From positions 3,965,174 to 4,029,173 of the forward strand of contig OZ240209.1 in assembly GCA_965197465.1 (NCBI GenBank): a stretch of 64,000 bases of DNA. Reading direction: 5' to 3'. Shown in pieces: positions 1-64,000 of this stretch. The stretch comes from Candidatus Poribacteria bacterium. GTDB taxonomy: Bacteria > Poribacteria > WGA-4E > JAJDTR01. The notes below the pieces were generated by a model that ran no database searches, was not told the origin of the DNA, and was given only the letters and a program-made list of their open reading frames with translations. Position 1 is the stretch's first letter, and every line of letters begins with the position of its first letter. The translations under genes and the position numbers were made by a program.

Positions 1-2
1 AG

Positions 3-251
3 ACTATAGAGTGGCTTGAACGGAAGCGCAAGGATTTTATTGAGTTTCTGCGAGAAAGGTACGCCGATGGTACGGCGCTCACTGCAGCGTGGGGGGAGAA
101 CCGATTGAACTTTGATGACGTTCGTTTTCCCTCTCGGAACAATCGGACGTTTAAGCAGGCAAACGATGTAAAGAAGGGAGATATTACCAGTTTCTGGGAA
201 TCTACCGACACTGAACCCATCATTGAAGCAGAGGAGGACGACAATGAGTAG
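3..251 (+). CDS. C-terminal 82-codon fragment of a gene that begins upstream of the window; by position probably a cas gene such as the large subunit
   Basis: Frame 3 is open from the window edge to TAG at 249-251. It overlaps the downstream Cas7 ATG (244) by 8 nt, which is typical operon coupling. No recognisable motif in the fragment. Confidence 0.35.
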   Translation, partial: TIEWLERKRKDFIEFLRERYADGTALTAAWGENRLNFDDVRFPSRNNRTFKQANDVKKGDITSFWESTDTEPIIEAEEDDNE

Positions 252-1176
252 CTTAGACCTTTTGAAACCTTTCACTATTGAGAAACCGCAACCTCTCATC
301 GGTGCAAAGACGATACAAATTGTTTTGATGCGTGAGATTTTAGATTACACAGTCCTCCGCACAGAAGACACTCGTGAACTCAACACCGTCGCCACACCGT
401 TGTCACTCAGTCAATACGATACCACCATGCGCGTTGCATTTCTGGCAACAAAGCAGAAGGCGGCGGAATCACGACAGTTGGAGCAACTCCTGCGGACAGG
501 AACAGCTGAAGTAGAGATGTCAGTAACGGAATGCTACTTGAAAGACAAGCTCTGTCTCGAATGCCCGCGCTGTACCTTATTTGGCGCGACAAGCACAGAA
601 TCTGGGCGTGCAGATCGAGCCAACATCAAGCACCGCATTGAGTATTCAACAGCGTTTTCCTTGCTTCCATTTGAGGACATTGAATCCACAACGACGTTCA
701 ACGCAATTAACGACCTCAACCAAACGACCGGACAAGCATTAGGTAGCCGCTACGCTGTCGCACCTGCAAACGTATTTCCAAGTATCGTCAGCTTGCGGAG
801 CGCGACGCTCGCCGAGGTGATTTTGACCATTAAAACATTGTTGGCAAGCAAAAGTTACGGCGCAGAATCCCGAATCGGCGGAGATGTCCGTAACTCTGTT
901 TTCGGTATCATTGGTGGTTGGGAGGAAATTATCACGCCGCTTGAACTCACCCTTGAACTCTATGACCAACGCGACAACTTGGATGGAGATACCTGCAAGA
1001 CGATTGCTGAGAAATATGAACCGTTGACAGGTAATCCTGACCGTGTGGCTATTTTCTCACCCGATGAGGTGGATGCAATCGTCAAAGCTGCCGCGGACAC
1101 ACCGCTCGATAAATCGTTATTGACAACAGCTTACAACGATGCTAAAGCCTACGTTGAAGCCCAACAGAAGAAATGA
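244..1176 (+). CDS. cas7: Cas7-family backbone subunit (Csc2/Csa2-like) with a C-x6-C-x2-C-x2-C zinc-finger insertion
   Basis: 311 aa, first gene of a cas7-cas5-cas3' block. The cysteine cluster CYLKDKLCLECPRC is followed by a G-rich loop LFGATSTESG typical of Cas7 RRM proteins. It is translationally coupled to its neighbours. The ATG at 244 is preferred over the TTG at 223 given in the ORF track. Confidence 0.6.
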   Translation: MSSLDLLKPFTIEKPQPLIGAKTIQIVLMREILDYTVLRTEDTRELNTVATPLSLSQYDTTMRVAFLATKQKAAESRQLEQLLRTGTAEVEMSVTECYLKDKLCLECPRCTLFGATSTESGRADRANIKHRIEYSTAFSLLPFEDIESTTTFNAINDLNQTTGQALGSRYAVAPANVFPSIVSLRSATLAEVILTIKTLLASKSYGAESRIGGDVRNSVFGIIGGWEEIITPLELTLELYDQRDNLDGDTCKTIAEKYEPLTGNPDRVAIFSPDEVDAIVKAAADTPLDKSLLTTAYNDAKAYVEAQQKK

Positions 1177-1184
1177 GCGTCCAA

Positions 1185-1215
1185 GAAACCGAGTTTCTTA
1201 AAAAACTCGGTTTCT
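1185..1215 (+). promoter_or_regulatory. Perfect 11-bp-arm palindrome GAAACCGAGTT-N8-AACTCGGTTTC between cas7 and cas5. A second copy lies at 4527-4558 just upstream of the cas1 RBS.
   Basis: Both arms are identical at the two sites. No U-tract follows, so it looks more like a dimeric-regulator operator or RNA processing hairpin than an intrinsic terminator. A half-site recurs at 28054-28064. Confidence 0.4.
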
Positions 1216-1242
1216 CCACATATCACCAAGCGAGGTGACAAC

Positions 1243-1998
1243 ATGGCAAACACAATTCGGCTTTATGAACATGGTGTGCGCGTGTTCGCGGGACGACTGT
1301 ACAACCACGATTACCTTTGGTTCTCATCCAACGAAATCAGCAAGGTTTCGATAACCCAACCCGTCCTGCACAATTACGCACTCTGTTATGCAATCTCGCA
1401 GCGCTCCTACGGGGCTTATCTCGGTTCAACGCCAAAGTATGTTGAAGATCCGGATGGTGAATTCAATGCGATGCCGCTCTACGCAACGCCGGCGCACGCG
1501 GACCATCCCGAGCACATATCGCGCACGACCATCACTTTCAATGCCGTTGATTCACGTACACTGACAACGGGTGATAGCAAAACAATGAATACCCCGAATT
1601 TGGGTAAACGAGTCTACATTGATCCTGTGTGGGAACCAATGGCGATAGAACGTCCGGAAAAAGGCTATCAATTCTACGTTTTCACATTCGACAGCTATCG
1701 CCCACTAGGGGTAACACGGCTTGGTAAGAAAGGGGCTTCAATGCGCATTCGGTGGGAAGAAGTACCTCAACCTATTGCGTTCTTCCGTGAAGGCGAACAA
1801 AGCCCAACACACCCAATTAACCCTTTGGATATCAACGGACATCTCGTCAGCTACGATCCCGTGATGATTCCGCCACATCTATTGTTTCGGACAGCAACGC
1901 TTACCGAAGATTGGTGGCTATTCTTTAGTGCCGGCAGAGCCCGGCATACCATACACCTCCCCAAACGTGTTTTGAACCGAATTGGAGGGGTATCATGA
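1243..1998 (+). CDS. cas5: Cas5-family subunit (Csc1/Cas5-like)
   Basis: 251 aa, directly after cas7, with GAGGTGA RBS at 1231-1237. Its stop overlaps the cas3' start (ATGA at 1995-1998). Size and position match Cas5. Sequence is only weakly diagnostic by eye. Confidence 0.5.
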   Translation: MANTIRLYEHGVRVFAGRLYNHDYLWFSSNEISKVSITQPVLHNYALCYAISQRSYGAYLGSTPKYVEDPDGEFNAMPLYATPAHADHPEHISRTTITFNAVDSRTLTTGDSKTMNTPNLGKRVYIDPVWEPMAIERPEKGYQFYVFTFDSYRPLGVTRLGKKGASMRIRWEEVPQPIAFFREGEQSPTHPINPLDINGHLVSYDPVMIPPHLLFRTATLTEDWWLFFSAGRARHTIHLPKRVLNRIGGVS

Positions 1999-4019
1999 GA
2001 ATCCAGGGCTACTCTTATGAACAAGTCACTGTAGAAGATGTGCAAACCCATCTTTATCCACATCAAGCCGCCATGTACAACGAATGGTCCAATCACACCG
2101 GATTCCTACTCGTGACCAAAACAGGGAGTGGCAAAACACGGGCGACAGCGTTACCCGTACTGAAAAACCATGAATCTGCTGTTTTTGTCTACCCCACAAA
2201 CGCGCTGATTCAAAATCAATCACGGGCTATTCAGCAATTGATGGATGACGAGGGAATAACATATCGGGCGCGGACGCCGGAAACAGCAAACGAAAGGGTG
2301 GGAACTGAAGAATATGAAATCGTTCAAATTAGCTCCCTGACGCTCGCAGCATTTGCAAAGGCGTGGAGAATGGGTGAAAAGCAAAAAGGGGACGCATTGA
2401 TAAAACTAATTGGTCAAGAGAAACGTAAAATTGTATTGATTAACCCCGATATTCTTTATCTTCTGTACTCTTTGCGCTACCGTGGCAGTCCAGAAGTTTT
2501 GTCACATTTTCAAGCATATAAGACCATTGTATTTGACGAATTTCATCTCTACAACGGAGTTGAACTAGCCCACGCGCTTTTCCTCATTTTTTGGGCACAA
2601 CGTATGGGTGCATTCCAACGGGTTGTGTTGCTCTCTGCCACTCCGAATGAAGAGGTCAAAACCTATCTAGATCGACTGCTCAGCCCACTTGTCATTGATG
2701 CTGATGTAACAGTCCCACAACCTATCTGTGGCGAGCGCACGGTCGCCCATGATGTAGAACTCAATGCCTTGCCGGTTGCTCGGGATGTCGTCGAAACAGC
2801 ACAATCAAAGGTCCTTGAACTTCAGAGCAAACTATACCAACTCCAAGCAGAAAACCAAGAAGCAAGCAACACAGAAGATTATGTGCCTTGTGTCGTTATC
2901 CTCAATTCGGTCGTCAACGCCATCGCGCTGGAAGACGCTCTCGTTGAGGCGGGGATACCACGTACAGAAATCGCACCAATTCGCGGGCTTTCAGCACGGA
3001 GTAGTCGAGACGTGAGAGGCAGGATGCTTGTCATCGGTACCGCGGCAATCGAAGTTGGAATCGACTTCAAAACTGACTATCTGATTTTTGAGGCGGGCAA
3101 CCACGCATCGTTCATACAGCGATTTGGACGGCTTGGAAGACATAGCATCGGACAGGCGTTCCTACTCGCTACTCCGCGTGAATGTGAAGCGGTAAAATCA
3201 CTTGGAAATGATATTTCCCGGGACGCTCTAGAGGAGGGTGTCAAAACCATCTATCCCGGACAGGATGCGAAGGGATGGTTTGTTGATACGCTTTGCGGGG
3301 CGTTTACGATACTCGCCCAAGCCGAGAACTTTCGCAGTAGGATTATCGACGATTGGTCTGCTGATGAAACGGTGAAAACTGAAATTGAAACATGGCTAGA
3401 TGCTGCTCTGACAGACTATGCAACAAAGATGCGTCTAACTCAGATGAAACGTGCTCGCTTGAAACTTCGACGTAATCCCACGTGGTTTGAACATTACAAA
3501 GCATTGGACTCATTTCGGACATCGTTACCAAGCATTGAAGTTTGGGATGCACGCGAAAAATTTGAACGCGGGCGAGAACCGTACTACACCGTAGATTTGA
3601 AAACACTTTTAACACGTACGACGGTTCACTGGTCCGAAAAGTATCAGCGAATGGAAGTGAAAAAAGGCTACGATAAATGGCATCAGGTTAATCTGCTAAA
3701 GTCGTTTGATGATGAACATGAGGATGAATGTTGTGGCATGTTTCGGACAACTGCTGATTATCCGAACGGAGAGATGCAATTCATGCAAGAAGGTCATTTG
3801 ACATCGGTCTCACATGTGATGGCAAAACAGAAGTACAAAGAACGTGTTACCGGCCATCTGTTTGTTCTCGCACCGGAAGATTTACGCTACTACTTGGACT
3901 GGCGACTAGCGTGGTTTAGATGCGGATCGCGTGGGAAATTCATCATTGCATTTGATGGGGACGCGCTTTTACTGAAAGCAATCTACGATCGAACAGTGAA
4001 AATGAGAGACGGTACGTAA
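1995..4019 (+). CDS. cas3: Cas3' superfamily-2 helicase, helicase-only with no HD nuclease domain
   Basis: Walker A TKTGSGKTRA sits near the N-terminus, so there is no room for an N-terminal HD. DExH box is VFDEFH. Motif VI is QRFGRLGR. 674 aa. Confidence 0.85.
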   Translation: MRIQGYSYEQVTVEDVQTHLYPHQAAMYNEWSNHTGFLLVTKTGSGKTRATALPVLKNHESAVFVYPTNALIQNQSRAIQQLMDDEGITYRARTPETANERVGTEEYEIVQISSLTLAAFAKAWRMGEKQKGDALIKLIGQEKRKIVLINPDILYLLYSLRYRGSPEVLSHFQAYKTIVFDEFHLYNGVELAHALFLIFWAQRMGAFQRVVLLSATPNEEVKTYLDRLLSPLVIDADVTVPQPICGERTVAHDVELNALPVARDVVETAQSKVLELQSKLYQLQAENQEASNTEDYVPCVVILNSVVNAIALEDALVEAGIPRTEIAPIRGLSARSSRDVRGRMLVIGTAAIEVGIDFKTDYLIFEAGNHASFIQRFGRLGRHSIGQAFLLATPRECEAVKSLGNDISRDALEEGVKTIYPGQDAKGWFVDTLCGAFTILAQAENFRSRIIDDWSADETVKTEIETWLDAALTDYATKMRLTQMKRARLKLRRNPTWFEHYKALDSFRTSLPSIEVWDAREKFERGREPYYTVDLKTLLTRTTVHWSEKYQRMEVKKGYDKWHQVNLLKSFDDEHEDECCGMFRTTADYPNGEMQFMQEGHLTSVSHVMAKQKYKERVTGHLFVLAPEDLRYYLDWRLAWFRCGSRGKFIIAFDGDALLLKAIYDRTVKMRDGT

Positions 4020-4049
4020 ACGTCCAATGAACTTTGACTGATTCACCTC

Positions 4050-4373
4050 CTAACGCTGCGCTTCCATATACGCACGCAAAACGGCGTTCATGCCGGTCTC
4101 GTCGCCTTGGCCGTGGGAGTTGAACCACACGAGCACGTAGCTATCGACGCGAAGCGAGATGGCGTGTTTGGGTTGGGGTATCACGACGTGGGCATCTTTC
4201 CAGAATGCTTCATCGGTGGGTTGGGCGTCGGGGTCCGCTGCCGCTGCCGCATCAATCTCTGCCTCGGTCATAGTCGCGACCTGCTCCCAATCTGTTTGTG
4301 TGTCTTTCGGGAGGTTATCAAGCGAAAATCTCACGGTATGTTCTTCCTTCACGGCGGTTTGCCTTGTCGCCAA
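4050..4373 (-). CDS. BrnA-family (COG3514) type II antitoxin-like protein with no cognate BrnT, encoded antisense inside the cas operon
   Basis: The C-terminal half matches the BrnA signature: TDWEQVATMTEAEIDAAAAADPDAQPTDEAFW...ISLRVDSYVLVWFNSHGQGDETGMNAVLRAYMEA. Start is TTG. No RelE/BrnT-like ORF is found in any frame within the 150 nt upstream. Confidence 0.6.
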   Translation of the reverse strand: MATRQTAVKEEHTVRFSLDNLPKDTQTDWEQVATMTEAEIDAAAAADPDAQPTDEAFWKDAHVVIPQPKHAISLRVDSYVLVWFNSHGQGDETGMNAVLRAYMEAQR

Positions 4374-4526
4374 GGTAGATTATTTGGGGGTCCTCTGAAT
4401 CAACCTTTATCTCGGAGAGGACTTCACTGTAGGAGCGATCTCCAGGTCGCGATTCCCTACTAAAGTATACCTGAAATTCAAGGCTCACGCAAGAATTTAG
4501 ACTACCCCGTATAGTTATCTCTTAAA

Positions 4527-4558
4527 GAAACCGAGTTTTGGGGAAAAAACTCGGTTTC
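4527..4558 (+). promoter_or_regulatory. Second copy of the GAAACCGAGTT/AACTCGGTTTC palindrome, between the brnA-like gene and cas1
   Basis: Same arms as at 1185-1215. The spacer is TTGGGGAAAA. It ends 23 nt before the cas1 RBS. Confidence 0.4.
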
Positions 4559-4592
4559 GTTGAACGTCCGTTACTCTTGCAGGAGGAAGAAA

Positions 4593-5696
4593 ATGAACCA
4601 ACTCACCATCTCCGACTACGGCACATCTCTCGGCAAACGCTCGGAGCGCGTCAGCGTGCGATACCGCGGGGTGGAGCGGGAGAAGGAGGAGCACGCCCTC
4701 ATGGATCTGGATCAGATTGTCATCGCTTCGCGCGGGGTTAGTCTGTCGTCGGATTTGATTGAGGCGTGCACCGAACGCGGGATCGAAATCTCGTTTCTCA
4801 GCTTCAGCGGCAAACCGTATGCGAAACTCAACAGCCCTTCGTTGACGGCGACGGTCATTTCTCGGCGCGAGCAACTCGCCGCGTACCACGATGAGCGCGG
4901 GGTAGAGATTGCCAAACGGTTCGCGGCGGGTAAGTTACGGAATCAGATAAACCTGGTACGCTATTTCGGCAAGTACCGCAAGAAAAGCGCACCCAAGAGA
5001 TACGATGAACTGACGGAGCGGGTTACCAAGATTGAGGGACTGATGGACGATATTCAGGCTCTCCAAGCGCCAAACGTTGAATGGAACGGAGAATCGCCGA
5101 TTGATGCCGTCCGTACCACCTTGCTCAACTTAGAGGGCCGCGCCGGGGCGCTCTACTGGGAGTGCGTGCAACGGCTGCTGCCCGCCGGGCGATTCACGAC
5201 GCGGAATCATCAGGGCGCGACGGATGATGTCAACGCACTGCTCAACTACGGCTACGGGATGCTCTACTCTCAGGTCTGGAGCGCGCTCGGGCTGGCTGGA
5301 CTGGAACCGTTTGCGGGTTTTCTGCACGTCGATCGCCCGGGCAAACCGTCGCTGGTGTTGGATTTTATCGAGGAGTTCCGTCAGCCGATTGTTGACCGGG
5401 TCGTGTTTGCGATGATTAACAAGAAATTCAAGGTCGAGTGGGAGGAGCCGGATGACGACGCCGCCAAATCCGCGCACCAGTCCGCAAACGCGGAGGCAGA
5501 CGTGGGTACGCAACGCTATCTGAGCAAAAGCACGCGGCGCGCGTTTGCCGATCGGGTGCTGGAGCGCCTTCAGGAGACGGAGCGGTTCGAACGCAAAGAC
5601 CAGAAGTTGTGCAACATCATCCAGATTCAAGCGCGTCATCTGGCGATGTTCCTGCGCCGCGAACGGGATTATCAGCCATTTGTCTCTAGTTGGTGA
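4593..5696 (+). CDS. cas1: Cas1 integrase
   Basis: Cas1 hallmark NALLNYGYGMLYSQVWSALGLAGLEPFAGFLH...SLVLDFIEEFRQPIVD. AGGAGGA RBS at 4581-4587. The ATG at 4593 is preferred over the upstream start in the track. Confidence 0.9.
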   Translation: MNQLTISDYGTSLGKRSERVSVRYRGVEREKEEHALMDLDQIVIASRGVSLSSDLIEACTERGIEISFLSFSGKPYAKLNSPSLTATVISRREQLAAYHDERGVEIAKRFAAGKLRNQINLVRYFGKYRKKSAPKRYDELTERVTKIEGLMDDIQALQAPNVEWNGESPIDAVRTTLLNLEGRAGALYWECVQRLLPAGRFTTRNHQGATDDVNALLNYGYGMLYSQVWSALGLAGLEPFAGFLHVDRPGKPSLVLDFIEEFRQPIVDRVVFAMINKKFKVEWEEPDDDAAKSAHQSANAEADVGTQRYLSKSTRRAFADRVLERLQETERFERKDQKLCNIIQIQARHLAMFLRRERDYQPFVSSW

Positions 5697-5773
5697 ATTG
5701 ACATGCACACCTACGTCATTTACCTTCAAACGCCCGTAGGAGGGGCATCTTGCCCCGAGTTTCCACAATTGAC

Positions 5774-6025
5774 ATGCACACATACGTGATTTACGACATC
5801 GTCGAAGACCGAATCCGCAAGAAGATCGCCGATGTCTGCCTCGACTACGGCTTGAAGCGCATCCAATACAGCGCCTACTTGGGGGATATCAACACCACGC
5901 GGCGGCGGGCGTTGGATGCAAAACTAACGCAGGAATTTGGCGAAGCGGAGGGAAAGATTGAAGTCCTCTCCGTGTGTGCGAAAGATTTCGACCAACGCAC
6001 CATTATCGGGGATGCTGAAAGATGA
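5774..6025 (+). CDS. cas2: Cas2
   Basis: 83 aa. MHTYVIYDIVEDRIRKKIADVCLDYGLKRIQYSAYL matches the Cas2 N-terminal beta1-alpha1 pattern. Its stop overlaps the cas4 ATG (ATGA). Confidence 0.75.
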   Translation: MHTYVIYDIVEDRIRKKIADVCLDYGLKRIQYSAYLGDINTTRRRALDAKLTQEFGEAEGKIEVLSVCAKDFDQRTIIGDAER

Positions 6026-6594
6026 ATATACGGGTCAGCGACATCAAACAGTACTTCTACTGTCCGCGGGTGGTCTACCACACCTACTTCACGCCGGTGC
6101 ACCGTCCGACGACGCACCCGATGCAGCTCGGCGCTGTTGAACACGAAGTGTTAAGTGTCCTTGAACGCCGTCGAACCCTTGCCCGCTACGGACTTGAGGC
6201 TGGCAGTCGCAAGTTCCATGTCTCACTCCACGCCCCGGATCTCGGATTAACTGGCGTGCTCGACCTGCTTATTGAAACCGAAACTGGCGCGTTTCCCGTC
6301 GAGTTCAAGAGCACGAGACAACGGCTGGACCTGAACGCAAAGTGCCAGTTGACAGCATACGCGATGATGGTGGAGGAGTGCCTGGGTGTCGCCGTGACTC
6401 AAGGGTTTATCTACCGGATTCCCACGGAACGAATCACGCCGGTAACGATTTCAGAGTCGCTCCGCGAGAAAACGCGGAACGCTCTCCGGGACATCCGACG
6501 AATGTTGTCGGACGAGTGGATGCCTCCGCCGACTCCGCAGCGCGGGAAATGCGTCGAATGCGAATTTCGGCGATTCTGCGCGGATGTGTTGTGA
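6022..6594 (+). CDS. cas4: Cas4 RecB-like nuclease with a 4-Cys Fe-S cluster
   Basis: N-terminal YCPRVVYH Cys plus C-terminal C-x2-C-x5-C (CVECEFRRFC). Nuclease motif LDLLIETETGAFPVEFKST (D-x-E-x-K). It is adjacent to the array leader. Confidence 0.85.
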   Translation: MNIRVSDIKQYFYCPRVVYHTYFTPVHRPTTHPMQLGAVEHEVLSVLERRRTLARYGLEAGSRKFHVSLHAPDLGLTGVLDLLIETETGAFPVEFKSTRQRLDLNAKCQLTAYAMMVEECLGVAVTQGFIYRIPTERITPVTISESLREKTRNALRDIRRMLSDEWMPPPTPQRGKCVECEFRRFCADVL

Positions 6595-7011
6595 GGCAGC
6601 CAACTAAAATCGTTGCGTTTCGCAAATCCGTTTTCTGCGGAAAAAGTGGGTCAATTTGCGAAATCTTTGTAAAAAGCCTGAAACGCTGGTGAGACGCGGG
6701 ATGCGCCTCTCTGCCCGTGGACAATCGTGGACTTTACAGAAGGGACGGCGTCGCATTTCAGATGGATCTCAACCCGATTTGCGATAGGCTAGGTCGAGGT
6801 TCCGTGTGCCCCGAGCGATGTTCGGGGACAAACTAACGATTTTCGAATATCCACACGTAAATCCCCCAAACACTGATGAACACTGAATATGTGGCGCCCG
6901 CTCCGTTTGAAATTGACAGGGCAACGCCGATGTGTCAAAATTATAAACATGGCGTACAAACGCAGGTTTCTACTATGTTTAGACCCGTTTCGGCTACTGA
7001 TTAGGAGGTCG
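6595..7011 (+). promoter_or_regulatory. CRISPR leader
   Basis: 417-bp non-coding stretch between the cas4 stop and the first repeat. The array's degenerate repeat is at the opposite end, so this is the leader side. Confidence 0.5.
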
Positions 7012-10000
7012 GTAGCAGTGAGTGCCGCGATGAAAAGCGGACTGAAAGCGCTCCACTGTCTCACCCCTCCGAAACCTCAACCAGTAGCAGTGAGTGCCGC
7101 GATGAAAAGCGGACTGAAAGCCTATGTACCCACCGCCACATAACGTAGTCCTCGCGTAGCAGTGAGTGCCGCGATGAAAAGCGGACTGAAAGCCGTCTCT
7201 CGGTTCATTAAATCTTCGGCATGGGTCAGTAGCAGTGAGTGCCGCGATGAAAAGCGGACTGAAAGTCACTAACAAGTCTTCGTTGAAACAACCGTTGAGA
7301 GTAGCAGTGAGTGCCGCGATGAAAAGCGGACTGAAAGAACTCACCGAAACACGGGACATCTATGTTGAAGTTGTAGCAGTGAGTGCCGCGATGAAAAGCG
7401 GACTGAAAGAGATGTCACGTCTGGTATGGACGTGGGAATGATATAGTAGCAGTGAGTGCCGCGATGAAAAGCGGACTGAAAGCGGACGCATTTCGTGCAT
7501 TCGTACAACAACGTCATGTAGCAGTGAGTGCCGCGATGAAAAGCGGACTGAAAGACGCCCACCGACCTCGCCGTTGAGATTAGCCAGAAAGTAGCAGTGA
7601 GTGCCGCGATGAAAAGCGGACTGAAAGTTAACCAGAACCGCCTAGGCGACGCCCGCGCAGAGTAGCAGTGAGTGCCGCGATGAAAAGCGGACTGAAAGTC
7701 CGAGCAACGACACACCGGACACTCAAATCCTATTGTAGCAGTGAGTGCCGCGATGAAAAGCGGACTGAAAGAGAAAACGATAATCATTACAACATCGCCG
7801 TTTTTAGTAGCAGTGAGTGCCGCGATGAAAAGCGGACTGAAAGAGTTTTCAAAAGCAATTAACTCCACATCCAGCGGCCTAGTAGCAGTGAGTGCCGCGA
7901 TGAAAAGCGGACTGAAAGTCTGACCGAACCGCAGCGCAACCTGTTTCGGACTGTAGCAGTGAGTGCCGCGATGAAAAGCGGACTGAAAGTGGCGCATGTT
8001 GAAAGCCGGCTACCGAACACGATTACGTAGCAGTGAGTGCCGCGATGAAAAGCGGACTGAAAGGTTGGCGTCCATACCGCCCATAATAGCCCCAATCTAA
8101 GTAGCAGTGAGTGCCGCGATGAAAAGCGGACTGAAAGCGCCCAGCGCTTCGGCGTCCACACCGGTTTGCAGTAGTAGCAGTGAGTGCCGCGATGAAAAGC
8201 GGACTGAAAGTCCGTGCCCCCGGCTGACCATGACACACCGGCGGCGTAGCAGTGAGTGCCGCGATGAAAAGCGGACTGAAAGGAGGATAAATCGAAACTG
8301 GAGGATAAGGCATATAAAGTAGCAGTGAGTGCCGCGATGAAAAGCGGACTGAAAGGCGCGCGCCGCCAAAACAGTGCCGCTGCGTTAATGTAGCAGTGAG
8401 TGCCGCGATGAAAAGCGGACTGAAAGGCTATACCAACTGATCCGCAGTTGGTTGAATCAGGGTAGCAGTGAGTGCCGCGATGAAAAGCGGACTGAAAGCG
8501 TCTACATGGATATCGGCAAGGATTACACGGGTTGTAGCAGTGAGTGCCGCGATGAAAAGCGGACTGAAAGCTAGGCTGTTGAACCCGTTCTTTTCCTCTC
8601 CACCGTAGCAGTGAGTGCCGCGATGAAAAGCGGACTGAAAGATCAACCAATCGACACTGACCGCCATCTACAGCGCGGGTAGCAGTGAGTGCCGCGATGA
8701 AAAGCGGACTGAAAGATTTCCGCGCGAGACGCCTTCATCTCTTTCAGCACTGTAGCAGTGAGTGCCGCGATGAAAAGCGGACTGAAAGCTTCTATGCTTG
8801 TCGTATAACCGTTTCCGTAGCTATGGTAGCAGTGAGTGCCGCGATGAAAAGCGGACTGAAAGCCCTCCGGGTCGTCCGGGTCGGCAATGCCGCCGTAGTA
8901 GCAGTGAGTGCCGCGATGAAAAGCGGACTGAAAGACTCGCCAGTGTGTTCATGCGGCAATCCAAGGCATGGTAGCAGTGAGTGCCGCGATGAAAAGCGGA
9001 CTGAAAGCCGTCTATAGATTAGCGAGCAGCTCCTCGAGGAAACGACCGGTAGCAGTGAGTGCCGCGATGAAAAGCGGACTGAAAGTTCTACAACACGAGT
9101 CCTGACACTTCGCTGATTTGCGTAGCAGTGAGTGCCGCGATGAAAAGCGGACTGAAAGACCCCGTCGGGGGGATTCACCGAGACGCGTTACGCGGAGTAG
9201 CAGTGAGTGCCGCGATGAAAAGCGGACTGAAAGGCGGTCACGCGCATTCAGATATGTTCTCACTTCGGTGTAGCAGTGAGTGCCGCGATGAAAAGCGGAC
9301 TGAAAGGCGTGTTGAATCCACTGTCAATCCCGATGCCGGAGTAGCAGTGAGTGCCGCGATGAAAAGCGGACTGAAAGATGCAGCTTGGGCATGTGCAGAC
9401 CCAGGAGTTCAGGTAGCAGTGAGTGCCGCGATGAAAAGCGGACTGAAAGACGAATACAGTATACAGGAGAGGGGCTTCAAGCACGTGTAGCAGTGAGTGC
9501 CGCGATGAAAAGCGGACTGAAAGCCGAGCTAGTTACAGTTGCCGATCAGATGAGTGCCATGTAGCAGTGAGTGCCGCGATGAAAAGCGGACTGAAAGCCT
9601 AAATGTCACACCCTCAGAAGTTTGTCTTGGTAGGTAGCAGTGAGTGCCGCGATGAAAAGCGGACTGAAAGTCCATCATCGTAGCCTTTAACCGATACTAC
9701 CCCGCTGTAGCAGTGAGTGCCGCGATGAAAAGCGGACTGAAAGTAATTCCTGTATGTCTTGATTCATTCTATCTCCCTAGTAGCAGTGAGTGCCGCGATG
9801 AAAAGCGGACTGAAAGTGCTACGAATATCATGTGCTATTCCTTTGGCATTTAGTAGCAGTGAGTGCCGCGATGAAAAGCGGACTGAAAGTAAAGTATATG
9901 TGAACATACCGCCTACATACATTGTAGCAGTGAGTGCCGCGATGAAAAGCGGACTGAAAGGTCGAAGTGCGCTGGGGAGTCATCGCCAAGTTTACCGTAG

Positions 10001-10844
10001 CAGTGAGTGCCGCGATGAAAAGCGGACTGAAAGGTAGGCAAAGTACCTGTGGTAACAGTGTAAGCCGAAGTAGCAGTGAGTGCCGCGATGAAAAGCGGAC
10101 TGAAAGCACGCCCATTCCTTGCTTGAAGCGCACTTGTCTTGGGTAGCAGTGAGTGCCGCGATGAAAAGCGGACTGAAAGAGTTATGACGCCGCTTGAAAC
10201 GGACACTGGCATGGTGTAGCAGTGAGTGCCGCGATGAAAAGCGGACTGAAAGTTTGTTACAAACTTACTAGACGATTTATGATGGTCTATGTAGCAGTGA
10301 GTGCCGCGATGAAAAGCGGACTGAAAGACAATCGCACGAAGTAACACGGCTTTAGTTTGTCGTAGCAGTGAGTGCCGCGATGAAAAGCGGACTGAAAGGT
10401 TTTCTTGTAATGAGAATTGGGGTAGATTTCAGAGTAGCAGTGAGTGCCGCGATGAAAAGCGGACTGAAAGATGTGGCACGAGTTTATATTCATGCAGACC
10501 GGACGGATGGTAGCAGTGAGTGCCGCGATGAAAAGCGGACTGAAAGATGTGGCACGAGTTTATATTCATGCAGACCGGACGGATGGTAGCAGTGAGTGCC
10601 GCGATGAAAAGCGGACTGAAAGTCTATGTACAAAATCTGGGCACGAGTGCATAACCAGTAGCAGTGAGTGCCGCGATGAAAAGCGGACTGAAAGATGTGG
10701 CACGAGTTTATATTCATGCAGACCGGACGGATGGTAGCAGTGAGTGCCGCGATGAAAAGCGGACTGAAAGGATAAGCGGCAAAACGGTGAACATCAATGA
10801 GGGCAGGGTAGCAACCATTGCCCCGATGAAAAGGATCAAGGGAG
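7012..10844 (+). CRISPR. CRISPR array of 52 identical 37-nt repeats plus one degenerate terminal repeat at 10808-10844. Spacers are 34-41 nt.
   Basis: All repeat starts were enumerated by hand, from the first at 7012 to the last at 10734. The repeat contains a CCGC/GCGG stem with GATGAAAA loop and an ACTGAAAG 3' handle, like Cas6-processed I-D/III-type repeats. Spacers at 10471-10509, 10547-10585 and 10695-10733 are identical. Confidence 0.97.
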
Positions 10845-10959
10845 CGGATAGCGACTGCGATAGCTAGTACAGCGGCGTTGTTTAGGGGCTTGGCATGTAA
10901 CGCTCATACCACTGGCCAAAAGCATCAAGCGAAACGGCAGTCGCCAGCTGGAGGACTCT

Positions 10960-11024
10960 CTATGGGAACTCTATCGCACTCCCTATCCGTTCGTTTGATC
11001 CCCGATGAAAAGGGGACTGAAATC
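10960..11024 (+). repeat. Orphan degenerate CRISPR repeat CCCGATGAAAAGGGGACTGAAATC fused to an inverted GATCAA/GCGATAG-type module
   Basis: 11001-11024 matches the 3' two-thirds of the array repeat with a few substitutions. It is preceded by CTATCGCACTCCCTATCCGTTCGTTTGATC. Confidence 0.6.
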
Positions 11025-11215
11025 TCAAACACAGTTGGGCATCGATAAGCGCGGTGGGTATGTTACCGCCTATAAAAAGGACGCAACACTCGGTGTTTTC
11101 ATGTATATTGATGAACATGGCGGGGATATCGGCGCCTTTGCCAATGACCAAGAACGTGTGAAATAACGACTGACTGTCACACTTGTGACAGTCAGACTAC
11201 CCATAAGGAGATTGC

Positions 11216-14020
11216 ATGCGAACAATACGAATACTACTCACCATATTCCTTCTTGCCCCCCTCCCCGTCTTCGCCGCTATCACAGTCGTCGACGACCAGT
11301 TGCACGTCGACACGGCAGCCTACACCGTTCTATTCGACCGCGGCACCATCACTCAACTCCATAACAAGCGCACCGGCGAAACCCACACTCTCGCCCCCGG
11401 CGCCAACCCGAATCCGGGGTTTAGTAAGCAGACTGCCATCGTAGGCCGGGGTAATATCAAAGATTGGTCGCCCCGTTGGGATGCCGACATACAGATAAAC
11501 AAAATTACTGACCACCACGCTGACATTGTATTTCGAAAGGGCGGGAACGCGATAACACTGTCAATCGGCATCGACCCCGCCAACAACGACCTGCTTATCG
11601 GAGGACAGGCTGTATCCGCGATACCCGGCGTTATTGGTATCCAATGGTCTGTCGAAAACCTTGATCTCCATAACCTTAGCCTCATCATCCCATCTCAAGG
11701 GATACAACAAATCGACGCCTCCTCCGCTATCGAACACCGCAACTTTCCATATCCCGACACATTCCGCTGGGAAGCGCAGCTTGCTATTATAGAATCCCAA
11801 CTCGGCGGGTTCTACGTCCGAGGCACCGATACAACCTTCCGATTCAAAGAACTAAATTATCAGCGCGACGATACCAGTTTCGGGCTCGTGTTCAAAACCA
11901 TAAATCAAGCGCCGTGGGATAGCCTCACATCAGCCAAGTCCGTCACCTGGCGCCTCAATACCTACGTTGGAGAGTGGTGCGTTCCCGCTCAAATACACCG
12001 CGACTGGATGGAACAGGCGTTTAACCCCTGGCGTCTTAGCGACGTACCGGCGTGGGTCAGTGATATCGGCTTGGTCGTTTTCCTCACGAAACTGGATACG
12101 GAACAGCTGAACGCGGTGGAAGCCTTGGCACAGCACGTTGAACCGACGCAAACGCTTTTCTATCTGACAGATTGGCGCAAATACGAGAACGATATCATGC
12201 ACCCGGATTTTACCGCCATTCACCATAATTTTGAAACGTTTCTCGAGGTCGCTCGGCGGTACGGATACCGGATTATGCTGCACGTTAACCTTCATAACTG
12301 CTCGCCGACCCATCCGCTCTATGCGGAATTCAAGCAATACCAAATACGACATCCCAACGGCGAACTGTCCGGCTGGAGATGGGACGATATTGATCATCCG
12401 GACCGGAATGCGCACATCAGTCTCGGCAGTTCGCGTTGGCGCAACCTGCTTATCCGACAATTCAAGGCGCTAAGGGACAAATACGCCATAGACGCCTTTC
12501 ATCTTGATGTGAGCCACTACATCGTCAACGACGGCAACGGTTTGGTCGAAGGTCTTACCAGCGCCGAAGCGAGCGTGCTGATGCACCGGCAGTTGATGGA
12601 AGCCATGCCGGGCGTGGTGCTTGCCGGTGAACACCTCCACGAAGTCACGTTTTTCCGCGAAAGTATCGCACAACGCAATTTATCGGAGCATGCCACACAC
12701 CCGCTCAGCGCCTTCCTCTTTGCCCCGTACACCCGGTTTATGGGGCATCTTGGATTTCCGCGTGAACACAATCCCCAGCGCCTCCGATACGCGATCCAAT
12801 TTTACGAACGTCAAGGTACTCTACCGACCGCGCGAATATCGAACGAAAGCCTATTACACCAACCGATCACCCGGGACATACTCGCTGTTGCACGCCAGTG
12901 GCAAGCGTTGAAGTTGACGCCTGATATCCACTGCCATTGGTGCGAAAATACCCTATTCCAATATACCACGGACAACGGCGAGAGTGTGACCTACCAAAAG
13001 GTCGACGGCGTATATTCACTCAATATACCCGACGGTAACGGATACCGGCGAGTGCATGGCGTCACCCAAGCCGCTACCCGGTGGAGCCTCCCCGAATGGC
13101 GCGCGTACAATGAAGAGATGCTTCTCGGTCTGGATCCGAACAAATACTATTCGCTCCGCAATGCGCCGCGCGATGTCTCCCAATTACACATTAACGCGCT
13201 TTCCCCGGGTGTTTACGTGGCAGAGACCCGCGTAACACCGCAAGCCGCCGTCTTTCGACTCGAGTCGACCTCCGGGGTTAGAGACACCTCTGTAGATATG
13301 TTCCTTCCAATGCCGCCGCTTGCAAGTGTTCCAAAGACACTTGTCTCCGTAGCCGGCAATCACTACCGTATCGACACAAATCTATCCCGACCTATCGTAA
13401 TCATACTCGCCGCGCCGCGCATTCGCCTGCCCTATAATTTAAGAGACTATCCGTTTATCGCCGGATTGCAACAGAGCGGTATCTTCCGAGTCGGAAGCCA
13501 CCACGGATCCGGCGAACGTATGACAGCGACCCTTGATGGTATCCATAAAGAGACCATCTTTGCCCACCCGCCTAAAACTGACAAAACAATTCTCCAATTC
13601 GTGTTTACGCTGCCCGAATCGCCGTCAACCCTTTCATACTCGATGGGGTTAGCCGGAGAACACAGCAAGGGCGTTCTGTTTGAAATCCGCCTTAACGGCC
13701 AGACGCACGTTAACTTCTTGAAGGATACCTTCGACTGGACGGACGGCAGTATCTCGCTTGACGAATTTGCGGGCGAACCCGTACTATTGGAATTTGTGAC
13801 AGACCCTGGGGACAGCTCGGACTACGATTGGGCGCATTGGGGGGATTTGATCATTACCGCTGACACGAATCCAGCCGATGTAAACGGGGACGGCATTGTC
13901 AACATCCTCGATTTGACGCTTGTGGCTCAAGCGTTCGGAATGAGTAGTGCGGCGGCTGACGTGAACGGTGACGGCGTCGTGAACGTTTTCGATTTGGTTT
14001 TTGTGGCGAACGCTTTTTAG
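11216..14020 (+). CDS. Secreted 934-aa putative glycoside-hydrolase-like protein with a C-terminal type-I dockerin
   Basis: Signal peptide ILLTIFLLAPLPVFAA. The C-terminus has two dockerin repeats DVNGDGIVNILDLTLVAQAFG / DVNGDGVVNVFDLVFVANAF. AAGGAGA RBS. Confidence 0.7.
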   Translation: MRTIRILLTIFLLAPLPVFAAITVVDDQLHVDTAAYTVLFDRGTITQLHNKRTGETHTLAPGANPNPGFSKQTAIVGRGNIKDWSPRWDADIQINKITDHHADIVFRKGGNAITLSIGIDPANNDLLIGGQAVSAIPGVIGIQWSVENLDLHNLSLIIPSQGIQQIDASSAIEHRNFPYPDTFRWEAQLAIIESQLGGFYVRGTDTTFRFKELNYQRDDTSFGLVFKTINQAPWDSLTSAKSVTWRLNTYVGEWCVPAQIHRDWMEQAFNPWRLSDVPAWVSDIGLVVFLTKLDTEQLNAVEALAQHVEPTQTLFYLTDWRKYENDIMHPDFTAIHHNFETFLEVARRYGYRIMLHVNLHNCSPTHPLYAEFKQYQIRHPNGELSGWRWDDIDHPDRNAHISLGSSRWRNLLIRQFKALRDKYAIDAFHLDVSHYIVNDGNGLVEGLTSAEASVLMHRQLMEAMPGVVLAGEHLHEVTFFRESIAQRNLSEHATHPLSAFLFAPYTRFMGHLGFPREHNPQRLRYAIQFYERQGTLPTARISNESLLHQPITRDILAVARQWQALKLTPDIHCHWCENTLFQYTTDNGESVTYQKVDGVYSLNIPDGNGYRRVHGVTQAATRWSLPEWRAYNEEMLLGLDPNKYYSLRNAPRDVSQLHINALSPGVYVAETRVTPQAAVFRLESTSGVRDTSVDMFLPMPPLASVPKTLVSVAGNHYRIDTNLSRPIVIILAAPRIRLPYNLRDYPFIAGLQQSGIFRVGSHHGSGERMTATLDGIHKETIFAHPPKTDKTILQFVFTLPESPSTLSYSMGLAGEHSKGVLFEIRLNGQTHVNFLKDTFDWTDGSISLDEFAGEPVLLEFVTDPGDSSDYDWAHWGDLIITADTNPADVNGDGIVNILDLTLVAQAFGMSSAAADVNGDGVVNVFDLVFVANAF

Positions 14021-14078
14021 CTTTCCGTTTGGCTATGTCTAGCGGGCCTTCGTGTATGAAGAACATGATGATAACAAA

Positions 14079-14166
14079 GTAGCAACCGACGCCGCGATGA
14101 AAAGCGATCAACTGAGATCAAATGAGCGAATAACGATCAGGCGAATGAAAAATGAGCGCGATAGCA
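14079..14166 (+). repeat. Orphan degenerate CRISPR repeat GTAGCAACCGACGCCGCGATGAAAAGCG followed by GATCAA/GCGATAG modules
   Basis: It shares GTAGCAACC with the array's terminal degenerate repeat (10808) and GCCGCGATGAAAAGCG with the consensus repeat. Confidence 0.6.
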
Positions 14167-14223
14167 TGCCTTCCGCCAATAAAACAGGAACCGAATCCTA
14201 TGCAAAATTTGCGGTAATTTTGA

Positions 14224-14252
14224 TTGACAACTTCACGCATGTATAGTATGAT
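14224..14252 (+). promoter_or_regulatory. Sigma70-like promoter TTGACA-N17-TATGAT with no annotated gene downstream
   Basis: -35 at 14224-14229 and -10 at 14247-14252. The next credible gene (gdhA) is 1.3 kb away. The only ORFs in between look non-coding. Confidence 0.3.
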
Positions 14253-14825
14253 AATGCCGATGCCGCGAAGCCGATTGGTAACAGCCGCGCACTTGTTCCT
14301 TCTCGCATTCAACCGCCGAGAGGGAAATCCCATGTTACGTGTACATTGCGTTCACCCGCGAAACCTCTAAATCTCTGCTGCCAATGGCTTCCACGGTTAC
14401 TGGAGAAGTCAATACGCCTTCAGAGCGTTGCGCTGGGACCCCAATCCGGTCACCCTTGCATGCAGTTATTTGGCGTGTAAATAGGAAAAAAACACGGAGT
14501 AAAATGCCGAATCAGTTTCTAATTCGTCTGCCCTGTTTAACTGTTCTTGCGCCTTTTCGGCGCCGGTTTTGTCTGCAAATGAGTGAATCTCGGCGGCGTC
14601 TGGTCGGTGCGCCCGCCGCGTTTTTGGCAGTAGTTTCAGCGTTGCGGAGAAGGGGGTCAGCGTTATATTCGCAGAAAATCGCAGTGTTTCGCTCGCTCAA
14701 TCACGAGCCGAAATCATGCACGGAGCCAAGCTGTGACACGCTTCCACGCTATTTTTGACTCGCAGCGCATTGACTGCGATTCGAATTCACCAGACCGCTG
14801 TAGGATCAAGCGGCCGTTCTAAGAA

Positions 14826-15114
14826 ATTAAGTAACTGTTTAGTTCAATTTATGAAGGTGCTAAAAGGGCGTCCCATCAGGACAATTGCACATAATTCTAA
14901 AGATGTAGAGATTTTCTCTGCGATTACCAGATTACCAATTTTCCCTCTTCTCTTTGCACGATTATCAAAAGCCCCAGCGGGGCGGCAGGTGTATAGAAAC
15001 GTGAATTCACTACACAGCAAAGCCCCAGAGGGGCGACAGGTGCATATAACTTCACATGACCGAAAGTGCCTTTCCCTCCTATTATTCAAACAGGCTCTAA
15101 ACAGTTACGAAATT
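14826..15114. mobile_element. 289-bp MITE-like element bounded by 18-bp imperfect terminal inverted repeats AATTAAGTAACTGTTTAG / CTAAACAGTTACGAAATT
   Basis: 16 of 18 bases match between the TIRs. The interior holds two copies, 51 bp apart, of AAAGCCCCAG(C/A)GGGGCG(G/A)CAGGTG(T/C)ATA, each a GCCCC-loop-GGGGC hairpin. No clear target-site duplication. Confidence 0.3.
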
Positions 15115-15581
15115 AACAATAATCAACTGACTGGAAAAGGAAGGAGCAACTGACCAATCAATCAAGTGAACAGCGAGCAGGATAAACTATCGCCTTGGGA
15201 TTTCTATCGCACTCACTATCCGCTCATTTGATCGATAGAGATTCTATGGAGTTCATTACGCGTCGGAAATTCGAATTTCTCTTACATGCGGTACACGCTA
15301 ACTTATCCCGAATCCTGGCATTCGCCTCTACCAACACCGAGGCAGCGAACACACCACGGTGAGCCCCACATATGATGCGCGAAGAAAAGCGAACTTTTTC
15401 GGAACTCGCCGATACATGCTTGAGGGCGCGTCAATACACGCTTCGACCTCAATTTTCGGCTTTACAAGCAAACTCCGCTCATTTGATCGACAGAGAATCG
15501 AGGGCGAATGAGTTCCTACAGTAGTCCAACTGCGATATACATCTTGTACCACTCCAATCAGCGATGTAAGGGAGAATCGAT

Positions 15582-16997
15582 ATGGCGCCGATGGTTCCGT
15601 TTTTTCAACAGGTCAACCTTAACTTCGATGCAGCCGCTCGGTTCACCGATCACCCGCGCGGGCTGCTTGAACAGATCAAAATGTGCAATACGGTCTGTCA
15701 CATGACATTCCCTGTCAAGAGAGCTGATGGGGCTATTGAAGTCATTCACGCGTGGCGTGCGGAACACAGTCATCACAAACTGCCGACAAAAGGGGGAATC
15801 CGTTACAGTACATTGGTCAATGAGGACGAAGTGACGGCGCTCGCCGCCCTGATGACATACAAATGCGCCATCGTCGATGTGCCGTTCGGCGGGGCGAAAG
15901 GTGGCGTCCAGGTCGACATCAGGAAGTATTCCACCGACGAATTGGAACGCATCACTCGACGCTACACGTATGAATTGGTGCAGAAGAGTTTCATTGGTCC
16001 GGGGATAGATGTTCCCGCCCCCGACTACGGTACCGGGGAACGTGAAATGGCATGGATTGCCGGCACCTATACCTCATTGAATCCGGGCAAGTTGGACGCC
16101 TTAGCGTGTGTGACCGGAAAACCGCTTGAGCAGAGCGGGATTCGCGGACGGAGAGCGGCAACCGGCAGAGGCGTGTATTTCGGCATCCGCGAAGCGTGCA
16201 GTTTCTCGGAAGATATGAAAACGCTTGGGCTTACGCCGGGTCTGCAGGGAAAACGGGTGGCGGTTCAAGGATTTGGCGACGTCGGGTACCACGCCGCCAA
16301 ATTCTTGAGTGAAGGCGGGGCGGTGATTGTGGGATTGGCAGACATTGGCGGCGCAATCTACAATCCGAAAGGGTTGGATGTCGAGGAGGTTTTTCAGCAT
16401 CGAGGCGAAAATGGTGCCCTTCTCAATCTTCCGGGCGCGACCAATCTCCCAAACCCCGCCCATGTCCTCGAACTGGAATGTGACATCCTCGTACCGGCGG
16501 CGCTTGAAAATCAAATCACCCGCGAGAACGCCTCCCGAATCAAAGCCAAGATTATTGCGGAAGCCGCAAATGGCCCAACGACCCCCCAAGCTGACGACAT
16601 CCTCAAGGCAAAAGGGGTGATGGTTATTCCCGATGTGTATCTGAATGCCGGCGGCGTTACGCTCTCCTATTTTGAATGGTTAAAGAACCTCTCGCATGTG
16701 CGATTCGGCCGGCTGGAAAGTCGATTTGAGGAAAATACGCACAGAAATCTTTTGGAGGCAATGGAAAGCGTGTCGGGGGTGCGGTTCTCAGAATCAGAAC
16801 AGGAACGATTGGCGCATGGCGCCACTGAGGAAGATTTGGTGGATGCGGCGCTTGAGGAAACCATGGTGACCGCATACCACGAAATTAGAACGGAATCAAA
16901 AGCGCTCGGACAAAAAGCCCGATTAAGAACCGCAGCGTTCGTCATCGCTATCAATAAGGTGGCTCGGTCTTATATGCAATCCGGAATCTTCCCGTAA
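15582..16997 (+). CDS. gdhA: Glutamate dehydrogenase (Glu/Leu/Phe/Val dehydrogenase family)
   Basis: KGGIRYSTLVNEDEVTALAALMTYKCAIVDVPFGGAKGG and a Rossmann GFGDVG motif. AAGGGAGA RBS. Confidence 0.85.
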   Translation: MAPMVPFFQQVNLNFDAAARFTDHPRGLLEQIKMCNTVCHMTFPVKRADGAIEVIHAWRAEHSHHKLPTKGGIRYSTLVNEDEVTALAALMTYKCAIVDVPFGGAKGGVQVDIRKYSTDELERITRRYTYELVQKSFIGPGIDVPAPDYGTGEREMAWIAGTYTSLNPGKLDALACVTGKPLEQSGIRGRRAATGRGVYFGIREACSFSEDMKTLGLTPGLQGKRVAVQGFGDVGYHAAKFLSEGGAVIVGLADIGGAIYNPKGLDVEEVFQHRGENGALLNLPGATNLPNPAHVLELECDILVPAALENQITRENASRIKAKIIAEAANGPTTPQADDILKAKGVMVIPDVYLNAGGVTLSYFEWLKNLSHVRFGRLESRFEENTHRNLLEAMESVSGVRFSESEQERLAHGATEEDLVDAALEETMVTAYHEIRTESKALGQKARLRTAAFVIAINKVARSYMQSGIFP

Positions 16998-17063
16998 GAA
17001 GGTCGCCCCGATTTCATCGTAGTAGCTTCTCTATTCGGTTTTCACAAGGAAAGGTTTATCGCT

Positions 17064-17798
17064 GTGCGAGATTATGGTGATTTTGTCCGAAGATTACAGG
17101 GGTTGAGTTTGCCCAATTTACAGCAAGATACGCTTGGCGAGGTCGATGGCTACACTATCTATCGTCTGCAGTTCGGGGCCGCCTCTCGTGTGAAGCGGCA
17201 GGTCTTGATAACCGCCGGCCTCCATGGAGATGAGCCGGCCGGGCCCGAAGCGGTTCTGCGGTTCTTGCACGAATACGACGCAACACGCTATGACGACTTC
17301 AGATTTCTCGTCCTTCCTTGCATCAATCCGTACGGCTATGTCCACAATACGCGCGAAAACAGGACGGAAATAGACCTCAACCGTGTGTTTGAAGCCGACA
17401 ATCCGCCAGAGGAAGCTCGTCTCGTCAAAACTGCGGTCGAGGGCAAACGATTCGATTTCGCAATAGATTTTCACGAGGATTGGGAAGCCGCCGGATTTTA
17501 CTTCTATGAGGGACGCAAAAGTGAGAACTGGATTGGGCCGGAGATCATCCGGAACGTCGAAAGCGTTGGCCCAATCGACCGGGAGAACGATGAAAACGAC
17601 TTGCCGATTGCCGATGGTGTGTTTAAGGTCGATCCCGGCTGGGGGCGACAAGGGTTTACCCCCTACCTGCTCGCTTTTCACTCCCACCACGTGATGATTT
17701 GCGAGACACCTATGAGTTGGCCCATGCACCAGCGCACCGCGGCTCACCTGAAGGCACTGGAGACGGTGTTGGCTCATTACGATCAACTGAGCGGATAG
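17064..17798 (+). CDS. Succinylglutamate desuccinylase/aspartoacylase (M14-like zinc hydrolase) family protein
   Basis: ITAGLHGDEPAGPEAVLRFL zinc-ligand region typical of the AstE/AspA family. Confidence 0.55.
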   Translation: MRDYGDFVRRLQGLSLPNLQQDTLGEVDGYTIYRLQFGAASRVKRQVLITAGLHGDEPAGPEAVLRFLHEYDATRYDDFRFLVLPCINPYGYVHNTRENRTEIDLNRVFEADNPPEEARLVKTAVEGKRFDFAIDFHEDWEAAGFYFYEGRKSENWIGPEIIRNVESVGPIDRENDENDLPIADGVFKVDPGWGRQGFTPYLLAFHSHHVMICETPMSWPMHQRTAAHLKALETVLAHYDQLSG

Positions 17799-17977
17799 CG
17801 AAGGCGATAGCTAATCCCGATAGAAAATTCTTCTCACTATTCTTTCGCTTGATCGCTCGATCTATTCAGTCGTTTAATCTTTTCCAGAGGTGTTGGGTTT
17901 CACTCAAATGTCCGTACTTTCGGGCGAAATGAAATCTCGACAATCATCTTCTGTGTGTGGTTTTTCCCAGTTTTCCG

Positions 17978-18041
17978 TTCAACCCAACCTACGTGCTTGA
18001 CTGGTTTCTGCGTAGTGCGGGGCAAGATGCCCCGCACTACG
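17978..18041. repeat. Copy of the dispersed 16-mer TTCAACCCAACCTACG followed by a 13-bp-stem hairpin (CGTAGTGCGGGGC-AAGAT-GCCCCGCACTACG)
   Basis: The 16-mer recurs at 32905 (rc), 53835, 57480 (rc) and 58005. The hairpin is seen directly at 18011-18041. Confidence 0.6.
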
Positions 18042-18059
18042 AGAACAGGGAGCAGTTCG

Positions 18060-18117
18060 TGTCCCGATGAAAATGATCAAGGGAGGGAATAGCGACCAGG
18101 AATTTCTATCGGTTGAG
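18060..18117 (+). repeat. Orphan copy of the CRISPR trailer junction: CCCGATGAAAATGATCAAGGGAGGGAATAGCGAC...
   Basis: Near-identical to 10820-10866 at the array end (CCCGATGAAAAGGATCAAGGGAGCGGATAGCGAC). Confidence 0.6.
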
Positions 18118-18262
18118 ATTACAAATCGCTGGACACGATCACGGATTTATAATAAAATACAATCCCCGCTTTGCCTCATGATTTATGCGGGCAAGGACGG
18201 GCGGGAAAAATCTGCCGTTGTAATTTTAGCATTCATTGATATATCAATTGTTGAGGAGAAAT

Positions 18263-21200
18263 ATGGCGACATCCGCATTCGTGCATCTTCATAATCATAG
18301 TGAATACAGCTTGCTTGACGGCGCATGTCACATTGATGGCATCGTTGATTGGGCTGCTGAACAGAGCGTGCCTGCCGTGGCGCTGACGGATCACGGTAAC
18401 ATGTTCGGCGCGTGGGAGTTCTACAAGAAGGCGAAGGATAAAGGGGTCAATCCCATCGTGGGTTGCGAGGCTTACGTTGCCCCGCAGAGCCGACACGAGC
18501 GCGGACGAGAACAGGGGAGCGCCTATCACCTGACGCTGCTTGCGGAAGATGCCACCGGCTATCGCAACCTTATGAAGTTGGTTTCAATCGGTTATCTGGA
18601 AGGGTTTTATTCTAAACCTCGAATCGATATGGAAATCCTACGCGAACACCGTGATGGCATCATCGCATTGACAGGGTGCATCCAGGGGTATGTCCCGGCG
18701 CTATTGGCATCTAACCAGCGCGAAGCGGCAATGAAGAACTTTCAACTGCTGCAAGACGTTATGGGGCGTGATAATCTGTACGTCGAGGTTCAGAATCACG
18801 GCATTGCTGAGGAGAAAAGCGCTTACAAAGTGATGATGCAACTTGCTCAAGAGCACGGTCTGCCGATCGTTGGGACGAACGACTGCCACTACCTTAACAG
18901 GTCGGATCACAGGATGCACGATGTGTTGCTTTGTATTCAGATGAAACGCACGGTGGATGAGGAAAATCGCATGCGCTTCCTCAACGAATTCTATTTTAAG
19001 AATATTGATGAGATGCACGAAGCACTAAAGGATTTTCCGCCCGAAGCAATTACGAATACGCTCGAAATTGCCAATCGTTGCCAGCTAGAGCTCGACTACG
19101 GCGAACATATCATGCCGAAATACGAAGTTCCCGAGGGTTTCACGGCGGATTCGTATCTCGCCAAGCTCTGCGCGGAGGCGCTCCGGGAGAAGTATGGTGA
19201 AATCTCGACGGAGATGAGTAAACGACTCGACACTGAGCTTGAAGTCATACAGAAGACAGGGTACGCCGGTTATTTGCTGATTGTGTGGGATTATGTCAAC
19301 TTTGCCCGAAGGCAGAAAATTCCCTTCGTTGGTCGTGGATCGGCAGGTGGAAGTTTGGCGATGTTCGCGCTTGGCGTGACGACCTTCAATCCGTTAGACT
19401 ATGATTGCCTGTTTGAGCGATTCCTAAACCTTGAACGAGTCACCATGCCTGATATTGACATCGACTTCGGAGATGAACACAGGAAAATTGTTATCGACTA
19501 TCTAACGGAGAGATACGGTTCGGAGTGCGTCGGGCAGGTGGCAACCTTCAGCACCTTCGCTGCAAAAGCCGCCGTTACCGATGTCGGACGCGCGCTCAGT
19601 ATGGAGATGCAAGACGTGCGCCGAGTGACACAGCAAATTCCAGTCGTTCCGGGCGTCACGTTAGACGAGTCATTGGCGGACGTTCCGCGATTCCGAGAGC
19701 TTGCTGAAGCGCCGGAAAACCGGGATATGATGGCGGTTGCCAAATCGATCGAGGGAATGAAGCGGCATGTCTCCATTCACGCCTGCGGGATTGTATTGGC
19801 AAACGGTCCGCTTACCGACTATGTTCCACTTTTCAAAGACAAGAACGACCGTGTTGCAACACAGTACAATCTCAAGACTCTTGAAGATGTTGGCATGGTG
19901 AAATTTGACTTCCTCGGCCTGCGAACCCTAAGTGAAGTCCACCACTGTCTCGCGCAGGTTAAGGAGCGGCACGGGGGTGAGCTTACGCTTGAAACCATTC
20001 CACTTGATGACGAAAAGACGTATCAGGTCATCAGTGCAGGTTTGGTCGCCGGGCTCTTCCAGTTAGAAACCTCGCCGGGCATGCGGCGCGTCACGATGCA
20101 AATCAAACCCAACAACTTCGAGGATTTCGTCCCCATTTCTGCGCTTTACCGTCCGGGGCCCCTTGATAGCGGCATGATGGACAAGTTCATTCGCCGAAAG
20201 CTTAAGGTTGAAGCCGTGACTTATCTTCACCCGACACTGGAAGATGCCCTGAAAAACACCTACGGCGTCTGTATTTACCAAGAGCAGGTAATGCAAATTG
20301 CGCGGGATATGGCGGGCTTTACGCTTGGGGAAGCGGACGTTCTGCGCGATGCGATGGGCAAGAAGAAAATGGACGTGCTCAAAATGCAGCGCCAGAAATT
20401 CATTGAAGGCGCCCGAAATAATGGAATTGACAAGCAAAAGGCGGGCGAGGTTTTCGACTATCTCGAACCGTTCGGCCGATACGCCTTTAACCGCTCGCAC
20501 ACCGTTGCTTATGCGATTATGTCTTATCAGACGGCATATCTCAAAACGCACTATCCGCGTGAATTCATGGCGTCGATGATGAGCGGGGAGTCGGGTTCCA
20601 GTGAGAAGATTGTGAAATATATCGCCGAGTGCCGACAGCTATCGGAATTTCTGGACATAAAAATGGACGTTCTTCCGCCAGACGTGAATAGCAGCGGTTG
20701 GGACTTTACCGTTGATGGAGAAGACATCCGATTCGGATTGGCTGCTGTCAAGAATGTCAACGAAGGGGCGATTGAGTCTATAGTCAAGACTCGTGAAAAA
20801 GATGGCTCATTCACATCGCTGCAAGATTTCTGCGAGCGCGTCGATGCGAAGGCGGTCAGTAAACGGGTGATTGAAAGCCTTATAATGGCGGGAGCATTTG
20901 ATTCATTTGAAGAAGGACACCGAGCGCAGCACTTTGCCAACTTGGAACAGGTGATGCAGGTGGCGCAGTCTGCGCAAGCGGATCGTGAGAAGGGGCAGAT
21001 GAATCTTTTTGGCGCCGCGGAGCAGGAACTGCCGGTTACCGAGCCTGTTCTTGATGAAGTATCGGAGTGGGAACATAATGAGGTGCTCAAGAACGAGAAG
21101 GAGCAGCTCGGTTTTTATCTTTCGGGGCATCCGTTGGAAGCGTACGATGATGTCCTTGACAATTTTACAACCGCAACGTCGCAAACCCTTGCCGAGAATC

Positions 21201-21799
21201 CTAACGGAGCAGAGGTATACGTAGCCGGTCAAATATCTTCGTTTCGCCTCACGAAAACGAAAAAATCCGGTGAATCAATGGCTATCTTGGTGGTTGAAGA
21301 TTTAGAGGGTGTTATTGATGTGGTCGTGTTTCCGGAGGCGTACAAAATTTCTCAACACGCCATTGAGGAGGGGAACTTCGTGTGGATACGCGGGACGGTG
21401 AGCTTAAATCGGCAGCAGACCAGATCCGATGAAGGGGAGATCGAAGAGGATGTGCGCCAGATCCAAGCGTCCGAGATTCTGCCTATTGGCCAGGTCGAAA
21501 GCCGGATATCGGCGGTTGAAGTCACGATTCCTGAAGCAGATATCGCAAATCAAGAAAAGATGGAAAGGCTACGGGCAATCTGTAACAAACACGGTGGGGA
21601 CAACGACCTCATATTACGGCTTGCGTACCCACGTTACGGCGAGGTCATAGCCCAATGCAGCCCAAAGTACAATGTTTCCTACGAATCCACACTCGTGGCG
21701 GAAGTTGAGGCGCTTTTCGGACATGACAGCATAAAGCCTAGCAATCGCACCACGCGAGTCGGAGAGCGCACAAACGGTTCTTCGGTCAGTTATGTTTAG
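18263..21799 (+). CDS. dnaE: DNA polymerase III alpha subunit
   Basis: N-terminal PHP domain FVHLHNHSEYSLLDG. 1178 aa. GAGGAG RBS. The ATG at 18263 is preferred. Confidence 0.95.
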   Translation: MATSAFVHLHNHSEYSLLDGACHIDGIVDWAAEQSVPAVALTDHGNMFGAWEFYKKAKDKGVNPIVGCEAYVAPQSRHERGREQGSAYHLTLLAEDATGYRNLMKLVSIGYLEGFYSKPRIDMEILREHRDGIIALTGCIQGYVPALLASNQREAAMKNFQLLQDVMGRDNLYVEVQNHGIAEEKSAYKVMMQLAQEHGLPIVGTNDCHYLNRSDHRMHDVLLCIQMKRTVDEENRMRFLNEFYFKNIDEMHEALKDFPPEAITNTLEIANRCQLELDYGEHIMPKYEVPEGFTADSYLAKLCAEALREKYGEISTEMSKRLDTELEVIQKTGYAGYLLIVWDYVNFARRQKIPFVGRGSAGGSLAMFALGVTTFNPLDYDCLFERFLNLERVTMPDIDIDFGDEHRKIVIDYLTERYGSECVGQVATFSTFAAKAAVTDVGRALSMEMQDVRRVTQQIPVVPGVTLDESLADVPRFRELAEAPENRDMMAVAKSIEGMKRHVSIHACGIVLANGPLTDYVPLFKDKNDRVATQYNLKTLEDVGMVKFDFLGLRTLSEVHHCLAQVKERHGGELTLETIPLDDEKTYQVISAGLVAGLFQLETSPGMRRVTMQIKPNNFEDFVPISALYRPGPLDSGMMDKFIRRKLKVEAVTYLHPTLEDALKNTYGVCIYQEQVMQIARDMAGFTLGEADVLRDAMGKKKMDVLKMQRQKFIEGARNNGIDKQKAGEVFDYLEPFGRYAFNRSHTVAYAIMSYQTAYLKTHYPREFMASMMSGESGSSEKIVKYIAECRQLSEFLDIKMDVLPPDVNSSGWDFTVDGEDIRFGLAAVKNVNEGAIESIVKTREKDGSFTSLQDFCERVDAKAVSKRVIESLIMAGAFDSFEEGHRAQHFANLEQVMQVAQSAQADREKGQMNLFGAAEQELPVTEPVLDEVSEWEHNEVLKNEKEQLGFYLSGHPLEAYDDVLDNFTTATSQTLAENPNGAEVYVAGQISSFRLTKTKKSGESMAILVVEDLEGVIDVVVFPEAYKISQHAIEEGNFVWIRGTVSLNRQQTRSDEGEIEEDVRQIQASEILPIGQVESRISAVEVTIPEADIANQEKMERLRAICNKHGGDNDLILRLAYPRYGEVIAQCSPKYNVSYESTLVAEVEALFGHDSIKPSNRTTRVGERTNGSSVSYV

Positions 21800-21834
21800 T
21801 GCCTGTTTGAATAATAGGGGTAAGTCCGAACAAC

Positions 21835-22095
21835 AACGATCAACTGAGCGGATAATGAAGGCGATAGAAAATTACGTGCGATAGAGATCTTCCCCTCCCC
21901 CGTTTCCCAGCGCGGATCGGGAGACCCAACCCCTAGGTTGGCACTGTCAAATGTCAACGCAACCTAGTACAGCTTGGCGTAATTGCCGTATGAGTTGACG
22001 GTAGGTGCGATCAAGTGACCGATCAACCGAGTGAACAACGAGGGCGATAGTAGATCCCATAGGGAACGCGATAGAGATCCCTTTCCTAATCGCAC
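21835..22095. repeat. Composite intergenic repeat block (GATCAA/GCGATAG mosaic elements G and H)
   Basis: 22000-22095 is CGGTAGGTGCGATCAAGTGACCGATCAAC...GCGATAGTAGATCCC..GCGATAGAGATCCC...TCGCACCG, with short inverted termini. It is a near-duplicate of 38249-38348. Confidence 0.6.
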
Positions 22096-22197
22096 CGTCA
22101 GTTAAGGTACAGTTTAAGTGCACGTACAAAGGGCACCCGTTAACCGTTTAATTCACTTAACTATTTCCGCCAACGTGTACTGGCAACTTGGGTGACA

Positions 22198-23745
22198 TTA
22201 CTTGAACTGAAAAGAGTAGAGCTTGGCATTCTTGAAGTAGAAACGCAGCTTTATCGGCTGGCTAGCCAGCGCGCTCACGTCGGAACTGCCATTCCACGAG
22301 ACAACTTGGGAAATACCGGATTCCGAAATCGGGTCGGCATCGATGACGCTAAACCCGGGCAATTTCTTATGATTTGCCCTTAAAATTTCAACCCGTACCT
22401 CGCCGGGACCCGGTCCGGCGGCGATTGGTGCCATGCTTGTATTCAGGTACAGGCGAGACCCGGAGAACCCAAACGGGCGGGTCGTCATCTGACCGAAAGA
22501 CTCAGGCTCTTGAAAAATTTGCCCCTCGGTATAGATGTGTTGCAGTTCCTCCTCGGATCTGTTCTTGGTAACCCAGCCCTTCCCGCTGTCGAGAGAGACA
22601 AATCCGTCTAGACGTGAGACCGCCAACCCAATCCCTTCCACAGACTTGTCGCCTAACTCCAAGGCAATTTCAGGCGATCGACTGTTTGTGCCGATATAAT
22701 AGGTGAGAATGCGCTCCCCGTGAACGATGATGTTTTGAGCGTACACGCTGCTTGAGTCAAAATCCGATAGCGAACCGCCGCGGGGAATGAAGGGATCCCG
22801 GTAGTTCCGCTGAAAGTGGAATCCATCTCGACTGAAGATGACTTCCGGATGATGGGTCACGTTGGTGGTGCGGAAGATCCACAGCAGCCCAACGTAGACA
22901 CCCTCGTAGGCGATGACCGGCAGGCTATAGAACTCGGTGTCGGGATAGTCGTGCTCGTCCGGCACAAGGATAATCTCCGGCTCACTCCAGTGTATCATGT
23001 CCGGGCTCTCTGCCCTGCCGACAAGCCGTTTGCCGTAAGGTCCCCGCCAGTGGTGGCTGGCTTCCATGGTGACGTAGTATGTCTCGCGTATCGGATCCCA
23101 GCCCTGGAAACGACCTGCCCAACGTCCCAATTCCCCCTCGGTATCAATGACGGGGTTATTTTCGTAGGGACTCCAGTTGAGCGCATCCGGAGAATAGAAG
23201 AGATTGTATTGCATCCCTCGTGTATGCGTGCTGCCGATCATGAGCAGTGCCTTGTACCGTTTGGCGGGATCGCTCTCGTGCAAATCTAAGAAGCCCGGTG
23301 CTGTCGGTAGATTCTCTTTTTCGGGGAGGATGTTATTGTCCGTCGAACCGTCGAATTCAGCGAGTCCCAACGATGGTCGCTCCCAGTGGATCCCATCCTC
23401 GGAGGTCGCCAGACACATCACTTCGCCTGTGGTGTCCCAGATAAGGCCCGAGGCACCACCGGGAACCGGTTTCCCGTTTTCGAGGCGTACGGTGGTGGTT
23501 GCGGCGGAGTACCACATCTTGAAGATTTGACCGGTTGGGTCAAAAATCACCGTGATGGGCCGCATGAAGTTTCCTTCCCACGAACGCTCCGGCCGGAGGA
23601 TGGGGTTGTCATCCACCTTTACTGCGGGGTTCAGTCCCTGTTTTGCGTTGGTCAAACTTTCAATCAGGAAATCATCAAAGAAGAGTTGCTTGGTGGATCC
23701 AATCTCAATCATCGCCATTGTATTCTCCTCTACCGGTTTCGACAA
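22198..23745 (-). CDS. Beta-propeller glycoside-hydrolase-like protein (GH43/32/130 furanosidase-superfamily-like)
   Basis: 515 aa. Repeated W/Y-rich blade motifs (MWYSAATT, NLFYSPD, YYVTMEA). Family assignment is uncertain. Confidence 0.45.
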   Translation of the reverse strand: MSKPVEENTMAMIEIGSTKQLFFDDFLIESLTNAKQGLNPAVKVDDNPILRPERSWEGNFMRPITVIFDPTGQIFKMWYSAATTTVRLENGKPVPGGASGLIWDTTGEVMCLATSEDGIHWERPSLGLAEFDGSTDNNILPEKENLPTAPGFLDLHESDPAKRYKALLMIGSTHTRGMQYNLFYSPDALNWSPYENNPVIDTEGELGRWAGRFQGWDPIRETYYVTMEASHHWRGPYGKRLVGRAESPDMIHWSEPEIILVPDEHDYPDTEFYSLPVIAYEGVYVGLLWIFRTTNVTHHPEVIFSRDGFHFQRNYRDPFIPRGGSLSDFDSSSVYAQNIIVHGERILTYYIGTNSRSPEIALELGDKSVEGIGLAVSRLDGFVSLDSGKGWVTKNRSEEELQHIYTEGQIFQEPESFGQMTTRPFGFSGSRLYLNTSMAPIAAGPGPGEVRVEILRANHKKLPGFSVIDADPISESGISQVVSWNGSSDVSALASQPIKLRFYFKNAKLYSFQFK

Positions 23746-23763
23746 GTGTGCGGCGTACGGAAC

Positions 23764-24093
23764 TTACTCCGCTGAATCACATAATGATGATTTCATCTTC
23801 ATGAAGAGGCGTTGTTGTTCAACCAATCCGCTATTCAATCGCACCTTTCGATGTTCAAAAGCCCAATGCAACATCCCGTCCACAACGGCTTGGTTTTTCG
23901 CATAATCATAGGTGCGGAGTTCGTGTCGTTTTACAGCTTTCAAAGCAACCGATGCACGTTTCCAGCTTTCAATCCACTGTTGAGCGTTCTCTTGAGGTGA
24001 AGTCTCCATAAGAATTTGCCCTATTATAACGCAAGTTGCCGCATGTCGTTCCACTGAGGCGTGCGGTCTTTCGGTCATTAGTATGCTATACAT
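23764..24093 (-). CDS. Hypothetical 109-aa protein
   Basis: An ORF with coding-like composition sitting between repeats. No recognisable motif. Confidence 0.3.
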   Translation of the reverse strand: MYSILMTERPHASVERHAATCVIIGQILMETSPQENAQQWIESWKRASVALKAVKRHELRTYDYAKNQAVVDGMLHWAFEHRKVRLNSGLVEQQRLFMKMKSSLCDSAE

Positions 24094-24144
24094 TTGCGGA
24101 GCGAGCGGCGATTTCCCGCGTCTCCCTGCACCAGCCTCTTCTTC

Positions 24145-24172
24145 GTAGGGAATAACAATCGTTACTCCCTAC
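24145..24172. repeat. Imperfect copy of the 28-bp palindrome GTAGGGAATAAC(G/A)ATCGTTA(T/C)TCCCTAC
   Basis: The perfect copy is at 60616-60643. A partial copy lies near 63905. Confidence 0.5.
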
Positions 24173-24180
24173 AGTTTTCG

Positions 24181-26244
24181 TCAAAATGCATTGGCTACGA
24201 ACACAAGGTCAAACACATTGACAACCCCATCCCCATTCATGTCCGCCTCCAAACTATCCGTCCCAAACCCCTGCGCCACCAGCGTCAAATCCAAAATATT
24301 CACCACTCCATCGCCGTTGACATCGGCGGGATTCTTCGGCTTTACCCGCAGATACATCTCCCCGTCGAGGTTCGGTAGCGCGTGCTCCGTGTCCACCGAG
24401 CCACTGGCTACGCCCTGCACCTCCTCCGGCAGCGTTATTACCTGTGCCTCTCCACTGTGATTGTACACCGCCCACCCATTCGTAAACTCGCGGATATAGA
24501 GACCGGGGATGTCTTCGTCGTAGAGCTGGGCTTTGGGACCAACGGAGCGGCCGAGGTTGGCGTCCCAGAAGTCGTACCAGTAGTGACCATGGTATTGCTC
24601 CGCCCGAAAAAGTACGTAGCCGTCGGAATGTGTTAGGCTGAGAGCTGTGGCGGCGCGCATCCAGCGCAGGCTTGATGGGCTGTCAGGGGTCTCCGAAGGT
24701 TGAATATGCGCTTGAAGTCCGTTTATTCTGGGTTCGCGCAGATTGTTTTCGAGCCAAAGCAGAGCCTTTTCAACTCTGTTGACTGTCTCTTCAAGTTCGT
24801 CGCCTGTTCGGTCAAAAGGCATACCGGTTTCCATAAACCCGCCGTTGACGTAGGCTCCTGTTCGCGGGAGTATCCGCTCATTGGTATTGCCCATTATTAG
24901 AAAGTCGGGGCGTGTGGAGGCACGGATGCGGCGAATAATGTTGAGACGTGCGGCTTGCTCGGCTTCATTCCCGCGAAACTTATGCGACCAGTCGCCATCA
25001 AAATCTGCCAAAATAGCGTCATCATCAGTTCACCAATCGAAAAAAATACCGTCATATAACCCGCACTTCGCAACGGCTATAGCTTCCTCGACGATGATGT
25101 CTTGAACGTCAGGGTGGGTAAAATCCCATAATTAGGTGCTTCCTTGAGAAACCGGTTGGCCGTTCGCGTCCTTTACCCAATAGTGAGAATCGTCGGGAAA
25201 CTCGCCTTGTGTGCGGGTCCGCAACGCCAGTTGCAAAAGAAAAACCATATTGGGATTTATGGCGATGAAATCGTCGCGTGTTTGCACTCCGCGGTCGAGC
25301 TCACCTTGAACAGACCATCCTTTAGCAGTGGGTACGAGGTGAACATGGAATAGTGACGGCCTCCCAACATGTAAATCGTGTTGCGCCAACTGTTCCAGAT
25401 CGGACAGATGCGGCTGGTTAAGAACCGTGCTGTGGCCGATGCTGCCCCAGGCCGTAAAAACCGAGGGGAAGGTTCTGTTTTCCAGGTGAGGCCGAAGCGG
25501 GAGCGGCGGAAGGTCGCATTGCTGATCATAGATAAAATGATCAAGGGATATTCCATCAAGTGGAGAATGGTCAGCGATTCGGTTGCCGTGGAGTTCCAAA
25601 CGCTCAAGCGAAGTGAGTTCCGAAAGAGGGCTGACGTCAGTAATCAAATTGTTAGTCAGAAGTAATTCAGTTAGCCGTGAAAGCCCGGCAAGTCGGCTGA
25701 TGTCGACGATTACATTGAATCGCAGATCGAGTGAGGTAAGTTTGGTTAGTGAGGCAAGCGGTGTGATGTCGTCGATGTCGCACGCGCCGAGGTATAGGAG
25801 TTCTAGTCCGGTTAGATTGGATAAAGGCATCAGGTCTGATATTGGATTCGACCACAACTCGAGAAGCTTCAACTTCGCCAGTCCAGCGATAGGTCGGAGG
25901 TCGGTGATTCCATTATTGGCAAGTCGGAGTTTTCGTAGATTCACGGCGTATTCAATGCCAGTGAGTTCTTGTATCTAGCGGTTTGAAGCGACGATGGCGG
26001 TTAGATCCTGCATGGCGTCCTGTGTAACCGGAACGGCGCCGGGTAGAGCCAGAGTTTCGCGAATTGCAGCGTGGAGGTTCAGGTCGGGTATCTCGACGAC
26101 TTGTGCGAATGCGACGCTGCACTGAACAATATAAAGCAAAAAACTGAGTGCAATTGTCCGTCTGAATTTCACCAATCTTTCCCTCAAATCATGAATGGTC
26201 TCCCGACCCAACAAAACAGAACAACCGCTCCATATACTAGGCAC
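24181..26244 (-). pseudogene. Signal peptide-LRR-glycoside-hydrolase-like-dockerin gene with three in-frame stops. Its C-terminal two-thirds is paralogous to the 11216-14020 product.
   Basis: ORFs 25975..26244, 25132..25944 and 24181..25011 are all in one frame. Across the stops the translation reads ...AIVASNR-TAG-IQELTGIEYAVNLRKLRLANNGITDL... (LRR continuity), then ...QGST-TAA-LWDFTHPDVQDIIVEEAIAVAKCGLYDGIFFDW-TGA-TDDDAILADFDGDW... LAQH and W.D..HPD motifs are shared with the 934-aa protein. It ends in dockerin repeats. Confidence 0.55.
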
Positions 26245-26295
26245 AAAACTCTCGTATCAGAAGTTGTTCAGGGCAGCCTTCAAATCCGCCCGTTT

Positions 26296-26889
26296 TCAGG
26301 CAAGCGCATTCCGGCAGGAGTAGTCGAGAAGGAGTTTTATCTCCTCGACTTGCACCGTTTGAAGGAACTCAACGACCTCGCCATCGGCATGCCCGGCGGC
26401 ATCTTGGCACCAATCGATAAATTGGGGCGCATCCCAGTTGTTGTTTTGCTCGATTACCTCCATGTGACGAGCAAGTTGCGTCGATTGGCGTGGCTCAGCC
26501 TTGAGGGAATCGAGAACGCGCACCCGCAGCATAGGGAAGATCGGATGGCTTCCCACTCGCGCAAACCAGTATTTCGAATTGCTATAGTCCGGTTCGCGCC
26601 GGTGCATAATACCGTGCCAATAACTTCCTGTTTTGGAGCCAATACTCTGAGAGATGTTGTGAGAGTCGTCCAACGCATCATTCCAGAGCAGCAGTCCGGA
26701 TTTTACGGCATTTGCCAGAGATGAATCTTTGAGTGCCCGACCGTCAAAGAGATCCGTTGCCGAGGTTGCTCGAATCTGATTCGTCAACTCGGAATCCCAC
26801 TCCTTCTCCGGCGCAAGTGGTGGTAATGGGTGACGCGCATCAAGTTTCTGAACGATTTCGTCGATTTGGGGCGGGTATTCTATGCTCAT
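26296..26889 (-). CDS. Hypothetical protein
   Basis: 197-aa ORF of ordinary composition. No motif recognised. Confidence 0.45.
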   Translation of the reverse strand: MSIEYPPQIDEIVQKLDARHPLPPLAPEKEWDSELTNQIRATSATDLFDGRALKDSSLANAVKSGLLLWNDALDDSHNISQSIGSKTGSYWHGIMHRREPDYSNSKYWFARVGSHPIFPMLRVRVLDSLKAEPRQSTQLARHMEVIEQNNNWDAPQFIDWCQDAAGHADGEVVEFLQTVQVEEIKLLLDYSCRNALA

Positions 26890-27029
26890 AATCTTCTCCT
26901 TGATACCATCGCGATTCGGAGATCGCTCCTATGGATAGATGATGGTAGCATTATTTTGATGGGTCGTCAAGACTACACCGTACCAGTCGTGGTGTGAATG
27001 AGGTCGCGATTCGGAGAGGGATCGAGCAA

Positions 27030-27100
27030 ACGATCAACTGAGTGAATAGCGAAGGCGATAGTATATCTCGTGCGATAGAAGATCCTACCCGTTATCCACT
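27030..27100. repeat. GATCAA/GCGATAG mosaic element (GATCAACTGAGTGAATAGCGAAGGCGATAGTATATCTCGTGCGATAGAAGATCC)
   Basis: Same module set as 17790-17885 and 21835-21900. Confidence 0.55.
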
Positions 27101-27113
27101 CGCTTGATTGCGC

Positions 27114-27833
27114 CTACCGGCAGGCATCCGTATCAAGGCGCAATCGACCTAGCTTATCAACAGGGGCTTGGATAAGGCATGGACTTTTTACAGGCTTCAA
27201 CCATCGAATCAGCGATATGAGGTCGTTCTTCGCCATTGCCGTACATCCGGCTGTTGGTTCACCTCTCGCTTTCCACACGTGGAGGAAAATCGCGCTGCCC
27301 TTGCCTTTTATGACTGGTGCGGCGTTGTGTTGGACGACTGCTCCCAACTCATAAAGATGATCGGGGCGTTTCATCTCTTCCCATGAATTCCATATTCGCT
27401 GTGGCGTCCTCGTGTTCCCGTCGAGCGTCACCCATTGATTGTAATCCTCTGATTCCACGTCGTCGACATAATAATCATTATCTGTGATACGTCGATATGG
27501 AAGTGATGTGCCTGCTGGCGGCTTTGAATCATAGCCAAACGCAGTCCCAAGTCGAAACACCCCCGCCGGTGCCTTAAAATCCCCTTCTGCTTTTTGGGGT
27601 GGAGCACTAATTGTGTTGTGAATTCCGTTTCCCCATCCTAGTCCGCTTTTGCCTAGCATTACGGAGACATCCCTTCCATCCAAGCACCATCGGTCATGTA
27701 TTTTCGAGAATAGATGCAGTCTACCCGTATCACTCGTCCACGACGTTGCTGTAACTAGCACGACTTGTTGAATAGGCAAAGAGCCGGCTACAATCGAGGA
27801 AACCGCATCTTTGTATGAGTTAAGGTGTGCCAA
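27114..27833 (-). CDS. L,D-transpeptidase (YkuD)-like protein
   Basis: C-terminal SAIFLHVW...TAGCTAM resembles the YkuD His...(S/T)xGC catalytic motif. Confidence 0.45.
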   Translation of the reverse strand: MAHLNSYKDAVSSIVAGSLPIQQVVLVTATSWTSDTGRLHLFSKIHDRWCLDGRDVSVMLGKSGLGWGNGIHNTISAPPQKAEGDFKAPAGVFRLGTAFGYDSKPPAGTSLPYRRITDNDYYVDDVESEDYNQWVTLDGNTRTPQRIWNSWEEMKRPDHLYELGAVVQHNAAPVIKGKGSAIFLHVWKARGEPTAGCTAMAKNDLISLIRWLKPVKSPCLIQAPVDKLGRLRLDTDACR

Positions 27834-28344
27834 AATTTTTACCTTTCCCGTTTCTTGTCTTCATCATGCGCCTGTTTGCCGCATAATCGCTCATGATTAC
27901 CATTCGTCTAAGAGCCTGTTTGAATGATAGGTGGCAAAGTCATGTTTGGTCATTTGGGAAGTGGATTTTTCGTGTATTTGTTATTGCCTGCTATATACCT
28001 TGAAGATCTCATCTTCGATTTGATGATTTAAGAAAAATCCCTTTTCAAGAAAAAACTCGGTTTCAGGGCAAACGGGGTTACTACTAATCGGTTTTCAATC
28101 AGGCTCTAAATGGTAGTTGCCCTTATCTCGTTTGGCTCGATACGCCCCATAGCCAAAGGTGTCGATTCTCTGGATCTTTATCTTTGAATCTTTCGACCTC
28201 AATATGTCGTTCTTATCCCAAGGATACTTGGTAAAGAAATCTTGCCTAGCCCCACAGCGAGTAATGGGGTAGAATGAGTTAAGAAAATGATAATTCAGCC
28301 ACACACGATTAGCTGCACGAAGATATTGCAGAGGGAGGGGGAAT

Positions 28345-29340
28345 ATGCCGACGGGGCGAATCAAATACTATAATGCTGAAAAGGGGTTCGGATTCATTGC
28401 ACAGGACAATGGAGATGCGGATGTTTTTTTACACAACTCTGTAGTAAAACACTGGGAAGACGATGAGCTTCGGATCGGACAACGCGTGGAATATAGCATT
28501 GTTGAAGGAAAAAGAGGACTGGTTGCTCAAGATGTCGAGGTCTTGCTCTCTCCAATCGAACGGAAATGGCTTCGTCAAGGCAAAGCGGTCATCCCACGCG
28601 ATTATCTGGGCACCCTGTCGCAGCAACCGGAAAAGAGTTTGAATCTAAATCAATCCTTCCGGTCTACCAAGGTCCCGCCCACTACAGCGCCTGCCTCAGC
28701 CTCGGGAACGTCTTCACGCCCTCAAGAGGATGGTGCACAAGTAGATGCTACACCTCTTGGGTCGGAGACGCTTGAAGATGTTGAATCCCGAATCAATAAG
28801 GGCTCAAAGAAAGATGCTACGAGTTCTGATACTCCGAGACCAAGGCGCGAGAATCGACCAACCTTCGGCCATCTCTACATTCAGAAGCAGATTGAATTTC
28901 AAACCGATATGATCTTTGGCTTGTACGACCATCAATACATCTCGGTAACTATTCAAGGATTCAATAAATACGGATTCATACTCCGAATTGATAGCGAGGA
29001 TCTAGAAATTTCAAGGAGGAGTGCCAAATTCTGCTATAAAGTCCAAGATGCCGAGAAATTACAAGCAATCCTTCGCTACAACGAGACGATTCGAGACCGA
29101 CAATTGGGCCCTGTAGAGTCGCCTGAGGAGGGGTTCCAAATTGACACACAACAACTTGTGGCTGCCCGTGAAAACCGAGTCCCTATCGAAGTGACAATGC
29201 GTGAAGGCGAGGTTTTCCGAGGTTGCGTGGACTGGGAAAGTCTGAATGAGATTAAGCTGGTTTTGGAAAACGGTTCGAAGATCGTCCTGTTTCGCTCGTC
29301 AGTCCAGGATTTTAAGGTGTGCTCAAGGGAAGGAATTTGA
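28345..29340 (+). CDS. Cold-shock domain protein fused to two putative Sm/Hfq-like domains
   Basis: N-terminus is MPTGRIKYYNAEKGFGFIAQDNGDADVFLH, a CspA RNP1-type domain. The C-terminus RENRVPIEVTMREGEVFRGCVDWESLNEIKLVLENGSKIVLFRSSVQDF follows the Hfq pattern (VP.SIyL.NG..L.G.i..fD.f.ilL.n...q.VyKHAIS). A weaker upstream copy is GFNKYGFILRIDSEDLEISRRSAKFCYKV. A 500-bp 5' region precedes the gene. Confidence 0.65.
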   Translation: MPTGRIKYYNAEKGFGFIAQDNGDADVFLHNSVVKHWEDDELRIGQRVEYSIVEGKRGLVAQDVEVLLSPIERKWLRQGKAVIPRDYLGTLSQQPEKSLNLNQSFRSTKVPPTTAPASASGTSSRPQEDGAQVDATPLGSETLEDVESRINKGSKKDATSSDTPRPRRENRPTFGHLYIQKQIEFQTDMIFGLYDHQYISVTIQGFNKYGFILRIDSEDLEISRRSAKFCYKVQDAEKLQAILRYNETIRDRQLGPVESPEEGFQIDTQQLVAARENRVPIEVTMREGEVFRGCVDWESLNEIKLVLENGSKIVLFRSSVQDFKVCSREGI

Positions 29341-29713
29341 GGAGAAAAATACACGAGTCTTGGTTGCTGACACTACCAAGAGTCTGTGATTGTTGCCTTA
29401 CGGAGGATGGGAAATCATACACACGGCGCCATAGCATTCTCTTGTTTCTTGTCATCCCGGAATAAGATTAATGGAGACAAGAGGACAATAGAGAAAGCAT
29501 ATCAACACTTGCGCAAAGATCCGGTTACAGTCAAGAGACAAAGCATAATCGGAAATTCCTACCTGAGGTCGGCCGAAAACCCACCATCGACAGATTGCGC
29601 CAGCCATCGTGTTGGTTCATGCTAATTTCATCAACGAGATCGCACCAACTCCCGGAAGGGTATTCATCCGTGTTTCGCAGTCATCGGTCAAACTCGGCGC
29701 GCGCTTGAGATCC

Positions 29714-29980
29714 CTAGGAAGATTCTTGGAAATAGTCCGCGTTCAGTTGTGTAAAGTGAGCCCATTCCTCCGGAACATCCTCTTCCATAAAAATCGCCTC
29801 AACCGGACATTCAGGTTCGCACACTCCGCAGTCAATGCATTCTTCAGGTTCTATGTAGAGCTGGTTGACGTTCTCAAAATCGTCTGCCGATGCCGTGGGG
29901 TGGATGCAGTCCACAGGACACACATCAACACAAGCAGTATCCTTAACATCAATACACGGTTCTGTAATCACGTAGGTCAT
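29714..29980 (-). CDS. fdx: 2x[4Fe-4S] ferredoxin
   Basis: CIDCGVCEPECP and CVDVCPVDC cluster motifs. 88 aa. Confidence 0.8.
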   Translation of the reverse strand: MTYVITEPCIDVKDTACVDVCPVDCIHPTASADDFENVNQLYIEPEECIDCGVCEPECPVEAIFMEEDVPEEWAHFTQLNADYFQESS

Positions 29981-30205
29981 TTCAAAAACACTCCGTAGTC
30001 AATTTATTGCCAAGGCAAATCAGCCTTTTACGCCAAGATGAGTTCGCGAATGTCTTGGTTTATATTGCCCATCCAAACAATCTAATCATATCACATCCGC
30101 AAGATATTGTCAAATGGATTCACGGGTTTTTGCAGGACAATCGCATCTAATTTTTGATTGCAAAGGCGTCCTCTACATCGCCTCTCCGCCCTCTGTCAAA
30201 TCACC

Positions 30206-30234
30206 TTGACACTATCCCCGCTCGTCTATATAAT
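30206..30234 (+). promoter_or_regulatory. Consensus sigma70 promoter TTGACA-N17-TATAAT upstream of lpdA
   Basis: Exact -35 at 30206-30211 and exact -10 at 30229-30234, 46 nt upstream of the lpdA ATG. Confidence 0.6.
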
Positions 30235-30279
30235 AGCCCGCGTGCATTCTACTAGGAATCTAATTTCACGGAGGCGGAG

Positions 30280-31662
30280 ATGTCCACATTTGACGTTGCT
30301 ATTATTGGAGGTGGGCCAGGAGGCTACGTTGCAGCGATAAAAGCCGCGCAATTGGGCGGCAGAGTTTGCTTGATTGAACAGGGGGAATGGGGAGGCACTT
30401 GCCTGAATCGTGGGTGTATTCCGACTAAAACGCTCTATGCTGTCGCAAATCTGATGACCCAGGTTCATGATGCGGCAGGGTTTGGTATCAACATTCAGGG
30501 CGCCGAAATTGACTATCCTCAAGTTTTGGCTCACAAGAATGGGACCGTCAAGAAACTGACGAGGGGCATCGGACAACTGCTGAAAGGGAATGGAGTTCAC
30601 ACAATCAACGGTTTTGGCAGATTAATTGGCGTCAACACAATTGAAGTGAACAAAACCGATGGCTCGGTGGATCAAATTAGTGCGCCGAAAGTCATTCTTG
30701 CCACCGGATCCGAGCCGGCGAATATTCCGATTTTCGAGATTGACGAGCAGCAGGTGTTGACTACGACCGGCATCTTAGAATTGCCTGAATTACCAGAAAG
30801 TCTAATCATAGTCGGCGGTGGCGTTTCGGGGTGTGAGTTTGCTTCAATTTACAATGGCTTAGGCTGCCAAATCACCGTCCTTGAACTTCTGCCGACCATC
30901 CTTGCAACCGAAGACGCTCAAGTCGTCAGGCATGTTCATCAGTCAATGAGACGAAAAGGCATCGCAATCAAGACGAAAGCCAATGTAACGCATGTTGCGA
31001 AATCGGAAACGAGTATTAAGGCTACACTGGAATCCGGTGAAGAATTTTCGGCTGAAAAGATGCTAATTTCCATAGGACGACGTTTGAACTCCGAGAACAT
31101 TGGGTTAGACCACGCAGGGGTTCGTACGGAAAAAGGGAAAATTCTTGTCAACGAGCGGATGGAAACTAACGTGCCTGGAATCTACGCTGTCGGCGATGTC
31201 TCAAGTCGATACGCACTAGCACATGTGGCGTCAGCCGAAGGGATTGTGGCAGCCCGAAACTGCATGGGGGAAGATGCGGAAATGGATTACGGTACTGTTC
31301 CATGGTGCGTTTTCACAATTCCTGAGATTGCGAGAGTGGGTATGACGGAAGACGAAGCAACCTCGGAAGGGTACGTAATCAAGGTAGGACGATTCCCTTA
31401 TGCCGCAAGCGGTAAAGCGATTGGCATGCGCGAGACAGACGGATTTGTTAAAATCATCTCCGACTCCGATTCCGGAGATATCCTTGGTGTGCACATTGTC
31501 GGGGCACACGCATCAGATCTTATCCATGAAGCGGTTGTGGCGATCGGCCTAGGGGCATCTGTTGAAGAACTTGCTCACACAATTCATGCTCACCCGACCC
31601 TAGGTGAGGCAGTCATGGAGTCGGCTGAAGCGGCTTATAATCGCGCGATTCATATCATGTAG
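30280..31662 (+). CDS. lpdA: Dihydrolipoyl dehydrogenase
   Basis: FAD-binding GGGPGGY, redox-active disulfide GGTCLNRGCIPTK, and C-terminal HAHPTLGE dimerisation motif. Confidence 0.9.
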   Translation: MSTFDVAIIGGGPGGYVAAIKAAQLGGRVCLIEQGEWGGTCLNRGCIPTKTLYAVANLMTQVHDAAGFGINIQGAEIDYPQVLAHKNGTVKKLTRGIGQLLKGNGVHTINGFGRLIGVNTIEVNKTDGSVDQISAPKVILATGSEPANIPIFEIDEQQVLTTTGILELPELPESLIIVGGGVSGCEFASIYNGLGCQITVLELLPTILATEDAQVVRHVHQSMRRKGIAIKTKANVTHVAKSETSIKATLESGEEFSAEKMLISIGRRLNSENIGLDHAGVRTEKGKILVNERMETNVPGIYAVGDVSSRYALAHVASAEGIVAARNCMGEDAEMDYGTVPWCVFTIPEIARVGMTEDEATSEGYVIKVGRFPYAASGKAIGMRETDGFVKIISDSDSGDILGVHIVGAHASDLIHEAVVAIGLGASVEELAHTIHAHPTLGEAVMESAEAAYNRAIHIM

Positions 31663-31909
31663 GATCAAGCGAGTGGATAACGAGCGCGATAGGGATCCCT
31701 CTGCGACCATCAAATCGCAGATGTGCCCTCCCCTGTGCTGTCCCAAGATTGTAGTGGGCATTCACGCTTGTCCCGACTGAACAACGTACAATCTTCGAAT
31801 ATTGTCTGGAGCGGTATCTGTTATAACAGGGTGAACACGGGGGAAGATTCCATCTAAGAAAAGAAATCGGTAATTTGACGATTTGGTAGGTTGAAATCCT
31901 TGCGGGACT

Positions 31910-32815
31910 TCAATACCGTATCGACTTCCGTAGTTCTTGGTAGCGACGATCGATTTCCGCGCGTTTCAGGGTACGCTGGCGATTCAGACTAAAATCTTCG
32001 ACATTAAATGACGCGACTATTGTGCCGTAGATGATAGCTTGTCTGATTGTTTCCTCAGAGGTATCGCCAATCGAAGCCACATAACCAAGGAAGCCGCCGG
32101 CAAAGCTATCGCCTGCCCCGGTTGGGTCGCACACCGATTCAAGTGGATGAGCTGGGGCAGAAAAAAAGGTCGTCGCAGTGAGGGATATAGCGCCATGCTC
32201 GCCCTTCTTGACAATCACTCGACTTGGTCCATAAGTAAGAATCTTCTTGGCAGCCAAAATTAGGTTGCTTTCTCCAGTCAATAGTCGTGCCTCGGCGTCG
32301 TTTAGGATCAATATGTCTACCTTCCCAAGGGTTTGCATCAGCGCCGCACGACTGATATCAATCCAGAGGTTCATCGTATCGCAAACAACTAACTTCGGAC
32401 GATTGACCTGTTCGAGAACGTTGAGTTGTAGCTCCGGATTTATGTTGGCCAAAAAAACGTATGGCGTGCCACGATAAGACTCGGGCAATTTTGGCTGAAA
32501 GTCTCCGTACACATTGAGATCTGTAAAAAGTGTAGATGCGGAGTTAAGATCGTCGGTGTAGCGTCCCCCCCAACGAAAAGTTTGCCCACCTTCCACTCGT
32601 TCCAACCCCTCAATGTTGATGTGTCGCGACTCAAGGAATGCAACATGCTCCTGTGGAAAGTCGTCGCCGACGACAGCGACCATCCGGATGGAATTCGAAA
32701 AGAAACTCGCGGCTGTGGAAAAGTAGATTGCAGATCCGCCGAGGGCGTCTTCGACTCGACCGGCGGGTGTCTCAACCGAATCGAGTCCCACAGATCCGAC
32801 AACTAAGATACTCAT
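31910..32815 (-). CDS. PfkB-family carbohydrate/nucleoside kinase, probably adenosine kinase given its linkage to ahcY-metK
   Basis: DPTGAGDSFAGGFLG PfkB signature. Same strand as ahcY and metK. Confidence 0.7.
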   Translation of the reverse strand: MSILVVGSVGLDSVETPAGRVEDALGGSAIYFSTAASFFSNSIRMVAVVGDDFPQEHVAFLESRHINIEGLERVEGGQTFRWGGRYTDDLNSASTLFTDLNVYGDFQPKLPESYRGTPYVFLANINPELQLNVLEQVNRPKLVVCDTMNLWIDISRAALMQTLGKVDILILNDAEARLLTGESNLILAAKKILTYGPSRVIVKKGEHGAISLTATTFFSAPAHPLESVCDPTGAGDSFAGGFLGYVASIGDTSEETIRQAIIYGTIVASFNVEDFSLNRQRTLKRAEIDRRYQELRKSIRY

Positions 32816-33497
32816 CTGGACGAAGCCTCAAGAAAAGAATAATGAAAGAGCGCGGTGCGTTTAGGGTAGGCTATTAGGGATGATGTATATTGTTTAGTTT
32901 AGTTCGTAGGTTGGGTTTCGCTACATCTGTGTGCACGAGCGAGTCATGGGAAAACTGAATTCTTTTCGGAAACTTGATAGAACTTGGTTGTTGAAGGGAT
33001 TTCTATCGCACTCGCTATCGCACTCGCTATCCAATCGCTTGATCTCAGCGATTTCTGCTTTCGCGGAATGCCGCCACCATCCTCCGAACACGCCGTATCA
33101 GAATTGTAACAAGTACAACGAGCACGACAAATTGCAATACCCGAAGCAGGCTAAGTACCCCGCTGGGCATGTCAACCTCTCTTGATTGCGCCAACCAGAT
33201 TGGAAGAAGCGCGACAGCCGACACGAGCAGTATCCAATTTTCCCAACGATCCCACGTTTTCATGAGAGCAAACCCTCCAAATCAATCTCTATAGTCATTG
33301 CAATTAAGAATTACACATGTGTTTATAACATACCCAATTTCCCACCCATTCCCGTAGGTCGGGCTTCCAGCCCGACCCGCTCAATGGGAAACGTCGTAAA
33401 CCGGGAGATTGTGAGCTAAGTCGAGTCAATCAACGCTCATATGGGTAAATATAAATGCACATGACTATAACTGCTAACGCTTAAACTCGCCATCGGA

Positions 33498-34760
33498 TCA
33501 GGTACCCATAGTCCAAGAACTCAGATAGGTATGTTGTTCTTCCGTAAGTTCGTCAATCTCAACGCCAAGCGCATGAAGTTTCATCTCGGCAATCGATGTA
33601 TCAATTCCTTCCGGAACAATATACACGCTTTTCTCCAGGTTTTCGTGGTTTTTTACAATATACTCAGCAGACAGAGCCTGATTCGCAAAACTCATGTCCA
33701 TGACACTCGCCGGGTGGCCCTCCGCCGAAGTGAGGTTAATGAGTCGTCCTTCGCCCAGAAGATGGAGTTTGCGCCCATCCCCCAACGTGTACTCTTCGAC
33801 ATATTTCCGCACAACCTTCTTTTCTACGCTTAGTTCCTCAAGATCGTCAATGTTGATTTCGACATTAAAGTGACCCGAATTGCAAATGACTGCGCCATCC
33901 TTCATCACTTCAAAATGTTCGCGTCGAAGAACGTGTATGTCTCCCGTGATGGTCACTACAACGTCCGCCTCGGTCACGGCTTTGGTCATCGGTAGAACGC
34001 GGAAACCGTCCATTACCGCCTCAAGCGCGTTAAGGGCATCGACTTCGGTGACGATGACATTTGCGCCCAAGCCGCGCGCTCTGTTGGCGAATCCTCGGCC
34101 GCACCAGCCATAGCCGGCTACGACAACCGTTGCACCCGCGATTAACAGATTCGTTGCGCGAATGATGCCGTCCAGCGTGCTCTGACCCGTACCGTACCGA
34201 TTGTCGAAAAAGTGCTTCGTTTTGGCGTCATTCACCGCGATGATGGGATACTTCAAAACGCCTTCGTTCGCCATGCTTTTCAGGCGAATCACTCCCGTTG
34301 TTGTTTCCTCGGTCCCCGCAAACACATTTTCGACAAAGCCGGGGTTCATATCTTCGGCATGAAGTCGAGAGACAAGATCCGCGCCGTCGTCCATGGTGAT
34401 CATCGGTCCCGAATTGATAGCGGCATCAATATGCTGATAGTAGGTTTCGGTGTCTTCGCCGTTGATGGCAAACACCGGTATTCCATCGTGCACGACCAGT
34501 GATGCCGCCACATCATCCTGCGTGCTCAATGGATTCGAGGCGCACAAAATCACCTCCGCTCCGCCCGCTTTCAGTGCTCGCATAAGGTTCGCGGTTTCGG
34601 TTGTAACGTGCAAACACGCAGCCGCCCTTATCCCCTCAAGCGGACGATCTTTCTTAAAACGCTCGCGGATTGAACGGAGTACAGGCATAAAGCGATCCGC
34701 CCAGTCAATACGTAGTTTTCCTTCTGCTGCCAAGTTGCGACTCTTAATATCGCAGTCCAT
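33498..34760 (-). CDS. ahcY: Adenosylhomocysteinase
   Basis: 420 aa. NAD-binding GYGWCGRG. Typical SAHH length and motifs. Confidence 0.95.
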
Positions 34761-34770
34761 TTCTTCTCCT

Positions 34771-35919
34771 TCAGAGTCCAGCTTCTGATCTAAGCAGATC
34801 GGTGTAATCAGTTAATTCCCAAGTAAAACCTGGTTCATTACGTCCAAAATGTCCATAACTTGCTGTATTTTGATAGATTGGCTTTCGCAAATCAAGTCGC
34901 TTGATGATTCCATACGGTGTCAAATCGAATTGCTTCTGAACAAGTGTTGTAAGCTGTTCATCCGCAATTTTGCCGGTACCAAAGGTCTCAACCATGATTG
35001 AGATAGGCTCCTCCACTCCGATAGCGTAGGAGATCTCAACTTCACATCGATCTGCGAGTCCCGCGGCAACAATGTTCTTTGCCATATGTCGAGCAGCGTA
35101 GCATGCGCTTCGATCTACCTTTGTCGGATCTTTGCCGGAAAACGCTCCCCCACCGTGTCTGCCCATCCCGCCGTACGTATCGGCAATGATCTTTCTCCCG
35201 GTTAAGCCCGAATCGCCCTGCGGTCCCCCTACGACAAACCTGCCGGTCGGATTGATATGATATTTGATGTTTGCACCTCGCAGGTTGTCGGGGATGACAT
35301 GTTTAATGATTTCTTCAACCACGCCCTCTTTCAACACCCCGTCAGGCACGTCTGGATGGTGTTGTGTAGAGATGACGACCGTATCCACATTAACAGGTTC
35401 ACCATTTAGGTATTCAACCGTCACCTGAGATTTTCCATCCGGGCGAAGAAACTCAAGTATGCCTTCTTTCCGTGCTTCCGCGAGACGTCGTGTGAGTTTG
35501 TGTGCCAAAGTAATGGGCATCGGCATTAATTCCGGCGTTTCGTTACACGCGTAGCCGAACATCATACCTTGATCGCCTGCACCACGGCGATCAACTCCCA
35601 TTGCAATATCGGGAGATTGTTCGTCAATCGCCGTCAACAAGGCGCAATGATCGCAGTCAAATCCATAACTAGCATCAATATAGCCAATGTCTCGTATTAC
35701 GTTCCGAGCAAGTGACGAAATATCAACATGATTTGCGCGCGTAGTAATCTCACCGGTGACAAGTGCAAGCCCGGTTGTCACGAGTGTCTCACAGGCAACA
35801 CGGCCCATCGGATCTTCCGACATAATTGCATCAAGTACAGCATCAGAAATCTGATCCGCAACCTTATCAGGGTGCCCTTCAGTTATCGATTCTGATGTGA
35901 ACAGATAGTTTCGGCTCAA
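34771..35919 (-). CDS. metK: S-adenosylmethionine synthetase
   Basis: [25 protein letters not shown] at the N-terminus and the [16 protein letters not shown] signature. Confidence 0.95.
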
Positions 35920-35970
35920 TTGGTGTCTCCTCCTATACCATACGGCTAAAGTAGGGCAAGCAAATTGGCT

Positions 35971-38119
35971 TTACTTCCTTATCAGCATTTTCCGTGTCGC
36001 CGTGAACTCGCCGGCCCTCAGCGTGTAAAAATAGAGACCACTGGCGATAGACTCACCACGCTGATTACGACCATCCCAATAGGCAGCGCGGTTGCGGCTC
36101 TGATACAGCCCCGCCGCTTGATGCCCCACCGCCAAACGCCGAACCATCTGCCCAATCATATCATAGATTGTCAGCGCCACCTCCGCGGGGGCTGCCAACT
36201 GATACGGTATCCAGGTTTCCGGATTAAACGGATTCGGATAGTTGGGGTGCAACGCCGTCTCTTTGGGAATAATCAGCGAGGCTAACAGGTTTTCCAAATT
36301 CGCAATGCCCTGTCGAAAAGCAATCGAACCGTCATCTTCGAGGCGTGCCTGTGCAATCCATGCCTCTATCACCGCTGCATCGGCGCGCCCCATCGCAACC
36401 GCGGGTGCAGTGGCTGAGGTAGTTTTGCCAATCCCCTGCGCTACAAGGGTGAGATCAAAAATGTTGACAACGCCGTCGCCATTGACATCGACGGACGAGC
36501 CAGCAGCCACGGTTCTCCCCAACTGCCGTGCAACCAGAATCAGGTCCAGAATATTGACAACCTCGTCACGATTCACATCCCCGGTCAGCAGTCGTTCCTT
36601 CACAGTGATGTGAGTTTCATGCGGTCCCGCCGGGATGTTTTCCCCAGTGAAAGAGCCGAATAGGAAGTTCTCCAGTACTAAACTCGTTTCGCCATCCGAC
36701 TTCGCATTGAACCTCACCTGAAGGATGGTGCCGCTGCCATTCACCCCGCGGTTGGAGAGCAGTGCAGACTTGAGTTCTGTGATTTTACCTGCTGCATTGT
36801 CAATGCGCCCACTCTGGAAGAAAGTCGCTCCGCCGTCAGCCTTCAGGAAGTCGCCTTCGCTCAGGTCAATTGCTTCGAGTATAGCAGGGTCGAACGCTAT
36901 ATCAAACTGCCACCCCGCCAAGTCGGAGACGTTTTTTGCACGGACATCTAAGGTAAAGGTATCGCCGATGTGAATTGGCAGCTTGGAAAAGGCGTATCCG
37001 ACACCACTTGTCACCGTATATTCGGTGCCGGGCTCAAACCCAAAAAAGCCGTTAGCAAAGGTTTGAACCGCGACTAACAAAACATTTCTTCCTTGCTGCA
37101 GCGTGACTGAGTAAAAATCAGTGTAATCCTCACTACCCTCCCTATCCCAGTGGCCGTGCTGGTGAATCTAAGCCCCGTTGAGCCAAACCTTCAGCTCGTG
37201 ATCGCTGCCGACGTACATGGTTGTGTCCTGCTGGCGTGGTGAATAGAGGGACACAGAGCCGTAAATGACGGCGTCAGGGATGGAGCGTTTCAGCATATCT
37301 TCAATGTTATTCTTGCCCGTAGGTGGGGGTATGTGGAATTTCCACATACTACTGCCTACCGAGCGTCCTGCAGTTGCACCGTCGGTAGCCACCCCCACTT
37401 CTGTCGCCGTGCCACCACTTGCTTCTGATAGCAAATCCGTGCCACTATCTAGTCTTGTATTCGGCAATACGACCCATAACCATGGTCCCTCTATTTTCGG
37501 ACCTCCTTTTGGGAAACCCGGGTTGCCGTGCCAAATGAACCTTCCGAGATTTTTGCGAAACTCTGTTATCTGTTAAAGGGGAAAAATCAGATATTTTGTT
37601 GTATTGGAGTTCCAACCTTTCTAGATTTGTTAACCCGGTTAAAGGAGATATATCTGATATTTCGTTGTATTCGAGTCGCAATTCTCCTAGTTTTGCTAAT
37701 CCCGCCAAAGGAGACACATCTGATATTTTATTTATTGCAATGCTTAGAACGTTAAGGTTTGTTGACATTTAAAGGGGCACAATGTCAGCTACCTAATTGT
37801 GGACAAGATCTATGACCTTTAATTTCGTTAACTGGCTAATAGGTTCAAGGTTAGATTCCTTATTGTCGTGAAGTTTAAGGACTTCTAAGTTGGATAACTT
37901 GACAAGGGGCGAGAGGTCTGTGACTTCGTGATGTCGAAACTCAATACTTATTAGTGTTGTCATGTCGGCTACAGCTGAAATTTCTGATATACCTTCACCA
38001 TAAAAACGCAGTCTTTTCAAATTCGTTAGACCGGCTATCGGTGAAATGTCTGTTATGTTGCCGCGGAATTCTAGTTGTTCCAGTTGTGTTAAGTTTGCCA
38101 AGGGAGATGAATCTCGCAC
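35971..38119 (-). pseudogene. Decayed multidomain gene: LRR repeats, LamG-like beta-sandwich, cohesin, dockerin, T9SS-type C-terminal sorting domain. It has three in-frame stops and one 7-bp tandem duplication that shifts the frame.
   Basis: ORFs 37793..38119 and 37445..37768 share a frame, interrupted by TAG (37793-95) and TAA (37769-71) inside conserved LRR positions. The duplicated TCTGTTA at 37562-37575 shifts into the frame of 37168..37467 (...WHGNPGFPKGGP...SDHELKVWLNGA). That frame runs through TAG (37168-70) into 35971..37080, which carries the cohesin (DVRAKNVSDLAGWQFDIAFDPAILEAIDL), the dockerin (DVNRDEVVNILDLILVARQLG, DVNGDGVVNIFDLTLVAQGIG) and the CTD (NYPNPFNPETWIPYQL...GLYFYTLRAGEFTATRKMLIRK). 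Confidence 0.5.
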
Positions 38120-38248
38120 GCGCGTATCCCAACCTCCAAAAAAATCAGTTTTGCACAGCTGGCAAGCGGAGACAGGTCCTTGAAATGCCTCATGGAAACG
38201 TGAAATCGGTTCACCTCTGCCGATGTCACAAACCTAAATAGGTACTAA

Positions 38249-38348
38249 CGGTAGGTGCGATCAAGTGACCGAATAGGATCAAACGACCGAATAGGGAGTG
38301 CGATAGTAGATCCCACGCGATAGAGATCCCTCTAACCGCACCGATGAC
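38249..38348. repeat. GATCAA/GCGATAG mosaic element, near-duplicate of 22000-22095
   Basis: CGGTAGGTGCGATCAAGTGACCGAATAGGATCAAACGACC...GCGATAGTAGATCCCACGCGATAGAGATCCCTCTAACCGCACCG. It has inverted termini CGGTAGGTGCG / CGCACCG and four GATC sites. Confidence 0.65.
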
Positions 38349-39245
38349 ACAACCCCCGCGAGGCACAGTTAGAAACAGCGCCTACCACAAGAGAAGCAAT
38401 CCGAGCAAGTTGCATAGCATCAGGAATCTCTGAGACTTTTTCAATGGTCAACCAAAAACACCAGATAATCACAATCTCTCCCGCTTTTCTTCAACGCTTG
38501 ATTGGCACCGTCTGTTATACTGCTTAAATGTACAAAGTCGAGATAAGAGGATGTCTCCTTATTGATAACCATTGGTGCTATCTTGAAATTTGGAGGTCAA
38601 TTGGCGTTGCATAACCCTCTGCCTGCGTTTTTTTGTGCGTTGAATGATGGTCATGAGACCATTTCCTTGATTCCACCGTCAATCTGAGTGCCAAACAATT
38701 CTCAAGAGTATTTTCCTATAGATAGATTTGGGAGATAATTTCGCTAACTAGGAAAAGGGTAGCAAACTGGATTTATTGCGGTATGCTTTGACAGACATCT
38801 GCAAATGCTCTGTCTTTCAGCAGATGGCTTTGTCTATCTTTACACGAATACTCTCTCTAAGAATATGGGGACTAAAATAAGATAGGCCGATTTGTCGTTA
38901 TCTGAGGGAAGGGATTCCATCGACTAATATTAGGTGAGGTTTGAAAAACAGAATGGAGGCGGGGCAACATACATGAAACTCGAATTACATCCTTGCCAAG
39001 GCAATTATTGCGATGACAAGGGTACGGTCATAGACGATAGCCGGACACTCCAATGACATACTGCGCCATTAAAATCTTATCGAAGACTAAATCTGACGCA
39101 TCCGTCAGACGCCAAACTCCACGGTTTATTCAATCTAAGCGGCACCACACCCATTTGGACGCGCCATAGCTCAAGTGGAATTGACTTTGAAGAATTCGTA
39201 ATTTTGGTTTTTAAAATCCGTTATCAACCCGGTGTGCCTAGGGTA

Positions 39246-41267
39246 TTAACCATCTGAGCTTGGCTTATCAAATTCTTCTTTGAGCAAAGCACCTAATGTT
39301 GCTGGTTCTTCATCCCTACTGTCAGACTGTTTCTCTTGATATTGGACCGTTGTTGCCCGTTCTTGTTCAGCTAGCGCAGCTTTCAAACTTAGACCAATCC
39401 GACGCTCGTTTACATCTAGATGAATTACTTTTAGGTCCAATTGATCGCCAATGGAGACAATTTCCTCTGGCTTTTCAATTCTTCGCTCAGCTAGTTCCGA
39501 TATATGTATAAGACCTTCAACGGCATCTTCTAACTTGGCAAATGCACCGAAGCTCGTTAAGTTCATGATCTCGCCGCTCACCACGGCGCCAATCTTATAT
39601 TTTTCCGGGACTTGCAACCAAGGGTCTGGTTCGACTTGTTTCAATCCAAGTGATACGCGTTGGTCGGCGGGATCAATCTGTAACACCACCACTTCAACCT
39701 CGCCGCCTTCCTTCAAAATCTCGCGAGGGTGAACATCACGCTTGACCCAAGAGAGATCCGAGATATGGATTAGTCCGTCAATTCCCTCTTCAATTTCGAC
39801 AAAAGCGCCAAAATCTGTGAGATTGCGTACGCGCCCAGAAATTTTCGTACCAATTGGATATTTGTGTTCGAGTTGTTCCCACGGATTTGGATCTAACTGC
39901 TTAAGACCAAGAGAGACTCTTTTCGAAGATTTAGTAATATCAAGAACAAGTGCCTCGATCACATCACCTTTTGTGACAAACTTGGAAGGTGCAACATTTC
40001 GCCGCGTCCATGCCATTTCCGAGACGTGAATAAGCCCTTCAACGCCCTCTTCCAGCTCTAAGAATGCGCCGTAATTGACAATGTTGACCACGGTTCCACT
40101 GACGGTGGAACCTACGGGATATCGATCCTCAATACCATCCCAAGGATTTGGCGTCTTCTGTTTTAACCCTAATGACACTTTCTCCTTTTCGACATCAATA
40201 CCAATGATGAGGATTTCAATCTCGTCACCGATAGAAACGATCTCAGAGGGTTGATTTACCTTCTTCCACGACATATCGGTTTTATGGAGAAGACCATCAA
40301 TACCACCCAAATCAACAAAGGCGCCGAAAGAAGTGATATTCTTGACAACTCCAACACGGGTTTGTCCAACTTCAAGACCGCCAAGGAGTTCAGTTTTGCG
40401 TGCCGTGAGTTCGTCCTCTAGTAACGCCCGCCGGGACAACACAATGTTATGGCGCCGCTTGTTAAGTTTGACTACCTTTAGTTCGAGTGTCATCCCAACG
40501 TATTTATCAAGATTTGGAATTGGGCGTAACTCTATCTGTGACGCTGGGAGGAATGCCCGTAAAGATCCGATATCAACTCGAAGCCCGCCTTTGATTCTCT
40601 CTACGACCTTGCCCTCAACCGTCTGTCCTTGTTCACATGCTGTGGCGATTACATCCCAAATACGAGTCTGGTCTGCAAGCCTCTTTGAAAGCACAAGTTG
40701 CCCATCAGAATCTTCCCTACGGACAATATAAACATCAATCTCATCGCCCACCTGCACTCCGGGTAGCCCTTCCTCAGTCGCCTCAAACTCGGAAGACGGA
40801 ATGTATCCCTCAGATTTGAACCCAATGTCAATCATGACCTCCTCACGACTGACTTCGACAACGGCGCCTTTTACGATCTGGCCCTCGGCGAACGCTTTGA
40901 TAGAATTGTCGTACGCTTTTTCGAGGGACTCGTTGCTTAATAGCGATGTGCCGGTATCAGAGTTTTCTTTGTCCGCAGATGGTGTATCAGAAAGCGGCGG
41001 CTGAGAATCTTCTGGAATCTCGCTAGGCGCGGCCACCTCCGAGGAAATGGAAGAATTTCCCCCCGAATTTTCAGAACTGGCGGTATCTTCTGCGCAATCT
41101 ATTGAAATTTCGTTCTCAACGGCGTTCTGCAGGTTCTCGCTAATGCCCTCTCCTCGGTCACTTAGAGACTCTTCCGGTTGGCTTTCCGTGGTATCGGTTT
41201 CTGCTTCCATCGCAGTATTAGCTTGATCTATAGCTGCCCTTTCATTGTGTGAATCCTCGTTCATCAA
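39246..41267 (-). CDS. rpsA: 30S ribosomal protein S1 with an acidic N-terminal extension
   Basis: Six S1 repeats (GxV motif blocks such as KGAVVEV, EGKVVERIKGG, GTVVNIVNYGAF) preceded by a ~130-aa E/S/D-rich tail. Confidence 0.9.
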   Translation of the reverse strand: MMNEDSHNERAAIDQANTAMEAETDTTESQPEESLSDRGEGISENLQNAVENEISIDCAEDTASSENSGGNSSISSEVAAPSEIPEDSQPPLSDTPSADKENSDTGTSLLSNESLEKAYDNSIKAFAEGQIVKGAVVEVSREEVMIDIGFKSEGYIPSSEFEATEEGLPGVQVGDEIDVYIVRREDSDGQLVLSKRLADQTRIWDVIATACEQGQTVEGKVVERIKGGLRVDIGSLRAFLPASQIELRPIPNLDKYVGMTLELKVVKLNKRRHNIVLSRRALLEDELTARKTELLGGLEVGQTRVGVVKNITSFGAFVDLGGIDGLLHKTDMSWKKVNQPSEIVSIGDEIEILIIGIDVEKEKVSLGLKQKTPNPWDGIEDRYPVGSTVSGTVVNIVNYGAFLELEEGVEGLIHVSEMAWTRRNVAPSKFVTKGDVIEALVLDITKSSKRVSLGLKQLDPNPWEQLEHKYPIGTKISGRVRNLTDFGAFVEIEEGIDGLIHISDLSWVKRDVHPREILKEGGEVEVVVLQIDPADQRVSLGLKQVEPDPWLQVPEKYKIGAVVSGEIMNLTSFGAFAKLEDAVEGLIHISELAERRIEKPEEIVSIGDQLDLKVIHLDVNERRIGLSLKAALAEQERATTVQYQEKQSDSRDEEPATLGALLKEEFDKPSSDG

Positions 41268-41589
41268 CTTATCTGGCTTTATCCGAAAACGTAAAATAGT
41301 GTTAAATTAACTCAACCAGATTCCTCCTTTGTCAAGGTTCCTATCCTACAAAATAGGTCGTTTACCGCCCACAATCGATTAAAACTTATATAGTATAGCA
41401 CAAGCGAATAGCGACATGCAACTTCAATCTTGTGTTCGATAGTAAAGATATTCCTGTGGATATTAAATGCAGGGAATCGCATCTAATTTTTGGTTGTAGA
41501 GATGTCTCTTGTGGTTGTCTCGCTCTAGACCGGACATGCAATGGAAAGAAAAGAGGGAAAGTCGGTGATTTGATGATGGTCTATTCCAC

Positions 41590-41740
41590 AAGAAATCGCA
41601 ACCGGGAAGGGAACTCTATCGCACTGGGAACTCTATGCGATTTCTATCGTGCTCGTTATTTACTCGCTTGATTCCTCGCTATCTGCTCGGTTGATCTATT
41701 CGGTCGCTTGATCGCTCCTACAGGTACCTACACCTGTAGG
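41590..41740. repeat. GATCAA/GCGATAG mosaic element in reverse orientation, plus the palindrome CCTACAGGTACCTACACCTGTAGG
   Basis: GGGAACTCTATCGCACTGGGAACTCTATGCGATTTCTATCGTGCTCG...CGCTTGATCGCTCC. A 9-bp-arm inverted repeat lies at 41712-41735. Confidence 0.55.
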
Positions 41741-41941
41741 ATTTCATCTTCGATTTGATGATTGTCGATTGTCTAGAATCAGGTGCGATTGCACTGGTGC
41801 AGGGCATGATTGGACTTGCACACTTCGAAGGTTGCGAATTTGATTTGCCTTTGACTTTAGTGTTTCTCATCTGCTACAATAAATGAATAATATCTGGTTG
41901 AGATACATCACGAAATTTAGTGAAATGAGAGGAAAATTGAA

Positions 41942-42283
41942 ATGGCAAACGGATCCATGACCACCCGGGAAAGTTCCGATGTGACGATTATTGATGTTAA
42001 AGAAGACCTTGGAAGCTACGTAGCTTCAGATTTGCGAGAAACTCTTGAGGATCTTCTTGGAAGTAAAACTCAGAAAATTATAGTGAACCTTGGAAATGTG
42101 AAACATATCAACAGCACGGGCGTCGGGGCGATAGTTGGTGTAGCAAAGCGAATACGCCAACGGGGCGGTGACGTAAAGGTGTGTGGGCTTTCAGATAACA
42201 TTAAACGAACGTTCGATCTCACCGGCGCTTCTAGTGTCGTTGAAATCTATGAGTCGGAAAGCAGTGCGATGGCCGCTTTTTGA
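41942..42283 (+). CDS. STAS-domain anti-sigma-factor antagonist (RsbV/SpoIIAA-like)
   Basis: NLGNVKHINSTGVGAIVGV carries the conserved phospho-Ser. 113 aa. Confidence 0.8.
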   Translation: MANGSMTTRESSDVTIIDVKEDLGSYVASDLRETLEDLLGSKTQKIIVNLGNVKHINSTGVGAIVGVAKRIRQRGGDVKVCGLSDNIKRTFDLTGASSVVEIYESESSAMAAF

Positions 42284-42508
42284 CGCCGAGTCACAAAGCC
42301 TTAGATAGCGTTTACGCACCGCAGCATTTCGATCTTGATATGTGCTCAACGGCACGAAGCCGATTCAAGGTTGAGCCAAAGGGATTCTTCATGATATCAA
42401 GGAATTAATGCCCTAAGCAGTTGATTCGAACTTGCCTCCGTGGCAGCAGTTTATGCGTTGCAATCAGAGCATTAACCCCTCTTCAGCCCAACAATTCGCG
42501 GTAAAAAT

Positions 42509-42943
42509 ATGCAACAAGAGCGTATTGAAATCCAGTTGCCTAGCCGTTTGTGGTATATTGAGCCAGTTCTCTCCCTTCTCAAGCAATTGGCTCAACAACT
42601 CGGATTCTGTCAACAACGCGTTGCGGATATTCAGCTTGCGATTGATGAAATCTGTGGGAACGCAATTGAACACGGATCAGCAGGTGATGACACGGGAATC
42701 GCTATCAGTTTTGTTTTGAACGAACATCAACTCGATATTCTTGTGAGGGACAAAGGAACGGACAACAAAGGCAATTGGTTAACAGCGGAAAAACTCAATG
42801 AAATATACCAAAAGCGTGCACCTGATCGAGAACGGGGACATGGAATCTACATGGTAGAACAACTATCGGACGAACTGAAAATGGAACCCAACTCATTTGG
42901 GGGAACGGATGTTCGAGTTATCTTCAGCCTTTCAAACGATTAA
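42509..42943 (+). CDS. Anti-sigma regulatory factor with GHKL Ser/Thr kinase domain (RsbW/SpoIIAB-like)
   Basis: AIDEICGNAIEHG (N-box) and ERGHGIYMV (G-box). 144 aa. Confidence 0.75.
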   Translation: MQQERIEIQLPSRLWYIEPVLSLLKQLAQQLGFCQQRVADIQLAIDEICGNAIEHGSAGDDTGIAISFVLNEHQLDILVRDKGTDNKGNWLTAEKLNEIYQKRAPDRERGHGIYMVEQLSDELKMEPNSFGGTDVRVIFSLSND

Positions 42944-43056
42944 CTGCGTTCGCGGAACACAGATCCTTCCAACACATCATCCCGTTAGAATCCAACTGTT
43001 ATCAATCCCTTCATAGAACTGCTGCCGTGCTGGGCCTATCAACGCGCTACCATAGT

Positions 43057-44247
43057 TTATTGGGTTGGAACGGCTAGACCTTCGGACTCGGCGACATCAA
43101 CAGCGACGAATGTCAAATCGTCATCCGTCGGATTCCCGTTTTTGAATCTTTCGATGCTACCTAGAAGGCGATTGACAAGGGCTAACCCAGATTCGCCCGT
43201 TTCTTGAACAATAGTTTCCTCGAGTCGCTGTGTACCAAATTCCTCTCTGTGTGGATTTTTTACCTCGTATGTGCCATCTGTGTAGAGAAGCATCCTACTG
43301 CTACGGTTGAAGTCGTAATCGGCGGTTTCATAGATAGAGTCTGGTAACAGCCCCAGCCCCTTTCCGGCGATTGTCTCACTGAGGAATTCGCAAGTGCCGT
43401 GGTATCGGTGGATGAGGAATGGATACGGGTGACCGGCATTTGCGCAGGAAATCGTTTCGTTCGGCAAATCTATCACTGCATAAAACGCAGTTGCGAACAT
43501 GAACATTTGTGAACTAATTGTATTGTTAAATCGAGCATTTAGTGTTGTAAGCAGTAGTCCGGGATTATTTCCTATCCGATCTCTAATCTCGCCAACAACT
43601 GTCTTCATGAACACGGCAACGAGCGCAGCTGAAACGCCATGCCCCATCACGTCGGAAATGAATATACCCAAACGGCCGTGGTCTATTTCCCAGAAGTCAA
43701 AGAAATCGCCGCCCACCTCTATCTCCGGAGTGGAGTGCGACACAATCTGAAATCCTGCTAAATCAGCAAGCCCATTCTGTGGAATCAAGATTTCTTGGAC
43801 TTGCCGCGCCATCTCTAACTCGCCTTTCAAACGTGCGTTATGCTCTTCCAGCTTGTCACGGTATTCTTTAATGCGCAACAGTGAACTGACGCGTGCGACG
43901 ATTTCGTGTCCATCGAACGGTTTAGAGATAAAATCGTCTGCTCCCGCTTGAATCGCGTGGATACGATCGGCTGTGTCTTTTAGGGCAGTAACCATCACTA
44001 CAGGAACGAACTGTGTAGATACCTCGGCGCGAATTCGCTGGCAAACCTCAAACCCGTCCATTCTTGGCATCTGAATATCTAACAGAATCAAGTCTGGAGG
44101 GTTTGATTCTACCAGTTCTAGGGCTGCGATCCCGCTGGTGGCAGTAAGGACGACGTAACCCTTTGCTTCAAGTTGAATTTGAAGTATCTTGATGTTTATC
44201 TCATCATCATCAACAACGAGAATCTGGGGTGTCGCGCGCGCGCTCAT
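43057..44247 (-). CDS. Response-regulator receiver fused to a PP2C (SpoIIE) phosphatase (RsbU-like)
   Basis: ILVVDDDEINIKIL...LLDIQMPRMDGFEV receiver domain, followed by GDFFDFWEI...FISDVMGHGVSAAL PP2C metal-binding motifs. Confidence 0.8.
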   Translation of the reverse strand: MSARATPQILVVDDDEINIKILQIQLEAKGYVVLTATSGIAALELVESNPPDLILLDIQMPRMDGFEVCQRIRAEVSTQFVPVVMVTALKDTADRIHAIQAGADDFISKPFDGHEIVARVSSLLRIKEYRDKLEEHNARLKGELEMARQVQEILIPQNGLADLAGFQIVSHSTPEIEVGGDFFDFWEIDHGRLGIFISDVMGHGVSAALVAVFMKTVVGEIRDRIGNNPGLLLTTLNARFNNTISSQMFMFATAFYAVIDLPNETISCANAGHPYPFLIHRYHGTCEFLSETIAGKGLGLLPDSIYETADYDFNRSSRMLLYTDGTYEVKNPHREEFGTQRLEETIVQETGESGLALVNRLLGSIERFKNGNPTDDDLTFVAVDVAESEGLAVPTQ

Positions 44248-44627
44248 TCCGCACCTTCTCCTGCATATTTACCCACGAGATCGACAAGAACGCGGGTGTC
44301 AATAGGTTTACTAATATAATCGTCGCATCCGGCGCGAAGTATTCGTTCGCGGTCGCCTTTCATTGCCGCCGCCGTTAAGGCAAGGATTGGAACATGACAC
44401 CATCGGGGGTCCGTTTTAATCTGTTGAGTCAATTCCTCACCGTCCATTCCGCCGGGAAGGGCAATATCCATCAAAATCAAATCTGGCGTTTCTGCATGTA
44501 GCACCTGAAGAGTTTCTTCTGCAGTGGTTGCCTCAAGTATTTCATATCCCTCCGCTTCAAGCACAATCCGGACGACCTTTCGATTTAATTCCTTGTCCTC
44601 AACGACTAAAACGCTCTTGGTACTCAT
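44244..44627 (-). CDS. Single-domain CheY-like response regulator
   Basis: VLVVEDKELNRKVV...ILMDIALPGGMDGEEL. 4-nt overlap with the downstream gene. Confidence 0.8.
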   Translation of the reverse strand: MSTKSVLVVEDKELNRKVVRIVLEAEGYEILEATTAEETLQVLHAETPDLILMDIALPGGMDGEELTQQIKTDPRWCHVPILALTAAAMKGDRERILRAGCDDYISKPIDTRVLVDLVGKYAGEGAE

Positions 44628-45013
44628 GAGCCAATCTCCTTTTGCTGAATATCGGCTACTTTCCTCATCGGAATTCCGAAGTGCGCTGTCCGTTCGACTA
44701 TTGCCAATTTGGCCCGCTACCTAGCTTTCGGGTGCGAAGATAATACTACATGCAACCGTGACAGTTGAGCAACCTCTCATGCTCCGTGTCGCCTTGATTC
44801 AATGCACGACTAAGCCCGGTTAGCGTCAGGAGGTCGCGACCGGGAGATCGTTGCTACAGTAGGTTTGTAGTTGCGATCTTCAATCCTCAAATCGAAGATG
44901 GGACCTTCACAGGTATATAGAAGGCGACCACAAAAACATGAAAAAGTCTATCTTCAAATGACCAACAATGGCTTTGCAACCCATTTTTCAAGCAGGCTCT
45001 TAACATGCGCTAT

Positions 45014-47308
45014 CTATTCATTGGCGGAAGGGGTGCTCGGTGCTCGAAAACGCTCAATTCGCTTGATTGCCTCCAATAATTTCTGTCTGACATCTCCCGT
45101 TTTTTCAATCACAGACTGGATTTGGCCGTTGAGGCGGTTCTTTTCCTCGTCGGTGAGGTCCATCGCCGTGCAAATCACAATTGGAATCTCGCGTGCTACC
45201 GGATCTTCTGTCAAGCGCTTTACCACTTGAAATCCATCGACTTCAGGCATTGCCAAATCCAGTATAATGAGAGCCGGTAGCTGGGCAATAGCCAAGTCAA
45301 TTCCTTCTTGACCACCATAGGCTTTTAGCACGTCGTATCCCTCGCTCTCCAAAACGGTGGATAACAGTCGGACTGTCTGTGGATCGTCATCAATTATGAG
45401 GATGCGAACGCTGCCATTCTGTTCTGGAAGGCGCAATGACCGCAATGAGGCAAGAAGGGTTGTTTTATCAATGGGTTTTACAAGATGGTCAACTGCTCCC
45501 AACCCAAATCCCAATTGACGTTCTTCAGTAATTGAGACGATTATGACCGGTATCGACTGAAGATTAGGATTCGCCTTCAGCGCCTTCAGAACTTGCCAGC
45601 CATCTTTCTTTGGGAGCATGATATCGAGGGTTATTGCAAACGGCTCGATTTCTGCTGCTTTGGCAATAGCCTGATCGCCATCTGTCGCGTATTCAACGCG
45701 ATAACCTGCCTCCATCAAATATATTCCCAAGAGATGGGCAGCCTGCTCGTTATCTTCAGCAACCAAGATAGTTCGGTTATCAGCAGAGGAGGGAAGATTC
45801 GCGGGCATCGGAATTGGGCTTGAAGCTATATGCTGCTGCAAGGGCAGCGTGAACGAAAAGGTACTTCCTTTGCCGACCACACTCTCAACCCAAATCTCTC
45901 CACCGTGTAATTCAATCAATCGCTTTGTCAAGGCGAGTCCTAGACCAGTGCCTTCGTGCGCACGCGCTTTTGATGTGTCAACTTGGGTAAAAGCTTGAAA
46001 TAACATCTCCTGATGCTCTGGTGAAATGCCCACGCCGGTGTCAATCACGCGAATTAGCAACGAGCTGTTCGAAACCTCGAACTTGGTAATCACCTGACCA
46101 CCTTCATTCGTGAACTTGACGCCATTGGATAGTAGGTTGTAAAGAATCTGCTTGAATTTCGTCTTGTCCGCTGTTACCGTAATATCTTGGTCGAATTCTC
46201 GGGTAAGTTGAATCCGTTTCTTGCTGGCTAAAGCATTAATAATCGTATTGACTTCCTCCATAGTTTCTACAATGGAGAAGGTCTCAAAGTCTAAATCCAT
46301 CGTCCCTGCCTCAATCTTAGACAAGTCGAGGATGTCGTTGATCATGTCGAGGAGATGACGCCCGCTGGTGTGGATATCGGTCGCAAGTTCCTTCTGCTCT
46401 GGCTTTATTGGCGCGATAATCTCATCCCGTAAGATTTCTGCGAACCCAATAATAGCGTTTAACGGTGTACGAAGTTCATGGCTCATGTTGGCGAGAAACT
46501 CACTTTTGGCACGGTCCGCATATTCAGCTGCCTCTTTCGCCGCCTGCAATTCTGCTTCCGCACGCACACGCTCAGTAATGTCTCTGGAAATGCCGAATGT
46601 ACCTATGATTTGCCCGGACTTGTCAAATAATGGCGCTTTAGTCGTTGATACCCAAGTTTCCTCCCCGCTAGGCCAGGTCTCCTTCTCTTCCTTCGCTTGC
46701 ATCGGTTTACCGGATCTAATCACCTCTTGCTCATCTTCGTACGCTTGTTGCGCATGTTCTTCCGTGAAAAATTCAGCATCTGTCTTTCCAATGGCTTCTT
46801 GGTCATCGGAGAGATGGAAAAGATTAGTCACTGCTTTGTTAATTCGGATAAACCGACTTGCCCCATCCTTAAAATAAATGTGATCCGGCGTATTGTCCAT
46901 GAACGCCCTCAACAGGCTCTGTTCTTGTTCCAATGCGTCTTCCGTCTGCTTGCGCCGCGTGATGTCTCTCCCAACGGCATAGTACAGACGTTTTTCGAGA
47001 GATATCGTGGCACTCCATAGTATCCACTTATATCCCTCGTCCTTGCACCGGTAACGATTTTCAAAGGAAACGACATCTTTACCTGTTGCCATAATCGTCT
47101 CAGCTTCGGCAATAGTCGATTCTCGATCGTCAGGGTGCACAAAGTCGGTAAATGGCTTGGCTTTGAGTTCCTCAATTGTGAAACCGAGTGTTTGCTCCCA
47201 TGCTGGATTCAAATCAACGAAATAGCCGTCAAAATTGGCGATACACAGCATGTCTAGCGAGAGGGAGAAAAAGCGTTCACGCTCGGAGATGTCGCCAGGA
47301 CGGTTCAT
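45014..47308 (-). CDS. Hybrid sensor histidine kinase (PAS x2-3, HisKA, HATPase, two receivers)
   Basis: H-box FLANMSHELRTPLNAI, G-box GTGLGLAL, and two C-terminal receiver domains. Confidence 0.85.
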   Translation of the reverse strand: MNRPGDISERERFFSLSLDMLCIANFDGYFVDLNPAWEQTLGFTIEELKAKPFTDFVHPDDRESTIAEAETIMATGKDVVSFENRYRCKDEGYKWILWSATISLEKRLYYAVGRDITRRKQTEDALEQEQSLLRAFMDNTPDHIYFKDGASRFIRINKAVTNLFHLSDDQEAIGKTDAEFFTEEHAQQAYEDEQEVIRSGKPMQAKEEKETWPSGEETWVSTTKAPLFDKSGQIIGTFGISRDITERVRAEAELQAAKEAAEYADRAKSEFLANMSHELRTPLNAIIGFAEILRDEIIAPIKPEQKELATDIHTSGRHLLDMINDILDLSKIEAGTMDLDFETFSIVETMEEVNTIINALASKKRIQLTREFDQDITVTADKTKFKQILYNLLSNGVKFTNEGGQVITKFEVSNSSLLIRVIDTGVGISPEHQEMLFQAFTQVDTSKARAHEGTGLGLALTKRLIELHGGEIWVESVVGKGSTFSFTLPLQQHIASSPIPMPANLPSSADNRTILVAEDNEQAAHLLGIYLMEAGYRVEYATDGDQAIAKAAEIEPFAITLDIMLPKKDGWQVLKALKANPNLQSIPVIIVSITEERQLGFGLGAVDHLVKPIDKTTLLASLRSLRLPEQNGSVRILIIDDDPQTVRLLSTVLESEGYDVLKAYGGQEGIDLAIAQLPALIILDLAMPEVDGFQVVKRLTEDPVAREIPIVICTAMDLTDEEKNRLNGQIQSVIEKTGDVRQKLLEAIKRIERFRAPSTPSANE

Positions 47309-47323
47309 AATTGCTTCCTCTCT

Positions 47324-49141
47324 TCACTTTCTTTTCAAAACCAATAACGTCAAATCGTCAAACTGCTGAGTGTCTCCCTGAAATTCCGCCACGGCGTCAC
47401 GAATCGTGGTACATATTTCGTCCGCATTTGCATGTCGTATTCGCCTCGCAAGGTTGTACAGACGTTGCTCTTCATACGGCTCGCCATTGGGGTTCAATGC
47501 GTCAGTCACGCCATCGGTGTAAAACAAAAGAGCATCTCCGCTATGAAGCTGAATTGTTTCCTGCTGATATTCTGCAATGTCGATAAGAACATCAGCGGGG
47601 AACATTCCGATAACGGATCCACCTTTTTCGAGTGTTGTCACACTACCATCGCGCCGTATGACTATTGGAAAGTTGTGCCCTGCGTTTATTGATGTCAGCA
47701 TGCCTGTTTCCATATTTAATCGGGCGTAGACTAGGGTTGCGTAGGCATGTCTAGTGCTTCCCTCATATAAAAGCGCATTTAGCCGCGTTGTCATGGCTAG
47801 TAAGTCGCTCTGTCTTGTAACCTCTGACCGTAAGGATGTGCGAAGCATTACCATTAGCAGCGCAGCTTGCATCCCCTTGCCCGAAGCGTCAGCAATTACA
47901 AATCCCCACGTCCCATCTGGCTCCTGAATATAATCGAAGTAGTCCCCACCGACACCATCGTGATGTGGAATACTCAGTCCGGCGACCTCGTAGCCCGGAA
48001 TGTCAGGCTGTGCTTTGGGCAGCAGGTTCGCTTGGATCCTTGCCGCTTCTTCCATCTCCGCTTGTAATCGGCGTTTTTCAAGAGCTTCGTGGTAAAGTCG
48101 AGCGTTTTCAATCGAAACACCTATTTGATGGGCGAAGGCTTCAAGTAGAATGCGATCCTCGTCGACAAAATCAAGCGAGCCGTTGTCCTGTCCTGCTTTA
48201 TCACAAACCACTAACACGCCCAAAATTTCTCGCCTAAAAATTGGAACGGCAATAAGATTCGTTCTGCCGAACGGCGAGACTTGATTTGCATCGTTGCAAA
48301 CCTGCGAGATGCCAGAAATGGCCACTTCTCGAAGTATAGAAACTGCAGGCGATCCGTCCTGTTTAGCTTCCAAATCAATAACAATACCTTCTAAATTGGT
48401 TGGGAATTCTGAATCAAGTAGGACATGGCTTCTCACCTCAAGTCTTTTCGTATTGGGACCAATAAGCATAAGATATCCCGTCCCGCTGTCCAAGAGGGTG
48501 ACAACATGATTCATCGCCGCCTTCTCAATGCTTTCCACATCCAGAAGTTTACTAATCTGAGCCGTGACATCGGACAGCAAGAGAAGGCGCAATTTGGCGG
48601 TACGCATTTCTTTCAACGAGCGTGAATGTGCCATTGCAGTCGCAATACGATTGGCTATTGTATACAGCAATACATCAATCCATGCTTGTTTTTCGATCTT
48701 GCTAGAAGGGGTTCCGAGGGCAATAACACCTATCAATTCCCCATCGGACTGCAATGGTACCCACATCTCTGAACCAAGACCTTGAAGTTGCTGCGTCATG
48801 CGGTCGCGAAGCGCCTTCAGGGATTCCGGTAGATTTGCGCGATTAGTTGGTGACGATTGACGGATAGCGCCGATTTCCTCTGGCATTACTGGAATGACAG
48901 CCGATTTCGGGCGAGTAGTGATTGACGATTCGACGTAGAAATGGCTCTTGGTCGAGTCAAGGCATAGAATTGCTCCCTCGCTCACTTCTAGTGTATCCAG
49001 AGTTAGTTGCAGATATGCCTCACCCAAGGACTCAAATCGATCCTGTCTTGTACCGACGGTATTAGTAATTTTTTCAAGTTCAGACAGGAATGAAATCAGT
49101 TGATTCATGCTTTCCTCGGGGGAAACATACTTCATCTGCAC
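47324..49141 (-). CDS. GAF-GAF-PP2C (SpoIIE-type) serine phosphatase
   Basis: C-terminal GGDYFDYIQ...FVIADASGKGMQAAL PP2C motifs. N-terminal GAF-like segments. Confidence 0.8.
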   Translation of the reverse strand: MQMKYVSPEESMNQLISFLSELEKITNTVGTRQDRFESLGEAYLQLTLDTLEVSEGAILCLDSTKSHFYVESSITTRPKSAVIPVMPEEIGAIRQSSPTNRANLPESLKALRDRMTQQLQGLGSEMWVPLQSDGELIGVIALGTPSSKIEKQAWIDVLLYTIANRIATAMAHSRSLKEMRTAKLRLLLLSDVTAQISKLLDVESIEKAAMNHVVTLLDSGTGYLMLIGPNTKRLEVRSHVLLDSEFPTNLEGIVIDLEAKQDGSPAVSILREVAISGISQVCNDANQVSPFGRTNLIAVPIFRREILGVLVVCDKAGQDNGSLDFVDEDRILLEAFAHQIGVSIENARLYHEALEKRRLQAEMEEAARIQANLLPKAQPDIPGYEVAGLSIPHHDGVGGDYFDYIQEPDGTWGFVIADASGKGMQAALLMVMLRTSLRSEVTRQSDLLAMTTRLNALLYEGSTRHAYATLVYARLNMETGMLTSINAGHNFPIVIRRDGSVTTLEKGGSVIGMFPADVLIDIAEYQQETIQLHSGDALLFYTDGVTDALNPNGEPYEEQRLYNLARRIRHANADEICTTIRDAVAEFQGDTQQFDDLTLLVLKRK

Positions 49142-49259
49142 ACCTTGTATTGGATTGCCGAGACATTAGCGCTAAACTTGCTTCATCTATTGCGTCTCTA
49201 CGGAGTTAGCAACTTTAGGTGGTCCGTCTCTCAGCGACGCACACCATCAAAAGAACCAT

Positions 49260-49613
49260 TCACTCGGATTGGGATGCGAGCGCCGTAACCGCAGCCTTCT
49301 CGCTATCGAAATGTTCGAAAGTGCTAATTAAGCGACTTCTGATAATCAGGTTTTTGATATTTGTGCCGACGTGGATGATACCGATTCGTCCCCCCTGTTT
49401 TGCGATTGATACGTGGGTTGCCATCAACGTTCCGAGTCCCGAACTGTCCATCATTGTCACATCGGCGAAATCGATCAACAGCCTTGGGTTTTCCCCGCTG
49501 TCGGGGAGCTCGTTGTCAATTGTCTGTCTGAGTTCGGTAACGGCCCTTCCAATCAGCTTGCCGCTGGGCTTCAAAATAATTACGCCATTCTCTTGAGCAA
49601 CGTCAATTGCCAT
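49260..49613 (-). CDS. Second STAS-domain anti-sigma-factor antagonist
   Basis: FADVTMMDSSGLGTLM phospho-Ser motif. AGGAGGG RBS before the ATG at 49613. The shorter internal start is preferred over the ORF-track start. Confidence 0.7.
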   Translation of the reverse strand: MAIDVAQENGVIILKPSGKLIGRAVTELRQTIDNELPDSGENPRLLIDFADVTMMDSSGLGTLMATHVSIAKQGGRIGIIHVGTNIKNLIIRSRLISTFEHFDSEKAAVTALASQSE

Positions 49614-49984
49614 TTTTTGCCCTCCTGAAAAAGTTGCCAAGTCGATAAATTTATTGCGTTGAAGTTTGAAATGTAACAAAGACAGACACACAGGTTTGTG
49701 CGATTGCCTTTCCGTAATACGGCGGGTTCTTCGCTTGTCCAAGTCTTTCGAAAGCAGCGCGTCTCTAATCTATCAGGCGTTATTGCCTGCAAACACTAAA
49801 CCCGCGGTATTTGTTCCATCGCTGATTCTAAAGGATATATGACCTTTTGTCAAGCCTTCAACACAGAGAATCGTATCCGGTCACACCTGCAAAATCGGTT
49901 GACCCCTGTTTGGCGTTGTGTTAAAATTTAGATTGTCCTTACAACACACCAACCAAGTAGGTTTGAGGAGATTGTGACGAGATC

Positions 49985-51244
49985 GTGCAGTTCCCGGGCT
50001 TTAATCACAATGCAATAATCCCATACATCATTGTCCTGGCGTATTTTTCTCTCATCGTAGAATTCTCCTTGGTCACCCACTCCTTTTTATATACACGCCG
50101 AGAGCGAAAAACGAAACGTCCACACTATGCGCCGAAAGCCGCAATTATTGCCCCCCACTACGGCTGGGATGCCCAAACCGGGGAGAGCGTCAAACCGTTG
50201 CTAAGTCAAGATTATGCGGGCGAATATGAGGTGTTCTTTGTGACTCACGCCGTTGGCGAGTCGGATTGCGACCCTTCATATTCGCATCTCGGCAGACTCG
50301 CTGAAGAACACCTCCATGTACGCGCACTCTTGGCGCCTAATGTTATCGACAATGCTCTTCCCCGCTCCCAAAAGGTGCAGAACCTCATAACCGCAATCAC
50401 GGAATTGCCCGATGATGTTGAGGTTATCGCTTTTGTTGATGCAGACGTGACCGTTCGGAAAGATTGGCTGAGGCTGTTGGTCGAACCCCTCCAAGACCCG
50501 CGAATCGGCGCGACGGTAGGGGCAAGGTTCTACTACCCACACACTCTCAGTCTCCCGTCACTCGTGGAAGCTATCTGGGTCAACTTTCAGATTGCGGCGC
50601 AAGGCGACCACCATTTTACCATGGTATGGGGTGGCTCCAATGCGATTCGCCGTAATTTAATTAGGGACGCAAACGTCCTGCAGCGCTGGGAAAACGCCGC
50701 CATCGAAGATCACAACCTAACTCATGCCGTGAGAGATTCAAAACTCAAGGTGCATTTTGTTCCGGACTGCGTCGTAATAACACATACGATGAATCGCACA
50801 TGGAGGCAAGTTCTGGAATTTACAAACCGCCAGATGATCATGACATACAGAATGGGGTTACGTGCACAGTGGGGTTTGAGTTTGGCTGCCTTGCTCCCCA
50901 AGGCGCTTATCGTGCTTGCATCTATTGCGCTCCTGCCGTTTTACTTCCATCAGCGGTACCTATTGCTCGTTCTTCTTATACCATTCATTGAAATCCAGAC
51001 CTATCGCATTTTCGCATTGAACCTACCCAAAGTACTCAGAGATGTAGAGGGAATTCGCGACAATGTCAGAATGACCTCCTTCGTCACGCCAATCGCAATG
51101 TTTGTAGCAGGGCTAAATGCGCTCTACACACTATTTCAGGACAAGATTATTTGGGGCGGGGTGCAGTACAAAATACTCTCCGCAACCACGTGCCAGGTTT
51201 TGGGCCGTGTCTCCGACATTACGGATAAGACAAAAGAGGAGTAA
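49985..51244 (+). CDS. Family-2 glycosyltransferase, membrane-embedded (ceramide-glucosyltransferase/HpnI-like fold)
   Basis: DxD region AFVDADVTV, multiple predicted TM segments, and a QxxRW-like WGGSNAIRR motif. Confidence 0.65.
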   Translation: MQFPGFNHNAIIPYIIVLAYFSLIVEFSLVTHSFLYTRRERKTKRPHYAPKAAIIAPHYGWDAQTGESVKPLLSQDYAGEYEVFFVTHAVGESDCDPSYSHLGRLAEEHLHVRALLAPNVIDNALPRSQKVQNLITAITELPDDVEVIAFVDADVTVRKDWLRLLVEPLQDPRIGATVGARFYYPHTLSLPSLVEAIWVNFQIAAQGDHHFTMVWGGSNAIRRNLIRDANVLQRWENAAIEDHNLTHAVRDSKLKVHFVPDCVVITHTMNRTWRQVLEFTNRQMIMTYRMGLRAQWGLSLAALLPKALIVLASIALLPFYFHQRYLLLVLLIPFIEIQTYRIFALNLPKVLRDVEGIRDNVRMTSFVTPIAMFVAGLNALYTLFQDKIIWGGVQYKILSATTCQVLGRVSDITDKTKEE

Positions 51245-51389
51245 TGGTCGTTAAGCATATATTGGCAATCAGTGGTTAGTATAACGTGTGCGACCAAGTA
51301 CGTAGAGAACGCAGATCTGCGTTCCCTACTATCTCAGGTGCATGGGTCCATAAATTTTAGCAATTTCCGGCTTCTAGAAAGGAAAAATA

Positions 51390-52610
51390 ATGCCATCACG
51401 GAGTCGAATTTCACCGCGTTTCTTCGTCAACCAACTCGCAACCGCCCTAACCGATGATTGGCAAACCGCCTACTCGCTCGCCAAGTATCAGGTTGCCAAA
51501 GAAAGTTTCAACTTGAGACACCCCTTCGGTGGCAAACACGGAAAGGGAGACAGCGTGCAACTGGTCAGTTTGCGAATCACGGATATGTGCAACCTCAGGT
51601 GCCATTCCTGCGGACAGTGGGGAGATAACGGCTACCTGCTCGGTGAATCTCTTAAAGATCTGAAACAGCGCGAAGTCCCTGTCGAGGTGTATAAGCAGCT
51701 GGTCGATCAGATTGTTGACGCCGGCTGGTCGCCTGTATGGTACATCTGGGGCGGCGAGCCGATGCTTTATCCCGGATTGATTGAACTGTTGCACTACATC
51801 TCCGAACGCGGCATGACAATTTCGCTCGTGAGCAATGCCACCAACATTGCTAGACGCGCCGATGATATCCTGGAGACCTGCAAAATCATCTATTTGAGCG
51901 TTGACGGGCCAAACGAGGAAATCCACAACATGCAACGCCCCGGAGTTACCGAGAATTACGACAACTTTACGGACGTAAAAGCGGCGCTGGAGACCTTGAG
52001 CGCCGAGAAGGAACGTCGGAATGTGGCGTTTCCCTATATCGTTCCGTTGAGTTGTATCACCATGTACAATATCGACGATGTCGTGGATCTGTATAAATTT
52101 ACAAGTCAATTTGCCGATGCGCAAATCTTCTATCTTACATGGTGGATGGATTCGCATTCCGCTCAGGCGCATACGGAGGATTTTGAACGGCGCTTCGGCT
52201 TCAAGCCGCAAACCCATTACGGCTGGATCGGTACATGGAAAGATTTCGATCACGGCGCGATTTTTGATCGATTTGAGGAAATGGAGAAACTATCGGAGAC
52301 GCAACAGCGTTGTCCCCCCTTGATGATGCCGCACCTTAATACGCGCGAAGAAATTCAGACCTACTATGCGGATCACAACGAAACCTTCAACTACAATCAA
52401 TGCGTCAGCATCTATATGACGATGGAGATTGACAGCAACGGCGATGTCAGCCTCTGCCGCGACTACCACGACTACATCATCGGCAACATCAAGACCGACA
52501 CCGTGATGGACATGTGGAACAACGAAAAAGCGCGGAAGTTCAGGACCTCAATCAGTTCGGACGGGATTATGCCCGTATGCCGCCGCTGTTGCGGACTCAT
52601 GGGATATTGA
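51390..52610 (+). CDS. Radical SAM protein with C-terminal SPASM/twitch Cys cluster
   Basis: CNLRCHSCGQW (CxxxCxxC) and C-terminal C...C...CRRCCG cysteines. 406 aa. No obvious precursor-peptide ORF adjacent. Confidence 0.75.
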   Translation: MPSRSRISPRFFVNQLATALTDDWQTAYSLAKYQVAKESFNLRHPFGGKHGKGDSVQLVSLRITDMCNLRCHSCGQWGDNGYLLGESLKDLKQREVPVEVYKQLVDQIVDAGWSPVWYIWGGEPMLYPGLIELLHYISERGMTISLVSNATNIARRADDILETCKIIYLSVDGPNEEIHNMQRPGVTENYDNFTDVKAALETLSAEKERRNVAFPYIVPLSCITMYNIDDVVDLYKFTSQFADAQIFYLTWWMDSHSAQAHTEDFERRFGFKPQTHYGWIGTWKDFDHGAIFDRFEEMEKLSETQQRCPPLMMPHLNTREEIQTYYADHNETFNYNQCVSIYMTMEIDSNGDVSLCRDYHDYIIGNIKTDTVMDMWNNEKARKFRTSISSDGIMPVCRRCCGLMGY

Positions 52611-52790
52611 ACGAGTGAGTTTTCGGCGCTTTGCTTTGAATGTTCGCGCAGGAACTAAATGCGCGGCGGTGCCCGTCTGATCGCGAGCGGTCTTTTCCCT
52701 TCACACCCAATTCCACTCGGTGGAACCAGCGGACCCTGTCACCACTTCTTATGTCACCAATCATCTTCTAGTACACGTAGCGCTTCTTTC

Positions 52791-53696
52791 ATGTACACAT
52801 TCTTCGCCATCTTTCTGGCTTCCATTTGCTCAATAGAACCTGCGGTAGATTTATCGCCGGATGAGCGTCAGCCTACAGAAAAACAGTTGCTCTATGCCGA
52901 GCAACTCTTCGACGCGCGTATTTACAATTCCTCAATTCTTGAGTACAAGCGTTTCCTTTTTTACCAACCGCACACGGAATTGGCGGATTTTGCCCGTTAT
53001 CGTATTGCCCAAGGGAATTACTATCAAGGTAACCGGGGATATTCCCAGCAGCTTTTCAGGGAATTCATGGAAAGTTTTCCTGAGTCTCCGCTATATCATC
53101 GCGCGCAGCTAATGCTGGGAACAACTCACCTAGACGACCAAGAATACGCTACAGCTAGATCGATTTTCTTTCAAGTCTTGCAAACAAATGATGATGAACG
53201 TCTGTTGGTGCAAGCGCAATACCTGCGCGGCTGGTGCTATGTACATGACCGAAATTGGTTTAAGGCGATAGCGGAATTCCGCAACGTGGATCATCTGCGC
53301 GTAGAAAATCGTGATACGGGACTTTTTGACTCCCGTCTTGAACACGTCGCTACCAAACTTGCAGACACTACCCTCGCTAGTACGCCGTTACCGCTAAAGT
53401 CACCGAAATTTGCCCAGTTATTGTCCACGGTTGTTCCCGGGAGTGGGCAAATCTATGCTGGAAAGCCCCGCAACGGTCTGATTTCTCTAGCAATCAATGC
53501 CACATTTTTCTACTTGCTGGCAGATTCATTTGTCGATAGGCGTTATGTTGATGCGGTGGGAATCTATCTGGTGGGTTCTCGGTTCTATTGGGGCAATCGT
53601 CACAATGCGAAGAAATGGGCGATGGAGCATAACCGAGATCTTGAGATGGGGCTTATTGAACAGCTAAGAAGCATTGAGCGTGAAATCATTGATTAG
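52791..53696 (+). CDS. TPR-like exported/membrane protein of unknown function
   Basis: Signal-like MYTFFAIFLASICS. TPR-like helices. A hydrophobic C-terminal segment. Start chosen at internal M45. Confidence 0.45.
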   Translation: MYTFFAIFLASICSIEPAVDLSPDERQPTEKQLLYAEQLFDARIYNSSILEYKRFLFYQPHTELADFARYRIAQGNYYQGNRGYSQQLFREFMESFPESPLYHRAQLMLGTTHLDDQEYATARSIFFQVLQTNDDERLLVQAQYLRGWCYVHDRNWFKAIAEFRNVDHLRVENRDTGLFDSRLEHVATKLADTTLASTPLPLKSPKFAQLLSTVVPGSGQIYAGKPRNGLISLAINATFFYLLADSFVDRRYVDAVGIYLVGSRFYWGNRHNAKKWAMEHNRDLEMGLIEQLRSIEREIID

Positions 53697-53919
53697 GTGG
53701 ATAATTATTCACTGCGATTTTATAAATGCGGACCGCGCGATGAAGTGTTGGATTTCACTTGGATTTCGGCACTTTTGATTGAAATCAAATCTCGAAATTC
53801 CTTCTTCTGCATGTGATTTCTCATGATTTTCCATTCAACCCAACCTACATGATGCGATTTGATGATCGAGGTCAGTTTCACGGCAAATGAGGCTACCCAA
53901 ATCGAATTTCAAACAGGCA

Positions 53920-55035
53920 CTAGCATTCTTGCAAGTGCCGAGTCAGCAGGCATTTACCGGCAGTGACCGATAGTTCAATCGCGAGAATCAAAATAGGGGG
54001 ATAGTCAAGAGCCGTGGCATTATCGCCTTCATTCGTGCAAAAAGGGGCTAATTTGAGTTCATCCTTGCGAGTCGTTGCGATAAAGTCTGCCCCTGTTTGT
54101 TTCGCCTCACGTTGAATCCTAACGAAGTCCGTCCGGGAGTATTGATGATGGTCGGGGAATGGCAGTAAATCAACTTTCTGCGGCTCATAGCGGCGCAGCG
54201 TTTTCGCAAACGCCCCCGGATTGCCAATCCCGCAGACAGCCAATAGGTTCTTCCCCTTCAAAACGCCGAAATCAACGTCCTCGCCTTTTCCTAGCCGGTA
54301 GAGCCGCGTCGGCTCATGGCGGCTCTCTACAATCGGCGTACCCCCTGCCAACGTGGTGATGTTCTCGCGTATTTCATCCGCGGATTCCACCATGTCAACT
54401 CGTGTTAGGGTAATCAGATCCGCCCGTCGTAACGCCGATACCGGTTCGCGTAATGTCCCCGCTGGAAGCAACTTTTTCGTTCCAAACGGCTGCGTTGCGT
54501 CCACGGTAACGATATCCAGATCTCGCTCCAATTTTCGGTGTTGAAATCCGTCATCCAAAATCAGCACGTCGGGCTTCAATCCTCGCAAGGCGTGGCAACC
54601 AGTTTCATAACGATCTTTCCCGATAAGCACCGGGACACTTGGTAGTTCCCGCACGATCATTGCGGCTTCATCGCCGCTCGTCTCAACCGACGCCAAAATC
54701 TCTCGACCATCCGATACGATGTGCGTCGCCAGTGTCTTTTCTTGGCGGTGATAGCCGCGCAGCAGGATGGCTGGACAGCGACCCGCTTCTTGCAACGCCT
54801 TTGCAATCCAAATGACTACCGGCGTTTTGCCCGTACCGCCAGATACAATGTTGCCGACGCTAATCACGGTGGGCGGCAGTCGCTTCGATTTGAGGAGGCG
54901 ACAATCGTAGAGCCAATTGCGGATGTTAACAATCGCCGCATAGACATAACTCAGCGGCGTTAGCAGGGTTAGTAGGAGGGTGGGAAGGGGACCCGTTTCT
55001 TTCCGCGTGATAACGAAATAAAGATAGCTTTTCAT
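53920..55035 (-). CDS. lpxK: Tetraacyldisaccharide 4'-kinase
   Basis: P-loop VGNIVSGGTGKTP. 4-nt overlap with lpxB. Confidence 0.85.
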   Translation of the reverse strand: MKSYLYFVITRKETGPLPTLLLTLLTPLSYVYAAIVNIRNWLYDCRLLKSKRLPPTVISVGNIVSGGTGKTPVVIWIAKALQEAGRCPAILLRGYHRQEKTLATHIVSDGREILASVETSGDEAAMIVRELPSVPVLIGKDRYETGCHALRGLKPDVLILDDGFQHRKLERDLDIVTVDATQPFGTKKLLPAGTLREPVSALRRADLITLTRVDMVESADEIRENITTLAGGTPIVESRHEPTRLYRLGKGEDVDFGVLKGKNLLAVCGIGNPGAFAKTLRRYEPQKVDLLPFPDHHQYSRTDFVRIQREAKQTGADFIATTRKDELKLAPFCTNEGDNATALDYPPILILAIELSVTAGKCLLTRHLQEC

Positions 55036-56150
55036 GATTCGACGTAACCCAACACCAACTGCGCGGTTCGTTCTGCCGCCCCGGAGTCTCCAAGTTGTTC
55101 ACATACGCTGCGAAGTGCCTTACGCTGGTCTTCCCGTTTTTCCGAATCTTGTAGTAAATCGAGCGCGATTGAAGTTATCCGCTCAACCTCTACATCATCT
55201 TGCAAAAGTTCGGGAACGATGTGGCGCCCCGCGATAATATTCGGCAACGCGCTTGAATCAAGCCTGACAAATCGCTTTGCCGTCCACCAACTGAGTCGAG
55301 ACAACTTATAGAGCACGACCATCGGCGTCAGGAGACATGCCGCTTCAAGCGTGGCTGTGCCCGATGCCACCAACAGCAGATCGGAGGCGCGCATGGCTTC
55401 GTACGTCACGTCCTTGACAATTTTGACCGTTGGTGCTTCGGGTAAGGTCTCCGGAGGGATGCTTGGTGCGAGAGGTAGAATCAACTGGCAATCGGGAATC
55501 GTTCGGCGAACCCCTTCGGCGGCGTCTAACATCACCGGATACAAGGCTTCCACTTCCCGGCGCCGACTGCCCGGCATTAAACCGAGGACGGGGGCATCTG
55601 TCCCCAAGCCAAGTTTTTCACGGGCTTGGCCTACGCTTAACTCTGAGTTGGCGTAGTCCAACAATGGGTGACCGACGAAATTAGCGTTCGCTCCCGCACA
55701 CCGGTAGAATTCGGTCTCAAAAGGAAAGATTGAGGCAACCGCGCTTGTTCGCTTGGCAATCTTCCTCGCGCGATAACCGCGCCATGCCCACGCTTTCGGA
55801 GGGATGTAGTAGACGACGGGGATATGCAGTCGATGCGCGCACGTAGCAAGCCCCATGTTGAATTCTGCGAAATCGACGAGCACGACCGCGTCTGGACGCT
55901 TTTCGCGAATGAGCCGATTTAAGCGCCGCTGCTTTTTCAGGAACGCCGGAATCGCCGAAAGCACCTCTCCGATGCCCATCACCGCCGAATCGCGAATGTG
56001 ATAAACGAGTGAAACCCCTGCGGCTTCCATGCGGTCGCCGCCCATTCCGAAGAGCTCGATCTCGGGACGGAGGGTTTTGAGTTGAGCTGCAACCCGAGAT
56101 GCCTGCAAGTCGCCGGACGGCTCGCCGGCAACAATCAGAATCGCTGGCAT
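55032..56150 (-). CDS. lpxB: Lipid-A-disaccharide synthase
   Basis: N-terminus ILIVAGEPSGDLQASRV. GT19 family length. Confidence 0.9.
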   Translation of the reverse strand: MPAILIVAGEPSGDLQASRVAAQLKTLRPEIELFGMGGDRMEAAGVSLVYHIRDSAVMGIGEVLSAIPAFLKKQRRLNRLIREKRPDAVVLVDFAEFNMGLATCAHRLHIPVVYYIPPKAWAWRGYRARKIAKRTSAVASIFPFETEFYRCAGANANFVGHPLLDYANSELSVGQAREKLGLGTDAPVLGLMPGSRRREVEALYPVMLDAAEGVRRTIPDCQLILPLAPSIPPETLPEAPTVKIVKDVTYEAMRASDLLLVASGTATLEAACLLTPMVVLYKLSRLSWWTAKRFVRLDSSALPNIIAGRHIVPELLQDDVEVERITSIALDLLQDSEKREDQRKALRSVCEQLGDSGAAERTAQLVLGYVES

Positions 56151-56261
56151 TTTCTCATTCTCACATTTCGCCTGGGAATTAGAAGGAGATACGGCACCGT
56201 ATTCGTTAAGACGGTTGGGAGAGGGGAATATTCGTTCTGATTATTGATGCTTGCCGCATCG

Positions 56262-57305
56262 CTACGGCATCATACCCGGAATGAGTAACCCTGCGGTTTC
56301 GTCTAAGCCAAACATCACATTCAGGTTCTGCACAACCGCACTCGACGCGCCCTTGCCGAGGTTGTCAATCGCAGACAACACGACGACTCGATTTGTGCGC
56401 ACGTCGACTTCAAGTCCGATATCACAGTAGTTGGTTCCGGCAACCGCTTTTGTCTGCGGGTACTCCCCCTGATCGAGAACACGGACAAAAGGCTCTTTTT
56501 CATAGTATTTTGAATAAATCGCCAACAACGACTCAGTTGAAATATCTGCTTTGAGTTGGAAGTAGAGTGTGCTCAGAATTCCCCGCGTCATCGGAACAAT
56601 GTGGGGCGTAAAGATCGCGCGGATAGTCTCGCCAGCGATCTTGCTCAACTCCTGCTCAATCTCCGGGGTGTGGCGATGCGTGCCGATGTTGTATGCGATA
56701 AAATTCGATTCTCGATTGGGAAAATGTGTCGTTGCGCTGGGGGTGCGCCCCGCGCCGGAGATTCCGGACTTCGAGTCGATTATGATTGAGTCTAATTCAA
56801 CCAAATCTCTGGCAAGCAGCGGCAGCGCGGGGAGAATGGCGCTTGTCGGATAGCACCCGGGATTTGCCACTAGCTCTGCCGTGCGAATCTCGCTTCGATA
56901 AAGTTCCGGCAAACCGTAAACTGCGCGCTCCATCCACTCGGGGTCCGAGTGCTTCACATGATACCATCCCTGATACGTTTCAGGATCGTCCAAACGATAA
57001 TCTGCACTGAAATCAATAACGCGAAGACCCTGTTTTAGAATCTTCGGTACATACGACATGGCAACTTTGTGAGGAACGGAAAGAACAACGACATCTACCC
57101 GATCTCTGAGCGTCTCAATCTCCAACGGCTCGAATTCAAGGTCGATTAAGTCACGAAGGTTCGGCATTATCCGGTCTACCCGCTGGCCAGGATACGTTTC
57201 CGATGTGACCATCTCGATTTTTAACTCGCCCGGATGGCTAATCAGGAAACGCAACAATTCACTGCTCGTATAGCCTGATGCCCCCACAATGCCAACCTTT
57301 ACCAT
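56262..57305 (-). CDS. argC: N-acetyl-gamma-glutamyl-phosphate reductase
   Basis: VGIVGASGYTSSELLR and catalytic Cys region PGCYPTS. GAGGAG RBS. The ATG at 57305 is preferred. Confidence 0.9.
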   Translation of the reverse strand: MVKVGIVGASGYTSSELLRFLISHPGELKIEMVTSETYPGQRVDRIMPNLRDLIDLEFEPLEIETLRDRVDVVVLSVPHKVAMSYVPKILKQGLRVIDFSADYRLDDPETYQGWYHVKHSDPEWMERAVYGLPELYRSEIRTAELVANPGCYPTSAILPALPLLARDLVELDSIIIDSKSGISGAGRTPSATTHFPNRESNFIAYNIGTHRHTPEIEQELSKIAGETIRAIFTPHIVPMTRGILSTLYFQLKADISTESLLAIYSKYYEKEPFVRVLDQGEYPQTKAVAGTNYCDIGLEVDVRTNRVVVLSAIDNLGKGASSAVVQNLNVMFGLDETAGLLIPGMMP

Positions 57306-57479
57306 TGGGATTAGCGCTCCTCGTGTTGTACCTAATTTTAGAATACCGGTGGGACTGAACCTTCTGTGACCGGTGAAGAATTGTAGCATTCAGAATTTCG
57401 GATGTCAAGACCAATGCCAAATGCCGGCGGCGAAGTAGAAAACATTGCCATTTATGGAGAGTTTATCGCGCCTTTAGCG

Positions 57480-58020
57480 CGTAGGTTGGGTTGAACGGGA
57501 CTAACCAACAAAACCGGAATGACACATAGCGGTAGGAGCGATCAAGCGAACGATCAACTGAGATCAACCGAACGGACAGTGAAGGAGCAAACGAGTGGAC
57601 AATGAGTGCGATAGTAGATCCTGATAGAGATATTTCAGTGAATGCGATAGAGATCCCTCTCCGAATCGCGACTCGTACGTGCGCTACATCAGGAATCGGA
57701 ATTCCCTCCTACAGCCGTAGACCGTTTCTCCTGCCTCTTTCTACTGGCAAAAGAAGACCTGAACGTATCTATAGGCGAACACTCTTTGACTCTGTTGGGT
57801 TGAACGACATTAACCAATATAACCCGGCATTACGCGCGGCTTAAAGAGTTTAATTCCGCTTGAACTCTAACACATCTAGTGAAACCCAACTGGATAATCA
57901 ACACGCGGGTTGGATTGAGGTGTTGGGTTTCGTTCAATTCCGGTTCAAGTCCGCCCCATTGAAAAACAGAACTTGATTGTGCTATAGCGATTCGCATTTT
58001 ACCACTCAACCCAACCTACG
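57480..58020. mobile_element. 541-bp non-coding element bounded by perfect 15-16-bp inverted repeats CGTAGGTTGGGTTGA(A) / (T)TCAACCCAACCTACG. MITE-like. Contains GATC-rich mosaic modules and nested hairpins.
   Basis: TIRs at 57480-57495 and 58005-58020. The interior 57529-57672 is a GATCAA/GCGATAG element. 57889-57940 holds the nested inverted repeats GAAACCCAAC...GTTGGGTTTC. Confidence 0.35.
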
Positions 58021-58179
58021 GACTGTTGGTATTACCCTCGACTACATATAAAGGTTCAATCCCGGGGGGAATATGTGGTAAAATCAGGGGAGGCACCATG
58101 CTACGGACGAGCGGTGTCAAGTTTCGCGATTATATTATCGAATTTCCTTGACGATGGCAAGGGAACGTTATTGTAGGGA

Positions 58180-58370
58180 TCAATCTACCGACTGATTAAG
58201 GAGGGATCAAGCGAATGAATTATGAGTGCGATAGAACTCCCATAGCAAATCCCTCAACTGACCGAAAAAGGTTCAAGCAAGCGATTAGCGAGTGTGATAG
58301 CAAATCCCGTGCGACAGAGTTCCCGTAGCGAATGCAATAGAAATCCCTCGCAATTCCCTAGAAGAGTCCT
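58180..58370. repeat. Tandem ~20-bp units of the GCGATAGnnnATCCC module (five units) upstream of the ARH gene
   Basis: GAGTGCGATAGAACTCCC / ATAGCAAATCCC / GTGTGATAGCAAATCCC / GTGCGACAGAGTTCCC / GCAATAGAAATCCC. Confidence 0.55.
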
Positions 58371-58454
58371 GCAATATCAGATTATCGCAGAATATCATCA
58401 TTTCTGCGTTTTGCGAAAGTTCTGATCATCTTACAATACGGGAGGTATTTACTT

Positions 58455-60572
58455 TTGATGATACCCAATGACTATGAGGAGCGCCTATACGCCGGCGTTC
58501 TTGGCAAGATAATCGGCGTCTACTTGGGACGCCCCTTTGAAAACTGGACGTACGACCAAATCATGGCTAATCTCGGAGAAATCAACTACTATGTCCACGA
58601 ACGGCTGAACAAGCCGCTGATTGTCACGGACGACGACATCTCCGGCACCTTTACTTTTTTCCGGGCGTTGGAAGATTATGGTGACAACCGCGAACTCACG
58701 GCGGAACAGATTGGCCAGTCTTGGCTCAATTACATTATCGAAGGGCGGACTATCCTCTGGTGGGGCGGCATGGGCAATTCAACGGAGCATACCGCCTTTT
58801 TGCGCCTCAAGGCAGGCACACCCGCGCCTCAAAGCGGCTCAATCGAGTTGAACAGTCAAGTCGTCGCCGAGCAGATTGGCTCACAGATATTTATCGACGC
58901 TTGGGGGATGGCGTGTCCCGGCAACCCCGAACTTGCCGCTGAATTTGCGCGCAGAGCCGCGAGCGTTAGCCATGACGGCGAAGCCATTTACGGTGCACAA
59001 GTAGTCGCCGCGATTGAGGCACAGGCATTCGCGGAATCCAACATTGACAACCTGTTGGATACGGCGGTCGGTTTCATTCCCAAAGATTCGGTTATATACC
59101 GACTGATTGATGATCTTCGCGACTGGCATCAGCGGGACGGCGATTGGCGTCTGACGCGGGAGCGTATTGTAGCCTCTTACGGCTATGACAAGTACGGTGG
59201 CAACGTGCACATGGTGCCGAATCACGCCTTGATTGTGCTCGCTCTGCTCTACAGCGAGGACGACTTCCAGCGCGCCCTGACCATTGTGAACACGGCGGGG
59301 TGGGATACCGACTGCAATTCCGGAAACGTTGGATGCATTATGGGAATCAAGAACGGATTGGCTGGAATTGACGCCGGTCCCGATTGGCGCCGCCCTGTTG
59401 CGGACCGGCTTTATATTTCTGCCGCCGACGGAGGGCGTGCGGTCACGGATGCGGTGCGCGAGACATATATAATCAGTAAGGCAGCGCGGACGCTGGCGAA
59501 TCAACCGATTGAATCCCCCAAGAACGGAGCGCGATTCCACTTTGAGCTTCCGGGGTCGGTGCAAGGGTTCACGCTTGAGGAAAGCCCGGAAAGCGACGGA
59601 ACCGCGGTGATTGAAAACGTCGTTGGCAATAGCGTCAACGGCACCCGAAGCTTGGCTATCCGATACAATCAACTGGCGGTCGGCAGAATGGCGCGCGTGG
59701 CAACGCCGACCTTCATTCCGCCCGAAGCCATTGATATGCCGGGGTATCAGTTGATGGCGTCGCCCACACTCTATTCGGGGCAAACCGTTCAAGCGCGCCT
59801 AACCGCAGACAAGGAAAACTGCCAGACGGTGACGTGTACGCTTTACATTCAGGTCTACGGAGCGGATGACGCTTTGGTCATGCGGCGAGGTGAGACGCGT
59901 GAGGTTTCACCGGGAGGCGAGGCGTTGTTCAACTGGAATGTGGATCTGACGGATGGCGCCCCGATTGCGGCTGTGGGAATCGAGCTGAGTTCGGACGCCG
60001 GAGCGTCCGGCGTGGTATACCTTGATTACCTGACTTGGAAGGGCACGCCGGAACTTTCGCTAATCAAACCGTCTTCTGGCGGCACGATGTGGAAACGGGC
60101 ATGGATCGACGCTGTCGACAACGCGATTACCAGCAGAGCAGACGTAGCGGCCTATCGAATCATGCAAAATCACGACACGGGTTTATTTATTCAGGGAACT
60201 CGCGAGTGGGAGAACTATTCCTTTTCCGCTTTAGTCAATCCGCATCTTGCTAGCGAGGCTGGAATCGCGGTGTGTGTTCAAGGCCTCAAGCGATATTACG
60301 CCCTCCTGCTTTGCGATGACGGGAAGCTGCGCCTAATTAAGGAACTTGACGGACGGACAGAGCTTGCGGCGAAAAACTTCGCTTGGGATTGGGATACGGA
60401 CTACGAACTGCGCTTGGAGGCGGCGGGCGCAAACTTGGTTGCCTTCATTGACGGCGATGTTGTCTTCGAGTATTCGGATACAAATCATCCGCTGTTAACC
60501 GGCAGTGTCGCTCTGGTTTGCACCGAAGGCAGGGTTGACTTTCGGGATGTCTCCGTTGGCGGGAGGGGGTAG
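58455..60572 (+). CDS. ADP-ribosylglycohydrolase-family domain fused to a C-terminal beta-sandwich (LamG/DUF1080-like) domain
   Basis: N-terminal GVLGKIIGVYLGRPFE matches ARH-family start motifs. 705 aa. Confidence 0.65.
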   Translation: MMIPNDYEERLYAGVLGKIIGVYLGRPFENWTYDQIMANLGEINYYVHERLNKPLIVTDDDISGTFTFFRALEDYGDNRELTAEQIGQSWLNYIIEGRTILWWGGMGNSTEHTAFLRLKAGTPAPQSGSIELNSQVVAEQIGSQIFIDAWGMACPGNPELAAEFARRAASVSHDGEAIYGAQVVAAIEAQAFAESNIDNLLDTAVGFIPKDSVIYRLIDDLRDWHQRDGDWRLTRERIVASYGYDKYGGNVHMVPNHALIVLALLYSEDDFQRALTIVNTAGWDTDCNSGNVGCIMGIKNGLAGIDAGPDWRRPVADRLYISAADGGRAVTDAVRETYIISKAARTLANQPIESPKNGARFHFELPGSVQGFTLEESPESDGTAVIENVVGNSVNGTRSLAIRYNQLAVGRMARVATPTFIPPEAIDMPGYQLMASPTLYSGQTVQARLTADKENCQTVTCTLYIQVYGADDALVMRRGETREVSPGGEALFNWNVDLTDGAPIAAVGIELSSDAGASGVVYLDYLTWKGTPELSLIKPSSGGTMWKRAWIDAVDNAITSRADVAAYRIMQNHDTGLFIQGTREWENYSFSALVNPHLASEAGIAVCVQGLKRYYALLLCDDGKLRLIKELDGRTELAAKNFAWDWDTDYELRLEAAGANLVAFIDGDVVFEYSDTNHPLLTGSVALVCTEGRVDFRDVSVGGRG

Positions 60573-60615
60573 GTCGTTTGCGGGCAGGTTTGAATAATAG
60601 CAAATTCCCGTTGAA

Positions 60616-60643
60616 GTAGGGAATAACGATCGTTATTCCCTAC
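60616..60643. repeat. Perfect 28-bp palindrome GTAGGGAATAACGATCGTTATTCCCTAC centred on GATC
   Basis: The reverse complement is identical. It lies 44 nt after the ARH stop. An imperfect copy is at 24145-24172. Confidence 0.7.
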
Positions 60644-60796
60644 AAGCACCTTGCAACATCAAATCATCACAGAACATCATTATTTCTGAATTTGGCGTAA
60701 ATTCACCTTCAATAATTTGAGCGTATCTTTCAAAGGCTGGTGCGCAGTGCGCACCCTACAAGAGCATGAGTTAGATGATTTGAGCCGTTGGTCCGC

Positions 60797-61411
60797 TTAT
60801 TCTAACCTTCTTACGCTGACTTCAATCTCTTTCCCGATAGGAACACTGACAGTTTCCATTAGGGGGTGATCCGCCAATGCGTGTATATACTCGTCCGACC
60901 CCTCTCTTCCGGGAATAACGTTGTCCGCGACTAGCAGCCCGCCGGGACGCAATTTGGAAGCGATAAGGTCGAGAAGTTCCACATACAGCGGCTCCCAACA
61001 ATCTAGCAGCACGAAGTCTAAGGGGCCTTCCACAGACACTAATGTCTCACGCGCATCTCCCGAGATGTGTATGGCGTTATCCGTCAACCCGGCTTCCGCC
61101 ACGTTCCGCTTGGCGATTTCAATCAACTTTGGATTAACCTCCAGGGAGGTAAACTGCCCTCCGGTGATACGCGCGGCATGAGCCAGCCAGACGGTGGAGT
61201 AACCGTATGAGCCGCCAATTTCCACCAATATCTTCGCACCGATGGATTGAATCATGATGTGACACAGCCGTGCAGTGTCAGGATGGAGGGTTAGCATCGG
61301 TTCTTGGCTTTTCTCTTTGCCTTGTTGGCTGCGTATGCGCCGATCCTCGGTGTCTTCCTCTTCCATTCGATGAATCACACTTAAAATATTCTCTTCTTGT
61401 ATAGCGACCAT
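60797..61411 (-). CDS. Class I SAM-dependent O-methyltransferase (family 3, catechol-OMT-like)
   Basis: VLVEIGGSYGYSTVWLA SAM-binding motif I. LVADNV motif. Confidence 0.8.
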   Translation of the reverse strand: MVAIQEENILSVIHRMEEEDTEDRRIRSQQGKEKSQEPMLTLHPDTARLCHIMIQSIGAKILVEIGGSYGYSTVWLAHAARITGGQFTSLEVNPKLIEIAKRNVAEAGLTDNAIHISGDARETLVSVEGPLDFVLLDCWEPLYVELLDLIASKLRPGGLLVADNVIPGREGSDEYIHALADHPLMETVSVPIGKEIEVSVRRLE

Positions 61412-61592
61412 AAATTTCGTTGCGACGTTCCTGATACCTAATCCTACGATTGGGGAATGCCGGCTCTCCTTTGTGTGGATATGAATTGTTTTAGAGAAAT
61501 GTTATCATAGCTGAAATGGCAAAACCTAGCTTCTGAAACTGTCTAACCGATCGTATGCTCCTGTACTTTGAATCTACAAACACCATAAACGA

Positions 61593-62615
61593 CTAAATTT
61601 CAACTTGCACCGGTCTTCCCGACGCTCCCGAATTGATGAGAGCATTCAGAATAGCCAAGACATGCAGGTTGTTCCTGCCGCTGGTCTCCGGTTCGGGACC
61701 TCCGTTCACCCAATCGGCAAATGTCACGGCAACGTGTTGATCAAGTTGATCGTCGGATAGCCCGGAATCGATTTCCAGCGGCTGCAATCCAACGCTGCGG
61801 TCTGTCCCGACGAGCAAGGTTTCCTCTCCACCAAAAGCGCCCGTAGAGTGCAAAACCACGGCGCCGCGTTCGCATTCGGCGCGGAACTCGTTGCCCTCGG
61901 CGCGCGCATCGGACGTGGACACAATGACAAAACGTGCGCCGCTCTCGAAGGTGATCTCGGCTGTGGCGGTCGATTCGCGCCGCCACGTGGTCGCCGGTGG
62001 ACGGTAGGAATGTCCGTACACTTCCGCGACATTCTGATTCACCATTGCGACTAGCGCGTCAATCTCATGGACGGTCATCTGCCAAAGCTGCGAGTGCTCG
62101 GAATCCGGATATTCGCCGCCACGGGCTTTGTAGGTCACCATGTGTCCGGTTTGGAGTTCGCCGTAAGCCTTCTCCGTCATCAGGCGGCGAATCATGCGTC
62201 TTCCGGGCATGTAACGCCACTGTTGGGTGACAACGATTTTTAGATTGCGCGCCTCCGCCATCTCGGTCAATCGTCGGGCTGGGGCGACCTCGAGCGTGAA
62301 CGGTTTTTCCACCATGATGTGTTTGCCGGCTTCGATCGCCTCTTCAACCAGTGGGTCATGGCTGCGCGCCCAAGTAGCAACCACGACGCCGTCACACTCG
62401 GACTTCTCCAACGCCTCTGCGAATGAGGTGTAGGCAAGGTCGGCTGGCAGTCCGAGATTGTCGATTGCGGTTTTGAGCCGCTTCTCGTCCATGTCCACCA
62501 ATCCAACCAATTCAAACTCGTCGGATAGCGCCAGCATACTACGCGCATGTGATTGTCCGCGGCCGCATCCGACGACAACCATTCGGAGGCGGTTTGTCGT
62601 GTTATTTGTGTTCAT
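61593..62615 (-). CDS. Gfo/Idh/MocA-family NAD(P)-dependent oxidoreductase
   Basis: RMVVVGCGRGQSHARS Rossmann N-terminus. The ATG at 62615 is preferred. Confidence 0.8.
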   Translation of the reverse strand: MNTNNTTNRLRMVVVGCGRGQSHARSMLALSDEFELVGLVDMDEKRLKTAIDNLGLPADLAYTSFAEALEKSECDGVVVATWARSHDPLVEEAIEAGKHIMVEKPFTLEVAPARRLTEMAEARNLKIVVTQQWRYMPGRRMIRRLMTEKAYGELQTGHMVTYKARGGEYPDSEHSQLWQMTVHEIDALVAMVNQNVAEVYGHSYRPPATTWRRESTATAEITFESGARFVIVSTSDARAEGNEFRAECERGAVVLHSTGAFGGEETLLVGTDRSVGLQPLEIDSGLSDDQLDQHVAVTFADWVNGGPEPETSGRNNLHVLAILNALINSGASGRPVQVEI

Positions 62616-62706
62616 AGGGTTTTTCCAGTAAAGGCTGGTGGGATTTCTATCGCACTTCCTAGTCGGTCGCTTGATCGCATTGCACACCCTACAGGAGTTT
62701 CACCGC

Positions 62707-63816
62707 TTATTCGGAAGTTTGTGCGTCCGACAACCATTCTAGCGAGAATCGCGCAAATGTAATCTTCTCGCTGGAATGCTCCTCCCCACGCTCGTAGAAA
62801 CATCCGATACTGTTGTCCGGCAATACCGTTAGACAGGAGTAGGCGGACGGACCGGGATGCAGCATTTTGGAGGCATGCCACGTCTTCCCTTCGTCGTAAC
62901 TCGCGCGGACGGTCATGCGGTCGCGAGCGGTATTCGCCGGGTTGGAAAAGAGTACCGCATTCCCACTCGTGTGTCGGAATACACTCGCTTGGCAGCGCGG
63001 GTCGATAAGCGCTCGATCTTTGCGCACATCGCCCCATGTCTCGCCGCTGTCGCGGCTAAATGCGACAGTTCGATAGTGCGGATCTTCTGCTTGATTTACC
63101 CAAGCATGGTACCGGATACTGAGCAGCAACGTGCCGTCAGCCAACTCGACCACCTGACACTCGCTCGTGGTGTTGTCGGGCACACTGCCGCCGAGTTTCC
63201 ATGTTTCGCCGTGGTCGTCGCTGTAGAAGACGTGGGAATGGTAATCCCAGCCTCCGGCAACGCCATGGTCGCACGGAATAACCAAACGCCCCTTGTGGTC
63301 GCCGTATTGTAACTGAATGCCGCTCCCCGGACCGGTTGCATACCACGACCAGTTCGGCGCCTTCGTCGTCGAGGTGATTTCAACCGGCGAGGACCACGAT
63401 GCGCCCGAATCGTCGCTCTTGATAGCCCAGATTGTTCGAGTGCTCTTGCTTTCCCCTTTCCAGATTGTCGTCTCGTGGTCTTCAACCAGGTTGTGGCACG
63501 CCAAGAGCCAAACCGTGCCTGTCTCCTGATCGACCACGGCACACGGGTTGCCGCAGGTGTTGGGACCGTCATCCCAAATGACTTGCATTTCACCCCATGT
63601 GGCGCCGCTGTCCGCGCTGCGCTTCAGGACAAGGTCGATATCGTCGGTATCGGAACCGGTCATCCTTCGCGCCTCGCAAAACGCAAGCAACTCCCCATTG
63701 GGCGCGACGACGACCGACGGTATGCGATAGGTATGCGAACCGTCTTGTCCGCTGATGAAAACATCTGTCTGTTTCAGTTGGGATGAATCACTTGGAGGAG
63801 TGGAATCTGTAGGCAC
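62707..63816 (-). CDS. BNR/Asp-box repeat exo-alpha-sialidase-like glycoside hydrolase
   Basis: Five Asp-box motifs: SADSGATW, SDDSGASW, SDDHGETW, SRDSGETW, YDEGKTW. Confidence 0.8.
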   Translation of the reverse strand: MPTDSTPPSDSSQLKQTDVFISGQDGSHTYRIPSVVVAPNGELLAFCEARRMTGSDTDDIDLVLKRSADSGATWGEMQVIWDDGPNTCGNPCAVVDQETGTVWLLACHNLVEDHETTIWKGESKSTRTIWAIKSDDSGASWSSPVEITSTTKAPNWSWYATGPGSGIQLQYGDHKGRLVIPCDHGVAGGWDYHSHVFYSDDHGETWKLGGSVPDNTTSECQVVELADGTLLLSIRYHAWVNQAEDPHYRTVAFSRDSGETWGDVRKDRALIDPRCQASVFRHTSGNAVLFSNPANTARDRMTVRASYDEGKTWHASKMLHPGPSAYSCLTVLPDNSIGCFYERGEEHSSEKITFARFSLEWLSDAQTSE

Positions 63817-63899
63817 TGGTGTATGATTAATCTTTTTTGGGTAGTGTTATCATGTCGTAATGATGCCGGTTTGAGTTTCTATTCTTCTACGAACGGTGA

Positions 63900-64000
63900 A
63901 TAATCTTGGGGACGAATTGTGATGCCATAGGGAATAACGAGGGATCTCTTTCGGACGGGAATTGCTATCGCCCTGTGGGATCTCTATCGGGATCTACTAT
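63900..64000. repeat. Reverse-orientation GCGATAG/GATCCC mosaic element running off the window end
   Basis: GGGATCTCTATCGGGATCTACTAT is the reverse complement of ATAGTAGATCCCGATAGAGATCCC. Preceded by a partial CATAGGGAATAACGAGGGATC palindrome fragment. Confidence 0.5.

Follow-up and report, generated by a model that had tools for sequence, protein, structure and literature searches.

Three derived nonsense mutations in a probable LRR-GHL15-dockerin pseudogene of Candidatus Poribacteria

The minus-strand segment 24181-26172 of the 64,000-nucleotide stretch of DNA analysed here (the window) is, very probably, a genuine and recently inactivated pseudogene of Candidatus Poribacteria, a sponge symbiont. 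Its three internal stops are real, derived and polymorphic nonsense mutations, and the three open reading frames at 24181-26244 call for a single pseudogene annotation in place of three genes. Homology to intact relatives continues across each of the disruptions, and the disruptions are derived with respect to outgroups.

Reading frame and domain organisation

The minus strand, read in a single frame from 26244 to 24181, contains exactly three internal stops, TAG at 25975-25977, TAA at 25132-25134 and TGA at 25030-25032, where the first-pass annotation had placed them, ahead of the native stop of the gene (TGA at 24181-24183, minus strand). The start had been put at 26244. Alignment points instead to GTG 26172 as the true start, since relatives have their ATG at the aligned position and a GAGGGA motif lies before it, and the 24 codons upstream of it are only a mechanical extension of the open reading frame. 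A promoter and terminator scan around the gene gave nothing above chance. The features of the locus are as follows.

24181-26172, minus strand: whole pseudogene, formerly a gene of 663 codons for a secreted LRR-GHL15-dockerin protein (from the frame, Pfam and alignment to intact relatives of 646-685 aa)
26104-26172, minus strand: signal-peptide-like N-terminus, VKFRRTIALSFLLYIVQCSVAFA followed by Q, judged by eye; relatives share a MNFRQKI...AFAQ leader
25975-25977, minus strand: nonsense codon 1, TAG from CAG (Gln), in 9 of 9 strain sequences
25944-25946, minus strand: internal GTG, start of the downstream fragment according to gene callers (270 aa here, 588 aa in strain L004)
25516-25995, minus strand: internalin-like LRR region, interrupted by the TAG (Pfam LRR_4 and LRR_8)
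24472-25212, minus strand: GHL15 (hypothetical glycoside hydrolase family 15; Pfam PF14885), in three pieces by the TAA and the TGA
25146-25147, minus strand: in-frame 3-nt deletion (AAA, Lys) relative to L004 and to the outgroup locus L002
25132-25134, minus strand: nonsense codon 2, TAA from TAT (Tyr), in 6 of 9 strain sequences and younger than the other two
25027-25032, minus strand: nonsense codon 3 and an adjacent change, TGA ACT from TGG AAC (Trp-Asn), in 8 of 9 strain sequences
24187-24327, minus strand: type I dockerin module (Pfam PF00404)

The TAG cuts off the signal peptide and the first 65 codons from the remainder, and the conserved core of GHL15 is cut once by the TAA and once by the TGA, so that an orphan piece of 33 codons is left. 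The contexts of the stops (TAG-A, TAA-T and TGA-A) are ordinary, and no Shine-Dalgarno-like run lies upstream of the internal GTG at 25944-25946.

Translation through the stops bore out the continuity of domains that had been proposed from the sequence: the matches to LRR_4 (3.2e-22) and LRR_8 (3.3e-11) both span the TAG, and the match to GHL15 (3.4e-12; 47.3 bits against a cut-off of 27; residues 345-591) spans both the TAA and the TGA. LRR_4 was the top Pfam match (78.5 bits against a cut-off of 27), and tandem 22-residue LRR units are present. The LRR region of an intact relative, P0001, had Listeria internalin A as its best solved match in a sequence search (1.5e-83), and the GHL15 part matched no solved structure by sequence. 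At the C-terminus, Dockerin_1 was matched at 5.5e-10 (39.7 bits against a cut-off of 22.9), with the duplicated Ca-binding segment DxNxDGxxNxxD present as DVNGDGVVNILD ... DMNGDGVVNVFD. The N-terminus, with its apparent cleavage point after VKFRRTIALSFLLYIVQCSVAFA, looks like a putative Sec signal peptide.

In a protein search more than 1300 relatives were matched at E <= 1e-10; almost all are full-length, at about 650-1100 aa, and composed of LRR, GHL15 and dockerin, and precomputed annotation likewise assigns GHL15 (PF14885) to most of them. The relatives that bear an organism name are few and all come from Candidatus Poribacteria, and a genome-contig scan with one genome per species gave 186 stretches related to the family, of which all but a few belong to poribacterial MAGs; single chromosomes there hold more than 12 copies, often in tandem. 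Full-length relatives align unbroken across all three stops (88% identity to the 664-aa P0001), and the Trp at the TGA site is nearly invariant across the LRR-GHL15-dockerin family in the alignment. Pfam and the relatives therefore agree with the first-pass annotation that a single gene for an LRR, hydrolase-like and dockerin protein has been broken by in-frame stops.

Some features of the wider family were observed alongside. Family copies often lie in tandem arrays with N-terminal fragments, and others besides the present one are broken: a DDE_Tnp_1 IS element interrupts a tandem copy at L002 (12038-15867), and frameshifted copies occur at L056 (about 3445), L086 (about 4715) and L077 (7664-7682). 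The C-terminal stretch of about 110 residues (GLYIREFTNGWAVYNHSG...NLDGEMYLRV...dockerin; window 24181-24520, alignment columns about 615-725) hardly varies between paralogues and species whose identity elsewhere is only about 60%. At the nucleotide level the same stretch is about 81% identical, which looks like strong constraint at the level of the protein, with some gene conversion.

Distribution of the stops among strain contigs

Strain contigs were found through the neighbouring 197-aa protein (26296-26889), which is present with identical sequence on 11 contigs, of which eight (L004-L011) were examined; selection by an identical neighbour protein biases this sample towards close relatives. 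In their naming the contigs resemble those written by HiFi long-read metagenome assemblers. The eight contigs belong to the ENA assemblies ERZ25072076, ERZ25069191 and ERZ25072670, have coverages of 5x-44x and lengths of up to 6.5 Mb, and are all syntenic with the window at a nucleotide identity of at least 98.4% (98.4% over 15 kb for L001/L004). The disruptions are distributed among them as follows.

TAG: the window and all eight contigs
TGA with ACT and the deleted AAA: all but L004
TAA: the window, L005, L006, L007, L008 and L011, with TAT in L004, L009 and L010
Extra 2-nt insertion near 25732 (+2 frameshift): L011 only

These states form a nested, stepwise series, from TAG to TAG with TGA, to TAG with TGA and TAA, and then to the added frameshift. 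L005 is the same as the window across 26072-24110 save for two sites, and one assembly yields four strain contigs with three different states, which excludes sequencing or consensus error as the source of the stops.

Comparison with intact relatives

The polarity of the changes was read from a comparison with intact relatives. In a DNA alignment, the closest intact relative, P0001 (locus L002), has CAG, TAT and TGG at the three stop sites, and the translation of a longer copy, L013 (OZ244829.1), carries Gln, Tyr and Trp where the stops align. All three stops are thus derived, each by a single-step nonsense mutation. Among the strains, L004 retains both TAT and TGG. The codon beside the TGA has changed as well, from AAC to ACT (TGGTGGAAC>TGGTGAACT), and the conversion of TGG TGG AAC into TGG TGA ACT is compatible with three substitutions as well as with a complex -1/+1 event.

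An intact allele at more than 90% identity was absent from a database of 5.8 billion proteins, in which the sole match of that kind was a truncated protein of 588 aa, P0002; the exact sequence of the window's 270-aa fragment did not occur in the gene-position index. A metagenome scan with the 197-aa neighbour protein gave further relatives of that protein at no more than 63% identity, and neither an LRR-GHL15 gene nor the other neighbours lay nearby at the 23 best loci of that scan. The closest intact relatives in the genome-contig scan, L012 and L013 (86-88%), are not syntenic either, so that an intact syntenic version in another species was not found among these loci. The lack of a syntenic counterpart in more distant relatives indicates that the copy at this locus is lineage-specific.

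Substitution pattern

The first-pass annotation had regarded decay by nonsense mutation alone as unusual. Of random single-base changes to this gene, about 3.2% would produce a stop, and the window lineage carries 2 stops against 10 missense changes, for which about 0.46 stops would be expected if all of the missense changes had followed inactivation; a Poisson estimate from these counts gave P of about 0.08. An excess of nonsense over missense was therefore rejected, the effect being marginal and not significant, and a single nonsense mutation in a set of about 12 recent substitutions is unremarkable. Elsewhere in the window no other interrupted gene was found, a scan for long segments in the same frame giving only adjacent separate genes, and there is thus no general excess of nonsense mutations. 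Indels are present in the gene too, in the form of the deleted AAA, the possible -1/+1 event at the TGA and the +2 insertion in L011. The related claim that 2 kb had passed without an indel stood in so far as the frame is kept, but the window allele itself has the 3-nt in-frame Lys deletion near 25146, and its TGA site is readable as a -1/+1 change.

Differences between the window and L004 are concentrated in 25512-24599, where they reach about 7%, the background being about 1.5%. When these changes were polarised with L002, 32 synonymous changes, 10 non-synonymous changes and 2 stops fell on the window lineage, and 19 synonymous changes, 7 non-synonymous changes and no stops on the L004 lineage. 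The resulting dN/dS of about 0.15 on both lineages indicates that this block diverged while it was still under purifying selection. Were the TAG older than the split of the haplotypes, purifying selection would have had to continue after the TAG arose; a 560-bp segment that holds the TAG shows almost no variation across the nine sequences, and recombination may have carried the TAG into both core haplotypes. The old and mostly synonymous divergence would be explained if recombination had joined segments that diverged while functional, although the order of events is not proven.

The more recent changes have a different composition. Outside the dockerin, polymorphisms among the TGA-bearing alleles comprise 7 non-synonymous (the TAA/TAT site included) and 3 synonymous sites, a total of only 10, and correspond to a dN/dS of about 0.9 (neutral expectation 0.69:0.28); on these 10 sites the recent polymorphisms look near-neutral. 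Within the dockerin, 13 synonymous and 3 non-synonymous polymorphisms occur in haplotype blocks, which look like the product of gene conversion from functional paralogues.

Mosaic structure of the locus

The window sequence combines segments that are found apart in other strains, and one junction lies at the 5' end of the gene.

26072-26389: recombination block that takes in the 5' end of the gene and the intergenic region upstream of it, of L004 haplotype in an otherwise L005-type background

Within this block the window differs from L005-L011 at 131 positions, including a 68-nt indel, against 0-2 differences per 250 bp elsewhere. With two very different haplotypes at 26072-26389 and a window that mixes the two types, the locus is a recombination mosaic, and the combination in one sequence of blocks from different strains is a sign of frequent homologous recombination. 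A second short block of divergent haplotypes among near-identical strains was seen at 27088-27400 (about 70 differences).

Alternative explanations

The first-pass annotation had raised errors in the sequence or in the consensus of collapsed paralogues as one alternative. An assembly artefact of this kind, whether through sequencing errors or through a chimeric consensus of collapsed paralogues or strains, would be helped by the many similar paralogues in each genome and by the mosaic of two haplotypes in the window, which a strain-collapsing assembler could in principle produce. The mosaic junction, however, lies upstream of all three stops, and the mosaic cannot therefore have created them. 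The TAG recurs in eight other independently assembled contigs, the TGA in seven and the TAA in five, from three assemblies at 5x-44x; L005 repeats the gene body of the window almost base for base, and the states of the stops are nested and not random, so that an artefact is extremely improbable. The same nested polymorphism bears on regulated readthrough, the other alternative that had been raised, in which a full-length protein would be made by suppression of the TAG, TAA and TGA. Preservation of the frame over 2 kb and the mostly synonymous older divergence are what such recoding would predict, but the stops vary among near-identical strains, one of which has an added frameshift, three different stops would require three mechanisms, and none of the three stop contexts is in any way special. 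The residues at the homologous positions are Gln, Tyr and Trp, and not Sec/Cys or Pyl/Lys; recoding as selenocysteine or pyrrolysine was rejected because the TGA corresponds to Trp and the TAG to Gln in homologues, and no SECIS or other Rfam match and no tRNA gene, and hence no candidate suppressor tRNA or recoding RNA, was found within the 64-kb window. The near-neutral appearance of the recent changes (10 sites) also speaks against a maintained product, and all three stops end housekeeping genes here. Readthrough is thus scarcely credible. Reassignment of a stop codon was excluded on the same ground, as the earlier annotation had concluded: the 30 long open reading frames of the window end in TGA (11), TAG (10) and TAA (9), among them the conserved genes for DnaE (TAG), ribosomal protein S1 (TAA) and AdoHcyase (TGA). 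There is accordingly no remaining suggestion of recoding or of an alternative genetic code in this genome.

A different possibility is that the gene has undergone fission into a leaderless LRR protein of 270 aa and a 276-aa protein of GHL15 fragment and dockerin, or that it yields a 588-aa product in L004. Gene callers do predict these open reading frames in several strains, and the 588-codon frame of L004 is intact. Against this, the conserved core of GHL15 would be cut twice with a 33-codon orphan left over, the fragments are without a signal peptide, on which a surface protein with LRRs or a dockerin depends, the internal GTG is without a Shine-Dalgarno-like sequence, and the ratio of recent non-synonymous to synonymous changes is approximately neutral (10 sites). 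The same split occurs in no distant genome, and the 120 best of the more than 1300 relatives are all full-length at 646 aa or more, with the exception of P0002; fission is therefore very unlikely. Equally at issue is whether the loss was itself favoured. Repeated hits on an internalin-like surface gene, with the TAG in nine of nine sequences of a biased sample, could reflect selection for loss of a protein exposed to host or phage, that is, adaptive inactivation in the sponge; or else the TAG-only allele of L004 could make a useful leaderless product of 588 aa. In that allele the 588 codons after the TAG are still open, and a leaderless product from the internal GTG is possible; were it made, it would explain the mostly synonymous older divergence downstream of the TAG. 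We consider this pair of readings improbable, and prefer simple inactivation of a probably redundant gene.

Proposed course of inactivation

On the preferred reading, that of a recently inactivated pseudogene, the ancestral gene, one among many paralogues in the genome, encoded a probable signal peptide, an internalin-like LRR region, a putative GHL15 glycoside hydrolase domain and, at the C-terminus, a conserved module that closes with a type I dockerin. The change of CAG to TAG gave rise to the stop now carried by every sampled strain of this species-level population. On one core haplotype TGG became TGA, together with the change of AAC to ACT and the 3-nt deletion; the change of TAT to TAA came later, on a subset of the TGA haplotype, and one strain added a +2 frameshift. 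Homologous recombination between strains assembled the mosaic seen in the window, with an L004-type 5' end and an L005-type body, and the bulk of the divergence between haplotypes is old and synonymous. The gene is presumably not expressed as a functional protein, and its loss was probably tolerated through redundancy and through birth-and-death evolution of the expanded family.

On a small scale the locus illustrates cleanly how a pseudogene decays step by step, and how strains recombine, in an uncultured sponge symbiont; it has little weight beyond its annotation, and is in keeping with a large poribacterial LRR-GHL15-dockerin family that turns over by birth and death.

Other features of the window

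The first-pass annotation had taken the C-terminal two-thirds of the interrupted gene to be a paralogue of the 934-aa protein at 11216-14020 (plus strand). This protein is intact and secreted, with DUF6259 (and not GHL15) and a C-terminal dockerin, and in BLASTP only the last 50 aa of the pseudogene, the dockerin, match it (86% identity). Paralogy was therefore rejected; the 934-aa protein represents a second type of dockerin-bearing protein in the neighbourhood. The 673-aa open reading frame at 39246-41267 was likewise rejected as a paralogue, being ribosomal protein S1.

A CRISPR array lies at 7012-10770 (plus strand), with 52 identical 37-nt repeats (GTAGCAGTGAGTGCCGCGATGAAAAGCGGACTGAAAG) at a period of about 72-73. 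Duplication seems to have affected the final few spacers (10434-10770; period 76, 82% match), and a DEAD/Cas3-like helicase gene and a Cas4-like 190-aa open reading frame lie upstream of it (1995-4019 and 6022-6594). In the sister strain L001, an IS of about 1.35 kb (1196-2328; HTH_32 and DDE_3 transposase) is inserted between the AdoHcyase and PfkB genes; the window is without it, the junction lying at about 33416-33421. Two intergenic stretches of the window of about 70 nt each (14967-15041 and 57562-57631) match, at about 82%, positions 430-503 and 2777-2846 of L012, which flank a family member in another poribacterial genome, and may represent a small dispersed repeat.

Comparison with known systems

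Kamke et al. (2014, PMC3909097) reported a very high abundance of two-copy LRR domains (pfam12799) in the genomes of Poribacteria, often with signal peptides. The gene described here resembles the eukaryote-like LRR proteins of that study, in that LRR_4 (PF12799) is its top match and its relatives come from poribacterial MAGs; it is unlike them in that the present copy is dead. The text of PMC3909097 makes no mention of dockerin or cohesin, so that the combination of LRR, GHL15 and dockerin was apparently not described there, and the papers retrieved contained no account of such a domain combination, nor any of pseudogenes in Poribacteria. Through its LRR region, which by sequence matches internalin A (E = 1.5e-83), the intact relative recalls the Listeria internalins (InlA/InlB), but the internalin inter-repeat and anchor regions are absent here, with GHL15 and a dockerin in their place, and host-cell binding by the LRR protein is suggested by analogy only. 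The C-terminal type I dockerin on a putative hydrolase is likewise shared with the dockerin-bearing glycoside hydrolases of cellulosomes, in contrast to which the catalytic family here is the uncharacterised GHL15 and the host is a sponge symbiont and not a cellulolytic anaerobe.

With an ordinary bacterial nonsense pseudogene in an expanded family, the locus shares derived stops, secondary hits and other broken copies, with recent changes that look near-neutral on 10 sites, and it differs in nothing essential. The sole uncommon aspect is that co-assembled strains preserve intermediate states of the decay. The locus is thus an ordinary pseudogene of a known kind, within an expanded, fast-turnover family of eukaryote-like LRR surface proteins.

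Follow-up and report, generated by a model that had tools for sequence, protein, structure and literature searches.

The window analysed here is a 64,000-nt stretch of Candidatus Poribacteria DNA in which rpsA, metK and ahcY are intact and stand in a gene order that is conserved in two relatives, Ca. Poribacteria contig CBDCTK010000002.1 (L006), whose MetK is 94% identical, and OY762266.1 (L007), whose MetK is 78% identical. Between a dispersed repeat and the ribosome-binding site (Shine-Dalgarno) of the SAM-synthetase gene metK lies the remnant of a large coding sequence on the minus strand. It spans about 38243-35971 and thus reaches beyond 38119, the limit given in the preliminary description. 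Two ENA assemblies from different samples, ERZ25072670 (L001/L002) and ERZ25072076 (L003), served for comparison; their contigs also carry MetK and the 369-residue open reading frame (ORF) of the remnant, and the locus is 99.7% identical to the window. The features are as follows.

38253-38343, no strand assigned: copy of a dispersed, REP-like intergenic repeat made of GATCAANCGANCGNATAG units, directly 5' of the remnant
38172-38243, minus strand: piece of an N-terminal haem-c-associated domain, ...GEPISRFHEAFQGPV; 53 bp are 85% identical to L006 20291-20343
38165-38179, minus strand: internal deletion junction, at about 38172, with GACCTGT microhomology; common to the window, L002 and L003
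37576-38178, minus strand: internalin-like leucine-rich repeat (LRR) region, about nine repeats of 22 residues (Pfam LRR_4 2e-26, LRR_8 6e-11)
38131-38132, minus strand: 1-nt deletion, TTT to TT; L003 reads GAG GTT TGG GAT (LEVWD, in frame), the window and L002 read GAGGTTGGGAT
37885-37883, minus strand: L003-specific stop, TAA where the window has GAA (Glu); a nonsense mutation that this sister strain acquired independently
37795-37793, minus strand: in-frame TAG at a variable LRR position (LVHN*VADIVPL); in all three assemblies
37771-37769, minus strand: in-frame TAA (PL*MSTNL) in the window and L002; AAT (Asn) in L003
37562-37575, minus strand: 7-bp tandem duplication, TCTGTTATCTGTTA on the plus strand (TCTGTTA twice), shifting the frame after ...KISDFSPLT; in all three assemblies
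36997-37560, minus strand: beta jelly roll resembling galactose-binding domains, with a conserved PKIEGPWLW motif
37170-37168, minus strand: in-frame TAG inside the jelly roll (KVWLNGA*IHQ); in all three assemblies
35971-37080, minus strand: open 369-codon tail with a TTG start, covering the last two jelly-roll strands, cohesin, dockerin and type IX secretion system (T9SS) type A C-terminal domain
36966-36676, minus strand: cohesin, residues 383-479 (PF00963, 43.8 bits against a threshold of 24.1)
36582-36436, minus strand: dockerin, residues 511-559 (PF00404 Dockerin_1, 42.0 bits against 22.9)
36562-36564, minus strand: dockerin Gly to Glu change (GAG) at the sixth position of the first calcium loop (DVNRDE); Gly in 108 of 108 aligned homologues
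36240-35980, minus strand: T9SS type A C-terminal domain, residues 625-711 (TIGR04183, 31.1 bits against a cut-off of 23)

Read base by base, the three in-frame stops and the TCTGTTA duplication are all where the preliminary description had placed them, and both LRR stops do occupy variable positions, namely x positions of the 22-residue repeat LxxLxLxxNxIxDIxPL. The stop in the jelly roll likely arose through a single TTG to TAG change, a step read back from the Leu of the homologues rather than seen itself. Across the alleles, the small lesions comprise four stop-creating changes against two small indels. When one copy of the 7-bp duplication is deleted, ...KISDFSPLT is joined to EFRKNLGRFIWHGNPGFPKGGPKIEGPWLW... 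and the conceptual protein has 713 residues, but the earlier proposal that a repaired ORF of about 710 codons would be the complete gene did not hold, since about 490 N-terminal codons, signal peptide included, are missing from the remnant and two further lesions lie upstream. Stop-codon reassignment, pyrrolysine insertion and readthrough were considered and rejected: TAG, TAA and TGA end 9, 8 and 11 of the 28 ORFs of the window, and the stops are polymorphic among strains.

The deletion at 38131-38132, the junction near 38172 and the missing 5' end are all additional to the preliminary description. Homology upstream of 38119 carries on in another frame: DLSPLASCAKLIFLEV resembles the homologues P0004 and P0016 (DLSPLTGCTNLIRLEAW), and it is continuous with WDTRVRDSSPLANL only with one T restored at 38131/38132. 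The LRR region carries this 1-nt deletion as well as two stops. At about 38172, the N-terminal-domain sequence FQGPV runs directly into the LRR sequence DLSPLASCAKL in a different reading frame, and comparison of the sequence with P0016, P0004 and the L006 ORF indicates that about 135 codons are deleted there relative to P0016 and P0001. The N-terminal piece at 38243-38172 also matches residues 264-280 of P0001 (tblastn), and its counterpart at L006 20291-20343 lies inside an intact N-terminal ORF (18830-21136). Upstream of 38243, tblastn against a 1.2-kb target gave no significant family homology; the best of the weak LRR-like matches had E values of 7e-4 to 2e-3, and the overhang crosses in-frame stops. 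The truncation boundary is marked by the repeat copy at 38253-38343. This repeat is present in at least nine copies in the 64-kb window (blastn), where its 18-mer occurs 18 times against 0.26 expected.

The domain content of the copy follows in most respects the order first proposed for it. LRRs (LRR_4 and LRR_8 in Pfam, residues 1-185 of the conceptual product), cohesin, dockerin and T9SS C-terminal domain are all confirmed by Pfam and NCBIfam, whereas the LamG-like domain is not: the region proposed to be LamG or concanavalin A-like matches LamG in neither sequence nor fold and is a beta-sandwich of the GH2-N/PA14 type. Residues ~185-372, which correspond to it, have no Pfam hit. We modelled the structure from an alignment of 31 homologues (pLDDT 87.7, pTM 0.85), and the model matches CBM35 and CBM6 and falls within the galactose-binding-domain-like fold class; as modelled, the jelly roll is a GH2-N/PA14-type galactose-binding-like domain. 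Sequence identity to GH2 N-terminal, PA14 and CBM35 domains is only 12-20%, and the PKIEGPWLW motif is specific to the family. The C-terminal domain also scores above threshold as FlgD_ig in Pfam (32.3 bits against 27) and below it as Por_Secre_tail (21.4 bits against 27). In the dockerin, the Gly to Glu change is common to the window, L002 and L003, and the second calcium loop, DVNGDG, is intact. As the preliminary description had it, the distal part of about 370 codons is open, for 369 codons from the TTG or 398 if counted from the TAG. No structured RNA or tRNA was detected in the window with Rfam at gathering thresholds and ARAGORN.

The copy belongs to a very large family. A search of 5.8 billion proteins returned more than 3391 homologues at E < 1e-10, and the top 120 (668-1238 aa) are without exception undisrupted, have the domain set seen here and are 58-67% identical. 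The search for intact paralogues that had been called for yielded many intact homologues and no close parent: in the protein search, whole-length identity does not exceed 67%, and identity in the C-terminal part does not exceed 75%. The stops and the frameshift do not interrupt the alignment with intact homologues, tblastn of P0001, P0004, P0016 and P0020 spanning all lesions; for example, residues 148-363 of P0004 match 38176-37514 (E 2e-63) and residues 359-892 of P0016 match 37569-35974. Because these homologues align straight across the lesions, the continuity of the reading reflects homology and not chance. The N-terminal ORF of L006 begins with a signal peptide and continues with PSCyt1 haem-c, some 400 residues that include a second CxxCH motif, and a linker that leads into LRRs. 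In the parent architecture, a Sec signal peptide and the PSCyt1 haem-c domain come first, followed by a second CxxCH domain, internalin-like LRRs and the jelly roll; cohesin, dockerin and the T9SS type A C-terminal domain complete the protein. Identity along the copy is mosaic, and its closest homologue differs by segment; P0001, for instance, is 88-95% identical across the cohesin and 52-70% in the jelly roll. Two other proteins of the window bear dockerins (11216-14020 and 24181-25011), and no T9SS machinery (PorU/PorV/Sov etc.) was seen among the window ORFs scanned.

The relatives suggest how the copy came to lie before metK. The rpsA-metK spacers of L006 (1060 bp) and L007 (1576 bp) are free of ORFs and gave no tblastn match to the family, and colinear anchors on both sides (window 38848 and L006 9344; the repeat at 38330-38277 and L006 9734-9783; window 35942 and L006 9978) show that the extra 2.25 kb of the window is exactly the pseudogene. 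From this sequence comparison, the parsimonious reading would be that a family copy, perhaps truncated already, arrived in this lineage only; alternatively, the gene could conceivably have been cleanly lost in both relatives.

Comparison among the three assemblies places the lesions in time. All three sequences (window, L002 and L003) carry the truncated 5' end, the deletion junction, TAG 37793, the 7-bp duplication and TAG 37168. Only the window and L002 have the 1-nt deletion and TAA 37769, L003 having AAT and an intact TTT. This combination of shared old lesions and lineage-private ones points to natural ongoing decay and not to assembly error. The different disabling mutations in sister strains further suggest that the gene was already dead in their common ancestor and has been drifting since. 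A decayed gene had been proposed from the first reading of this DNA, and that proposal is now strongly supported by the lesions themselves, by the homologues that align across them and by the shared and private lesions of the three assemblies.

We therefore consider it highly probable that an unprocessed pseudogene without function occupies ~38243-35971 (minus strand): a 5'-truncated and internally deleted copy from a very large family of secreted surface proteins of Ca. Poribacteria. The copy would have arrived as a truncated fragment, or would have shed its 5' end soon after arrival; it would have drifted neutrally since then, and no product of it would be exported. Conserved residues are largely intact and no close parent is known, which suggests that selection acted until recently and that the inactivation is young. 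The pseudogene mismatches 10 of 244 conserved columns; the intact homologues have a median of 6, and 18 of 108 have at least 10. This deviation is within the range of intact homologues, so that sequence alone cannot prove relaxed constraint.

The distribution of the lesions bears on whether part of the copy may still be in use. All six are confined to the 5' 47% of the remnant, so that the 1.2-kb tail is free of them, and the two halves offer targets of about equal size for nonsense mutation; by our estimate, this skew away from the tail has P of roughly 0.01-0.06 under uniform decay. The lesion-free tail leaves room for some constraint there. SNPs are few and clustered, and relative to L001 none falls within a 5.1-kb block containing the tail, so their absence from the tail is uninformative. 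According to an earlier proposal, translation from the internal TTG may still yield the tail (37080-35971) as a small, scaffoldin-like cohesin-dockerin protein with a C-terminal sorting domain. Its 369 codons are indeed open with every disabling lesion upstream of them, a weak AAGGAAG stands 9 nt before the TTG, and gene callers in two public assemblies annotated the tail as a gene. However, the product would begin with MLVAVQTFANGFFGFEPG, that is, in mid-strand, with two strands left over from the jelly roll (155-164 and 174-178 in the model). T9SS cargo must first cross the inner membrane via Sec, and the first 30 residues of the tail ORF include neither Lys nor Arg, hence no basic n-region and no Sec signal. 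Near 37080 there are no promoter-like sites, the site count being below the shuffle mean, and promoter and terminator signals for the tail are at or below shuffle expectation. The dockerin itself has Glu at the calcium-loop position that is Gly in every aligned homologue. These observations make expression of the tail improbable, and we do not retain the scaffoldin-like protein of the preliminary description.

Two further explanations can be weighed against decay, and we regard both as very improbable. The stops and the frameshift could be sequencing or assembly errors of a long-read metagenome, the real gene being intact: the related public contigs are of low coverage (10x and 22x in their names), other family genes on 6-7x contigs look split (e.g. 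a 1122-aa and 210-aa pair in contig L004), and the TTT/TT difference is a homopolymer-type change. Yet two substitution-type stops and a 7-bp duplication recur in three assemblies from different samples and are atypical of long-read error, repair of all point lesions would bring back neither the internally deleted codons nor the missing 5' third, and the neighbouring metK, ahcY and rpsA are undamaged. The second explanation is that the remnant serves as a silent donor cassette for gene conversion into expressed paralogues, as pilS or vls cassettes do, which would suit a huge and mosaic family and a copy without a 5' end or promoter. Such a role is hard to credit for a single copy with no array at the site, from which conversion would transfer the stops and the frameshift. 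Furthermore, no paralogue turned up that shares a nearly identical tract with the remnant (67% at best over the whole length), and new nonsense mutations are building up in the strains.

As a pseudogene, the copy resembles ordinary bacterial unprocessed pseudogenes in its multiple lesions, intact homologues, strain polymorphism and missing N-terminus. Nothing essential differs, apart from an unusual site directly before the essential gene metK.

Its domains recall several known systems. For cohesin-dockerin proteins, the comparison is with the clostridial and ruminococcal ScaA/ScaB-type proteins, and the copy, like cellulosomal adaptor scaffoldins and non-cellulosomal cohesin-dockerin proteins, has one cohesin and one type I dockerin per polypeptide. 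In contrast to cellulosomal scaffoldins, the host is a member of the Poribacteria and not of the Bacillota, a T9SS C-terminal domain replaces SLH or sortase anchoring, LRRs and a haem-c domain are part of the same polypeptide, and the dockerin calcium loop of this copy is mutated; any glycoside hydrolase partner would be hypothetical. The copy resembles T9SS type A cargo in its C-terminal 87 residues, which are those scored by TIGR04183, and in the LRR region upstream, for which the BspA-type proteins of Bacteroidota offer a comparison as LRR adhesins. It differs from such cargo in that the Sec signal peptide is absent from both the remnant and the 369-codon ORF, whereas it is present in the L006 ORF. 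With Listeria internalin A, the family shares the 22-residue LRR with NxIxDIxPL, and an intact homologue matches internalin A structures with E 3e-63, but the family lacks the inter-repeat Ig-like domain and the LPXTG motif. Identity as an internalin (NCBIfam NF033189, class 1) was rejected, internalin_A scoring 131 bits against a cut-off of 1600 and only the LRR region being common.

Intact members of the family would be exported through Sec and then translocated by the T9SS. They would be attached to the surface by the C-terminal domain, the LRR and jelly-roll domains may bind ligands and glycans, and cohesin-dockerin pairing may chain them to other dockerin-bearing proteins. A bolder proposal is that this thousands-strong family of free-living Poribacteria forms a self-chaining, T9SS-displayed cohesin-dockerin mesh at the surface, with truncated promoterless copies perhaps kept as recombination substrates for mosaic diversification. 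We consider it quite improbable. A fusion of haem-c, internalin-like LRRs, lectin-like jelly roll, cohesin, dockerin and T9SS anchor may be undescribed; our literature search on cohesin, dockerin or T9SS in Poribacteria gave no relevant result, including on the combination of cohesin-dockerin with a T9SS anchor.

For biology at large, the importance of a textbook pseudogene is small. The sister strains, with their different sets of nonsense mutations, have caught it at a useful moment of its decay. The 369-residue tail has been deposited as a predicted protein in public collections, which means that pseudogene fragments of this family contaminate protein databases. The abundant intact family would be a better study target than the dead copy.

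Upstream of metK (window 35920-35971), homology to L006, a related Candidatus Poribacteria genome, is limited to ~23 bp before the start, and the pseudogene stands in place of the remainder of the 195-bp metK upstream region of that genome. Because so little of the L006-type upstream region is left, the metK promoter here must lie either within the 51-bp spacer or inside the pseudogene. The spacer holds a weak candidate promoter, TTGCTT-15-TATGGT.

The 5' breakpoint of the pseudogene is marked by one copy of a dispersed intergenic repeat, which is REP-like and is made of GATCAANCGANCGNATAG units, often with GCGATAG...GATCCC after them. There are 18 matches in the window against 0.26 expected, located on both strands and almost all intergenic, at the following positions:

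10834, 10983, 14116, 15216, 17781-17879, 18075, 21838
27032, 31663, 33027, 38259-38294, 41679-41713, 57562, 62659

The repeat also occurs in L006, and in the window copies of it adjoin the degenerate end of the array of a CRISPR-Cas locus (1995-10900), which comprises:

1995-4019, Cas3-like helicase
4560-5696, Cas1
~7012-10900, CRISPR array with ~53 copies of the repeat GTAGCAGTGAGTGCCGCGATGAAAAGCGGACTGAAAG, one every 72-73 bp

One spacer of this array is present in duplicate (10434-10585).

In L003, the locus from ENA assembly ERZ25072076, a 547-bp insertion (7290-7838) lies directly past the rpsA stop, at the site corresponding to window 39243, and is found neither in the window nor in L002, the locus from ERZ25072670. 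The insertion has an ~88-bp flanking duplication and carries, on the opposite strand, a 69-codon fragment which we take, from its motif, to be the putative C-terminus of an IS5-type DDE transposase.

A further decayed secreted gene occupies 24181-26190 on the minus strand of the window, its signal peptide, LRRs, GHL15-like domain and dockerin sharing one frame that is interrupted by three in-frame stops:

25977-25975, minus strand, TAG
25134-25132, minus strand, TAA
25032-25030, minus strand, TGA

All three are kept in the L001 allele (ERZ25072670), which differs from the window at 13 further sites within 24834-26135, a span that includes every stop.

Members of the surface-protein family that gave rise to the pseudogene form tandem arrays on L004, a contig of 7x coverage that comes from the same study. 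One neighbouring member there (2971-6985) is broken into a 1122-residue piece, running from the LRRs to the cohesin, and a 210-residue piece with the dockerin and C-terminal domain; it is either a second pseudogene or a low-coverage frameshift. In the window, an intact 934-residue protein (11216-14020, plus strand) combines DUF6259 with a type I dockerin at its C-terminus, and this protein is a possible partner of the cohesins of the family.

Follow-up and report, generated by a model that had tools for sequence, protein, structure and literature searches.

The 15-nt motif repeated in inverted orientation at the two ends of positions 57480-58020 is very probably the GTAG-tagged end of a family of REP (repetitive extragenic palindrome) sequences, the cognate repeats of one lineage of REP-associated tyrosine transposases (RAYT, or TnpA_REP). 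RAYTs are HUH/Y1 enzymes related to the transposase of IS200. This reading rests on the anatomy of the repeated units, the co-variation of their ends, the lack of a target-site duplication, the association with RAYT genes, and the homology of the RAYT to PDB 4ER8. The segment belongs to the window, by which we mean the whole stretch of 64,000 nucleotides analysed here. It was originally predicted to be a 541-bp MITE with 15-16-bp TIRs and a classical transposase, all other copies of the motif being solo-TIR relics. From that prediction we retain a dispersed, non-coding, and probably mobile family, but neither the 541-bp unit, nor the TIRs, nor the mechanism.

According to our proposal, the units are either single or joined in inverted pairs whose tags point outward (REPINs), the latter being able to fold as one hairpin. 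By analogy with TnpA_REP from E. coli (PMC3479197, PMC8266576), the RAYT would bind the folded REP on single-stranded DNA, recognizing the GTAG together with the stem and its loop edges. It would then cut and rejoin the DNA nearby, and the REPs would be spread or rearranged without target-site duplication; catalysis by the RAYT would follow from this analogy, as would any present mobility of the copies. Of the two elements in the argC-ARH spacer, the singleton (57481-57510) would be old and the pair (57790-58019) younger, their tagged ends facing each other, 540 bp apart, by chance.

The arms CGTAGGTTGGGTTGA (57480-57494) and TCAACCCAACCTACG (58006-58020) are 100% complementary, with 511 nt between them, and the predicted exact inverted copies at the borders of the segment are thus real over 15 nt. 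Throughout the 64-kb window, the 16-mer TTCAACCCAACCTACG has 5 matches with up to 3 mismatches against 0.31 expected, a number reached in none of 100 shuffles, and the 11-mer AACCCAACCTA has 6 matches against 0.60 expected. The dispersed copies were recovered at 17978 (plus strand, exact), at 53834 (plus strand, one mismatch; noted at 53835), and at 32905 (minus strand, three mismatches, with the final 13 bases intact). As for the two variants that had been named, the one at 57790 on the plus strand is a real copy (GTTGGGTTGAACG, without GTAG), whereas the one at 21920 shares only the 8-mer ACCCAACC and lies outside the family as defined. Isolated copies do exist, as the notion of solo-TIR relics supposed, but most of the 'solo' copies are complete units of ~101 nt. 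Altogether, four REP units of the window are full, a fifth, the left 'TIR', is short or decayed, and a solo tag completes the set, which amounts to about 6 copies per 64 kb. Its features are the following:

57481-57510, plus strand: REP singleton E, the predicted left 'TIR', with GTAG tag at 57481-57484, arm GTTGGGTT at 57485-57492, loop edge GAACGG, and a weak near arm TAACCAAC at 57502-57509.
57530-57660, plus strand: GATC/GCGATAG-rich module M1, from a separate Poribacteria-specific intergenic repeat family and no part of the REP.
57790-57890, plus strand: long-loop REP unit D, 101 nt, left half of the inverted pair, with the tag decayed to CTCT (57790-57793), arm GTTGGGTT at 57794-57801, and far arm AACCCAAC at 57883-57890.
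57891-57921, no strand: 31-nt spacer between both units of the pair.
57922-58019, minus strand: long-loop REP unit C, 98 nt, right half of the pair and predicted right 'TIR', with far arm GTTGGGTT at 57922-57929, arm AACCCAAC at 58008-58015, and tag at 58016-58019 (GTAG on the minus strand).
58170-58350, plus strand: GATC/GCGATAG-rich module M2, of the same family as M1 and unrelated to the REP.
17892-17992, minus strand: long-loop REP unit A, 101 nt, a singleton with the consensus at both ends.
53747-53848, minus strand: long-loop REP unit B, 102 nt, a singleton between convergent genes, also present in the sister strain L200.
32906-32922, plus strand: solo GTAG tag and arm F (GTAGGTTGGGTTTCGCT), for which no far arm was found.
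18012-18040, no strand: symmetric GTAG-tagged palindrome of another sequence family (GTAGTGCGGGGCA-AGA-TGCCCCGCACTAC).

The last of these features is the 13-bp-stem hairpin predicted to follow the copy at 17978, and reads GTAGTGCGGGGCAAGATGCCCCGCACTAC. The nested hairpin GAAACCCAAC/GTTGGGTTTC was likewise found, at 57881-57890 and 57922-57931, and results from units C and D facing each other with 31 nt between them. Unit D has three mismatches at its tag end and none at its far end. Singleton E, over 45 nt, resembles the tag end of D (84% over 31 nt) and its hairpin prediction is weak; it may be a decayed unit of ~93 nt with its far arm, AACCGAAC, at 57566-57573.

The argC-ARH spacer covers 57306-58454 (1149 nt), between argC, whose product has Semialdhyde_dh domains, and the gene for a protein with an ADP-ribosylglycohydrolase domain. 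It had been described as built almost entirely of repeats, but REP units and GATC/GCGATAG modules make up about half of it. The GATC-rich modules noticed inside the segment are present, although as members of an unrelated repeat family rather than as parts of one element. The segment is gene-free as predicted, its longest ORF (57602-57844, 80 aa) being without Pfam match. The units were also considered as genes for a small protein and rejected as such: unit A has an open frame (MLGFTQ...VQPNLRA), but B and C contain stops, and the lengths are not multiples of three.

Once the copies are aligned with their flanks, the repeated unit is seen to span ~101 nt, 5'-GTTGGGTTTCRCT...(~70 nt)...CCGYTCAACCCAACCTAC-3', with complementary ends; on the opposite strand the GTAG tag comes first, followed by an arm of 8 bp and, beyond a long loop, by the complement of that arm. 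In the window copies, each 3' motif pairs with GTGTTGGGTTTC ~90 nt upstream. A pattern scan of one genome per species, which favoured conserved ends and allowed unit lengths of 80-120 nt, listed at least 117 loci, 91 of them from Candidatus Poribacteria MAGs and the others from Desulfobacterota, cyanobacteria, and Chloroflexota. The genes of the window itself have 73-75% DNA identity to Poribacteria loci, and its ArgC is 67-69% identical to proteins named as from Poribacteria. Among the matches listed there are at least 171 oriented units in 0.95 Mb; their lengths peak at 100-103 nt, their conservation reaches past the bases fixed by the search pattern at both unit ends, and 162 of 171 are intergenic. 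Poribacterial units, those of the window included, measure 96-105 nt, of which ~70 nt separate the loop edges (loop of ~70-85 nt).

The stem consists of 8 bp, followed by a T-C/C-T mismatch of 2 nt and two further base pairs, and its ends co-vary. The pair involving position 11 is A-T in 95 units, G-C in 53, A-C in 3, and G-T in 5 (Fisher 6e-32), the pair involving position 12 is C-G in 143 and T-A in 8, and there are also variants compensated over the whole arm, such as GTCGGGTT/AACCCGAC. The co-variation at position 11 largely splits two sub-lineages and may thus reflect few independent events. Contrary to the ends, the interiors are poorly conserved and fall mostly into singletons on BLAST clustering; sub-families of interiors can be discerned by eye only and recur in particular pairings. 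Copies compared within the same genome are 66-86% identical with unrelated flanks, a divergence suggesting that most copies may be old and immobile.

Units of this kind could also be thought of as structured RNAs (sRNA genes, UTR elements, or terminators) rather than as repeats at the DNA level. Ends that co-vary as base pairs would be expected of such RNAs, every copy in the window is co-oriented with an adjacent gene, and REPs elsewhere in bacteria affect mRNA stability (PMC3733652). However, across 171 units among the matches listed, 44 are co-directional with their flanking genes and 42 opposite; given this lack of bias, the co-orientation seen in the window is a matter of chance. The 8-bp stem closing a loop of ~70-85 nt is weak, six single units fold no better than their shuffles (z from -1.1 to +0.8), and neither the poorly conserved interiors nor the lack of a T-run terminator speaks for an RNA. 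Rfam gave no match at gathering score in the window and nothing relevant at E values up to 10 in 57300-58480. We therefore regard an RNA-level origin of the units as improbable.

The two ends of the unit are of two fixed types. The tagged one, GTAG-GTTGGGTT-GARCGG, occurs 193 times among the matches listed, and the other one reads NNNN-GTTGGGTT-TCRCT; when all GTTGGGTT cores among these matches are considered, mixed forms are absent. At the untagged end, the outer (left) flank is not conserved, nor is there a conserved target tetranucleotide. It was this pair of end types, without mixed forms, that ruled out an invertible segment and brought the GTAG to notice, a GTAG at the foot of a palindrome being a hallmark of REP sequences (PMC3733652; PMC3479197).

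The same ends bear on whether the motif marks sites of a site-specific recombinase, as in invertible segments or integron attC-like sites. The core consensus of attC sites is RYYYAAC ... GTTRRRY, in arrays located beside an integrase. GTTGGGT and ACCCAAC in the motif fit GTTRRRY and RYYYAAC, respectively, and inverted repeats around a variable interior of fixed length would suit such a system. Nevertheless, the order of the cores is reversed, with GTTRRRY first and RYYYAAC last, and the recombined ends that an inverton would leave are lacking, GTAG always going with GARCGG and the untagged end always with TCRCT among the matches listed. Neither cassette arrays nor an integrase accompany the copies, which are scattered among housekeeping genes, and we give recombinase sites practically no credence.

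Where two units lie together, they are arranged in a characteristic way. Among the matches listed, 35 pairs have their tags outward, with ~225-250 bp overall, against 5 in tandem and none with the tags inward; the spacer within these 35 pairs measures 21-54 nt, with a mode of 26-28. An A-T unit is joined with a G-C unit in 18 of 34 pairs, which can be regarded as heterodimers. The intact dimer of locus L003 is predicted to fold as a single long hairpin, with an outer stem of 19 bp and an inner stem of 10 bp (z -5.8, equalled in 0 of 200 shuffles). The D and C pair of the window would also form one hairpin with outer and inner 10-bp stems, although a weaker one (z -1.1), because the tag of D is decayed.

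The pairing also bears on the case for a MITE at 57480-58020. In its favour, the 15-nt inverted repeat is exact, the segment is gene-free, the motif is dispersed, and the 539-nt arrangement recurs in L200, a sister strain with 98% identity to the window. Against it, the two 'TIRs' belong to different elements, the singleton at 57481-57510 and the pair at 57790-58019, and what lies between them is a patchwork of repeat units of two unrelated families. If the segment were one element, paired 16-mers should recur at a MITE-like spacing; among the 83 outward tag pairs in the 0.95 Mb of matches listed, the spacings cluster at 33, 57-64, 86, 128, and 224-249 nt, and 539 nt occurs once, in this window. 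Neither does the segment have a target-site duplication, and in the whole set of matches listed, flanks compared for k = 2-8 do not match in excess, whatever the boundary offset.

The history of the spacer tells the same. L200 has the same arrangement, including the 539-nt tag spacing, whereas the relative L198 (ArgC 91% identical) retains E in the orthologous position, the flanks being equally conserved, but has neither D nor C, most of the remainder of its spacer being unrelated to that of the window. The left end of the supposed MITE thus exists there without the right one. As L198 has E without the D-C pair, the two tagged ends have separate histories: E, also kept in L200, is old, the D-C pair is younger or lineage-specific, and the parts of the 541-bp 'element' do not share one origin. 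In a third relative, L199, another copy is located closer to the promoter. The search for empty sites found no clean one among relatives L198-L202: L198 and L199 differ from the window by a complex replacement of most of the spacer, the sister strain L201 has 32877-33042 (copy F) replaced by ~3 kb with two insertion sequences, and L200 and L202 are too similar to the window for the comparison. The spacer of L198 also contains a 179-aa ORF, which is not a RAYT and looks spurious. Lastly, with tag pairs 800-3682 nt apart left aside, no related DDE insertion sequence was found, and the sole enzyme recurrent at the motif is a Y1 RAYT. Because the RAYT is a single-strand HUH tyrosine transposase and not a DDE enzyme, REP/REPIN fits better than MITE, and we hold the MITE to be extremely unlikely.

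The RAYT was found by tblastn with an E. coli RayT probe sequence, later validated against PDB 4ER8. Among the matches listed, this probe yielded two RAYT genes in Poribacteria loci, L052 and L035. The gene in L052 (3157-3696) encodes a 179-aa protein with the Pfam domain Y1_Tnp, which matches PDB 4ER8 'TnpArep' at E 1.3e-39 with the HxH and Tyr motifs conserved in the alignment; it is 46% identical to the E. coli RayT probe. It lies 73 nt from three units of the family, whereas the RAYT gene of L035 is flanked by a different GTAG palindrome, GTAGGGTGGGCACTGCCCACC. A copy of this L035-type palindrome is also present in the window, at ~60739-60759. By contrast with the RayT probe, an IS200 TnpA probe had no match in the Poribacteria loci among the matches listed. 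When all ORFs of the at least 117 loci were clustered, generic paralogue families alone recurred among the neighbouring proteins.

The association becomes clearer in the 80 metagenome RAYT loci fetched with the L052 protein. RAYTs at least 56% identical to it are preceded, within 160 nt, by an exact GTAGGTTGGGTT in 20 of 28 cases and followed by an inverted GTAGGTTGGGTT in 20 of 33, while those 47-55% identical have it in 3 of 44 and 4 of 43, respectively, and carry related heads instead (GTAGGGTGGGTG, GTAGGGTGGATT, GTAGGATGGGTG, GTAGGTCGGGTT). The flanks of these metagenome RAYT genes are classical REPs of ~33 nt, such as GTAGGTTGGGTTGAGGGAAACGAAACCCAACA, and the complete genome of Halotia branconii (CP124543) has dimers of short REPs on both sides of its RAYT. 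In the Poribacterial RAYT loci L203, L204, and L205, fetched by exact protein, it is the long units of ~101 nt that stand on both sides. A RAYT flanked by REPs of the family is seen in L052, L203, L204, L205, and L206, and for most of the metagenome RAYTs that are at least 56% identical. NCBI and UniRef give the name 'REP-associated tyrosine transposase' to proteins of several cyanobacteria with 64-70% identity, and the same REP head, together with RAYTs 64-70% identical, is common to Poribacteria, Cyanobacteria, Desulfobacterota, and Chloroflexota.

Since RAYT genes are bordered by a GTAG-first REP upstream and an inverted REP downstream, and the facing tags in the argC-ARH spacer have this very orientation, they could be taken to mark the site of a lost RAYT gene. 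We judge this highly improbable. The 64-kb window holds no RAYT gene or relic, and no detectable coding remnant remains between the tags, the best tblastn match inside 57300-58460 having an E value of 3.1. Furthermore, 539 nt would not accommodate a gene of 540 nt together with its usual flanks of 85-220 nt, the interior is taken up by unit D and a GATC module, and the L198 spacer is likewise without a RAYT.

The REP family exists in two forms. The basic REP consists of GTAG, the arm GTTGGGTT, the loop edge GARCG, the loop, the edge RYGA, and the arm AACCCAAC. In the short form, the loop has ~9-15 nt and the hairpin ~33 nt, and this is the form of cyanobacteria, Desulfobacterota, and many metagenome contigs. 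In Poribacteria, the tag, the two arms, and the two loop edges are all retained, but ~70 nt separate one edge from the other. Among the matches listed, 127 of 136 Poribacterial units have no extra internal arms, whereas 26 of the 27 units from other phyla are composites of short REPs, the exception being one Chloroflexia unit. From these sequences, the long loop appears specific to Poribacteria. The size given for REPs (20-60 bp, loop of 2-20 nt) excludes the Poribacterial units and includes the 33-nt form found elsewhere; the Poribacterial unit is classified here as a long-loop variant of the REP.

A bolder reading would see in it a distinct Poribacterial REP architecture, with a length-constrained interior of ~70 nt, sub-families, and preferential heterodimers, in which the interior would possibly be useful to the host (as promoter, insulator, or RNA signals), along with a sharing of heads and RAYTs across phyla by transfer or by extreme conservation of the protein-DNA code. 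We consider this rather unlikely. REPIN-RAYT systems are thought to be mostly vertically inherited.

The practical consequence for annotation is the removal of one supposed new MITE. In its place, Poribacteria and other phyla receive a recognition rule: GTAG plus GTTGGGTT, followed by AACCCAAC either ~90 nt or ~10-15 nt away. One RAYT clade with the same head across phyla, next to clades with stepwise-altered heads, offers a data set for the protein-DNA code, and a REP that tolerates ~70 nt inserted between its loop edges without losing these edges, the stem, or the tag points to the parts that the enzyme probably reads. These uncultivated sponge symbionts have dense populations of such elements, plus at least one other abundant intergenic repeat family.

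The published hallmarks of these systems are GTAG-tagged REPs, a predominance of head-head dimers, and a RAYT flanked by REPs (PMC3733652; PMC3116915). Like the E. coli REP/BIME and the P. fluorescens REPINs, the Poribacterial repeats have a GTAG at the foot of an imperfect palindrome and are extragenic, numerous, and without target-site duplication (PMC3479197, PMC3116915, PMC8266576). As in E. coli and Pseudomonas, inverted doublets can fold as one hairpin, and inverted REPs stand on either side of the transposase gene. What PMC3733652 calls 'head-head dimers' and PMC3116915 calls 'REPINs' are such pairs with outward tags, and the E. coli dimers, made of units with different loops, resemble the A-T/G-C heterodimers. 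The differences with E. coli and Pseudomonas lie in the REP sequence itself (GTAGGTTGGGTT...) and in a REP head common to at least four phyla; compared to Pseudomonas, one Poribacterial unit (~101 nt) is also as long as a whole REPIN, its dimer reaching ~235 nt.

Closest to the short form are the cyanobacterial GTAG-tagged families GTAG-12, -15, and -16 of Di Nocera et al. 2013, which occur predominantly as head-head dimers (PMC3733652). The loops of the GTAG families described there have 2-20 nt, or up to 27, GTAG-15 having 'large loops, 9-15 bp'. The 33-nt form in Scytonema, Leptolyngbya, Hormoscilla, and Halotia resembles GTAG-15 in its GTAG tag, 8-bp stem, and loop of 9-15 nt. The identity of both is a lead drawn from a comparison by description, the supplements of PMC3733652 containing no GTTGGGTT string. 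The same paper makes no mention of Poribacteria or of a ~101-nt form, and a literature search with the motif strings returned chance primer matches alone, none of them in a REP context.

With IS200/IS605 and their non-autonomous derivatives (PATEs), the family shares an HUH Y1 transposase, the recognition of single-stranded hairpins, the lack of target-site duplication, and asymmetric ends; it differs from them in having no conserved target tetranucleotide at the untagged end. The repeats do not enclose the RAYT gene to form a mobile unit with it, and the gene is normally single-copy (PMC5581495). Classical MITEs (Correia, ERIC, RUP, Nezha) are equally small, intergenic, and hairpin-forming with inverted termini, whereas the repeats described here lack a target-site duplication, have poorly conserved interiors, and are associated with a Y1 enzyme. 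The REP/REPIN-RAYT system is thus a known kind of system, to which the Poribacterial family adds a variant without overturning its current understanding.

Between argC and the singleton palindrome REP E lies a strong sigma-70-like promoter match (57380-57408, minus strand; TTGACA-17-TACAAT with an upstream TG, 11/12), whose hexamers are kept in two relatives, L198 and L199, in the orthologous spacer between argC and the ADP-ribosylglycohydrolase-domain gene. This is likely the argC promoter, so that the REPs would be located upstream of it. In L198, the orthologous spacer also contains a called ORF (2503-3042, minus strand) of 179 aa, the length of a RAYT. It was rejected as such and is probably a spurious gene call, since its translation is low-complexity and unrelated.

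The window additionally contains a second family of dispersed intergenic repeats, rich in GATC and GCGATAG and unrelated to the REPs, with the approximate consensus GGTAGG-GCGATCAAGCGA-CGATCAACTGAG...GGCGATAGTAGATCCC..GCGATAGAGATCCCTC. Allowing up to 2 mismatches, GCGATAGAGATCCC from this family matches 16 times in the window and, among the loci listed, in 24 of the 91 from Poribacteria versus 2 of the 26 from other phyla.

GATC/GCGATAG copies in the window (approximate positions)
10960-11010, minus strand
14100-14165
15190-15220, minus strand
21840-21890
21998-22080
27020-27090
31663-31700
33000-33050, minus strand
38250-38340
41620-41720, minus strand
57530-57660
58170-58350
62650-62690, minus strand

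Further GTAG-tagged palindromes with differing stems (GTAGTGCGGGGCA..., GTAGGGTGCGCACTGCGCACC, GTAGGTCGGGCTTCCAGCCCGACC and GTAGGGAATAACGATCGTTATTCCCTAC) are also present. Several REP families appear to coexist in the genome, and palindromes of the GTAGGGTGCGCAC type match the REPs flanking a second RAYT (L035, 5565-6140).

GTAG palindromes with other stems in the window
18012-18040
33354-33380
51302-51329
60616-60643
about 60739-60759, minus strand

Elsewhere, REPs occur in tandem or nested arrangements. Directly 5' of the Poribacterial RAYT gene of L205, a 185-nt REP-containing unit is repeated in tandem in about seven copies (about 1770-2960), and REP fragments of about 29-32 nt are tandemly amplified in Scytonema (L067) and Leptolyngbya (L009). 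Desulfobacterales carry a nested 128-nt form (GTAG-arm, 9 nt, arm, about 65 nt, arm', 9 nt, arm'-CTAC), which is an alternative route to a larger element using the same arms.

Copies of the 128-nt nested form
L001 6376-6503
L014 7236-7363
L070 759-886
L070 6936-7063
L098 3527-3654

In a 99.5%-identical strain (L201), window positions 32877-33042 are replaced by about 3 kb (L201 11717-14698) bearing two insertion sequences, DDE_Tnp_1 and IS3-type rve, in place of the solo REP F and its adjoining GATC module; the neighboring PfkB gene is split. REPs have been reported as targets of insertion sequences (PMC3116915).
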